DNA of 40,705 nt. It comes from a virus. Its lineage: Duplodnaviria; Caudoviricetes. The stretch spans positions 1 to 40,705 of IMG/VR virus record IMGVR_UViG_3300037419_001217, one strand, 5' to 3'. Below the pieces are notes generated by a model that saw nothing but the letters and a program-made list of their open reading frames with translations, ran no database searches and had not been told where the DNA came from. Below, piece after piece: positions 1 through 40,705 of this stretch (positions are counted from its first letter, which is position 1; every line of letters begins with the position of its first letter). Position numbers and translations under genes: made by a program.

Positions 1-1
1 C

Positions 2-304
2 GTGGGCGCAACCGTGGAAGTGGTTAACGGGCGTCAGCGCGCGATGTTTATAGAAGATTGGAAAGCCCGCGCCGAATCCGCAGAGCGGGAGCGCGACGAG
101 CTGCGCCGGGAGATCGAGAGGCTGCGGGCGATTGCCGATGCTGCAATGAACATCGGCTACTTCACCGGCCCGATCGAGCACAGGGGCGACAGCATGACCA
201 TCAGCAAGACGGTGGCGCACAAGTTCGCCTACGACTGGAACGATGCGCTGAACGCCCTACTCAAATCCGAGCAGGCCACAGCCAAGGAGGACGGGAATGG
301 GTGA
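2..304 (+). CDS. hypothetical phage protein (probably 5'-truncated), coiled-coil
   Basis: Open from the window edge, coiled-coil segment AESAERERDELRREIERLR, overlaps the next start. Confidence 0.55.
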   Translation: MGATVEVVNGRQRAMFIEDWKARAESAERERDELRREIERLRAIADAAMNIGYFTGPIEHRGDSMTISKTVAHKFAYDWNDALNALLKSEQATAKEDGNG

Positions 305-617
305 GACGTGCGCGACAAAGGAGCAGCGAAAAATGAACGATCCTTCAATTCTGTTCGTCAAGCCGAAGGCGATAAGCGCGGCTGACAAGCGCACCCTGAA
401 AAACGTGGGCGTCATCGTTGTCGAGGTGGACGACCCATCGGCGGTCAAATTCGTCCGGGCTGGCTACGAGATCGAGACGACAGCAATTCTCCGGGCCGCA
501 GTTAAGGCCGTTCGCTCGAACTCTACCTCTATAGACGCCTTTGGGCGCGCCATGTGCGCTGTGCTCGACGCTGCGGACGCCAGCGACAAACCCAAGGACG
601 GAGCGGAGAAGTCGTGA
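297..617 (+). CDS. hypothetical protein
   Basis: SD AAGGAGG upstream, stop overlaps the next GTG (GTGA). Confidence 0.65.
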   Translation: MGETCATKEQRKMNDPSILFVKPKAISAADKRTLKNVGVIVVEVDDPSAVKFVRAGYEIETTAILRAAVKAVRSNSTSIDAFGRAMCAVLDAADASDKPKDGAEKS

Positions 618-868
618 CCCTTCACGTCCTTCTGTTCGCCAATTCGTTCGGCTACATCTTTCTAAAGGCGATGCAGCAGCTCAACGTGGCATACGGTAAC
701 TACGTGTGGATCGTGCCCACCAGCTTCGGCATGGCGGCGTGCGAGGTGTACGCGGTGGTGACGGTGGCGCATGCCGGGAGTTGGTGGCTGGTGCTGCCGA
801 TCGGGCTGGGCGCCGGCCTCGGATCCATGACGGCGATGTACTTGCACGGCCGTTTTTTACGGCATTAG
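614..868 (+). CDS. small multi-TM membrane protein
   Basis: GTG at 614 coupled to the upstream stop, about 3 hydrophobic segments, GLGAGLGS motif. Confidence 0.65.
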   Translation: MTLHVLLFANSFGYIFLKAMQQLNVAYGNYVWIVPTSFGMAACEVYAVVTVAHAGSWWLVLPIGLGAGLGSMTAMYLHGRFLRH

Positions 869-887
869 TGTTGACTTTTAGACAACA
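869..887. promoter_or_regulatory. 19-bp palindromic operator copy 1 (TGTTGACTTTTAGACAACA)
   Basis: Intergenic match to the genome-wide inverted repeat. Confidence 0.7.
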
Positions 888-903
888 TTGAAGGGCTTGA
901 ACG

Positions 904-1455
904 ATGACGGATCGGTACGAAGGCCCCTGTGTTTTGCTGGGCGGTCATTACAGGGCACCGACGGTGTGCGCGGTCGTGGGACCGTGCGGGGAACTGCCTC
1001 AAATCAAAGTGAGCCCGCCTTCACGCGGACGTGAAACGGGCGGCCGCACTGATGCCGTAAATCCCTGCACGCCGGTCGAACAGCACGGCGCATACAACAA
1101 GGACGGATTTGGCGTAAAAGCCGATCAAGGCAAGCTTCAGTGGTGCCTCCTTCCCCTAAAATATCTCCGGGGCGTGGTCCGCGTTCTGATGAAGGGCGCG
1201 GCTAAGTACAGCCCGCACAACTGGCGCGCCGGCATGCCATGGAGTCAGACGTACAACGCTGCGCTGCGGCACCTGGATGCGTTTTGGTCGGGCGAGGACG
1301 TCGACCCGGAGACGGGCGAAAGCCACCTGGATCACGCGCTGTGCTGTCTCTTGTTCCTGCGCGCGCACAACATCGACTACCCGGAATTGGACGATCGCTA
1401 CAAAACAACCACGGTGGGGAACCCAAATGACAGCAGCCATAAAACCGATCGTTGA
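904..1455 (+). CDS. dATP/dGTP diphosphohydrolase-domain protein (DUF5664-like)
   Basis: K.D.GK..W.LLP, GAAKY..HNWR.G, AALRHL.AFW.GED.DPETGE.HL.HA motifs. Confidence 0.85.
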   Translation: MTDRYEGPCVLLGGHYRAPTVCAVVGPCGELPQIKVSPPSRGRETGGRTDAVNPCTPVEQHGAYNKDGFGVKADQGKLQWCLLPLKYLRGVVRVLMKGAAKYSPHNWRAGMPWSQTYNAALRHLDAFWSGEDVDPETGESHLDHALCCLLFLRAHNIDYPELDDRYKTTTVGNPNDSSHKTDR

Positions 1456-1639
1456 CCCGCGGGTCGTGCAGGTGTTCGCCGCGCACATCGCCGGCATCAA
1501 CGCCAAGGAAGGGACGAAGGCCCGGACCGATGCGTTCAGGCTCCGCGACAAGCTCATCAAGGCGATCGGCGCCGAGCAGCGCGGCTGGGCGCAGTCCGTG
1601 GCCAATGCGGTGAGGCGCGCATGCATGGGTGGCGAGTAG
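1427..1639 (+). CDS. hypothetical protein
   Basis: ATG at 1427 (MTAAIKP...), GC-rich third positions. Confidence 0.55.
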   Translation: MTAAIKPIVDPRVVQVFAAHIAGINAKEGTKARTDAFRLRDKLIKAIGAEQRGWAQSVANAVRRACMGGE

Positions 1640-1965
1640 AGGAAGCGAGGCGGCAGCCTACCCGCCAGGACAAGCTGATGTCCGAGTGGGTGGCGGCCGG
1701 GCGCAAAGCCGGCGTGGCCTACCTCAAGGCCAAGGTGCTGGACGCCAACCCACACCGTCTGTTGCGCACGCTCGAGCCGTTCGAGTTCGACGGCTTGGTG
1801 TGCGCCATGGTGGAGGCAGCGGACGCGAAGCGCGCCGAGATCACGGAGCGCGAGAGGGCCGCAGGCAACACGTTGGAACAGGCGCTGGATTCGTTCGACC
1901 CTGCGAAAGGTGACAGCCTGGACGGGGTGTTTCCCGCGGCAAAACCGGAGGACATTTTCTCGTGA
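1621..1965 (+). CDS. hypothetical protein
   Basis: Codon bias, stop overlaps the next GTG; start uncertain. Confidence 0.55.
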   Translation: MHGWRVEEARRQPTRQDKLMSEWVAAGRKAGVAYLKAKVLDANPHRLLRTLEPFEFDGLVCAMVEAADAKRAEITERERAAGNTLEQALDSFDPAKGDSLDGVFPAAKPEDIFS

Positions 1966-2696
1966 CCGTCATCAACTTCGCCTACATCCAGGTGGAACCA
2001 ACGCCCATTTGCGATTTCGTGTGGGAGCAAGCGTTCTTCAACTACCTGCTGAACCGCAAGCAGTTCCCCATCGACATCGCCAAGCAGGAATCGCTGCTTA
2101 CGACCCTGGCCGGCGACATCGGGCTCAACTCGCCGGACACGCCCAAGATCCTCGAGGCGCCGCACCAGCGGGTGAAGCCGTTGCGCCGCTGGTATGGGCT
2201 GCAGAAGGTGCCCAACGTGCTCAAGGCGATCGAAGCCGAGCTCAAGGCCGACGCCCACAAGATCGTGGTGCTGGCGAACAGCGGCCCGGTGCTGTCGGAG
2301 CTGCGCGACGGGCTCGGCGCCTACGGCTCGGTGATCCTCTACCCGGGCACGCCGATCGAGAAGCGCGGCGCCGTCTGCCAGCGGTTCCAGAACCAGGCGC
2401 GCTGCCGGGTGCTGGTGTGCGACATCGCCGCGGCCGGCACGGCGTTGGACCTCACCGCGGCCGAGCGGGTGCATGTCGTCGAGGGCTCGTGGTTCGCCGA
2501 CAACAACGTGCAGGCGATCATGCGCGTGGCCAACTGGCGCCAGCAGTACGACGTCGAGGTGCGCTTCTACGGTCTTGCCAACACGATCGACGACAAGATC
2601 CAGCGCATGCTGTGCAGCAACACCAAGCGCCGGGTGATCGAGTTTGTGGCACAGGCGCAACAGTCCGCCACTGTCGGCACGATTTATCCGACTTGA
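1962..2696 (+). CDS. stand-alone, degenerate SNF2-family helicase C-terminal (RecA2) domain
   Basis: KIVVLA, RFQN..RCRVLV, AAGTALDLTAA..V..VE.SW, QAIMR, TIDDKI; no Walker A or DExx half. Confidence 0.75.
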   Translation: MTVINFAYIQVEPTPICDFVWEQAFFNYLLNRKQFPIDIAKQESLLTTLAGDIGLNSPDTPKILEAPHQRVKPLRRWYGLQKVPNVLKAIEAELKADAHKIVVLANSGPVLSELRDGLGAYGSVILYPGTPIEKRGAVCQRFQNQARCRVLVCDIAAAGTALDLTAAERVHVVEGSWFADNNVQAIMRVANWRQQYDVEVRFYGLANTIDDKIQRMLCSNTKRRVIEFVAQAQQSATVGTIYPT

Positions 2697-2697
2697 G

Positions 2698-2728
2698 TGT
2701 TGTCTAATAGACAACAAGCGCGTAGGCT
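2698..2728 (+). promoter_or_regulatory. operator copy 2 (perfect palindrome, 2698-2716) overlapping promoter TTGTCT-N17-TAGGCT
   Basis: TGTTGTCTAATAGACAACA; -35 at 2700-2705, -10 at 2723-2728. Confidence 0.75.
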
Positions 2729-2763
2729 CCAACCCACTTTCAAACCTGAAAGGCCCCATCCAA

Positions 2764-3294
2764 ATGCTCACCCTCCACATTCAGGCCGAGTCGTTTCCCG
2801 AACTCGTCAAGGAAGCCGCGCGTGTGCTCGGCACCCCGCCGGTCGTCGGCCAGCCGTTTCCGATCGCCGAGATCAAGAGCGACGGCGAGGTGAAGCCCGT
2901 CAACGACAATGAGACGCCGTCGGCCAAGGGTCGCGGTCGTCCTCGCAAGACGGCGCCTGCCGGGGCGCCAGCGTCAGTACCGGCGTCCCAGGCGCAGGTG
3001 GACAGCAACAGCGCCAGCGCACCGGCGGATACGTCTCCGGCCGCAGAGGGCGCAACGACCGGAGCCGATGCGGAAGCGTCCGCTCCTGCGGCGGCGGGGG
3101 CACTTCCTCCCGATGCTCCTGCCGCCGCCCCCACCTTCGAGCAGTTCCGCGCTGCGCTGCAGAAGGCCGGTGCCACCGAGTCGGGCTTGAAGAAGCTGAC
3201 CGAGCTGCTGTCCAAGCACGGCTGCGCCAAGGTCAAGGACGTGCCGGCCGAGAAGTACGCCGAGATCATGGCGGAAGCGGCGGAGATCGCGTGA
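2764..3294 (+). CDS. conserved replication-module protein with Ala/Pro linker (type usually found upstream of DUF2800)
   Basis: C-terminal LL.KHG.AKVKDVP.EKYAE motif, position before the Cas4-like/SSB/pol genes. Confidence 0.7.
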   Translation: MLTLHIQAESFPELVKEAARVLGTPPVVGQPFPIAEIKSDGEVKPVNDNETPSAKGRGRPRKTAPAGAPASVPASQAQVDSNSASAPADTSPAAEGATTGADAEASAPAAAGALPPDAPAAAPTFEQFRAALQKAGATESGLKKLTELLSKHGCAKVKDVPAEKYAEIMAEAAEIA

Positions 3295-3491
3295 ACCTCC
3301 TGATCCTCGACTGCGCCTCCGGCGGCATCCGCGTGTACGCGCCTGGTCCGAAGAACACGGTGATCCTCAAAGGGATGACATGGTTCTCGGATTGGGACGC
3401 GGTGAAGCTCGGTGGCGCGCGCATCGACGTCGCCGCGATGGAGGATTTTCGTCGTGAGCCCACCTTCCCCGAACAGCAAGGAGTGGCGTGA
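3291..3491 (+). CDS. hypothetical protein
   Basis: GTGA coupling at both ends, SD GGAG. Confidence 0.6.
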   Translation: MNLLILDCASGGIRVYAPGPKNTVILKGMTWFSDWDAVKLGGARIDVAAMEDFRREPTFPEQQGVA

Positions 3492-3685
3492 TGCCCGTCA
3501 GCTATGCCGACCGCGTTTGGCGGAAGCGTGACTTCGAGCAGGACAAGCGCAACGAAGAGCGCGCCGCTTCGTGGGCGGTGCGCTGTCGCGTCGTTCCGCA
3601 ATTCCAGCGGCCACTGCTCGCCCATCGTATTTGGTCGTGGGAAGGCCGCGTCGTCTCGAAGCCGCAGAAGCGAGGAAAGAAATGA
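3488..3685 (+). CDS. hypothetical protein
   Basis: SD AAGGAG, ATGA coupling to the next gene. Confidence 0.55.
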   Translation: MMPVSYADRVWRKRDFEQDKRNEERAASWAVRCRVVPQFQRPLLAHRIWSWEGRVVSKPQKRGKK

Positions 3686-4890
3686 CCGCCCATTCCAACA
3701 TCGGCGCGTCCAGCATGTACCGCTGGAGCGCGTGCCCCGGCAGCGTGCGTCTGTCGGCCGGCGTCGCGAAGAAGTCCAGCAAGTACGCCGACGAAGGCAG
3801 TGACGCGCACGAGCTCGCGGCCATGTGCCTGCGCGGCGGCTTCCGGGCCGAGGAGTTCGTGGATCGCCACATTATCCAGGGCGGCCGCGACTTCACGCCC
3901 GATGCCGCCATGACCGAGGCGGTGCAAGTCTACCTCGATGCGGTGACGGCGCGGACGTGCGTGGCCGAAGATTGCAGCCTTGATATCGAAACCAAGTTCG
4001 ACCTGTCCGACGTCCACCCGGGGTGCTTTGGCACAGCCGACGCAGTGATCTGGAATGCGACCACCCGCGTGCTCACCGTGATGGACTACAAGCACGGCGC
4101 CGGTGTCCCGGTCAAAGTCGTCGGCAACCCACAGCTTCAGTATTACGGGCTTGGGGCGCTGCGGGCTTCCGGCTACCCGGCCGAGAAGGTGCGGCTCGTG
4201 ATCGTGCAACCCCGCTGCGAAATCGAGGGCTCGGCGGTGCGCGAGTGGGAGATCGACACGATCGACCTCTTGGACTTCCAGGCCGACCTCAAAGCCTATG
4301 CCGCCGCCACGGAGGATCCGAATGCACCGCTCAACCCCGGCGACCACTGCCGGTTTTGCCCGGCTGCGGCTCTTTGTCCTGCGCTGGCGAACAAGGCTCA
4401 GGAGGTGGCACGCATGGAGTTTGCGCCGGCCCAGCCCTACGACGCCGCGCAACTTAAGCTTGCGCTGGACAGTCGAGAGGTCATCCGGGCGTGGCTGAAG
4501 GCGCTGGACGAGTTCGCCTATGCCGAGGCCGAAGCTGGCCGCACGCCCCCCGGCTACAAGCTGGTGGCCAAGCGCGCCATGCGCAAATGGCGTGCCGAGG
4601 GCGAGGTGGTGGAGGCGCTGCAGAGCGCCGGCATCAAGCCCGACGTGTTCTACGAGCGGTCGCTGCGCTCGCCCGCCCAGCTCGAAAAGCTGGTGGATAA
4701 GAAAGTGCTGGCACCGTTCATCGTCGCCGAGTCGTCCGGCCATGCGCTGGTGTCGGAGGCCGACAAGCGGCCGGCCATCCGCGTCGACGCCGCATCCGAG
4801 TTCTCACCCAAGGACCCCGATAAGGAATTGCTCGACATCCCCGGGTTCCTCACCAAGCCCAAGCCGAGCACCGCAACCATCTTCGACTGA
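3682..4890 (+). CDS. Cas4-like PD-(D/E)xK exonuclease (DUF2800 family)
   Basis: AHS.IGASS..RW.ACPGS, GTAD, VMDYKHGAG, NPQL..Y.LGA, HCRFCPA...CP. Confidence 0.9.
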   Translation: MTAHSNIGASSMYRWSACPGSVRLSAGVAKKSSKYADEGSDAHELAAMCLRGGFRAEEFVDRHIIQGGRDFTPDAAMTEAVQVYLDAVTARTCVAEDCSLDIETKFDLSDVHPGCFGTADAVIWNATTRVLTVMDYKHGAGVPVKVVGNPQLQYYGLGALRASGYPAEKVRLVIVQPRCEIEGSAVREWEIDTIDLLDFQADLKAYAAATEDPNAPLNPGDHCRFCPAAALCPALANKAQEVARMEFAPAQPYDAAQLKLALDSREVIRAWLKALDEFAYAEAEAGRTPPGYKLVAKRAMRKWRAEGEVVEALQSAGIKPDVFYERSLRSPAQLEKLVDKKVLAPFIVAESSGHALVSEADKRPAIRVDAASEFSPKDPDKELLDIPGFLTKPKPSTATIFD

Positions 4891-4904
4891 AAAGGAAATA
4901 CCGC

Positions 4905-5504
4905 ATGGCCGAGAAACTGATTACCCCGGAGTTCCGCGCGTCTTACGCCTGGATTTTTGAACCGCAGGTCAACAAGCGTGAAGACGGCACCATCGTCAAA
5001 GAATACTCGCTGGTCGGCATCTTCCCCAAGGGCACCGATCTCACCGAGCTCAAGAAGGCGGCCGAGGCGGCGCTGGTCAAGAAGTACGGAACCGACCAGA
5101 GCAAGTGGCCGACGATCACGCGCAATCCCTTCCGCAAGTGCCGCGAGAAGTGGAAGAACGAAGACGGCAAGCAGGTGATCCCCGCTGGCTACGAGGACCC
5201 CGACGCCATCTTCATCACGTTCAAGGCCACCGAGAAGTACAAGCCAGGTGTCGTCGACGCCAACGTGAAGGACATCATCGAGCCGCGCGAGTTCTATTCC
5301 GGGTGCTACGCCCGCGCGTCGGTGCGCGCGTATGTCTACGACAACAAGGGCAACCGCGGCGTCGGCTTCGGGCTTAACAACGTGCAGAAGCTGCGCGACG
5401 GCGAGCCCTTGGGTGGCAGCGGCGGCCCCGCCCGGCCCTCCGACGAGTTCCAGGCTGTGGCCGAGGTCGGCGGCAGCACCGGCGCCGCGTCGGTGTTCGA
5501 TTGA
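4905..5504 (+). CDS. ssb: single-stranded DNA-binding protein (DUF2815, gp2.5-like)
   Basis: FRASY..IFEP, FYSGCYARASV, GNRGVGFGLNNVQKLRDGEPLG. Confidence 0.9.
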   Translation: MAEKLITPEFRASYAWIFEPQVNKREDGTIVKEYSLVGIFPKGTDLTELKKAAEAALVKKYGTDQSKWPTITRNPFRKCREKWKNEDGKQVIPAGYEDPDAIFITFKATEKYKPGVVDANVKDIIEPREFYSGCYARASVRAYVYDNKGNRGVGFGLNNVQKLRDGEPLGGSGGPARPSDEFQAVAEVGGSTGAASVFD

Positions 5505-5510
5505 TCCGAG

Positions 5511-5529
5511 CGTTGTCTATTTGACAACA
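5511..5529. promoter_or_regulatory. operator copy 3
   Basis: CGTTGTCTATTTGACAACA directly after the ssb stop. Confidence 0.75.
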
Positions 5530-5530
5530 T

Positions 5531-5559
5531 GCGGGAGGGGCTGCGGCTCCTCCCGTTTT
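5531..5559 (+). terminator. Rho-independent terminator after ssb
   Basis: CGGGAGG-GGC-TGCG-GCT-CCTCCCG hairpin followed by TTTT. Confidence 0.65.
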
Positions 5560-5572
5560 CACCGGAGGACGC

Positions 5573-5759
5573 AATGCGGATCGCTTTGTCGGTCAAGTTT
5601 GATGTTGGTCGTTACTCACTTGAACTAGGGATTGTTCCGCTCCCCGTGTGGCTGCCGCCTTGGCACGCTCGGGTGTTCGGTGAAGGCCTGGATTTCAAGC
5701 GCGGCTTTAGCGCGGCGCTGGGTCCGTTCGCCATTCTTGTTAAATGGCCGGTCGTATGA
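5573..5759 (+). CDS. small hypothetical protein (start approximate)
   Basis: SD GGAGG before MRIALSVK..., stop overlaps the pol ATG. Confidence 0.5.
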
Positions 5760-7792
5760 ACGTCCTCCACATCGACTTCGAGACGCGCAGCACCGTCGAT
5801 CTGAAGGCGGCGGGCATCGACAACTACGCCAAGCATCCGACGACGGACGTGTGGTGCATGGCGTATGCGTTCGATGACGAACCTGTGGAGATCATCGCGG
5901 GTGACTTCTGCGTCCTTCAAAACGTACTTGAAGGCGGAGAGGCGCTCCAATTCGTGGCGGATGGCGGCACCGTCGCCGCCCACAAAGCCAGCTTCGAGCT
6001 CGCTATCTGGAACCACATCTGCGTGCCGCGCTACGGCTGGCCACCGCTGAAGCCGAAGCAATGCCGCGACACCATGGCGATGGTTTACGCCATGGCGCTG
6101 CCGGGCTCGCTCGATAAAGCCTCTGCGGCTGTTGGCATCGCCCAGCAGAAGGATGCGGCGGGCTACCGGCTGATGATGCAGATGTGCCGGCCGCGCGAAG
6201 TGAAGCCCGACGGCACTCTGGTTTGGTGGAGCGAGCCCGACAAGCTCCAGCGCCTCTACGAGTATTGCAAGCAGGACGTCCGGGTCGAACGCGAGCTGGA
6301 CAAACGCCTGATGCCCCTGTCGCAGAGCGAGCAGGCCCTGTGGGTGCTCGACCAGAAGATCAACAACCGCGGAATCACCATCGACCGGCAGGCCGTGACG
6401 AAGGCCATCGTCGTGGTCGAGTCGGAGCAGACGCGGCTCAACGAGGAGATGAAGCGTGTTACGGGAAATTTTGTGGGCTTTTGCACTGAGACGGCTCGCC
6501 TCACTAAATGGGTGCAAGATCAAGGCGTCATGGTGGGCGGCGTCGCTAAAGCTGACGTGCTCGACGCACTGGACGGACCATTGCCCGACGTTGTTCGAGA
6601 TGCACTGCTCCTGCGCCAAGAAGCAGGAAAGTCGTCGACCGCAAAGCTAAAAACCATGCTGACGGCGGCATCCTCGGATGACCGTCTGCGCGGGATGCTG
6701 CAGTTCCACGGCGCCGGCACCGGACGGTGGGCGGGGCGCAAGGTGCAGTTGCACAACATGCCGCGACCCGGCCTCCGCGACGGCGAGCGCGTGCTGAAGT
6801 TTCCGCAGAAAGAGATCGAGCGGGCGATCGAGGTCATCGTTACGCACGAGCCGAAGGAAGCTGCGCGCATCCTCGACATGCTGTTCGGCTCGCCGCTCGA
6901 GGTCGTGTCGTCGTGCCTGCGCGCTATGCTGCGGGCGGCACCCGGACACGATCTGCTGGCCGCCGACTTCGCCAATATCGAGGGGCGCGCGTTGGCGTGG
7001 CTCGCCGGCGAGGAATGGAAACTGCACGCGTTCCGCGAGTACGACGCCAAACGCGGTCCCGACATTTATAAGATTTCCGCCAACCGTATCTACGGAGTGG
7101 CGATCGAAGACGTGGTCGACGACCAGCGCCAGATCGGCAAGGTGGCGGAGCTCGCTTGCGGATACCAAGGCGGCGTCGGCGCGTTTCAGATGATGGCGAA
7201 AACCTATTTGGTGAAGGTGGCAGATGAACTCGCGGACTCGATCAAAACAAAATGGCGCCAGGCCCATAGTCGAATCACGGAGCTTTGGTACGCTTACGAG
7301 GACGCGGCGCTACGGGCTGTCCTCAGCCCCGGACTGGTTGTTTCTGCTGGACCGAGTGGACGAGCAATTAAGTTCAAGGTCAGCGGATCCTTCCTCTGGT
7401 GCCTCCTGCCCTCCGGCCGAGCCCTCTGTTACCCCTACCCCAAGGTAAAGCCGATCGAGACGCCGTGGGGCGAGACGAAGGACCAGGTCCACTACATGAC
7501 GGTGGACGGCACCACTAACAAATGGGTGGAGACGCACACCTACGGCGGCAAGATTGCGGAGAACGTAACGCAGGCGATCTGCCGCGACCTTCTCGCCCAC
7601 GCCATCGTCAACGCCGAGGCCGCCGGCTATCCGGTGGTGCTGCACGTCCACGACGAAGTGGTCTCTGAAATGCCGAAGGGCGCCGGCAGCCTCGAGGAGT
7701 TCGAGGCGATTTGCGCCCGCACACCGAAATGGGCGGATGGGCTGCCCGTCACTACCGCGGGATGGCGCGGAGAAAGGTATAGGAAGGGATGA
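5756..7792 (+). CDS. polA: family A DNA polymerase with 3'-5' exonuclease domain
   Basis: ExoI HIDFETRS, ExoIII YCKQDV, TGRWAG, motif A DFANIEGR, motif B RQIGKVAELACGY, motif C HVHDE. Confidence 0.95.
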   Translation: MNVLHIDFETRSTVDLKAAGIDNYAKHPTTDVWCMAYAFDDEPVEIIAGDFCVLQNVLEGGEALQFVADGGTVAAHKASFELAIWNHICVPRYGWPPLKPKQCRDTMAMVYAMALPGSLDKASAAVGIAQQKDAAGYRLMMQMCRPREVKPDGTLVWWSEPDKLQRLYEYCKQDVRVERELDKRLMPLSQSEQALWVLDQKINNRGITIDRQAVTKAIVVVESEQTRLNEEMKRVTGNFVGFCTETARLTKWVQDQGVMVGGVAKADVLDALDGPLPDVVRDALLLRQEAGKSSTAKLKTMLTAASSDDRLRGMLQFHGAGTGRWAGRKVQLHNMPRPGLRDGERVLKFPQKEIERAIEVIVTHEPKEAARILDMLFGSPLEVVSSCLRAMLRAAPGHDLLAADFANIEGRALAWLAGEEWKLHAFREYDAKRGPDIYKISANRIYGVAIEDVVDDQRQIGKVAELACGYQGGVGAFQMMAKTYLVKVADELADSIKTKWRQAHSRITELWYAYEDAALRAVLSPGLVVSAGPSGRAIKFKVSGSFLWCLLPSGRALCYPYPKVKPIETPWGETKDQVHYMTVDGTTNKWVETHTYGGKIAENVTQAICRDLLAHAIVNAEAAGYPVVLHVHDEVVSEMPKGAGSLEEFEAICARTPKWADGLPVTTAGWRGERYRKG

Positions 7793-7986
7793 TCAAGAAA
7801 CTTGGACGGGTGTTTGGAGGTACGCTGCTGGCCTGCGGTTTGATGGAGTATGGGATCGGCGCTTTCGCCGCATGGGACGCCAACCCCGGGCATTGGGAGG
7901 TCGTTAGCCGACTTCTGCTGGCCGTCGCGTGGCCAATGGCCAGCCTCATGGTAACAGCCTGCATCATGGAAGCCACCCATGCCTGA
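7789..7986 (+). CDS. small membrane protein
   Basis: Two hydrophobic segments, coupled to the pol stop. Confidence 0.5.
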   Translation: MIKKLGRVFGGTLLACGLMEYGIGAFAAWDANPGHWEVVSRLLLAVAWPMASLMVTACIMEATHA

Positions 7987-8188
7987 CATCATCGACGACG
8001 CGAACGCCACCGCCGATCTGTTCTTGGCTGCGGCGTTGTCTATTAGACAACAATCGGCTAAGGTGCCAACCCACGGCATCGGCATGTGCCTGAACTGCGG
8101 CGCCGACGTGGAGGGCGACCGGCGGTGGTGCGACGTGGACTGCCGAAACCAATGGGACCTCGACAACAAGCGCCGGGAGCGGACGTAG
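7979..8188 (+). CDS. TraR/DksA-like C4 zinc-finger protein
   Basis: N-terminal D3-x-x-D6-x-A8 (MPDIIDDA), CxxC...CxxxC. Confidence 0.75.
   Translation: MPDIIDDANATADLFLAAALSIRQQSAKVPTHGIGMCLNCGADVEGDRRWCDVDCRNQWDLDNKRRERT
8034..8064 (+). promoter_or_regulatory. operator copy 4 (8034-8052, intragenic) overlapping promoter TTGTCT-N17-TAAGGT
   Basis: CGTTGTCTATTAGACAACA; -35 at 8036-8041, -10 at 8059-8064. Confidence 0.7.
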
Positions 8189-8658
8189 TGCCTTCTAAAT
8201 CGGCCACTAAAAAAGCCGCACAGCAGAGAGCCTACTACGCTCGGCACAGGGACGAGCGCATCGCGTACTCCCGTAGGTATCGCCTCGCGCACGACACTCC
8301 TGAACGCCGGGCAGCCGCCGTAGCACGATCCAAGGCGTGGCGTCGCGCCAATTATCTGAAGGATCTGTTCCACCACGCGAGAGGCAGAGCGCTTCGCCGC
8401 GGCATCAAATTCGAGATCACCTTCGATGATCTGACGTGGCCCGAGTTCTGCCCGGTGCTCGGTGTTCGAATTGATTACTCGCCAGATGGCAAAGAAGGCG
8501 CACCGAGGGCGAACGGTCCGTCGTTGGATCGCTCCCACCCCAAGCGCGGGTATGTTAAAGGCAATGTCCGCGTCATCTCTTATCGCGCCAACCACATAAA
8601 AACCGACGCCACAGCCAAAGAACTGGCGTTGGTAGCGGCCTATGTCGCGGGGCTCTGA
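8188..8658 (+). CDS. HNH-like free-standing endonuclease
   Basis: CPVLG, PSLDR....GYVKGNVRVIS.RAN..K. Confidence 0.8.
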   Translation: MPSKSATKKAAQQRAYYARHRDERIAYSRRYRLAHDTPERRAAAVARSKAWRRANYLKDLFHHARGRALRRGIKFEITFDDLTWPEFCPVLGVRIDYSPDGKEGAPRANGPSLDRSHPKRGYVKGNVRVISYRANHIKTDATAKELALVAAYVAGL

Positions 8659-10832
8659 TGGCTAAACTCGATCACGCCCTCGCTCTTGCAGCCGAGGGCT
8701 TCTACGTATTCCCGGTCCAACAAGACAAGAAGATCCCCGTCACAGGTGTGCGGTTCAAACAAGCCGCAACGCGCGACGAGGCGACCATACGCGCATGGTG
8801 GACCGAGAGCGATCATAACATTGGCGTCTACACAGGCCGGTTCGGCGAGAACGAAGCACTTGTCGTCGTAGACGTGGATAACAAGCAAGGGAAGAACGGT
8901 GATGCTGAAATCCTTCGCCTCGAGCTGGAAGGCTTTGAACTGCCTGATACGCGAGCGACGAGTACGCCGACAGGTGGAAGGCATCTTGTGTTCCGCGTGG
9001 CGACTCCGCTTCGGCAAGGCGTCAACGTCCTTGGTCAAGGGGTGGACATCCGATCTCGCGGTGGATTTGTGTTGGGTCGCGGTTCAACCATCGGCGGCAA
9101 GAGCTACGCCGATCTGTCCGATCTACCTGTCGCACCCGCTCCTCGATGGCTTGTCGATCGGCTCGGCGCTGGCGTTCGTGAACCTGCTCAACCAGCGCTT
9201 CGAGAGGGAAATGGGACTGACCCGGCAGCCGCTGCGGCTCGCGCCGCACGGTATCTTGAGCGGGACGCGCCATTAGCCGTCGAAGGCGAAGGTGGCGACG
9301 AGACGACGTTCAAGGTCGCCTGCCGCATCAAGGACTTCGGCGTGGACTTCGACACCGCGCTGCATCTTATGCTCGAACTTTGGAACGAACGCTGCTCGCC
9401 GCCGTGGCCGGGCGACGTTCTCTTTGTGAAGATTCGCAACGCCTACGCCTACGGCATCGAGCCGCCGGGCGTGGCGGCGCCGGAGAACGACTTCAAGCCG
9501 GTGGAAACCGCTACGCCGGCCGCCGAGCTCTCACCCTACCAGAAGCTCAACCGTGACTACGCCTTCGTGCTCGCCGGCGGCGGCGCGCACATCCTGTGGG
9601 AGACGACCGACAAGGACGGCCGCTTCACCCTCGAGCACCTGACCCTGAGCGCGTTCCACCAGAAGCACGCGGCGGTCAAGGTCACGGTCGGCAAGAAATC
9701 GGTGCCGCTCACCGTCGACTGGATGGAGTGGCCGGAGCGGCGATCATTCGACGGCATCGTGTTCATGCCGGAGCAGCCGGCGCCGGCGCGCTTCTTCAAC
9801 CTCTGGCGCGGCTTCGCGGTCGAGCCATGGCGCGACAGCGACGGCGTGCCCGACAGCCGCGCCTCTGCCGCCGTCGCCGCCTTCCACGAGCACGCGCTGC
9901 GGAACATCTGCCGCGGCGACGAGACGCTGTACCGCTGGCTGATCGGCTACTTCGCGCACCTGGTCCAGCGGCCATGGGAAAAGCCGCTCGTGGCGCTGGT
10001 GTTCAAGGGCGGCAAGGGCGTCGGCAAGAACGCATTGATCGAGACGGTGGGCGCGCTGCTCGGCGGGCATTTCCTGCTGAGCTCCAACCGCCGCTACCTC
10101 ATCGGCAACTTCAACGGCCACTTGGAGAACTGCCTGCTGTTCGCTTTGGACGAGGCGGTGTGGGCTGGCGACAAGCAAACCGAAGGGACGCTTAAAGACC
10201 TCGTCACAGGCAAGCACCATGTCATCGAGCACAAGGGCAAAGAGCCCTACACCGTCGATAACCGAACGCGCGTTGCGATCATTGGCAACGAGGAGTGGCT
10301 TGTGCCTGCTTCCCACGACGAGCGACGTTTCGCTGTCTTTGACGTGGGAGACGGCCGGAAACAGGATCGCCGTTTCTTTCAGGAGATGCGCGAAGGGATG
10401 GAATGGGGCGGCTACCGCCTCCTGCTCCGACAGCTCCTCGACGCCGACATTACGCGGCTCGATATTAACGAAGCACCTGGAACCGAAGCCCTCCTCGAAC
10501 AGAAAACTTCGAGCCTCGATCCGTTCCCTCAGTGGTGGCTCGCCTGCCTCACCGAAGGGCGAATCGTCGCCAGCGACTTCGGTGCCGAGTGGCCGGACGA
10601 AGTCGAGTGCGAGCGATTCCGCGTCGCCTTCCGCCGCTGGGCCAAGGAGCACAACATCCGCGCCCGCATGCTCGACGAGCGCGGCATCGGCAAGCACCTG
10701 AAGCGGGTGTGCGCGGGCCATCACCACACCAAGGTGCGCGGCACGGGCTACGTCTACCGCTTCCCGGCGTTGGAGGCGTGCCGCGCGGCCTGGGGCGCCT
10801 TCATGGGCCACGAGATGGAGTGGCCGGAATAA
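8658..10832 (+). CDS. bifunctional primase-polymerase fused to SF3-type (DUF5906-like) helicase
   Basis: Prim-pol motifs VFPV, NIGV, VVDVD, TPTGGRH, GVDIR; Walker A GGKGVGKN, Walker B FALDEA. Confidence 0.92.
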   Translation: MAKLDHALALAAEGFYVFPVQQDKKIPVTGVRFKQAATRDEATIRAWWTESDHNIGVYTGRFGENEALVVVDVDNKQGKNGDAEILRLELEGFELPDTRATSTPTGGRHLVFRVATPLRQGVNVLGQGVDIRSRGGFVLGRGSTIGGKSYADLSDLPVAPAPRWLVDRLGAGVREPAQPALREGNGTDPAAAAARAARYLERDAPLAVEGEGGDETTFKVACRIKDFGVDFDTALHLMLELWNERCSPPWPGDVLFVKIRNAYAYGIEPPGVAAPENDFKPVETATPAAELSPYQKLNRDYAFVLAGGGAHILWETTDKDGRFTLEHLTLSAFHQKHAAVKVTVGKKSVPLTVDWMEWPERRSFDGIVFMPEQPAPARFFNLWRGFAVEPWRDSDGVPDSRASAAVAAFHEHALRNICRGDETLYRWLIGYFAHLVQRPWEKPLVALVFKGGKGVGKNALIETVGALLGGHFLLSSNRRYLIGNFNGHLENCLLFALDEAVWAGDKQTEGTLKDLVTGKHHVIEHKGKEPYTVDNRTRVAIIGNEEWLVPASHDERRFAVFDVGDGRKQDRRFFQEMREGMEWGGYRLLLRQLLDADITRLDINEAPGTEALLEQKTSSLDPFPQWWLACLTEGRIVASDFGAEWPDEVECERFRVAFRRWAKEHNIRARMLDERGIGKHLKRVCAGHHHTKVRGTGYVYRFPALEACRAAWGAFMGHEMEWPE

Positions 10833-10834
10833 CC

Positions 10835-11698
10835 ATGGCCGCCTACTACAACGAGTGGGATCCATACGCCGCTCAGTGGCTGCGCAACCTGATTACCGCC
10901 GGCTACTTGCCGGACGGTGACGTCGATACCAGGAGCATTGTTGATGTCCACCCCGTCGATCTCATCGGCTACGAGCAAGTCCACTTTTTCGCCGGAATTG
11001 GCGGCTGGGCTTATGCGGCTCGGCTTGCTGGATGGCCCGATGATCGAGAGCTCTGGACCGGCTCCTGTCCCTGCCAACCGTTCAGTGCCGCCGGCAAGCG
11101 CAAGGGCGAAGCCGACGAGCGCCATCTGTGGCCTGAGTTTCGACGCCTCATCTCCGTCTGCCGTCCTTCAGTCGTCTTTGGAGAGCAGGTTGCGAGCGCG
11201 CCTGGGCGCCGCTGGCTCGCCGGAGTACGAGCTGACCTGGAAGCAATGGCCTATGGAGTCGGGGCCGCCGATCTGTGCGCTGCGAGCGTCGGCGCGCCGC
11301 ACATCCGGCAACGACTGTGGTGGGTGGCCGACTCCGAATGCAGGGCCGCAGAACGACACGGACACTCGCTGGCAGGAACGCCGGGCGGAGTGCAAGACGA
11401 TGGCTGGCTGGGCGACGCCAGCGTCGCGGGATTATCGCAGCGAGAGCGCGACGGACGCTTTCAACGAGAAACGTTGGTCGCATCCGCGGGGCAAGCCGCT
11501 ATCGGCAGAGGCAACGCTGGCTTCTGGTCCGACGCCGACTGGCTCCCCTGCACCGACGGAAAGGCGCGGCGCATTGAACCCGGCACATTCCCGCTGGCTC
11601 ATGGGATACCCGGCCGCGTGGGACGACTGCGCGCCTACGGCAACGCGATCATCCCGCAAGTCGCGGCGGAGTTCATAAGGGCGACCTTGACACCGTGA
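10835..11698 (+). CDS. C5-cytosine DNA methyltransferase, alpha subunit
   Basis: FFAGIGG (motif I), GSCPCQPFS (IV), GEQV (VI), HIRQRLW (VIII), YGNAI (X); motif IX missing in this frame. Confidence 0.9.
10944..11678 (+). CDS. nested +1-frame methyltransferase beta subunit (motif IX carrier)
   Basis: SD AGGAG 8 nt before ATG 10944; WPTP/WATP and [14 protein letters not shown], as in M.EcoHK31I-type split enzymes. Confidence 0.75.
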
Positions 11699-11722
11699 AC
11701 GCCTGCGCCACACGCTGCGCGG

Positions 11723-11890
11723 ATGCGCACGGCGGCCTACGTCCTCGCGGTTTTCTTCGTTGCCGGCAGCACCGCCGTATCGATCGTGCACGTCCTCGAT
11801 GCACTTGGCGTCGGGCCCTCGCTGTCGGGGCTCATCGCCAGCTTGGCGTTCATGCTGGTCGCCTTTGCCGCCGACCGAAGGTTCCCGTGA
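11723..11890 (+). CDS. 55-aa two-TM protein (not in the ORF track)
   Basis: Manual translation MRTAAYVLAVFFVAGSTAVSIVHVLDALGVGPSLSGLIASLAFMLVAFAADRRFP. Confidence 0.45.
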   Translation: MRTAAYVLAVFFVAGSTAVSIVHVLDALGVGPSLSGLIASLAFMLVAFAADRRFP

Positions 11891-11942
11891 CCTATGTGCT
11901 ACCTGGTGTAATTTGACCCGGCTGGGCGTGGCTGCTAAGTGT

Positions 11943-12001
11943 TGGTGCCCCCGGGGAGAATCGAACTCCCACTGGATTACTCCAAACAGATTTTGAGTCT
12001 G
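11943..12001 (-). other. attP core region: 3' half of tRNA-Leu(CAA)
   Basis: Minus strand CAGA-CTCAAAA-TCTG, variable arm, GGGAG-TTCGATT-CTCCC, CGGGGGC-ACCA; no 5' half; next to the integrase. Confidence 0.9.
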
Positions 12002-12089
12002 CATGACTGTTTACTTCTACATCAACACTTTGGCAAAGGTGTTTACATTTCGTTATTTACCGGGCTAGAGTGTTGACGATGAAACCGAG

Positions 12090-12108
12090 TGTTGACGCGG
12101 AGACAACG
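12090..12108. promoter_or_regulatory. operator copy 5, upstream of the integrase
   Basis: TGTTGACGCGGAGACAACG, with an extra half-site TGTTGAC at 12071. Confidence 0.55.
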
Positions 12109-12146
12109 GTGTCGGACGGATTTCGTGACCTCAGTGTGACCTGGCC

Positions 12147-13277
12147 ATGTTGACCAATAGTGCCATCGAAGCCCTTAAGCCGGGCCAGGAACTCAGGGAC
12201 GACCGGGTTCCTGGCCTCTCCGTGCGCGCCACCAAGTCCGGCAAGTCGTTCCTCCTCTACTACCGCACCAAGGGCGGCATCCAGCGCCGGCCCAAGATCG
12301 GGGCGTGGGGCGCGCTCACCATAGCGCTGGCCCGTGAGGCCGCCCGTGGCGTGCTGGCGCGCGTGGCCAACGGCGAGGACCCATCGCAGCAGAACACCGT
12401 GGCGCGGCAGGAGCCCGACATGAACGGGCTGTGGGAGCGGTGCGAGCGCGAGCACTGGAACAACGGCAAGGATTGGGACAAAGAAGCGAAGCGACTGTAT
12501 CACAGGAACGTGAAGCCGCGCATCGGGACGACCCGGGTGCGCGCGGTCGACTACGCCATGGTGGCCGATATCCACCAGGCCCTGAAGGACACGCCCTACG
12601 AGGGCAACCGCACGCTGGCGGTCGTCTCCAAGATGCTCAAACTCGCTCGCCGCTGGGGCCTGCGCACCGGTGACAACCCGTGCGAGGACGTGCCCCGCTT
12701 CCGCGAGATGAAGCGCCGGCGCTACGCCAAGCCGGTCGAGCTCGCCACCATCGGGCCGGTCCTCGATCGCTACGCCCAAGACCCCGATCACGTCTCCGGC
12801 GTCGCCTTCCTTTACCTGATGCTGTTCAGCGGCGCCCGGCCGTCGGAGATCGCCAACGCTACTCCCGACATGGTCGAGGAGGTGCTGAAGGGCAACGAGC
12901 TCTACGGCGTGCTGCGCCTTGACAACGGCAAGACCGGCCAGCGCGACGTGTTCCTGCCGCCGCAGGCCATTGCGGTGCTGGCCAAGCTGCCCGCCGGGCG
13001 TAAGCGGCTCGCCGATCGTAAGACCCTGCCGCGGCGGCTGTGGGAATTGGTGCGCAAGGAAGCCGGCTGCGAGGACCTGTGGGCGCGCGATCTGCGCCGC
13101 ACCTTCGCCACCGTCGCCCTGTCCAACGGCGTGCCGATCGGCCAAGTGGGCGAACTGCTGGGCCATGCCTCGACGGCCACCACCAAGATATACGCTAAGC
13201 TGATGGAGGACCCGGCGCACAAGGCGTCGGCGGACACCGCAGGGAAACTGGAAGAAATGCTAGGAGCGGGGAAATGA
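12147..13277 (+). CDS. int: tyrosine integrase with N-terminal arm-binding domain
   Basis: RDDRVPGL.VR arm domain; SGARPSEI, KTG, RDLRRT, LLGH, TKIY. Confidence 0.95.
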   Translation: MLTNSAIEALKPGQELRDDRVPGLSVRATKSGKSFLLYYRTKGGIQRRPKIGAWGALTIALAREAARGVLARVANGEDPSQQNTVARQEPDMNGLWERCEREHWNNGKDWDKEAKRLYHRNVKPRIGTTRVRAVDYAMVADIHQALKDTPYEGNRTLAVVSKMLKLARRWGLRTGDNPCEDVPRFREMKRRRYAKPVELATIGPVLDRYAQDPDHVSGVAFLYLMLFSGARPSEIANATPDMVEEVLKGNELYGVLRLDNGKTGQRDVFLPPQAIAVLAKLPAGRKRLADRKTLPRRLWELVRKEAGCEDLWARDLRRTFATVALSNGVPIGQVGELLGHASTATTKIYAKLMEDPAHKASADTAGKLEEMLGAGK

Positions 13278-13504
13278 GAATCGCGGGCTTGATCGTGGTG
13301 GCGCTGGCGTTGAGCGGGTGCGTGAGCAACGAGAGGCTGGCGGCGCGGGACGACGCCCAATGCGCCGCCTACGGATTCCAACCCGGCAGCGACGGCTACG
13401 CCGGATGCCGTCAGCGGCTCGACATGGCGCGGCGGCAGATGCTGCTCAACTCCATGCCGACCGTGACGACGTGCGGCGGCAGCGGCGTCTGCACCAGCTA
13501 CTGA
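13274..13504 (+). CDS. small lipoprotein
   Basis: Signal peptide with lipobox LSG-C, C..YGF.PG...YA.C; ATGA-coupled to int. Confidence 0.75.
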   Translation: MRIAGLIVVALALSGCVSNERLAARDDAQCAAYGFQPGSDGYAGCRQRLDMARRQMLLNSMPTVTTCGGSGVCTSY

Positions 13505-13510
13505 CGCTGG

Positions 13511-14014
13511 CTACCGCGATAGCAACTTGATCGTCTCGTCCTTGCTGGCCGAGCCGCGCGAGGAGCCGAAGTAGTAGGCGACGACCTGATCGGCCTTGGC
13601 TGAGACATATCCGATCAGCGTGCCGATCAGCGCCGCCGTGTTGGGGTCCTTGAGCCCCATCACCTCACCCGTCAGCACCGCGCCGACGGCGGCGAGAAAG
13701 CCGACGATGATCACCGTGCCGAGCACGGCGTTGGAGTGGTCTTTGGTTTGGATCTCGCGGTTGCGGGCGCTGTCGCGGTCCTGTACGCCGAGTTCCTCCA
13801 TCTTCGCCGCGAAGTCCTGATCGGCCTTCTTGAGGGCGAGGAGCTGGTCGGGGCTGGCGCCGCTCACCGCCTGGGCGAGCTGCTCCGGGGTCGAGTTGCC
13901 GAGCCCGAACACGCCCTCGATCGCCTTCACCGCGACGCCGGCGAGCGGGCCGCCAAGCGCCGTCGCCAGGCGCGGTGCCACCGCCGCAAGGGTGTCTTTC
14001 CAGTCGATTGCCAT
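13511..14014 (-). CDS. holin-like membrane protein (3TM type)
   Basis: AP.LATALGGPLAG, DRDSAR.RE, TM helices, YYFGSSRGS; directly after the endolysin. Confidence 0.75.
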   Translation of the reverse strand: MAIDWKDTLAAVAPRLATALGGPLAGVAVKAIEGVFGLGNSTPEQLAQAVSGASPDQLLALKKADQDFAAKMEELGVQDRDSARNREIQTKDHSNAVLGTVIIVGFLAAVGAVLTGEVMGLKDPNTAALIGTLIGYVSAKADQVVAYYFGSSRGSASKDETIKLLSR

Positions 14015-14016
14015 GG

Positions 14017-14436
14017 CTACACCTCGGGGTTCTGGAAGTGGGGCATCTCGCGGAAGGGCGCGTCGGGGTCGCCGTACCACTTGAGGCCGACGGCCTTGCC
14101 GTGGCCGCCGATGATTTCCCACAGGGTCGGGTCGTCCCATTCGCACTTGCCATGGACCAGCGGCACGACGTCGAACGCCTCCGCCGCCGGCTGGCCCTTG
14201 GCGTTGACGGCGTTGTGCTTTGACTTGCCGCCCTTGGCGTTGGTGACGATGCGCCCCGGCAGCGTGCGCCCCTGGGCGTAAAGCTTGTCCTGTTCCTCGC
14301 TCGAGCGGTAGGTGCAGGTCAAGAGAACGGACACGCCCTCCTTGAGCAGCGTGAGATCGCGCCGGCAGCGGTCGTTGAACTTGTTGTAGAGCACCTGCAT
14401 GGCAGGCGAGAGGTCGGCGATGTTACGCGAAGCCAT
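14017..14436 (-). CDS. endolysin, M15 (L-Ala-D-Glu type) peptidase
   Basis: TYRS.EEQ..LYAQGRT.PG.IVTNA..G.S.HN, AFD, E.PHFQ. Confidence 0.9.
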   Translation of the reverse strand: MASRNIADLSPAMQVLYNKFNDRCRRDLTLLKEGVSVLLTCTYRSSEEQDKLYAQGRTLPGRIVTNAKGGKSKHNAVNAKGQPAAEAFDVVPLVHGKCEWDDPTLWEIIGGHGKAVGLKWYGDPDAPFREMPHFQNPEV

Positions 14437-14441
14437 GGCGA

Positions 14442-14669
14442 TCAAACTCCCATCTGATGCTGGCGCCGCAGCATCTCGAAATACTCGTCGCGCGGAAGGA
14501 TGGCGCAGCCTTCCTGGCACATCTCGCTCACGGCCTTGTCCTGCTCCGGCGTCAGTTGCCGCGTCTCAGACGGGGCCGAGGCCGCACAGCCCGCCAGCGC
14601 GAACAGGGCGCAGGCGCCGATCGTGCCGAGCACCACGTAGCGAAAAAATCGGATCAGCCGTTTCAGCAT
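14442..14669 (-). CDS. lipoprotein (possible spanin or lysis accessory)
   Basis: Lipobox LAG-C, SD AGGAGG, next to the endolysin. Confidence 0.65.
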   Translation of the reverse strand: MLKRLIRFFRYVVLGTIGACALFALAGCAASAPSETRQLTPEQDKAVSEMCQEGCAILPRDEYFEMLRRQHQMGV

Positions 14670-14678
14670 CGGTTCCTC

Positions 14679-15035
14679 CTATGCGGCTTTCTTGCGACGC
14701 CGGCCCTTGTGGGCCATGTCCGCCATGTTTTCGGCGTGGGTGCCGGGGACGAGATGCGTCGGGTTGACGCACTTCGGGTTGTCGCAGGTGTGCATGAGAA
14801 GCTGCGCGGGGCACACGCCCCACGTCATGGCGTAGGCGGCACGATGAGCAAGTGCCCGGCGGTGCGATCGACTCGTCCGGCCGCGCATCTCGACACAGCC
14901 ATAGCCGCCAATGCGTTGGCCGCCGTCGAATTCCATGCAGCCGGTAACGCGCAGCTTCACCTTCGACCAGAACTCGGCGACCCGGTACGGGCTGAAATCG
15001 TCTGCCGTGATGACTTTCATCCGGGCTTGGCTCAT
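14679..15035 (-). CDS. HNH homing endonuclease
   Basis: FWSKV, GYG, AHRAAY, HTCDNPKCVNPTHL..GT..EN..D. Confidence 0.9.
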   Translation of the reverse strand: MSQARMKVITADDFSPYRVAEFWSKVKLRVTGCMEFDGGQRIGGYGCVEMRGRTSRSHRRALAHRAAYAMTWGVCPAQLLMHTCDNPKCVNPTHLVPGTHAENMADMAHKGRRRKKAA

Positions 15036-16246
15036 GCCGCCACGCTGACCCATGCCGTCTTGGTCGCCTTGAAGCCACGGTCGACGTAGATCGGACAGCG
15101 ATAGGTGATCCCGTACTTGGGATGGGTGAGCCACAGCGCCTGTTGCGGCTTCTCGTAGGGGAAGTTGTTGGAATAGGCGTATTCGTCCATGCCCTTGAGC
15201 GACCCGTTCACGATCAACCGCGTAAGGTGCATGTACTGATGGAAATGCCCGAGCAGGAGCGTGTCGTACTCCATGTCGATCTGCGCGTTGCGCGAGCGCT
15301 TCTTGTGGTCGCCGCGAATGATCGGACCGAGTGCGCCGATGAGGCCGTCGCCGCCGCGGAACTGATCGCCATGGGTCAGCAGGTAGCGATGACTGCACAC
15401 CTTGAAGTAGGCGTCGGGGCCGTCGGGGATCAGGAAGGTGACGCGGCGATCGTCCTCGAAGCGCTTGGCCAGGAAGCAGTAGAGCAGCCAATCGAACGAC
15501 GTCTTGTGCCGGTCCTTGCCCCAAATCTTCACGGTGTCGCGGCCGTGGTTGCCGGTGACGCATGGCACGAACACCTTGCCGAACCGCGTGGCCAGCATGG
15601 CGATGAGCTTGGTGAGCTCGGCGAACAGGTCGAGCACCGCTTCCATGGAGTTGAGCTCGTTGGTGGCGGTGAGCTCGTCGTGGATGTTGCCGGAGATCAT
15701 GTCGCCGCCCAGCACCAGGACGATGCCGGGGAATTCCATCTTCGGGCTGATGATGGACAGGAGCCGCACGGCGCGCTCGCCCAGCGCCTCCATGCGCCGA
15801 TGCGCGATCTCGACGTTGTACTTGTTGACGCCGTTGATCTGGCTCGGATGCACCACCTCGCCCCAATGGAGATCGGACAGGAACAAGGTCGGCACGCCCG
15901 GGGCCGAGTCGGCCGCCTGCGGCTTCGTCACCCACGGAGGCGTCGGCGTCTCGGCAGCGTTGCGCGCAAGGCCGACGATGTGCCGCTTGATGGTGTCCTC
16001 GGTGAGCGCCTTGGCCTCGAGCGCCGCCAATTCTTTTTCCAGCCGTTTGACGGTGGCTTTGAGCGCCGCCGGGTCGTCGTGCGCGACAACGGCGGGCCTG
16101 AAGCCAAGGCGATCAGCCATGGCGAGTTGCGACACCACGGTGGCTCGCGGCTTGTTGAGCGTGCGCGCGGCCTCGGCGATGTTGCCGGTCTTGGCCAGCG
16201 CATCCACAGCAGCCTGCACGGCGACGCGGTCGATCGGCACGCTCAT
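15032..16246 (-). CDS. calcineurin-like metallophosphoesterase with N-terminal HTH and coiled coil
   Basis: SDLHWG, GGDMISG, GNHGR, THGD, GHFH; N-terminal GNIAEAARTLNKPRATV. Confidence 0.85.
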   Translation of the reverse strand: MSVPIDRVAVQAAVDALAKTGNIAEAARTLNKPRATVVSQLAMADRLGFRPAVVAHDDPAALKATVKRLEKELAALEAKALTEDTIKRHIVGLARNAAETPTPPWVTKPQAADSAPGVPTLFLSDLHWGEVVHPSQINGVNKYNVEIAHRRMEALGERAVRLLSIISPKMEFPGIVLVLGGDMISGNIHDELTATNELNSMEAVLDLFAELTKLIAMLATRFGKVFVPCVTGNHGRDTVKIWGKDRHKTSFDWLLYCFLAKRFEDDRRVTFLIPDGPDAYFKVCSHRYLLTHGDQFRGGDGLIGALGPIIRGDHKKRSRNAQIDMEYDTLLLGHFHQYMHLTRLIVNGSLKGMDEYAYSNNFPYEKPQQALWLTHPKYGITYRCPIYVDRGFKATKTAWVSVAA

Positions 16247-16605
16247 CGGTAGAACTCCTTCCAGTCCCAGCCGTGCAGGCGACACACCTGCCGGGCCAGT
16301 CGGTTGAACTCCGCGTTGTGCTCGGTGTTGGCCGTCTCGGTCTTGGCCACGGCCTGGTGGAGATGGATCATCTCGTGGGCCATGACGTGGAAGACGGTGT
16401 TGGTGTGGCCGACGCGCTTGGCCGAGAGGGAGATGTGATGAAGGCCGGTGGCGATCTCGCGGCAGTAGTAGCCCATCCATTTCGAGCCGCAGACGTGGAA
16501 CACCACGTCGTCGCCAGGGGGCAACCGCCAGCCCTTGAACGGCGGCGTCACCCGCAGGAACTCGTAGGCGGCCTCGATGATGTCGGGCGTCAGCGGCAGG
16601 GTCAT
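16243..16605 (-). CDS. SprT-like zinc metallopeptidase
   Basis: MAHEMIH followed by downstream H..EF. Confidence 0.75.
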   Translation of the reverse strand: MTLPLTPDIIEAAYEFLRVTPPFKGWRLPPGDDVVFHVCGSKWMGYYCREIATGLHHISLSAKRVGHTNTVFHVMAHEMIHLHQAVAKTETANTEHNAEFNRLARQVCRLHGWDWKEFYR

Positions 16606-16748
16606 TTGCGCCGCAGTTCCTTGTAGATGCGGATGCTCCACCAGATCAGCGCCGCCAACCCCGCCAGCTTCGGAGCGAGCTCAAGCAGCGCGGCGATGGT
16701 GGCGCCGGCGGCCGTGAGGTCGATGAAGCGGTGGACGGGGTGTTCCAT
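16602..16748 (-). CDS. 48-aa holin-like membrane protein (not in the ORF track)
   Basis: MEHPVHRFIDLTAAGATIAALLELAPKLAGLAALIWWSIRIYKELRRK; SD GAGGG; ATGA coupling to the SprT gene. Confidence 0.6.
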   Translation of the reverse strand: MEHPVHRFIDLTAAGATIAALLELAPKLAGLAALIWWSIRIYKELRRK

Positions 16749-16841
16749 GCTCACCCTCTGTTGACTTCGCGGCTGTGTGCGCGTTTCGTCATGGCGGGTC
16801 TTTCTGCTAAGGTTGGGACCGTTGGAAAAGAGGAGGCTGTG

Positions 16842-16937
16842 ATGGTGGATTTCATTCGGTTTCTGGCCGCTCGCCGGAAGTGGTGGGTGCTCGCCGCCTT
16901 TCTTCCGCTAGGGTTTGTAGTGGCGATGCACCCATAG
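16842..16937 (+). CDS. 31-aa antisense-oriented membrane peptide
   Basis: Strong SD GAGGAGG, extended -10 TGcTAAGGT at 16805-16813. Confidence 0.45.
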   Translation: MVDFIRFLAARRKWWVLAAFLPLGFVVAMHP

Positions 16938-17600
16938 TCCGTCGCTGGCGATGTAGAGCTTCACCGTCTCCAGCTTGGAGGTCAGGGTGAACGAAGCGTT
17001 CGTCACGCCGTTGAGCGCGTCCCCGGCGTAAGGGAAGATCGTCACGGTGTAGGGGGCGTCGTCGACCTTCTGCACCTCGATCACGTTCGACATATAGCCG
17101 CCGTGCGTGAACTGGCTGACGGGATTGAAGTAGAGCCCGACGCTGCCGCCGCAAACGGCCGTGTTGCAGCGCAGGATTTCCCGCACGTCTTTCGGGAGCA
17201 CGTTGTAGCTCGGGGTGATGATCGTCCGCTGCGACTGCGGCTGGTCGCGGTGGAATGTCTTGCCCATAAGGTGAAAGCGACTGACGCCGTCGCACACCAA
17301 TTCGGCGGCCTGCTGCGTCAGATTGAGATAGGGGCCGTAGGGGGCGTTCGTGTCCCAAAACCAGTTCAGTTTGTCACCCGCCTGGGTCGGCCTGAACTGG
17401 ACCGTATTGGACGTGTTGTCGATTTTCATGACCGTTGGCACATGCCAGCCCGCGGGCAGGCTGGCGGCCGCGGGCAGCGCGAATACGAGATCGCCGAGGC
17501 TCGCATCAACGGCGAGAAACTTCTCGTCGTGCGCGGCGGACAGATTGAACACGCCCGATGGCGCATCGGCGTTGGTCACGGAAACAATCTGAATCGTCAT
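16908..17600 (-). CDS. tail-fibre-associated protein with two tandem beta-rich repeats
   Basis: Repeated KID...NTV...GD.LN and KVD...TVTI...GDALNG units; SD AAGGA. Confidence 0.7.
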   Translation of the reverse strand: MTIQIVSVTNADAPSGVFNLSAAHDEKFLAVDASLGDLVFALPAAASLPAGWHVPTVMKIDNTSNTVQFRPTQAGDKLNWFWDTNAPYGPYLNLTQQAAELVCDGVSRFHLMGKTFHRDQPQSQRTIITPSYNVLPKDVREILRCNTAVCGGSVGLYFNPVSQFTHGGYMSNVIEVQKVDDAPYTVTIFPYAGDALNGVTNASFTLTSKLETVKLYIASDGLWVHRHYKP

Positions 17601-17614
17601 TATCTTTTCCTTTA

Positions 17615-17788
17615 TTAAAGGGCCGGCTCCGGCGTGTTGCCTGCGGCAAGCCACACCTGGTACGCCTGCCAGTCGGCATTGGCCGAGTCGGCGGGGATGC
17701 TGGTGAATACGTCGGGCTTGACGTCGTCGATCTTCGTGACGCCGGTTTCGCGGCCGTCGAATTGCTCGATGCGGTAGGAGATCGTCAT
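17615..17788 (-). CDS. small tail fibre assembly/chaperone-like protein (not in the ORF track)
   Basis: SIPADSANADWQAYQVWLAAGNTPEPA motif directly after the fibre gene. Confidence 0.65.
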   Translation of the reverse strand: MTISYRIEQFDGRETGVTKIDDVKPDVFTSIPADSANADWQAYQVWLAAGNTPEPAL

Positions 17789-19455
17789 AGGTAAGCCTGC
17801 GCTTCGATGTAGCAGGCGTTTCCGTCGGAACCGACATCGCCGGGCTTGCCGGCCGTTGCTCCCGTCACAGCAAATTGGTAGGCCACCACGTCCGCGCTCG
17901 ACATGTTCGTTCCGGCGGAGCAGGTGAACGAACCCGCGCCGTCGTTGAAGGCGATGTGCGAGAAGCCGACGGTCGGCGTTGCGCGCATCGGCGTATCAAG
18001 AGGGATCGCCAGCTTCACCGCCGTCGTGGTACGCGCAAATCCGACGGTGATCGGCCACGGCGAGTTGGCCGACTGATTCCAGCGCCGGTAGTAGCGGCGG
18101 CAAAACGAAAACTCGGTCTGATACGGCCGGCGCTCGAACGCAGTCGGGATCGTCCCGGCCTCAAGCTGGTTGAAGTCGAAATCGAGGGTGAAGTTCTGCG
18201 CCGCGGTCCCCTCGGTCCACACCATGCCGATCAGATTATTGAAGGACGAGCCGAGGGCGCCGGAGATGGCCGCCAGCGACGTCCAAGTATTCGCCGCCGG
18301 GGTCGCGCTGCCGATCGCCAGCACCGACACATTCGACGCCAGGAAGAAATTGCCGGCGGTGTAGGTCGCGCTCGTCCAGTCGTTGACCACATCGGAGGTG
18401 ACGGAATCCTCTGTACCGGTCCAGCCGAGGATCGCGTAGCGAATGGCCTGCGATGCCGACGCTCGGATGCGCGGCACGAACACGCCGCTCTTGCCGCGGA
18501 GGTCTTTGCAGTTCTTACCCTCAACGATCTGCGCATAGCCGAACCGCTGCGCCGATGCCTGGGACTGCGTGAGCCGAATGCCCTTCGGGTAGCCGTCCTC
18601 GGGATCGGTCAGCACGGACGGCGTGACGCTGCCCGTCTGCGATAAGACGTACCAATCGTCTGCGAAATAGGTGTCGTCGGCAGTAGCGGCGACGTCGGAC
18701 TGGTAGATGCTGCCAGCCGGATTGATGAGCCGATTGCGGCCCACGAGGTAGTCGTAGCTCGACCACGCCGAGCCGCTCGACATTGGCACGCGGCCCGCGC
18801 TGTGAGCGAGCGCGGCAATGGCATCGAGATCGGCGTCGTGCGCCTGAACATCCGTGCCAACGACAAGGCCGAGCGTCGCTCGCGCCGTCGCCGCATCGGG
18901 GTCATCCACCACCGTCGCCATGAAGGTTGAGATCGGAGTTGCGTCGGCCGACCCATCGGCAGCAAGGGGGTCGCCGCTGGCGTCGAACGCGAGATACTTG
19001 GACGCGCGCTTCACCTTGGCCGGCAGAACGCCGATATCTGTGGTGTCGCCATCCGGTTGCCGCAACCCACGCGTCACCATTTCGCGGGTGCGCTGCTCCA
19101 CCGCGGTCAGTTTGTCGAGCGGATTGTCGATCGACGCGGCGGGAACGGGGTCGTTGTCGACGTGCTCGACCGTCTGCGTCAGCGCCGGGTCACGGTAGAT
19201 CGTCCACGTCACCGTGTTTGCCGGCGCCGTCACCGCGTTGACCGTGCCGCCGCTCTGATAGACGCCGGACGAATCCGCAGTGCCTGAGATCGTGTAGTCG
19301 GTGGTCAGCGCCTTGGTCGTCTGCACGCCGGTGGCGATCACCGTTTCGATGACGACGAGATCGGCCTGGGCGAAAAACTTGTACGGAAACGAGAATGCCG
19401 TGGTGACGCCGTTGCCGGTGTAACTGACCCGGTTGGTGGTGGACGAGATGGTCAT
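17785..19455 (-). CDS. tail fibre protein (T7 gp17-like N-terminal anchor)
   Basis: MTISST..RVSYTGNGVTT.FSFPY, LD.LT...Q, C-terminal QLEAG..PT.FERRP...E...CRRYY. Confidence 0.9.
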   Translation of the reverse strand: MTISSTTNRVSYTGNGVTTAFSFPYKFFAQADLVVIETVIATGVQTTKALTTDYTISGTADSSGVYQSGGTVNAVTAPANTVTWTIYRDPALTQTVEHVDNDPVPAASIDNPLDKLTAVEQRTREMVTRGLRQPDGDTTDIGVLPAKVKRASKYLAFDASGDPLAADGSADATPISTFMATVVDDPDAATARATLGLVVGTDVQAHDADLDAIAALAHSAGRVPMSSGSAWSSYDYLVGRNRLINPAGSIYQSDVAATADDTYFADDWYVLSQTGSVTPSVLTDPEDGYPKGIRLTQSQASAQRFGYAQIVEGKNCKDLRGKSGVFVPRIRASASQAIRYAILGWTGTEDSVTSDVVNDWTSATYTAGNFFLASNVSVLAIGSATPAANTWTSLAAISGALGSSFNNLIGMVWTEGTAAQNFTLDFDFNQLEAGTIPTAFERRPYQTEFSFCRRYYRRWNQSANSPWPITVGFARTTTAVKLAIPLDTPMRATPTVGFSHIAFNDGAGSFTCSAGTNMSSADVVAYQFAVTGATAGKPGDVGSDGNACYIEAQAYL

Positions 19456-19476
19456 GGCGTCGCTCCTGGCTGCCGT

Positions 19477-19507
19477 ATTATGGCCATGTGTTGTCTATTT
19501 GACAACA
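19477..19507 (-). promoter_or_regulatory. operator copy 6 (19489-19507) overlapping tail-fibre promoter TTGTCA-N17-CATAAT
   Basis: TGTTGTCTATTTGACAACA; -35 at 19505-19500, -10 at 19482-19477. Confidence 0.75.
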
Positions 19508-22500
19508 CTGGGGTTGAGCCGTGCCTCAGCCTCGTCCAGCGCCTGGTTTCCGGCCTTGGCCACCTCGATCATTCGGAAATACATGGTGTCGATGAGTTGC
19601 CGCTTCTCGTCGGGCGGGATGTCGGGGTCCTTGTAGACGCCCCGGATTACCTGGTTCATCGACGTCAGCGCCTCCGGGTAGCCGCTCAACTGCGCCATGG
19701 CGCTGGGGTCGAACCGCTGCACCTTCTGCGCCGCCTCGGCATCGCCCTCCTGGGCCTTGGCCATGAAGGTGTCGAACACCTGCTTCTTCTCGGCGAAGCG
19801 ATCGTAGAACTCCTGAATCGACTGCGCGGTGGCCGACGGGTAGCGCACCACGAAAGCGCGGATCACCGGGATGTCGGCCAAGGTCGCGGCCGGCAGCACC
19901 GGGTCCGGCACCACGCCCGCCTTGCGCAGCCCGGCGTCCACCACCTGCTGGGTGTAAACCCCGAGGCCGCCGGTCCAGGCGCGCACGTAGTTGTCGATCA
20001 GCACCGGCGTGGTCAGCGCCCGCGCCACCGGGCCGAGCGGGTTGTTGGCCTCGATCGACGCTTCGCGCATGCCCGGGAACGCGGCGATCACCGACGCCAG
20101 CTTCTTGGTCGTCTCGGTGGTGTACGGGTTGTACTGATACTCCGGCAGCAGCTTCTCGACGCTCGCCGGCACCAGCGGGTTGCCGGTGAAGGTGCTGCGG
20201 TTGGCGAACTGCTCCACTATCGGCTGCGTCGCCGTCGGCACGAAACCCGGCGTCAGCGCGCCCCACACCGACTTGAAGAAGCCGTCGAACGCCTTTGGGT
20301 TGTGGGCGTAGTAGGCATCCAGAACCCGCTCGATGCCGGAGCCGAACATAATGCCGGTCTCGAACGGCTTGGGGATGCGGTAGATGTGATCCTTGGTCGG
20401 GATGATCCAGAACAGGTCCTTCTGCCACTGCGGAATCTCGGCCATGCGCGGATCGTCGTGGTTGGCCCACCACAGCAGCGCCGACGGCAGCGACACGGCG
20501 CCGGCGATGCGCAAGGACGTCGCCGCGGGCTTCTCGTGGAACGCACGGATCAGGCGGTCGGTGCCCTGGATGTTGGCGTTGGCGAACGCCGTAATCATGT
20601 TGTAAGCGCGCATGCGCGCACCGATGCGGGCGAAGTCCAGCGTCACCTCGCGGGAGGAGAACGCCGCCGCCTGCATCCGGCCTTTGTCGGTCGAGCCGCC
20701 CGCCAGCTTCTTGAACTCGCCCAGCCGGGTGGCGTTCTCCATCAGCTCCGACACCATGCGCAAGCCGGTGAGCGGGTTGCCCGCCACCGTTCGGTCGCCG
20801 TTCTCGATCGCGCGCTGGATCGGATCGACGACGTTCCACGAGCGGTCCATAAGGCCGGTTTCGGCGTTGAGCTTGGCGAGGCTTTCCTGCAGGTAGCGGC
20901 GGTCGAGCGACACCAGGTTGGCGTTGGCGCCGCCCGCCTTGAGCCAGCTCTGGAAATCCATGTCCTGGGTCAGCAGGCCCTTGAGTCCCTTCGCCGTGTC
21001 GATCGGCGAGAAGATCGCGCCCTTGGTGTTGACGAAGGCGGTAGTGAAGTCGCGGATGACGTTGCGGACCATGAAGTCGGGCGTCAAGGTCGCGCCCGCG
21101 CGCAACGTCTTGGCCGGCAGCGCCATCACCTTGGTGAGCAACCCAGCCGTTTGCGAATCCATGCCCTTGAAGGCGGCGGCGATGTCGGGGTCGACCTTGT
21201 AGACGGTGCGCTTGCCGCTGTCGAACACCGCGATCTCGTTGTCGGCGAGCGGGGCGCGCGCGGCGCGGAACACCGTCAACAGGTCCTCGGGCGGGTTGTC
21301 GATGCCGTGCGCGGCCAGGAACTTCGTCATCTCGGGCTCGGCCACAGTGACGGGCTTGGTTCCCGGCGCCACCTTCTCGACCAGCCCCTTGCCCTCGGGG
21401 CCGTCGGCCATGGCCACGAACGCCTTACCGACGGCATTGCGCTCGGCGAGCGACGTGTAGAGGTAGGTGTTCTTGATGACGGATTCGAGCGGATCGACGA
21501 TGTCGCGCTGGGAGCCCTTGATCGCCTTGATCGGGTTTCGGACGTTGAGGCCCTTGCCGACGCCTGCCGGGCCACCGTCGTCGAGCACGCGGAAGAACGG
21601 CACGTAGTTCTTGTTGGCCGCCAGCATCGTCCGATACGTCTCGTCGGAGAGGATGCCGGAGTCCTTCAGGTACTTTGTGACGCGGTTCTGATAATCGACC
21701 AGATCGCGCAGCACCGGCTCGTACTTCTTACCGCTGTCGGCCACCACCTGCTTGGCGGCGTCGAGGTCGATGCCGGACTCGATGTTGCGCCCAGCGAGCT
21801 CGACCGCGCGCTTCGAGGCGGCGTAGGCGCGCAAGCCGTCGAGGTCGTCGGCCACCGGCGCCAGCACGTCGCGCAGGCCCTTGCCGGTGTCGGCGTAGGT
21901 GTTGAAGTCGAACGTCGAGCGCTCAAGCATCTGATCCGCTTTGCCGAAGGTGCCGCGGGTCAGACGCGCGAGTTGGTACGGATCCTGGCCGGTGGGCAGC
22001 TTGCCGTCGGCGGTCGCTTCCTTGACCGCTTGGCGGATCGGGTTGAGGTCGTCGACCAGCGCCGTGTACAAGCGCTCGAACGTGGTGGGCTCGCTGCCCG
22101 TGTGCTCGCCAATGCTGATCTTGTCGAGCACCTTCTGGCGCGCGGCTTCCGGGCTGCCTTCGGCCGGAGGCTCTGGCGGATTGGGTGGGGGCTTGCCGCC
22201 GCCGTTTCCACCCGGCGCTTCCTCGACGCTGGCGATGCCGTGGTCGACCAGCGGCTGGTATTTGCGCGGCATGGCGACGCTGTCCGACAACAAGTCCTGG
22301 GCGATGGTCGGGTCCTTGGACACGTCGGCGGCGACGCCTTCCGGCGTGATACCCGTCTGCTCGTAGATGTCGCGCAGCTTCTGCGCCACCGGGGCGTGAT
22401 CGCCGCCATCGGCGAGCACCCGCGCCGCGTTGTCGAACTGCTCCGGCGCCGGCACCTCGCCGCGCAGCGTCGCGGCGGGGGCAAGCTCCGGCCCGGGCGC

Positions 22501-23010
22501 GGCCGCGGTCTTGCCCGCCAGTAGATCGGCCGCAGCCATGCGACCGGCACCGAAGCCGCGGGTGATGCCTTCGCCCGGCGCGAAAATGCTCAGCATCGGG
22601 TTGGACAGCGAGATGTCCCAGCCCTCCGGCGAGTGCATGCCGGGCTTCAACTTGGTGCCGGTCTTTTCCTCCCACAGCCGGTCGGCGACGGCGGCTTTCT
22701 CACGCGTCATGCGCGAGCGCTCCACCAGCGTCGGCGTGTTCTGCCACCAGTCCTTGATCTCGTCCGGAATGCCCTCGAGCGTTCCGATCAATCCTTTCTC
22801 AGCCAGAGGGCTGCCTGGCCGCGCAATGCCCACGCGCTCGTACCAGTTCGGCGTCTTAACGGGCGCGGCCGCAGGGCCGCCGAGGTAGGCGTCCACCTCG
22901 TCGTCGCGGAAGCCGGCTTGCGTCAGTTCCTTGCGCTTGCCGGCGGCCCAATCGCCGATCTCGGCATCGTTGAAGCCGGCGGCGCGCAAGTCCTCGATCG
23001 GCGACGCCAT
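19495..23010 (-). CDS. large internal virion (ejection) protein with LPD38-like C-terminus
   Basis: 1171 aa, position before the fibre gene; W.KD.FW, RIPKPFE.G, F..A..QG. Confidence 0.8.
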   Translation of the reverse strand: MASPIEDLRAAGFNDAEIGDWAAGKRKELTQAGFRDDEVDAYLGGPAAAPVKTPNWYERVGIARPGSPLAEKGLIGTLEGIPDEIKDWWQNTPTLVERSRMTREKAAVADRLWEEKTGTKLKPGMHSPEGWDISLSNPMLSIFAPGEGITRGFGAGRMAAADLLAGKTAAAPGPELAPAATLRGEVPAPEQFDNAARVLADGGDHAPVAQKLRDIYEQTGITPEGVAADVSKDPTIAQDLLSDSVAMPRKYQPLVDHGIASVEEAPGGNGGGKPPPNPPEPPAEGSPEAARQKVLDKISIGEHTGSEPTTFERLYTALVDDLNPIRQAVKEATADGKLPTGQDPYQLARLTRGTFGKADQMLERSTFDFNTYADTGKGLRDVLAPVADDLDGLRAYAASKRAVELAGRNIESGIDLDAAKQVVADSGKKYEPVLRDLVDYQNRVTKYLKDSGILSDETYRTMLAANKNYVPFFRVLDDGGPAGVGKGLNVRNPIKAIKGSQRDIVDPLESVIKNTYLYTSLAERNAVGKAFVAMADGPEGKGLVEKVAPGTKPVTVAEPEMTKFLAAHGIDNPPEDLLTVFRAARAPLADNEIAVFDSGKRTVYKVDPDIAAAFKGMDSQTAGLLTKVMALPAKTLRAGATLTPDFMVRNVIRDFTTAFVNTKGAIFSPIDTAKGLKGLLTQDMDFQSWLKAGGANANLVSLDRRYLQESLAKLNAETGLMDRSWNVVDPIQRAIENGDRTVAGNPLTGLRMVSELMENATRLGEFKKLAGGSTDKGRMQAAAFSSREVTLDFARIGARMRAYNMITAFANANIQGTDRLIRAFHEKPAATSLRIAGAVSLPSALLWWANHDDPRMAEIPQWQKDLFWIIPTKDHIYRIPKPFETGIMFGSGIERVLDAYYAHNPKAFDGFFKSVWGALTPGFVPTATQPIVEQFANRSTFTGNPLVPASVEKLLPEYQYNPYTTETTKKLASVIAAFPGMREASIEANNPLGPVARALTTPVLIDNYVRAWTGGLGVYTQQVVDAGLRKAGVVPDPVLPAATLADIPVIRAFVVRYPSATAQSIQEFYDRFAEKKQVFDTFMAKAQEGDAEAAQKVQRFDPSAMAQLSGYPEALTSMNQVIRGVYKDPDIPPDEKRQLIDTMYFRMIEVAKAGNQALDEAEARLNPSVVK

Positions 23011-24533
23011 CAGCGGCCTCCGGTGCGCTTGAGATAATCGGCGATGCTCTCGCCGGGCTGACGCTGCTTGTCAGGCGGAACAGCGCCGACGGGTGCCACC
23101 GCCCCCGGCTGACGCGACAACTGCGACGACATGTAGGCCAGCGACTCCTTCATGGTCTTTTGGAACATCTGCACCGTCTCGGGCTTGCCCAGGAAATCGG
23201 GCTTGGCCGGATCAAGCAAATCGAACGGATCCTTTCCGGCCTGCCGGTACTGCTGCACTTTGCTGTCCACGTAGCGCACAAATGCGTAGTACTGCTGCGG
23301 ACCGGTGGGGTCCAAACTCTTGCCCGTCAGAGGATTCGCCTTATCAATCGCGTTCTTGATTGAGGCGACGAAATCGGCCTGCCGCTTCGACAGCCGCTGG
23401 CCCTGCTCGTCGCGGTTCTCGGTGAACTGCTTCACCAGCCAGTCGTGATCGGTGCGCGTGAGGCCACCGGCGATATACTTATCGTCGATCGCCTTGGTGT
23501 CGGTGATCTTGAGCGGGTCGCCATCGGGACGGCGCATGTCGGCGAACAACTGCGTCGCGTTGGCGTTGGACACCTGCGTCAGCGGATCGGGCTTGTTGGC
23601 CCGGTCCAGCATGCCGATCCAGTGCTCCTTGAACGTGGTGCTGACCGGCGCGTTGAGGATGTCCTTGGCCGACAACGGGTTCTGCGCGTCGGGCTGCAAC
23701 CGGTTGAGCCAGTCGGAGCCGATCGCGTCCTCTTGCGCCTTCTGCGCCTTCTCGGCCAGGCGCTGCGCGCGCTCGGCCTGGATTTCCTGCGCGTTGATGG
23801 CGATGGTCGCCTGCTTCTCCAACGTGTAGGCGGCGTCGCCCTTCAGGTACTGGTCGAACTTGCCGTCCTTGAGCGCCGCGAGGCCCGCCTGCGGGTCGGT
23901 GCGGATCAAGCCCTCGACCGCCGACTTCGCCAGATCCTGCGCCGTGGTGACGCCGAGCTCGTAACGCTTGTCGGCCGGCATCTTGGCGTAGAGGCCGTTG
24001 GGGTCGTTGAGCGCGGCCGTGGTCGTCTTCAGCACGCTGTCGAACTGCGACGGGTCGTGCAGCAGCGTGGTCCGGTTGCTCTGCAGCAGCGCGCCGTAGT
24101 CGGTCAGCGCCTTGTCGCCCGCCGACTTCGCCTGATAGAGCCCGGCCGCCGCGGTGAAGTGCGCGGCGAGCTCGGCCGAGCCCTCTTGCAATGCCATCTG
24201 CCCGGCACGCGTCGAATAGTTGCCGCCCATCTGCGCGAGATAGTCGGAAAAATCGGTCTGGAACTTGTCGGCAAACGTACCGTCGCCAGCCGGCGCCGCG
24301 GCCGCGCGGTTGGCGAGCTCCACCGTCCAGGTGGCGCGCGCCTGCGCCAGCTTAGCGTGAACGTCGGACACCTCCTGGCGCTGCGCCACGTCGGCGAGCT
24401 TGGTCGTCACGTCATCAACGCCGCGGCCCAGCACATCGCCGACGCCGGCACCGAAGTCTTGCGGCGTGGCACGGCGGCCGCCGATGTCGGATTCGGCGCT
24501 GATCTGCGTGGTGTAGTCCCTGATCTGCGGCAT
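23010..24533 (-). CDS. internal virion (ejection) protein
   Basis: MPQIR.Y N-terminus, helical Ala/Gln-rich, gp15-like position. Confidence 0.75.
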   Translation of the reverse strand: MPQIRDYTTQISAESDIGGRRATPQDFGAGVGDVLGRGVDDVTTKLADVAQRQEVSDVHAKLAQARATWTVELANRAAAAPAGDGTFADKFQTDFSDYLAQMGGNYSTRAGQMALQEGSAELAAHFTAAAGLYQAKSAGDKALTDYGALLQSNRTTLLHDPSQFDSVLKTTTAALNDPNGLYAKMPADKRYELGVTTAQDLAKSAVEGLIRTDPQAGLAALKDGKFDQYLKGDAAYTLEKQATIAINAQEIQAERAQRLAEKAQKAQEDAIGSDWLNRLQPDAQNPLSAKDILNAPVSTTFKEHWIGMLDRANKPDPLTQVSNANATQLFADMRRPDGDPLKITDTKAIDDKYIAGGLTRTDHDWLVKQFTENRDEQGQRLSKRQADFVASIKNAIDKANPLTGKSLDPTGPQQYYAFVRYVDSKVQQYRQAGKDPFDLLDPAKPDFLGKPETVQMFQKTMKESLAYMSSQLSRQPGAVAPVGAVPPDKQRQPGESIADYLKRTGGR

Positions 24534-25126
24534 CAGAACGCTCCCGCCATGGACGACCCGACGGTGGGGTCCTCGTTGCTCACGCCGTTGTTCGGAAGCC
24601 CAGGGCTGGACGGGCCGGACAGCGCGCCGTAATTCGCGGCTCCCTTACCCAGCGCCGTCGCCGCGCCGAGGTAGCCCTGCATCAGATAATTGCTGGCGCT
24701 GGCGTCATCGGCCGCTGCGGTGTCCTGATAGCCCATGGCGCGCAGCTTGCCCTTGTAGAGAATGTTCTGGCGGTCGAGCTCGGCAAGCGAGGCGCTGGAC
24801 GCCAGCACGTCCAATGGACTGCCCTCGGAGGTCACGCCGGACGCGCCGTAAGCCGCGCGGGCACGGCCAAGCGCTTGGCCCGACGCGCGCTGCTGCGCCT
24901 CTGCGTCCGCTGCGGCCTGCTGCTGGGCGATGACCGCGTTGCGCCGGGCGATGTCGGCGTTGCGCTTGGCCGCTTCAGAGGCCGCCATGCCCTGGCTGAT
25001 CGACGCCACTGCGGACACACCGGCGGCGGCCACGGCGACAACGGCCAGTGTGCCGGGATCGCGCGGCGCGTAAGCATGCGGATCGGCGATCTGACGGCTC
25101 AGACGCGATTGATAGCCCCAGCTCAT
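24533..25126 (-). CDS. internal virion protein (gp14-like)
   Basis: Hydrophobic N-terminus, RAAYGASGV..EGSPLDV motif. Confidence 0.75.
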   Translation of the reverse strand: MSWGYQSRLSRQIADPHAYAPRDPGTLAVVAVAAAGVSAVASISQGMAASEAAKRNADIARRNAVIAQQQAAADAEAQQRASGQALGRARAAYGASGVTSEGSPLDVLASSASLAELDRQNILYKGKLRAMGYQDTAAADDASASNYLMQGYLGAATALGKGAANYGALSGPSSPGLPNNGVSNEDPTVGSSMAGAF

Positions 25127-25554
25127 GGCGTCACCCGCGCATAAAGAAAGTGATCGCGGCCGTCCGGCGTATAGGCTTCGCGGATGCCCTCGACCTTGAA
25201 GCCGAGCAGCGACGCCAGCCGGCAGCCGTTGCCGAATCCGTCGGCCACGTCCGCCTCGATGCGGCGGATACCGGCGTCGGCGAGCACCGTTTTCATCTTG
25301 CGGACGATGGCGGGCCACTGACGCGTCGCGCCGACGCCCAACAGCGCCCACGCCTTGGCGTAATTCTCCCACTGCAAGGCCAGCCCGGCGCAGCCCACCA
25401 CGGCGCCATCGACGATGCCGGTCCACGCGCGCCCGGGCGCCACCAGGGACTCGGCGAAGCCGGGCTTCAGCACCAACTCGCGCCAACGGTGCTGCTCGGG
25501 CGGCAGCCGAACCGCGGCGAAGTGATGGGGCTCGTAGGGAACGAACGCGATCAT
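25123..25554 (-). CDS. GNAT-fold protein (gp13-like position)
   Basis: VGCAG....W....AWALL, RRIEADV, LGFKVEG. Confidence 0.75.
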   Translation of the reverse strand: MIAFVPYEPHHFAAVRLPPEQHRWRELVLKPGFAESLVAPGRAWTGIVDGAVVGCAGLALQWENYAKAWALLGVGATRQWPAIVRKMKTVLADAGIRRIEADVADGFGNGCRLASLLGFKVEGIREAYTPDGRDHFLYARVTP

Positions 25555-27590
25555 CGGTCGATCGTCGCTTGCTGCGGCAGGATAGCCAGCAGGGTGCCGG
25601 GCAGCGGCTGGTCGAAGCGCCAGGCGATCAAATCCTCGGTCGAGTAGTCGCCCTCCCAGGTGTCGGTGTCGTCGCCGGAGAACAGCGGCACGGCGGCGCC
25701 AGCGCTGTCGGCGGTGGTGCGCGAGACGCGACGGGTGAGATGGCTGAAATCCGGGCCGACCTTTATGCCGAGCGCGTCCAGCAGCCGGAAGGCGACGCGA
25801 TGCTTGCGCTGGGTCTTGCCCTGAGCGGTGCCGTCGGCGGCGCCAGCGTCGTTGCGCAACGTCTGTCCATCCGAGTTGTAGCCATAGCCGATTACCGCGA
25901 CCGTGGTGCTGCGGTCGAGCGTGACGGCGCCCGACGACACCACCTTGGTCGGGTGGGTGGCGCCGTTGGCCAGGATCGTCACCGTCTCGCCCTCGAGGTG
26001 ATCGAGGCCGCTGATCGTGGTGGCGGCGCTGCCGCTGTAGGTCAGGCTGGCGTCGACGTAGACCGCCGTGTCCTGCGCGTCGCCGTGCTCCCAAATCTTG
26101 GCCATGTACTCGATGTGACGCACGACGGCGCCGTTCACATAGCGCTGCACCACCATCCACAACTCGTCGTAGGCGCCGTTCGGCTCGGGGATGCAGGCAA
26201 CGGATTCGACCTTGGCCTGGGTGCCGCTCGCGTCCGACACGCCGCCCAAGACATGACGGTGCCAGCCGATCACCTTCTGGTCCCGCTGGTAGGTGAAGCC
26301 GATCAAGGTTCCGTCGGCGCGCACGCACCACACGATCGTCTGCGGCTCCTGCTGATAGGCCATGTCGATGAGGCCGCCGGTCGTGATGTGCTCGGACAGC
26401 ACCGTAAGATCGGGGACCTGGTAGCGGTCCTCGGTGTAGACGAACACCAGCTCGCGCATCTTGCGGCCGGAACGCTGGATGAACAGCGACGTGGCGCCGG
26501 CGCGGATCGCGGAGACGGTGGCGCTGCCGCAGCGCGTCATCTCGACGGCGTTGATGTTGGTGGGCGTCAGCGCCTGGTTCAATGTCGATGGCGTTACCAG
26601 CCATTCGGCGGCTGCAGTGCCGATCAACAGGCCCTTGGCGTCGCCCACCATCCAGCGGATGACCTGCACATCCGACGAGTTGAGGGTGAACGACAAGGCG
26701 TTGCTGTCCGACACCGTGCCCGACGTGTCGTAGGCGGTCGGCTGGTGGTTGTAATAATCGCCGGTCGAAGAAAAGTAGACGCTCTGCGGCCGGTTGTCCG
26801 ACCCGGCCCAGCCGAGGCGGTCCTGGTAGAACGTCACCACCGCCGGATAGCTGGTGGTGTCGGACCAGACGCCGAGCCGCCAGTTGGCGGTGGCGGTCGT
26901 GGCGCCCATGGCCTGCTGAATATCGACCGTTACCGACGTTGCGGACGTGAAAGCCGTGATCTTGGCCCAACCCCACACGCCTCCGGTGGTCTTGGCGCGG
27001 ATGTGGCGGCCGACGTCGGTGGACGCGAACAGGTTGGCGCTCGCGGTGCAGGTGACGCCGGTGCCCGTCGCCGCGCCGAGCGTCAAGGTCGTGGCAGTGC
27101 CGTTGACCGGCAGGTAGGGGCCGTCAAGGAAGGTGAGCGTGCCGATCGACCAGCTCGTGCTCGAGGTGCGGGTGATCGACCGCGGGGCGTGGTTCTTGTG
27201 CGCGACGAACAGGGTGTCGACCGACTGCACGAAGCTCAGTTCGGACAGTTCGGCCTCGGTGTAGGGCGTGACAATCTCGACCGGGCTGCCGCCGCTCTGT
27301 ACTTGGCCGTGGTTGGCGTAGACCCGCATGTAGAGGTTGCCGAACTCGAGGATGTACGCCTGGGTGGTCGAGAACTCGAACCGCACCAGCCGCGTCGCCT
27401 TCGACGAGTCCTTGACCTCGGCAACGAACACGGTGCCGGGCCGGCGCGTGATGCCGCCCTGCACCAGCGGGATGTGGTTGATGCAGGTCTTGAGGCCGCC
27501 CTTGTAGCCCTCGAAATCGACGCGGCCGTACATCAGGGGCGACAGCTCGCCCTTGTTGAAGTTGTTCTGGATCGGCGCGACCTTGCCCAT
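25551..27590 (-). CDS. tail tubular protein B / nozzle
   Basis: NFNKGELSP...GRVD, QGGITRRPGT, YP..VTFYQDRL, GWHRH. Confidence 0.9.
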   Translation of the reverse strand: MGKVAPIQNNFNKGELSPLMYGRVDFEGYKGGLKTCINHIPLVQGGITRRPGTVFVAEVKDSSKATRLVRFEFSTTQAYILEFGNLYMRVYANHGQVQSGGSPVEIVTPYTEAELSELSFVQSVDTLFVAHKNHAPRSITRTSSTSWSIGTLTFLDGPYLPVNGTATTLTLGAATGTGVTCTASANLFASTDVGRHIRAKTTGGVWGWAKITAFTSATSVTVDIQQAMGATTATANWRLGVWSDTTSYPAVVTFYQDRLGWAGSDNRPQSVYFSSTGDYYNHQPTAYDTSGTVSDSNALSFTLNSSDVQVIRWMVGDAKGLLIGTAAAEWLVTPSTLNQALTPTNINAVEMTRCGSATVSAIRAGATSLFIQRSGRKMRELVFVYTEDRYQVPDLTVLSEHITTGGLIDMAYQQEPQTIVWCVRADGTLIGFTYQRDQKVIGWHRHVLGGVSDASGTQAKVESVACIPEPNGAYDELWMVVQRYVNGAVVRHIEYMAKIWEHGDAQDTAVYVDASLTYSGSAATTISGLDHLEGETVTILANGATHPTKVVSSGAVTLDRSTTVAVIGYGYNSDGQTLRNDAGAADGTAQGKTQRKHRVAFRLLDALGIKVGPDFSHLTRRVSRTTADSAGAAVPLFSGDDTDTWEGDYSTEDLIAWRFDQPLPGTLLAILPQQATIDR

Positions 27591-28186
27591 CAGGACGGCC
27601 GCCCATTGTTCCAGCCGTTGCCGGCGAGCCGCGCGGCCACCCACGAATCCTCGGGCGGCGTATCGGACAGCTTCTCGAAAGCGTTGGACTTCTTCGCGTC
27701 GGCGATGGCGAACTTGTATTCGCTCGCCACGTCCGCCTTTTTCTGGTTGGACTGCGTGATCTCCTCGCACATGTGCCATGCCATCTTGCAGGCCAGCGCC
27801 TCGACGAAGCACGGGTCGTACACCGTCGGGTCCTCGATGCGCGCCGTGTAGACGAGGTTGAGCGTGTCGCCGGCGTTGGTCAGGATCTTGTTGCTCTCGA
27901 ACTTCCAGTCGAGCGCGTAGGTGTTGGGCGGCAGGATGCGCAGGCAGTCCTGCGGGATGGAAAAGGCGTAGTCGAAGTCAAAGGCGGGCGCGGTGGCGTC
28001 GGGCGCCAGCACGATGCGCTTGGTGGCGAAGGTCCACGGGTGCGCGCGCAGCTCCTTGTCGCGTTCCAGCGTGTAGCAGGCGTTGCACGAGCGCGCGTTG
28101 CGGCTGTCGTCCGTCAGCGCGGTGATGCGCGCGGCCCCGAGCTTCTGAAGCGCCAGATTGCAGATGGAAACGTCGCTGGTCGCCAT
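27590..28186 (-). CDS. tail tubular protein A / adaptor
   Basis: ICNLAL..LG...I, HPWTFA, P.DCLR. Confidence 0.9.
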   Translation of the reverse strand: MATSDVSICNLALQKLGAARITALTDDSRNARSCNACYTLERDKELRAHPWTFATKRIVLAPDATAPAFDFDYAFSIPQDCLRILPPNTYALDWKFESNKILTNAGDTLNLVYTARIEDPTVYDPCFVEALACKMAWHMCEEITQSNQKKADVASEYKFAIADAKKSNAFEKLSDTPPEDSWVAARLAGNGWNNGRPS

Positions 28187-28201
28187 AGCTCAGTGACCCA
28201 T

Positions 28202-28235
28202 GAAAAAGTGCTGCACCCCGCGCGGTGTTCAGCGC
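28202..28235 (-). terminator. putative terminator after the capsid operon
   Basis: Imperfect GCTG..CACC/GGTGCAGC hairpin followed by TTTTT on the minus strand. Confidence 0.45.
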
Positions 28236-28588
28236 ATCCGCTTGCGCATGACGACTCGGCACGCCAACGCCGTGGTGCCGTCGCCGGCGGTGACTTCCGG
28301 CCGGACGAACAGCGGCTTCTCGGCCACCGCCGAAATGCCGGCCGCGGTCTTGGTGATGGCCGTGGCGCCCTGATCGGTGAGAACGAAATAATTGGTGCCG
28401 TCGTTGGAGCCCTTGAGGGAAATCGAGCCGCCGGTGCCGAACGTGCCGCTCATCGTCACGGTCATGTCATCGTAGTCGCCGACCGCCACCGGGCTGCCGG
28501 TGTCGCCGTTCGCCAACGCCGTCCAGGTGAAAAGGACGGCATTGGGCGAGGCGGCGGGAGACGAACGAACTGCGGTCTGTACGGCCAT
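28229..28588 (-). CDS. small virion beta-sandwich protein (putative)
   Basis: GTFG.GG.I.LKGSNDG..Y..L, P.FVRP; lies within the head module. Confidence 0.65.
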   Translation of the reverse strand: MAVQTAVRSSPAASPNAVLFTWTALANGDTGSPVAVGDYDDMTVTMSGTFGTGGSISLKGSNDGTNYFVLTDQGATAITKTAAGISAVAEKPLFVRPEVTAGDGTTALACRVVMRKRMR

Positions 28589-28602
28589 GGCCTACTGCCC
28601 TC

Positions 28603-28797
28603 TTACGCCGGCGCGTTGTCGGTCGTGATGTGGTTGGCGATCGCTTCGAGAGCCTTCAGCACCTCGACCTTGTTGGCGCCGGTCACGCCGTCCAAGATCA
28701 CGAGCTCCACGTTCTTCGACGTGGTGGACGTGGCCTTGGTCACGCTCCCCGACGCCTGAGCGCCGGGGATGGTGACGCCGTAATAGTGATTCGCCAT
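28603..28797 (-). CDS. hypothetical virion protein
   Basis: Codon bias, within the structural operon. Confidence 0.6.
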   Translation of the reverse strand: MANHYYGVTIPGAQASGSVTKATSTTSKNVELVILDGVTGANKVEVLKALEAIANHITTDNAPA

Positions 28798-28817
28798 GCG
28801 CGGCTACCCTTCCAGGC

Positions 28818-29333
28818 TCAGATGGTCCAGAGGACTTCGAGGCCGACCGAGAACGCCGCGGCGTTGGTCGCCGTGTTGGTCAGCGAGATGTCGAGCGTGC
28901 CGCCCGGGTCCGACGCCAGGCCCAGCGCCTGCCACAAGGGCTGCTCGCGCTTGGCGTTGGTGTAGGTCGTCGACTCGCCGGTGACGTCGAGGTCGACGTT
29001 GGCGCTGGTGCAGGCCACGGCCGTGGCGAAGAAGTCGGCGTCGGCCGCGGTCACACCGGTGCTCGACGCGCCGCTCGATGCGTTCTTGTAGACGCCGATG
29101 TCGAACGCCGAGGAGGCCGAGCCGGCCGGGTTGTTGAGCTTCACCGTGATGACGCGGCAGTTGGACGGCACCGACACCAGCGGGTAGACGGAACCGGTGG
29201 TGGCGCCGCTCGTGACGGTCGTGGAGCCGCGCGAGGCGCGCACGATGCCGTTGTCCAAGAAGGACGAGTTCGGCACCTTGGGCGTGGCGTCGCGGTTGCT
29301 GATCGGCGTGGAGGTGAGGACTTCGGTGGTCAT
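28818..29333 (-). CDS. putative capsid decoration/cement protein
   Basis: Immediately after the major capsid gene, Thr/Ser/Ala beta-rich, DADFFA. Confidence 0.65.
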   Translation of the reverse strand: MTTEVLTSTPISNRDATPKVPNSSFLDNGIVRASRGSTTVTSGATTGSVYPLVSVPSNCRVITVKLNNPAGSASSAFDIGVYKNASSGASSTGVTAADADFFATAVACTSANVDLDVTGESTTYTNAKREQPLWQALGLASDPGGTLDISLTNTATNAAAFSVGLEVLWTI

Positions 29334-29378
29334 CGCAATATCCTTTCAGGTCAGAGGATCAGAGGACTTGGCGCCGGA

Positions 29379-30281
29379 TTACCGGCACCAAATCTTGATG
29401 ACCTTCTTCTCCTCGAGCCGCGTCGCGCCGAGGGTCATCTTGGTGTAGACCTGCCAGGGCTCGCCCTGCAGATCGTTGCGCTGCGTGACGTTCGACTGCA
29501 CGTCGTTCCACAGCGCGAGGTGCATGCCGGACTTCGCCCACACCGGAATCTGCGTCGACGTGCCGGACTGATCGTCCGTGCCGGTCGTCGCCGACTCGTA
29601 GTGGATGAAGTTGATGCCGAGGAACGACTGGATCTTGCCGTCGACCAGCACCGGACGGGTGTTGTAGTCGAGGCTCGTGACCTGGATTTCGTTCAGGAGC
29701 GAGTCGTGCTCGTTGGACGTGATCGCGCAGTAGATCGGGTCGGTGTCGAGATCGACCTGCGCGGCCATCAGGAACTTCTTGGCCTTGCGCAGCTTGGCGA
29801 CGTTGAGGTTGGACGCCGTGCCGCCGACGTCGACCGACACCACGTTGGTGGTCGTGGAGGTCGGCAGGATCGTGCTGGTGCCGCCCTGCTCGCCGGTCTT
29901 GGCGGTGCTGAAGAAGGCCGAGTAGAGGATGGCGTCCTTCTTGCGGTTGGCGGCGGCGACGGCCGACTGAACCAGGGTGGACTTGGGGTCCACGATGAGG
30001 CGGAGCTGGTCGAACGAGTCGACGAGCTGCGGCAGCTCGAAGTCCGACGGGAACACCCAGCGGCGATCGGTGGCCGCATCGACGCGGCCCATCGGCGCGA
30101 AGCGGCTGGTCACGGGCAACATCTCGACCGCGCCGACCTGGTCGACGGGCGACGCCTGCTTGCCGATGTAGCTGCCGACAGTGACAGCGCCGGAGAAGCG
30201 GCTGTCCTTCTGCTGAAGCAGCATCTGGATGTTGGTGGAGAATTGCTCGACTTGGAAAGTGGGGATCACATTGGCGGTCAT
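29379..30281 (-). CDS. major capsid protein
   Basis: FVEQFS.N...LLQQKDSR, DRRWV, DP.S, A.NRKKD, GATRLEEKKV. Confidence 0.9.
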   Translation of the reverse strand: MTANVIPTFQVEQFSTNIQMLLQQKDSRFSGAVTVGSYIGKQASPVDQVGAVEMLPVTSRFAPMGRVDAATDRRWVFPSDFELPQLVDSFDQLRLIVDPKSTLVQSAVAAANRKKDAILYSAFFSTAKTGEQGGTSTILPTSTTTNVVSVDVGGTASNLNVAKLRKAKKFLMAAQVDLDTDPIYCAITSNEHDSLLNEIQVTSLDYNTRPVLVDGKIQSFLGINFIHYESATTGTDDQSGTSTQIPVWAKSGMHLALWNDVQSNVTQRNDLQGEPWQVYTKMTLGATRLEEKKVIKIWCR

Positions 30282-30401
30282 GGCGCCCTCTCGGAAAAAG
30301 CGGTTGGCTTTCTCGAAGGGCTTGTCCGCCGATGACGGGGCCTGCTTCTTCGCCGCTTACGAGCGGCGCACCCGGCAGTCTTCCCTGCTTCCGGCCGGCG
30401 C

Positions 30402-30554
30402 CTAGCTTTCGCTCGACGTTCCCGGCATTTCGGACAGCGATCCGCGCTTCACGTAATCGGCAAGCTGTTTTGCGCGCTCCAGGACCTGGGAGATTTCCCG
30501 GCCGTGGTGGTACGCCAGCTTGACGCACTCGAGACGCAGATCGTCGTCCTTCAT
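30402..30554 (-). CDS. 50-aa protein between scaffold and capsid genes (not in the ORF track), probably leaderless
   Basis: MKDDDLRLECVKLAYHHGREISQVLERAKQLADYVKRG...; ATG 6 nt after the -10 box. Confidence 0.6.
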   Translation of the reverse strand: MKDDDLRLECVKLAYHHGREISQVLERAKQLADYVKRGSLSEMPGTSSES

Positions 30555-30560
30555 GCCGGG

Positions 30561-30591
30561 ACCATAACAGGCTGTTGTCTGTTAGACAACA
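30561..30591 (-). promoter_or_regulatory. operator copy 7 (30573-30591) overlapping capsid promoter TTGTCT-N17-TATGGT
   Basis: TGTTGTCTGTTAGACAACA; -35 at 30589-30584, extended -10 at 30566-30561. Confidence 0.75.
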
Positions 30592-30597
30592 CCGATT

Positions 30598-31506
30598 TCA
30601 CGACGGGCTGGCGATGCGGTGGAGATCGGCGAACTCCTTGCGCGCCTTGACGTCGCCGTTCAGGTAGCGCTGGCCCCACTCCTTGTCGGCCTTGAGCTCG
30701 ACGATCTTGGCGCGCGCCTGGTCCGGCGTCATGCCCTGGAAGCCGTTGGTGCTGTCGGGCGTGACGAAGTTGCCCTCGGTGCCGAGCCGCGAGCCGAGGT
30801 TGTGGAGGAACTTCATCGCCTCGCCCGGCCCCATCGCCATCTTCAGCGCGTCGAGCTTAGCGGCGTCGATGCCGAAGGTGACGGCGGCGCGATCGACCAG
30901 CGCGGCGTGGGCGTCGAAGTTGGCGCCCCACTCGTTCTTGAGCGCCGCAATCTGCGCGGTGTGCGCGGCCTTGGTCGCCTCGGTCTGCTGCGTGGTCACG
31001 CCGGCGACGTGCTCGTTCCACTTGGCGACCAGCGCGGTCGCCTGCTTCGGATTCAGCCCTGCCTCGTGGAACCAGGTCGACGCGGTTTCGGCGAACTTGG
31101 TGTCCTGGCCCTGCGGCACCAGTTTGACGAGATCGTAGCCCTTGGCGTCCTTCGGCCGACCGAGCTTGTCGTAGACCGAACCCCACGCCGCGGCGTCGCT
31201 GTCGTCCTTCGGCAACTGCACCAGCCGCTCGGGCGCACCGTGCAGCTTCTCGAGGTTGGTGTAGGACGTCAGCAGATCGGCCGGGTTCTTCCAGCCCTTG
31301 TTCTGGACGTAACCCACCATAGTGTCGTCGCTGACACCGGCGGACTTCCAATCGAAGGCGGCGGGCGCAGCACCAGCGCCAGCAGCTCCCGCCCCGGCTG
31401 CCCCAGCACCGGCACCGGCACCGGCACCGGCACCAGCAGCGCCGGCTCCCGCGCCACCGTCATCGGGCGCGCGGCAGATGCGGTCGAGGATCGACTTGAT
31501 AGCCAT
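30598..31506 (-). CDS. capsid scaffolding protein
   Basis: SY.NLEK..G, YDKLGRP....GY, L..EWG..FD; Gly/Ala N-terminal tract; between portal and capsid genes. Confidence 0.85.
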   Translation of the reverse strand: MAIKSILDRICRAPDDGGAGAGAAGAGAGAGAGAGAAGAGAAGAGAAPAAFDWKSAGVSDDTMVGYVQNKGWKNPADLLTSYTNLEKLHGAPERLVQLPKDDSDAAAWGSVYDKLGRPKDAKGYDLVKLVPQGQDTKFAETASTWFHEAGLNPKQATALVAKWNEHVAGVTTQQTEATKAAHTAQIAALKNEWGANFDAHAALVDRAAVTFGIDAAKLDALKMAMGPGEAMKFLHNLGSRLGTEGNFVTPDSTNGFQGMTPDQARAKIVELKADKEWGQRYLNGDVKARKEFADLHRIASPS

Positions 31507-31508
31507 GG

Positions 31509-31790
31509 TCATTCACCTTTCGCTGTCGGGCCGCCATAGAGCGACCACAGGGTTTCCATATCGAGATTCAGATGCTGGGCGATGCGCAGGAACACCTCGC
31601 GCCGGCCATCGAGCCGGGCGCTGATGCGCGGATCGGCGTCCGCGGTGGACGTGTGCGCACGGCAAAAGCGCGCCAAATCCTCCAGCACCAACCGGCTGTC
31701 GCGCCCCTCCGGGTTGAACACCCGGCAGTAGGCGCCCTTGCGGCCCTGAAGGAAAATCTTGGTCCGTTGAACGAGATCAGGCAGGAGCAC
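31509..31790 (-). CDS. Bbp19-like conserved protein after the portal (start uncertain)
   Basis: Y.RVF......VLEDL.RFC, DGRREVFLRI. Confidence 0.7.
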   Translation of the reverse strand: MLLPDLVQRTKIFLQGRKGAYCRVFNPEGRDSRLVLEDLARFCRAHTSTADADPRISARLDGRREVFLRIAQHLNLDMETLWSLYGGPTAKGE

Positions 31791-33462
31791 CAGCCACCCC
31801 GCGCAGGTTGATGGACGGAAGCGCCTTAGCCACGCCGGCGAGCGACGGCGCCGCGTCCAGAAGGTTCTTCTGCTGCTGATCTTGGGCGCGCTGCTGACGG
31901 CGAGCGGCAACCGCCGTCGGGTCGCGCAGCCAGCGCTCAGGGATCGCGTTCATCTCAGCGAGCTCAGGCACCGCCGTGTCGAAGTCGAGGGTGTCGAGCG
32001 GCGATGGGTCTTGCGTCAACGCCACGATCTCCTGCAGGTAGCTCAGGAGCCGCAGGAAGCCGGCACCGCCCTCGGCGCGCTGCGCCCGGGACAGCGGGCT
32101 CTCGTAGACGACGTCGTAATTGAGGCCGCCAGCTTGACGCAGGATCGGCGGCATCGGCGGCAACAAGCCTTGCGCCGCCAGCACGTCGAGCTCGCGGTGG
32201 ATCATCGGGCCGAACGCCTCGGACTGCTGCCGGCCCATGGTGGGCGACAGCAGCGCGCCCTTCTCGCGCGCCCGCTCCAGAACCTCGGTCGCCGTCATCT
32301 GCGGCGTCTCGACCAGGATCTGGAACAGCGTCACCAGGAAGGCGTCGTTGATGACGTGGCGCTGCATCTCCATCATTTTGTCGGCGGGCGCGAGGTTGCC
32401 CGTCGGCAGCGCATGGACCAGCGCGCGACCCTCGGCGGTCACGCCACCGGGGTTGATCGCGCCCGGCGTGAGATTGAAGCCGTCGAGCACGCCGTCGTCA
32501 TGCGCCAACAGCACCGGATCGGCGGTGCGGTGGCCGACCTTGAGGATGGTCTTGGTTTCCTCGTTCAGCACCTTGATGGTGGGCAGCGCCAGCATCGCCG
32601 GCGAGCGGCCATAGGTTTCCCCGGGCGCCTGAACGTAGCGGCTGATCGCATACGGGAAGGTGGCGTAGCCGCGCTCCTTGCCGCCCGCCAGCACCCGCTG
32701 CTTGAACTTCTCGACGATGTAGTGGGAGACGAACGACATGCCGCGCACGTCGGCGCGCTTGGGATCGTATTCGTCCTCGTCGCGCGGCTGAACGCAATGG
32801 ATGATCCAGTACTTTTCCTCGGGCTTGTCTTTGGCCTTCTGCTCGATCTCGTCCGGCAAGCCTTCGGGAAACCACTGCTTGGCCTGGCGCGCGGTCAGCT
32901 CGAACTTGCGGAACGCGGTGTCGATGATGCCCTGGTGGTTCTCGAGGAAGTAGACCTCGCCGAGATGGATGGCACGGTAGCGCAAGCCGCCACCCCAGCG
33001 CGGCGCCAGCGCGTCGATGAACATGCAGCCCGTGCCGAAGGCACCGAGCCCCATGTAAATCTCATGCTGCTGGCTGGCGTAGTTGGCGTTGGGCGCATAG
33101 CGGTAGCGGAACAGCGCCGCATTGGCGTCGTCGAACCATTCGCGGACAATGCGGTTGCGCATCAGCATCTTGTCCGGCGACGTGAGCCGGTGCCAAGTCT
33201 GCGCCCGCGGCGTCAGCATCGACTCCATGGCGGCCGCGAACTTCGGCAGCGCCAGGGCGGCCGTCGCATCCACCATGTCGTCGGTGCGCTGCGTGCCCGG
33301 CGTCTGCATCGCCATGCCGGTGAACGAGCCCGAGTAGGACGGCAGCACGCGACGCGCCACCTCCTCCCAGGTCGATTCCCAGGTGCCGCGGTCGCCCTGC
33401 GCGCGCTCGAAGCGCTGCAGGATGTGCGCGACCATGTCATCGGTGCCGAAGCTGTCGGGCAT
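31777..33462 (-). CDS. portal (head-tail connector) protein
   Basis: W.EVA..VLP, FGTG, YGRSPA, MTATEV.ER..EK..LL.P. Confidence 0.95.
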   Translation of the reverse strand: MPDSFGTDDMVAHILQRFERAQGDRGTWESTWEEVARRVLPSYSGSFTGMAMQTPGTQRTDDMVDATAALALPKFAAAMESMLTPRAQTWHRLTSPDKMLMRNRIVREWFDDANAALFRYRYAPNANYASQQHEIYMGLGAFGTGCMFIDALAPRWGGGLRYRAIHLGEVYFLENHQGIIDTAFRKFELTARQAKQWFPEGLPDEIEQKAKDKPEEKYWIIHCVQPRDEDEYDPKRADVRGMSFVSHYIVEKFKQRVLAGGKERGYATFPYAISRYVQAPGETYGRSPAMLALPTIKVLNEETKTILKVGHRTADPVLLAHDDGVLDGFNLTPGAINPGGVTAEGRALVHALPTGNLAPADKMMEMQRHVINDAFLVTLFQILVETPQMTATEVLERAREKGALLSPTMGRQQSEAFGPMIHRELDVLAAQGLLPPMPPILRQAGGLNYDVVYESPLSRAQRAEGGAGFLRLLSYLQEIVALTQDPSPLDTLDFDTAVPELAEMNAIPERWLRDPTAVAARRQQRAQDQQQKNLLDAAPSLAGVAKALPSINLRGVAGAPA

Positions 33463-33463
33463 G

Positions 33464-33679
33464 CTACTGGCCCAGGAGGCGCTTGGTGGCGGTGGTGGGC
33501 GTCGAGGTGTCGCCGAGATCGCCGGTCAACTGCGTGGACGCGCGGCCGCCGATGGCCAAGCGCTTGGCTGCGGCCAACGCCTGCGCATCCTGCTGGGCAA
33601 GCGCGGCCGGATCCTGCCCCGGAGGCGGAGGCGGCGGCGCGGGATCGGGCGTGTCCGGCGAGAAAATGCTCATGCTCAC
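33464..33679 (-). CDS. small virion protein upstream of the portal
   Basis: Pro-rich N-terminus, GRAST.LTG, terminal LLG motif. Confidence 0.7.
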   Translation of the reverse strand: MSMSIFSPDTPDPAPPPPPPGQDPAALAQQDAQALAAAKRLAIGGRASTQLTGDLGDTSTPTTATKRLLGQ

Positions 33680-33691
33680 CCGTGGCGGGAG

Positions 33692-33710
33692 TGTTGTCTA
33701 TTTGACAACA
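33692..33710. promoter_or_regulatory. operator copy 8, between terL and the head genes
   Basis: TGTTGTCTATTTGACAACA. Confidence 0.75.
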
Positions 33711-33712
33711 TA

Positions 33713-35278
33713 CTAGCCAAAGAGCGGATAATCAACACCGGCTGCAATCCGGTTGCGGCGAGTGGCCCCGCGCGAGGTCATGCGATCGCGCCGGGCGACA
33801 GTGACGGCGAACGTCAACGCCAGCGCATCGCCATCGTCGGGGCTGCGGCCCAGGCGACTTTTGAAGCGCTCCTTCGGCTCAAGGATGATCGCGTCCTTGC
33901 CCTTGCCATGGAAGTCGTAGTCGGCCGCGGTAAGGTCGCCGAACAGGGTGCCGCCGGCGTCGATGCAGCCGCCGCGCAGCCATTCGCGCAGCCGCGCATA
34001 AAGCTCGGTGCGCTTGTTGGCCCACTGCGGGTCGTCCGCCTTCTGGCCGAAGCCGATGCCGTGGGTCTTGAAGTTCTTGCGCTTCAGGATGTCGATGACC
34101 CCGGCGCCCATGCCGAGGTCGATGCACACCGCGTCCGGGTTGTACTCGGTGATGAGGGCGGCGAGACGGTCGGCGGTGACGTAGAGATCGGGGATCTTCC
34201 AGCGGATGGGCGGGATCGAGCGGGCGTCCGGCCCCTGCCGGAACCGCACCACCGTCTCGTCGTCGCCCTCCCGAGCCACGTCGACGCCCATGATGAGCGG
34301 GGCGCCCGGGTCGGTGATGAGCTCGCGCTGCTCGGCGTCACGCACCAACTCGTTGCCGATGAACTGGTTCTTGCCCTGCTTGGGGAACTGGCCAAGGACC
34401 TCAATCCGCACCTCGTCGGAGTCGATGCCGCGGCGACGGATGCGCGACTCGTGCTCGGCCTGGTCGGTGTCCTCGACCGTGCGACTGTCGATCTGCCGCG
34501 TCACCCACGACAGCTTGCCGTTGGCGTCGCGCTCATGGAAGCAGTCGTAGAAAAATCCGCTGTTGCGCCGGGGGTTGGAGAACGCGAGCCACAGGCGGCA
34601 CGGGTTGCGCACGTCGACGAAGTAGCCGCCGGCGACGTTGGCGATGCTGGTCGGGATGCCGGAGGCTTCGTCGAACAGCAGCAGCATGCCGATCTCGGAG
34701 TGCGGGCCGGCGTAGGCGTCCGGATTCTCCTCGGCCCACAGCTTGGCCTGCACCGAGTAGTAGGCACAGGATTTCTTAAGCTGCTTCTCGACCGCCTTGG
34801 CGTACCAATCGGCCGGCACGATCGACAGCGCGTTGTACTCGAACCAATGGCTGTTGATGGCCAGGATGAACCATTTCTTGATTTCGGGGAACGTCGTCGA
34901 ATGAAGCTGCGGCTCGGTGTTGGCGCTCACCAGCGTGGTGGAACCCGGCCGCGTGGTGATGTGCCAGTGGGCGATCCACGCCACCAGCGCCGACTTGCCG
35001 ATGCCGCGACCCGACGCCACCGCCATGCGGAACACCTCGTAAGGGTCCGCCGGCGTGCCGCGGGCGCGCTGCCGCTTGATGTGGGCGCTGATCTGATCGA
35101 GGACGTCCTTCTGCCACTTGCGCGGCCCCTTGTGGTGCTCGAGCGGTGTCCCCTTCTCACCCCACGGGTAGGCGAACATCACGAAGGCGTAGAGGTCGTC
35201 GGTGCGCGCCGGCGCCCACAACTGCATCATTAGGTCCTGCTCGGACTTGGCATCGTGCGGTGCGGCGGCTTTGGCCAT
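33713..35278 (-). CDS. terL: terminase large subunit
   Basis: ASGRGIGKS, LLFDEASGI, SNP.R, GVDVAR.GDD, SPD.GDALALTFA. Confidence 0.95.
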   Translation of the reverse strand: MAKAAAPHDAKSEQDLMMQLWAPARTDDLYAFVMFAYPWGEKGTPLEHHKGPRKWQKDVLDQISAHIKRQRARGTPADPYEVFRMAVASGRGIGKSALVAWIAHWHITTRPGSTTLVSANTEPQLHSTTFPEIKKWFILAINSHWFEYNALSIVPADWYAKAVEKQLKKSCAYYSVQAKLWAEENPDAYAGPHSEIGMLLLFDEASGIPTSIANVAGGYFVDVRNPCRLWLAFSNPRRNSGFFYDCFHERDANGKLSWVTRQIDSRTVEDTDQAEHESRIRRRGIDSDEVRIEVLGQFPKQGKNQFIGNELVRDAEQRELITDPGAPLIMGVDVAREGDDETVVRFRQGPDARSIPPIRWKIPDLYVTADRLAALITEYNPDAVCIDLGMGAGVIDILKRKNFKTHGIGFGQKADDPQWANKRTELYARLREWLRGGCIDAGGTLFGDLTAADYDFHGKGKDAIILEPKERFKSRLGRSPDDGDALALTFAVTVARRDRMTSRGATRRNRIAAGVDYPLFG

Positions 35279-35466
35279 CAGCGGCTCCTCGGCGACAGGT
35301 CGAAGCCGAATGGATGCCGGTCCTTGACCCGGAACAGCGGCTCGCCTTGCGCGTTGAGCAAGCCAGTCTGCTGTGGCTCGTCGGTCGCTTCGACGATCGT
35401 GGTCACTGTGTGCGCGCCATCGTCATCGTAGATAGCGCCTGCTCGGGGCTTCACAACGTAGGCCAT
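35278..35466 (-). CDS. hypothetical protein
   Basis: TGLLNAQGEPLFR motif, coupled to terL. Confidence 0.55.
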   Translation of the reverse strand: MAYVVKPRAGAIYDDDGAHTVTTIVEATDEPQQTGLLNAQGEPLFRVKDRHPFGFDLSPRSR

Positions 35467-35614
35467 GGCTCGGTCCCTTGGTTTCTCGGGAATTTTTCAA
35501 AAAATAAAAATCGGGACGTCGAAAACAGGCTGGGCGAGGGTCCCGCGAATTTGCGTCGGCCGCGTAAAATCCGGGGGTGCCACCCGCCACACCCCCCGCC
35601 TCGCCAGGCGGCCG

Positions 35615-36154
35615 CTACTCATCATCGAACAAGCCGAGCGGATCGGAGGCCGGCGCTTCCGTGGCGCCGCTTGGCGCGCCCACAGATTCATTATCTGTTG
35701 CGTCCTGCCCTTGCGGGCCAGGCAATGCGCGGAACTCGGCGTCGGTGACTTGGCCCAGGTCACACAGAGGTAGCGGAGCACGGCGATTGGCAGCCGCCAA
35801 AGCCTCGGCCAAGTTCGGTCCGGCCTCGAGCTCAACGCCGATCTTCTCGCCAAAGCGCGGGCGATCATAGAAGCCGGCCAGCTTCAGCTTAATGTCAGCC
35901 GCTACGCGCACCCGTCGGGGGTCAGCGCCGTTATCGGTGCCTGTATCTGCGAGCTCGCACGCTTCATCCACGAACATGTCGGCGCGGGATTTCTGGATAA
36001 ACCGATATCGCTGCTGAAGCGCAAGGTCAGCCTCCAGCGTGTCGTAGAATTGTTGGGCGGAGATTCCAAACTCGGAGCGAGCCGCGCGGATCGTTCCGCC
36101 CTCGGCATATCGCGCGAGCGCAAGCAGCACCTTATTTTTCACGGCTTCAGACAT
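35615..36154 (-). CDS. terS: terminase small subunit
   Basis: N-terminal HTH, ADM..DE..ELAD, RFGEK; upstream of terL. Confidence 0.8.
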   Translation of the reverse strand: MSEAVKNKVLLALARYAEGGTIRAARSEFGISAQQFYDTLEADLALQQRYRFIQKSRADMFVDEACELADTGTDNGADPRRVRVAADIKLKLAGFYDRPRFGEKIGVELEAGPNLAEALAAANRRAPLPLCDLGQVTDAEFRALPGPQGQDATDNESVGAPSGATEAPASDPLGLFDDE

Positions 36155-36192
36155 AATCCGCCTTATACCTCAGTGTTGACCTAAAAAATAGG

Positions 36193-36223
36193 TGTTTACT
36201 TTCCGTCAACACGCGTCTAGTAT
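36193..36223 (+). promoter_or_regulatory. operator copy 9 (degenerate, 36193-36211) overlapping early promoter TTTACT-N17-TAGTAT
   Basis: TGTTTACTTTCCGTCAACA, with an extra half-site TGTTGAC at 36174. Confidence 0.65.
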
Positions 36224-36270
36224 CGTTCTTGTGCTGCAGGATTGCAGCGCCAAAACGTGGAGCCGAGAAA

Positions 36271-36486
36271 ATGCCCGAAAACGTGACGCCAAATCCTGAG
36301 TGCCCAATGTCTGTGGCCGACATCCGGCGCGATGCAGGGAAGTTCTACACGCTGGTCCGCGACTTCCATGCCGCTGTGCGCATCGCCAGCAACAAGCAAC
36401 GCTACGGCCGCAACGGCGCGTTTCACACAGTACGCGAGGGCTTCCTTGTGTGCTGGGACGCGAAGCCGTTCCCCGAGGGCCGCTAA
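36271..36486 (+). CDS. small early hypothetical protein
   Basis: First ORF after the promoter; start uncertain. Confidence 0.5.
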   Translation: MPENVTPNPECPMSVADIRRDAGKFYTLVRDFHAAVRIASNKQRYGRNGAFHTVREGFLVCWDAKPFPEGR

Positions 36487-36487
36487 C

Positions 36488-36700
36488 ATGCCAAGTCCTT
36501 ACCTCTCGCAGCCGCTGCGCAGCCATGCGCAATTCATGGCCGAACGCGCCAAGCCGGTGCATCGAATCATCTACAGCCACGGCGTTTACGATGTGGCGTT
36601 AATGCGGCGCAACGACGCTGGGACGTTCACAGTCGATCGCTACATCTCGACGCATGCAACACTCGAGGAAGCGCGGGCAGCAATGCCCGACGCGGAATAG
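36488..36700 (+). CDS. small early hypothetical protein
   Basis: SD GAGGG, C-terminal TLEEAR motif. Confidence 0.55.
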   Translation: MPSPYLSQPLRSHAQFMAERAKPVHRIIYSHGVYDVALMRRNDAGTFTVDRYISTHATLEEARAAMPDAE

Positions 36701-36712
36701 CCATGCGCCGAG

Positions 36713-36731
36713 TGTTGTCTAAAGGTCAACG
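36713..36731. promoter_or_regulatory. operator copy 10
   Basis: TGTTGTCTAAAGGTCAACG, intergenic. Confidence 0.6.
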
Positions 36732-36837
36732 TGGGCCGCCGTGATCAACGGACGAGACGCCAGCCGCTTGGCGCGTCGCAAGGCGCGTCAATCGGGTGCC
36801 GCCTTGGCACTGAAAACGCGAAACCGGAGAAACGATC

Positions 36838-37086
36838 ATGCAGGCGATAACGACAAAGTACCTGCCCGCCACAAACACCAAGCCGTCGCGCATCTCGGCG
36901 GCGAGCGAAAGCGGACTCCGCGTAATCATCTCGTACGACGACGCCTTCGACGCGCAGAAGAACCACGCTGCGGCGGCTGCGGAGCTATGCGCAAAACTGA
37001 ACTGGCATGGGCAGCTCGCCAGCGGCGCAACAAAAGCCGGATACGTGTTCGTGTTCATCACGGGCCGCGACGAATTCGAAGTGTGA
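36838..37086 (+). CDS. conserved phage early protein
   Basis: MQAITTKYLPATNTKPSRI.A...NH..AA..L..KL.W.G....GYVF; SD GGAG. Confidence 0.7.
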   Translation: MQAITTKYLPATNTKPSRISAASESGLRVIISYDDAFDAQKNHAAAAAELCAKLNWHGQLASGATKAGYVFVFITGRDEFEV

Positions 37087-37089
37087 TCC

Positions 37090-37377
37090 ATGCGGCACGA
37101 TCACACACCAACGCCGTGGGTTGCAGACGAAGACGACAACCTGACCGTCTGCAGCCAACGGCGGCCGGCGCAGCGACGCGCGCTTATCGCCCGCTTCGAG
37201 CGGCCGGAGGATTGCGCTTATTGCCTGAAAGCCGTGAACCATCACCTGGATCTCGCGACGGCGCTGGACAACCTATGCGACGCGCTTGTGCGAACGGGCG
37301 TCAACATCGCCCGCCATGCCGAGCTCAGTCGCGCTTATCACATTGGCCGCAAGGCTGTGGCGGAAGCGAAAACGTGA
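37090..37377 (+). CDS. hypothetical protein (HTPTPW type)
   Basis: HTPTPW...AVN.H.DL..AL pattern common in phage early ORFs. Confidence 0.6.
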   Translation: MRHDHTPTPWVADEDDNLTVCSQRRPAQRRALIARFERPEDCAYCLKAVNHHLDLATALDNLCDALVRTGVNIARHAELSRAYHIGRKAVAEAKT

Positions 37378-37386
37378 AAGAGGAGA

Positions 37387-37737
37387 ATGCAAATGCCAAG
37401 CGTCTATGACAGCGACAATTACGCGGGCCGAGTGAATTACGCGGCAACCGTCATTTCCCGCAACGGCGGTCGGACTCGGCACTTTGACACCTGCTTCGAG
37501 ATGCACGACGGAGACATGGTGGCGCTGGCTCTGTGGCGGCGAGCACAAAGCAACCCCAAGCTGGCCGAACGGATCCCCCGGTATCTCAACGTCGATCTAC
37601 GCGACGAATTGCTGGCCCGTTATGCCGATTTGCCAGCGCGAAAGATGGCCGAGACGGCCCGTCAGATGCGGGAGAAAGCCAAGCGGGACTTTGACGCCTT
37701 CATGACACGCGCCAAAGCCGAGGGCCGCAACACATGA
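37387..37737 (+). CDS. hypothetical protein
   Basis: SD GAGGAG. Confidence 0.65.
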   Translation: MQMPSVYDSDNYAGRVNYAATVISRNGGRTRHFDTCFEMHDGDMVALALWRRAQSNPKLAERIPRYLNVDLRDELLARYADLPARKMAETARQMREKAKRDFDAFMTRAKAEGRNT

Positions 37738-37822
37738 CCCGGCCCGCAGACGTCCTTGGGGCCATCGGGCTGGCAGCGCTCGCCCTTATCGCCGTGGCCG
37801 CGGCTTTGCACCCTGGCGGGTA

Positions 37823-38166
37823 GCGTTCCAGTTGTCCTTGAGCGTTCTTATCGGCTTCCGAAGCATTAGAACGCCGAAAAACCCTTTATCTATCACTACT
37901 TCTTATTATTGTTCTATTTGTTCTACTTAAACTTAAATATTCTTAGAGTAGAATCACATCTTATAGTGAACGTATGCAGGCAATGCATATGCACCTATAT
38001 CTATACCATATAACGTCGTTTTCATTTTCATACGGCTGGCGAGCCGCACTAGAACGCAGCGTTTTTGTCCGCCAAATGGCGCCTAACCAATTGCAACAAA
38101 ACGCGTTCTAGGGAATTGCTGTTGTGTAGCACACACTGGCACAATTCTAGTTGCTGTCGAGAACGA
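37823..38166. other. AT-rich non-coding region with GTTCTA/TAGAAC iterons, putative replication origin
   Basis: Sharp GC drop, about ten short repeats in both orientations. Confidence 0.6.
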
Positions 38167-38167
38167 G

Positions 38168-38198
38168 TGTTGTCTGATTGACAACGGGCCGATAACAT
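38168..38198 (+). promoter_or_regulatory. operator copy 11 (38168-38186) overlapping promoter TTGTCT-N17-TAACAT
   Basis: TGTTGTCTGATTGACAACG; -10 at 38193-38198. Confidence 0.75.
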
Positions 38199-38243
38199 CT
38201 ACATAGGGCGTGAATTCCAGCCCCCATAGAAGGAGCACCCGTC

Positions 38244-38708
38244 ATGGATGAATCCGAATTACCGCCTCGCCATCAAGCCGTGCTCGCCGTGTTCAAGTCC
38301 GGCACGGTGCTGGTGCCGCGGGAGGTTCAGGCGCTTCTATTCAAGGCAGGCAACGACATGCCGGGCACGACGCTGCGCCAGACGTTGTCGGACCTCGCCC
38401 GCTGGGACCGGCTTTTGCGGGTGTCGCATGGCGCCTACGCCCTGCCCGGCTACACCGGGCCAGCGGCCAATCTCACCGGATGGATCCTGCGCATGGCTGC
38501 AGAGCAAACGCGCAACCAAACCGCAGGCACCTTCCGTGCCGTCAACGCGCAATCGCTACGCCAGGATTACCGCGATCGCGTTGGCTATCCGCCGCAGGAG
38601 CACGTCTTCCGCGCGGAGCTCGAAAAGCTGGCGGCGGAGAAGCGCTTGACCGAATGGGGCCGCGGCACGTTTACGTTCGCACCCGATCCCCTCGGCCTGT
38701 ACGACTAG
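38244..38708 (+). CDS. winged-helix DNA-binding protein (possibly tandem wHTH)
   Basis: LRQTLSDL.....L.RV.HG.Y and EL.KL.....L...GRG.F wing motifs; SD AAGGAG. Confidence 0.7.
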   Translation: MDESELPPRHQAVLAVFKSGTVLVPREVQALLFKAGNDMPGTTLRQTLSDLARWDRLLRVSHGAYALPGYTGPAANLTGWILRMAAEQTRNQTAGTFRAVNAQSLRQDYRDRVGYPPQEHVFRAELEKLAAEKRLTEWGRGTFTFAPDPLGLYD

Positions 38709-39358
38709 CACCGTATTCCGATGACCGGCGCGGCCCATTCCAAAGCCACCTCAAGCACCTGGCCGCCAAGCAATGGCCCCAGTTTCCACCGTCCCCGATC
38801 GGCACCGCGTGACATGACGCGCACGGCCATCTTGGTGCCGGAGTAGCCGACGACGGCGAGCCGGCCCACGGCTTCGGGCTCCACGCGCTTGGATGGCGTG
38901 TAGAACATGAGCCATCCGTCGGTGAAGTGCCCGGGGGCGTCCACGCGCAGCGCCACGGTATCGACATGGGCGCTCGCTGGCCGGGGCACGCGAGGAGGCG
39001 AGCCGCCGTCCTTCGACACCCGTTCGCCGTGCACGTCCAAAAGACCCACCACAGGCGCCTTGGCTTCGCCGTCGCTGAGCTCGGTTACGCCGGCGGCGCG
39101 CAAGACGTCCTCATAGGGCTGGTCAAGATGGCGCGCGAGCTCGCCCACTTCCTCGAGGGTGATGCGCACGCCCCCGGCCAGACGCCGGGACAACGATGCG
39201 GGCAGCAACCCCATGAGCTTGGCGAGGGAGCGCAGCGAGATCGGCTTTGCGGCCATCTTGGCGAAGAACCATTCCCGATCGACGACAGGCATGGCCGGAA
39301 CGTTGCGGGGTTTGCTGCGCCAGTCTTTTTTCGTTTTCGACGTTGACCGTTTAACCAT
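38705..39358 (-). CDS. CI-like repressor (XRE HTH; alternative start at 39292)
   Basis: D.EWF....ISLRSLAKLMGLLPASLSRRL.G...ITLEE; divergent from the Cro-like gene. Confidence 0.8.
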   Translation of the reverse strand: MVKRSTSKTKKDWRSKPRNVPAMPVVDREWFFAKMAAKPISLRSLAKLMGLLPASLSRRLAGGVRITLEEVGELARHLDQPYEDVLRAAGVTELSDGEAKAPVVGLLDVHGERVSKDGGSPPRVPRPASAHVDTVALRVDAPGHFTDGWLMFYTPSKRVEPEAVGRLAVVGYSGTKMAVRVMSRGADRGRWKLGPLLGGQVLEVALEWAAPVIGIRC

Positions 39359-39535
39359 TTGCTGCCCCCTCCTTTTCCTGCGGGGCGTTGTCGTTTAGCC
39401 ATGTGTTCAAATCACCGCAACACAAAAACGTGAACGAGCCTTCGCAATATTCGGCGGATTCCCGCGAAAAAGCCCAAGCGCAATAGTGTTACTACGAAGA
39501 AACCCATGATGTGTGGCAAAGAAACAACTTGCCAG

Positions 39536-39554
39536 TGTTCACTAAATGTCAACA
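39536..39554. promoter_or_regulatory. operator copy 12 (degenerate), upstream of the cro-like gene
   Basis: TGTTCACTAAATGTCAACA in the repressor/cro intergenic region. Confidence 0.6.
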
Positions 39555-39564
39555 CTATGCCGTT

Positions 39565-39885
39565 ATGGTGAACAGCTACCCGAAAGACGAGAACGGGGTT
39601 CCGGTGCCGCCCAAGACGTGGGGGCCGAAGCCGCAGCCCAAGACGCAGGCCGAGGCCGTGTTCGCAAAGTTCGGCGGCGTGCCCAACCTGTGCAAGGCGC
39701 TGCGTGAGTACAAGCCGGACAAGAAGTGGTCCCGCAGCGGCCTCTACAAATGGAACCATCCGAAAGAGAAGCAGGGCCGCGGCGGCATGATCCCGAGCTG
39801 GGCGCTGCGCGATGTGCTGGCGTGCGCTCGTCGCGAGGGCATCGTGATTACGTCCGAGGACCTTTATCCGGGGGAGAAACGGTGA
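39565..39885 (+). CDS. Cro-like regulator
   Basis: QAEAVFAKFGG...L, S.LYKW..P....G.GG.IP. Confidence 0.75.
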   Translation: MVNSYPKDENGVPVPPKTWGPKPQPKTQAEAVFAKFGGVPNLCKALREYKPDKKWSRSGLYKWNHPKEKQGRGGMIPSWALRDVLACARREGIVITSEDLYPGEKR

Positions 39886-40046
39886 TGGCGGACACGGCTC
39901 GCAGTGTGGCCGCGATAAAACTACGCCTCATGGCGATCTGCGCGATCGACAAGGCGGTCGCCGGCGGCGCGAGCATGGACACCGTGCGGCGGCTTTTCGG
40001 AGATGCACTCGTGAAGGAGTGGGGCGCCACGGTGCTGGGGAAATGA
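39885..40046 (+). CDS. hypothetical protein
   Basis: Coupled at both ends. Confidence 0.5.
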   Translation: MADTARSVAAIKLRLMAICAIDKAVAGGASMDTVRRLFGDALVKEWGATVLGK

Positions 40047-40531
40047 CCTCCCGCCTCTACATCGCCGGCATCGACCCAGGCTTGAGCGGAGCCGTGGCCC
40101 TTTATCAGCCGGGCGCCAACACGGCGCCAACGATTCTCGATATGCCGACGTATGAGATCACCACCAACGGCAAGAAGCGTCGGCAGTTGAACATCTACGA
40201 GCTCGCGCGCTGGCTGGATCTGAACGCGCCGACGATCAAGGAAGCGGTCATAGAGGATCCGCGCAGCATGCCCACGGACGGCGGCGTGCAGGCGTTCAAG
40301 TTCGGATTCAACTGCGGCGCCGTGCAAGGCGTGGTGGCGGCGAATTTCATCCCGACGAAGCTGGTGGCGCCCAACGCATGGAAACGCGCGATGGGGTTGA
40401 CGTCGGACAAGGACGCGAGCCGGCGCCTGGCGAGTCAGATGCTGCCGCAGCATGCGGGGCTGTGGGCTCGAGTGAAGGACGACGGGAGGGCGGAAGCCCT
40501 GTTGCTGGCGATATGGGGAGCGAAGCAATGA
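40043..40531 (+). CDS. RuvC-like Holliday junction resolvase
   Basis: IAGIDPGLSGAVA, AVIE, AFKFG...G, P..WK, KDDGRAEALLLA. Confidence 0.9.
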   Translation: MTSRLYIAGIDPGLSGAVALYQPGANTAPTILDMPTYEITTNGKKRRQLNIYELARWLDLNAPTIKEAVIEDPRSMPTDGGVQAFKFGFNCGAVQGVVAANFIPTKLVAPNAWKRAMGLTSDKDASRRLASQMLPQHAGLWARVKDDGRAEALLLAIWGAKQ

Positions 40532-40614
40532 CGCACACCGAGGAAAACGTGCTTTTGGCCGCGGCGATCGTGCTGCTGTCCATTGTTTCACTGCTGTTGG
40601 TGCCCCACCGATGA
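40528..40614 (+). CDS. 28-aa membrane peptide
   Basis: ATGA coupling at both ends, single TM segment. Confidence 0.45.
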   Translation: MTHTEENVLLAAAIVLLSIVSLLLVPHR

Positions 40615-40705
40615 CCACCGATAAGGCCATGACACCGGAAGCCCCTATGGACTCACCGCGGGAACTGGATCGCCATACCTTCGCGGTTGGCGATATCCAC
40701 GGGCG
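40611..40705 (+). CDS. metallophosphoesterase / NinI-like Ser/Thr phosphatase, 3'-truncated
   Basis: Manual translation ends ...HTFAVGDIHG at the window edge. Confidence 0.6.
   Translation, partial: MTTDKAMTPEAPMDSPRELDRHTFAVGDIHG

Follow-up and report, generated by a model that had tools for sequence, protein, structure and literature searches.

The window, that is, the whole 40,705-nucleotide stretch of DNA analysed here, derives from a soil phage of a temperate podophage family. It carries on its plus strand a DUF2800/Cas4-like exonuclease gene (3682..4890; Pfam PF10926, E 2e-87; phrog_69), a family A DNA polymerase gene (5756..7792, with an alternative upstream ATG at 5744; PF00476, phrog_17), an HNH-type endonuclease gene (8188..8658; phrog_3322), a Prim-Pol/DUF5906 primase-helicase gene (8658..10832; PF09250, PF19263, phrog_1156) and a C5 DNA methyltransferase alpha gene (10835..11698; phrog_363, PF00145). 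The endonuclease gene, whose TGA overlaps the ATG of the primase gene, is read in the frame that is +1 relative to the primase. A methyltransferase beta frame (10917..11678, plus strand; phrog_1008, E 1e-30) is nested in the +1 frame of the alpha gene, where ATG 10944 has the better SD.

Seven plus-strand ORFs occupy the +1 frame of their host genes (Cas4-like, polymerase and primase), at the coordinates given in the first-pass annotation, and they are the complete set of nested +1 ORFs of at least 55 codons in these hosts. The Cas4-like gene contains 4322..4498 (58 aa; alternative starts 4298 or 4322), the polymerase gene 5865..6050 (61 aa), 6456..6650 (64 aa; ORF C) and 7224..7448 (74 aa), and the primase gene 8686..8871 (61 aa; TTG start), 8899..9276 (ORF A; 124-125 aa, from GTG 8899 or ATG 8902) and 10219..10701 (ORF B; 160 aa). 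Contigs from other studies are identical to the window over 5851-7216, 8874-9646 and 8763-9716, with zero differences, and these stretches are therefore not an assembly artefact. Matching DNA contigs in the sequencing runs were near-identical or short cross-matches and offered too few variants to test polymorphism, and none of the runs listed as carrying the sequence was an RNA run.

The ORFs coincide with patches of A/T-ending host codons. GC3 within the seven, in the order above, is 0.72, 0.74, 0.55, 0.65, 0.69, 0.51 and 0.76, compared with 0.87, 0.85 and 0.89 in the remainder of the Cas4-like, polymerase and primase genes, and the reported richness of the patches in CTT, GGA, CGA and TTT is borne out by 51 such codons among 603 inside the ORFs versus 21 among 1201 outside. 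GC3 patchiness exceeded that of synonymous shuffles in the polymerase and primase genes (0/500), not in the Cas4-like gene (p 0.16). The number of ORFs is at chance level (7 versus 6.5 expected; by host, Cas4-like 1 versus 1.0, polymerase 3 versus 2.4 and primase 3 versus 3.1). Their placement on the patches, which had previously been judged by eye, held up statistically: the A/T-ending codon overlap was 79.6 versus 34.7±14.4, a value reached by 0/2000 shuffles that preserved the A/T-versus-G/C track. No such coincidence was found in 14 other genes of the window (28.6 versus 22.1±8.9) or in the other four frames. Among polymerase homologues, the +2 frame also scored z 3.0. The control genes at 15032-16480, 16908-17837 and 25551-27812 were trimmed before use, the apparent 5' patches in their longest ORFs being over-extended starts that overlap real upstream genes. 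In the scaffold gene, an Ala-Gly repeat gives a patch with an open +1 frame that needs no gene to explain it. Mosaicism from low-GC relatives, which the first-pass annotation had named as a refuting explanation, is rejected: the best host-frame match of every patch is a high-GC gene, for 6456 one that is 78% identical with a GC3 of 0.90 (L038).

The first-pass annotation had further attributed SD-like sites to several of the ORFs. Such sites are present at 4322 (-9.5), 6456 (-8.9) and 7224 (-6.7 kcal/mol), all in the top 3% of 122 +1 ATG/GTG codons from 17 genes, and a moderate one precedes 8899/8902 (-5.3), while 5865, 8686 and 10219 lack them. SD strength tracks the patch although the SD sits outside it: +1 ORFs on and off patches have values of -6.7 (11) versus -3.2 (123) in the polymerase family and -6.6 (29) versus -3.0 (94) in the primase family. 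Stops arising from a rare NTA host codon terminate four of the seven window ORFs versus one of 25 other +1 stops (p 0.004). As to the products, three of which had been described as basic, Arg/Trp/Leu-rich and amphipathic, neither basic character nor Arg and Trp content is informative: Arg makes up 18% and Trp 3.8% of the +1 shadow even beyond the ORFs. Leu enrichment, in contrast, is diagnostic (12-15% in 4322, 6456 and 8902 versus 2.3%). The products do not form one family of similar amphipathic peptides, and they are not conserved from lineage to lineage. Neither a promoter or terminator excess nor unusual structure at the ORF starts was found.

The nested methyltransferase was aptly chosen as an internal positive control. 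Alpha and beta frames both match methyltransferase PHROGs, beta being encoded in the alternate frame within alpha, with a GC3 of 0.69, an SD of -6.6 and no +1 stop in 12 of 16 homologues. The pair carries the same codon signature as the +1 ORF patches, and its layout (10835-11698 / 10917-11678) is that of M.EcoHK31I alpha/beta, where the nested beta is a subunit of the host enzyme, carries motif IX and is required together with alpha for activity (PMC2836561). This subunit link to the host enzyme is one shown for M.EcoHK31I, not for ORFs A-C.

ORF A, which lies wholly inside the primase gene in a shifted frame, provides the strongest case. In 41 primases with GC3 of at least 0.6, its frame contains 25 stops versus 81 expected over codons 81-180 under a null that preserves local third-base composition. 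The depletion is restricted to the +1 frame, the other four staying within |z| 2.3, and antisense or +2 genes in the primase were ruled out as they show no stop depletion. Codon-pair bias may account for some of the signal, given a milder +1 depletion at codons 401-500 (81 versus 113). Within one clade, 36 of 53 genes have frame A open, versus 1 of 21 outside it; homologue counts are not phylogenetically independent. The clade members with an open frame include L102 and L112, which are low in GC3 and have a P(open) of 0.01 and 0.04. In 20 of the 21 outgroup primases frame A has 3-12 stops; the host frame is older and more widespread.

The initiation and termination signals follow the same pattern. 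An ATG or GTG occupies the ORF A slot in 28 of 31 open versus 14 of 30 closed genes (p 3e-4), and the median SD there is -7.3 versus -3.5. In the window, the SD-like AAGGGAAG (8886..8894, plus strand; duplex -5.3 kcal/mol) is spelled by the primase K-Q-G-K motif, and relatives carry AAGGAGG or GGGGAGGG at this position. Of 26 ORF A stops, 16 derive from rare NTA codons, versus 78 of 414 other +1 stops (p 5e-6), and the A/T excess of 26 genomes climbs at the start (p 2e-5) and drops past each genome's own stop (p 0.001). The nearest relative, L101, as well as L096, have the frame open with no ATG/GTG in the slot. Synonymous constraint is weak (O/E 0.88 and 0.85 versus 1.14 in 19 pairs, with recombination as a confounder). 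From one lineage to another, conservation of the +1 residues does not exceed what the host frame imposes: codons 83-160 score a mean z of 0.04 and 0.52 versus 0.2-1.1 in control regions, and the window and L101 form the sole pair to reach z 2.5. A programmed frameshift was considered on account of three database proteins in which the N-terminus of the primase runs on into frame A; their junctions lie at three different points and they are therefore read as indel artefacts. These patterns make it highly probable that ORF A is a real, family-wide nested gene, with a ribosome-binding site of its own that very likely drives synthesis of a small accessory protein. The records of three cultured phages in its primase clade do not list it.

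The putative ORF A product appears to differ between lineages. AlphaFold predicts a soluble protein of three helices and two strands for the window's lineage (pLDDT 84.4, pTM 0.72; 17 sequences), with helices at residues 3-37, 43-61 and 86-104 and strands at 72-75 and 111-114. The window's own version lacks strong hydrophobicity (highest mean over 19 residues 1.2). A transmembrane-like version is encoded by 17 of 86 relatives, and the segment that is hydrophobic in them shows an excess of T3 only (z 15.8; A3 z 0.4); in that lineage the product probably has a hydrophobic tail and crosses the membrane twice. Similarity searches yielded little. None of the seven ORF products matched Pfam, the window's ORF A matched no PHROG or Pfam family, and a 30-member ORF A alignment gave just single-member matches (E 0.002-0.09). 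PADLOC returned zero matches for five window products and four relatives, as did NCBIfam for five window products. A word-index search found no match with the broad ORF A alignment and seven proteins with the window's subfamily. The PDB sequence search gave nothing better than E 0.79, and the best ESM Atlas value was 0.82 for the window's ORF A, the L119 version having no usable match. Foldseek with the model reached at best E 2.3 (PDB) and 0.72 (viral), and VIA at best Z 6.8 over generic helices; this absence of a fold match for a predicted model is no proof of a new fold. A primase query alone found no viral locus; an alignment query was successful, and a GTDB scan returned one distant locus. 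A search of literature listings, subscription papers excluded, brought up no description of nested genes in primases of this family.

The remaining ORFs are of unequal standing. ORF C has a GAGGAG SD and a TAA from rare CTA. L002 and L096 share its start, SD and stop, and their synonymous differences there number 9 versus 24.7 expected; the frame is closed in L038, L039 and L101, nearest relatives among them, and the window's product is just 25% identical to the L002/L096 versions. We regard ORF C as likely a real gene. ORF B is rather probably one within its subclade: an ATG at its start codon is associated with an open frame (8/9 versus 4/49), and six relatives have SDs of -7.4 to -10.8 versus -2.5 in the window. 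It is open in some lineages only, being closed in L101, L096, L100 and L104; its final 60 codons lie beyond the patch, and its AlphaFold model has a pLDDT of 46.9. Its expression in the window phage appears somewhat doubtful, and the window copy is likely decaying. The 7224 ORF combines a patch (p 2e-4) with its SD and a TAA from rare GTA; the scanned stretch is stop-free in 1 of 39 genes, and L002 has an ATG and open frame at this position. The chances that this candidate is a young gene seem nearly even. Slightly less assured is 4322, also a candidate young gene, with the strongest SD among the 122 +1 starts, a patch at p 0.01 and 12% Leu; it shows no synonymous constraint (O/E 1.0), and the stretch is stop-free in 4 of 23 genes, the window being excluded by its end stop.

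The ORFs at 5865 and 8686 have products of shadow-like composition and a P(open) by chance of 0.37-0.77, with no initiation signal and no conserved open frame found in homologues. The former (SD -2.8; P(open) 0.71-0.77) ends at a common Leu-Lys TGA, is closed in the two nearest relatives and is probably due to chance. The latter has an SD of +0.6 kcal/mol, its homologues lack stop depletion (45 versus 46) and its patch reaches past both ORF ends; a TAG from rare GTA is the one point in its favour. A 5' codon ramp occupies primase codons 1-20 of all homologues, and 8686 is probably such a ramp or chance. Either being a real gene seems improbable to us. Closure in close homologues, which the first-pass annotation had put forward as grounds against overprinting, accordingly differs by ORF: 8899 is open family-wide, 6456 and 10219 in some lineages, and 4322, 5865, 7224 and 8686 are mostly closed.

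The frames, their SD-like sites, the A/T-ending patches and the conservation pattern of these features are plain observations, for which several explanations can be weighed. The patches might be non-coding or compositional (low-GC import, 5' ramp, a DNA/RNA signal or a low-complexity linker), with the open frames as a by-product because T-ending codons remove TGA stops. The chance-level ORF count and the P(open) of 0.06-0.77 per ORF in single genomes agree with this, the primase ramp and the scaffold repeat are examples of it, and it is the best reading for 5865 and 8686. As a general cause we consider it quite improbable, since the depletion persists under nulls fixing local third-base composition or the A/T track, the patches match high-GC genes best, GC1 and GC2 of ORF A are not lowered, the SD follows the patch from outside it, and promoters, terminators or structure offer no alternative signal. 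For ORF A it is already contradicted by the stop depletion, the association of start, SD and stop, and the patch edges. Conversely, all seven ORFs could be genes, as the first-pass annotation proposed under systematic overprinting. Every ORF is below its flanks in GC3, the pooled coincidence is significant, and the rare-NTA stops point the same way; the nearest relatives reach just 61-71% identity, at which young genes would not be expected in common, and young overprinted genes have been described as having no purifying-selection signature (PMC3494269). The count of seven nevertheless equals chance expectation, 5865, 8686 and 10219 are without an SD, and 5865 and 8686 have shadow-like products and no homologue support, which leaves this very improbable. 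The hidden +1 layer thus has statistical support, in the window and its relatives, and not for all seven ORFs.

It is also conceivable, though unlikely, that the internal starts are real and the products incidental, +1 translation tuning primase and polymerase output by diverting ribosomes, protecting mRNA or linking to an internal in-frame start. Start, SD and openness are indeed conserved where product sequence is not; in the Ralstonia-phage clade the stop of ORF A shares bases with an ATG in the primase frame (TGATG), and in phage T7 the end of gene 4.1 (11757) adjoins the start of 4B (11754). Such coupling was rejected as a general feature, since TGATG occurs in 4 of the 48 genes listed, all of one clade, and the window has no in-frame start from -6 to +7 codons around the ORF A stop. 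Moreover, the A/T patch covers the ORF as far as the stop of each individual genome, an indication that residues are under selection, and regulation would need neither T-specific hydrophobic tails nor a confident fold. We conclude with good confidence, on sequence evidence, that ORF A is very likely a gene. Of the other +1 frames in the replication genes, as many as four are likely genes of this kind that are younger or in decay.

We posit that conserved host-protein motifs (primase K-x-G-K-[DN]-G, polymerase E-E-M and helicase-domain T-G-R-E-H-V) may by chance spell SDs, near which one or two synonymous changes would suffice to create a +1-frame ATG or GTG. Each wobble position of the host gene is also position two of a +1 codon. 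Selection in favour of Leu, Ile, Val, Glu or Lys residues in the nested product would therefore shift host wobble bases to T or A, and this shift would appear as a codon island ending at the new stop. The slots would then be old and their products replaced over time. Tentatively, ORF A may encode a non-essential, host-directed accessory protein made together with the replication proteins, for example for exclusion or counter-defence. More speculative still, the replication operon may be a gene nursery whose fixed slots are repeatedly refilled by unrelated de novo proteins, soluble and of seemingly new fold in one lineage and two-pass membrane-bound in another, at least five being active here as a fast-turnover arsenal against defences or competing phages.

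The closest known system is that of T7 genes 4.1 and 4.2, out-of-frame ORFs in the primase-helicase gene that are both +1 by coordinates (offsets 70 and 1423; GenBank V01146). Their placement, one in the N-terminal primase portion and the other in the helicase portion, parallels that of ORFs A and B. The T7 primase family is unrelated to the Prim-Pol/DUF5906 family of the window, however; ORF A is three times the length of 4.1 and has no internal-start coupling in the window, and 4.2 continues beyond the host stop, unlike ORF B. No PHROG or Pfam family matched the window's ORF A, and the likeness to the T7 genes is one of position by annotation. The hydrophobic ORF A versions recall phiX174 gene E in gene D, where host third-position T is the nested second position and gives a Leu-rich, transmembrane protein (PMC8227390). 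phiX174 is an ssDNA phage with a T-rich host gene and a lysis function, and its nested protein differs from the window's not strongly hydrophobic ORF A. Spanins sit in the lysis cassette, and the nested spanin is a lipoprotein. Rz/Rz1 and T7 18.5/18.7 resemble the present ORFs in being fully nested +1 genes of tailed phages (PMC4283147). The ORFs here, in contrast, lie in exonuclease, polymerase and primase genes and have zero spanin profile matches. For the membrane-tailed ORF A versions, a functional precedent may be seen in the overlapping small genes with superinfection-exclusion activity of Pseudomonas phage Fc02, which differ in lying in the lysis-lysogeny region (PMC9936078).

Nested genes in tailed phages are known from few cases, namely T7 4.1/4.2, Rz/Rz1 and split methyltransferases. 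Here an unannotated gene of 100-130 codons appears common to most of one primase clade, including three cultured phages. The conserved slot, the turnover of its protein and the sister lineages with and without the ORF would provide a natural series for the birth, folding and loss of de novo proteins, and the combination of A/T patch, SD and rare-codon stop may serve as a simple detector for genes that annotation overlooks in GC-rich phages.

The window, one contig of 40.7 kb, comes from a temperate podophage whose plus strand carries an exonuclease (DUF2800), an SSB, a family A polymerase, an HNH nuclease, a Prim-Pol/DUF5906 primase-helicase, a C5 methyltransferase and an integrase, with the virion genes on the minus strand. 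The closest cultured relatives are the Ralstonia phages C22, RpY1 and DU_RP_II (primase ~51% identical), and long stretches of the region recur without any difference in contigs from other soil/rhizosphere studies. By eye, we suggest a lysis cassette at 13511-14520 (-), apart from the nested ORFs, with an endolysin-like ORF (14017-14520, -) and the end of a holin-like hydrophobic ORF (within 13511-14146, -).

The seven nested +1 ORFs listed by the first-pass annotation are present as described, in cas4/DUF2800 (4322-4498), the polymerase gene (5865-6050, 6456-6650, 7224-7448) and the primase gene (8686-8871, 8899-9276, 10219-10701), and are the complete set of at least 55 codons in these genes. 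Their number is at chance level (seven vs 6.5 expected), because the +1 frame of the three genes has few stops. Their coincidence with runs of A/T-ending host codons (patches), also claimed there, exceeds chance (circular-shift p 0.02, 0.003 and 0.03). GC3 is 0.51-0.76 within the ORFs vs 0.85-0.89 outside, and the excess of A/T-ending codons in them is 79.6 vs 34.7±14.4 with the A/T-versus-G/C track held fixed (0/2000). The coincidence statistic gave nothing in 14 other window genes or in the other four frames. The proposed hidden layer of overprinted proteins narrows to one strong candidate gene (ORF A, 8899-9276), one likely gene (ORF C, 6456-6650) and three uncertain ones (4322, 7224 and ORF B at 10219); 5865 and 8686, with no SD, a composition like a +1 shadow and no homologue support, are probably chance. 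Elsewhere, the scaffold/protease gene has a strong patch with an open 64-codon +1 frame (31269-31463, -; first ATG without SD) coinciding with an Ala-Gly repeat, and this is probably repeat-driven. A repressor-like gene (38705-39358, -) has 1 +1 stop vs 5.1 expected (p 0.01, one among 23 genes tested).

Homologues came from scanning collections of viruses, metagenomes and genomes, and from five annotated records. Once near-duplicates and short pieces were dropped, and with the window counted in, there remained 86 primase genes (of 106), 121 polymerase genes (of 171), 91 cas4 genes (of 119) and 16 methyltransferase genes (of 19). The closest full-length primase is at most 63% identical to that of the window (one fragment, 64%) and the closest polymerases 61-71%. 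Tests were run on subsets clustered at 75% identity, whose members are still related by descent. Among homologues with GC3 of at least 0.65, the coincidence statistic reached z 3.8 (32 cas4), 3.2 (37 polymerase) and 6.2 (33 primase), the polymerase result being weakened by a z of 3.0 in its +2 frame. Three records (MN996301, MF150911, OR538033; our loci L033, L034, L036) label the primase-helicase 'integrase' in two cases and 'hypothetical' in the third, and none annotates the nested ORF. Polymerase genes of five other loci (L048, L126, L120, L100, L023) run to 919-973 codons vs ~680 through large in-frame insertions, which are perhaps inteins.

ORF A starts at 8899 (GTG) or 8902 (ATG). Over the corresponding primase codons 81-180, 41 primases with GC3 of at least 0.6 hold 25 +1 stops vs 81 expected under a null keeping local third-base composition constant, with no depletion in the other frames; codons 401-500 are likewise somewhat depleted, and the low-GC3 set (24) gave no overall +1 stop signal. 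A hand count on a tree built from the helicase part finds an open frame in 36/53 genes of one clade and 1/21 outside it. Two low-GC clade members (L102, L112) retain it with ATG and SD; in members with GC3 of at least 0.87 the full frame is lost, in most cases together with the patch. An ATG or GTG stands at codons 79-83 in 28/31 open-frame vs 14/30 closed-frame genes (missing in L101 and L096), and the SDs of these starts have a median energy of -7.3 vs -3.5 kcal/mol. A rare NTA codon is the source of the stop in 16/26 cases vs 78/414 among other +1 stops, and the patch sets in at the start and decays past each genome's own stop. Synonymous constraint is weak, and the product is conserved between lineages no more than the primase frame forces. 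Truncated remnants on A/T patches persist in lineages where the full ORF has been lost (window codons 123-166 in L127 and L140; 80-129 in L003, L128 and L164). At the primase 5' end (8656-8871), the +1 frame is that of the HNH gene and stays open 70 codons beyond its stop; readthrough, or an HNH gene that was once longer, is possible.

A profile search for the ORF A product hit 45 proteins predicted by gene callers, 24 of them at E <=1e-10 and most on short contigs; these are calls on the same frame rather than independent evidence, and among the weakest at least two seem to be spurious. About 15 group with the window's protein as a subfamily. From a 17-sequence subfamily alignment, AlphaFold predicted three helices and two short strands (pLDDT 84.4, pTM 0.72), and fold, family and Atlas searches gave no match. 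In 17/86 relatives the C-terminus bears a 19-residue stretch of mean hydropathy at least 2.0, which falls in the primase linker and where the excess is of T only; the window's product is not of this type (1.2).

ORF C has GC3 0.55, a GAGGAG SD and a TAA stop derived from CTA. Start, SD, stop and patch recur at this position in L002 and L096, which differ there at 9 synonymous sites vs 24.7 expected. Neither patch nor frame is present in L038 and L039, sister genes of the window's polymerase, despite 73-78% identity in the polymerase frame over this stretch; the patch is therefore synonymous rewriting rather than import. Since the product is only 25% identical to those of L002 and L096, the window's ORF C may be an independent birth in a shared slot. 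Patch and open frame also occur at scattered polymerase-tree tips (codons 230-299 in L133, L049, L055, L138 and L098). Together with the absence in the sisters, this distribution reads as gain or loss that recurred at a single site.

Part of the SD-like sites noted earlier held: beside that of ORF C, those of 4322 and 7224 are in the top 3% of 122 +1 starts (17 genes); 5865 and 8686 have none, and ORF B reaches only -2.5 kcal/mol. The patches at 4322 (p 0.01) and 7224 (p 2e-4) are significant, and 7224 ends in a TAA from a rare codon. Both stretches carry stops in most relatives and show no constraint; they may be young genes, a class lacking a purifying-selection signature in the account consulted (PMC3494269). 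Across 58 primases, 8/9 genes with ATG at the ORF B start keep the frame open for the following 80 codons vs 4/49 without; six of the eight have SDs of -7.4 to -10.8, and seven belong to one subclade. We read the window's ORF B, with its weak SD, Ser-rich tail past the patch and poor model (pLDDT 46.9), as a decaying copy. Family-wide, nested +1 ORFs of at least 40 codons on a patch have stronger SDs (best SD picked per ORF in both groups) and more rare-codon stops than the others (polymerase 11 vs 123; primase 29, mostly at the ORF A position, vs 94; cas4 1 vs 56). Further patch-linked ORFs, two with SD -9.8, lie where the window has none: L150 cas4 (window codons 304-381), L115 primase (365-493), L007 and L098 primase (454-512) and the L126 polymerase insertion.

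Frames, signals, patches and their distribution are observed directly. Ribosomes would start internally on the replication mRNA at SDs provided by host-protein motifs, and selection on the +1 protein would have rewritten the wobble bases, the same logic as described for phiX174 D/E (PMC8227390). The main rival is that translation of the +1 frame itself has a regulatory role; coupling to an internal start of the T7 type occurs in one clade only. Nested +1 genes are of known type: they are on record in the T7 primase-helicase, T7 18.5/18.7 is a further case (PMC4283147), and the window's methyltransferase (10835-11698, nested beta frame 10917-11678), the internal control, has the M.EcoHK31I layout outlined in PMC2836561. 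In the literature searched, none is reported from this Prim-Pol/DUF5906 primase family. By analogy with the overlapping exclusion genes of phage Fc02, a precedent (PMC9936078), our guess is that the product may be a host-directed accessory protein.
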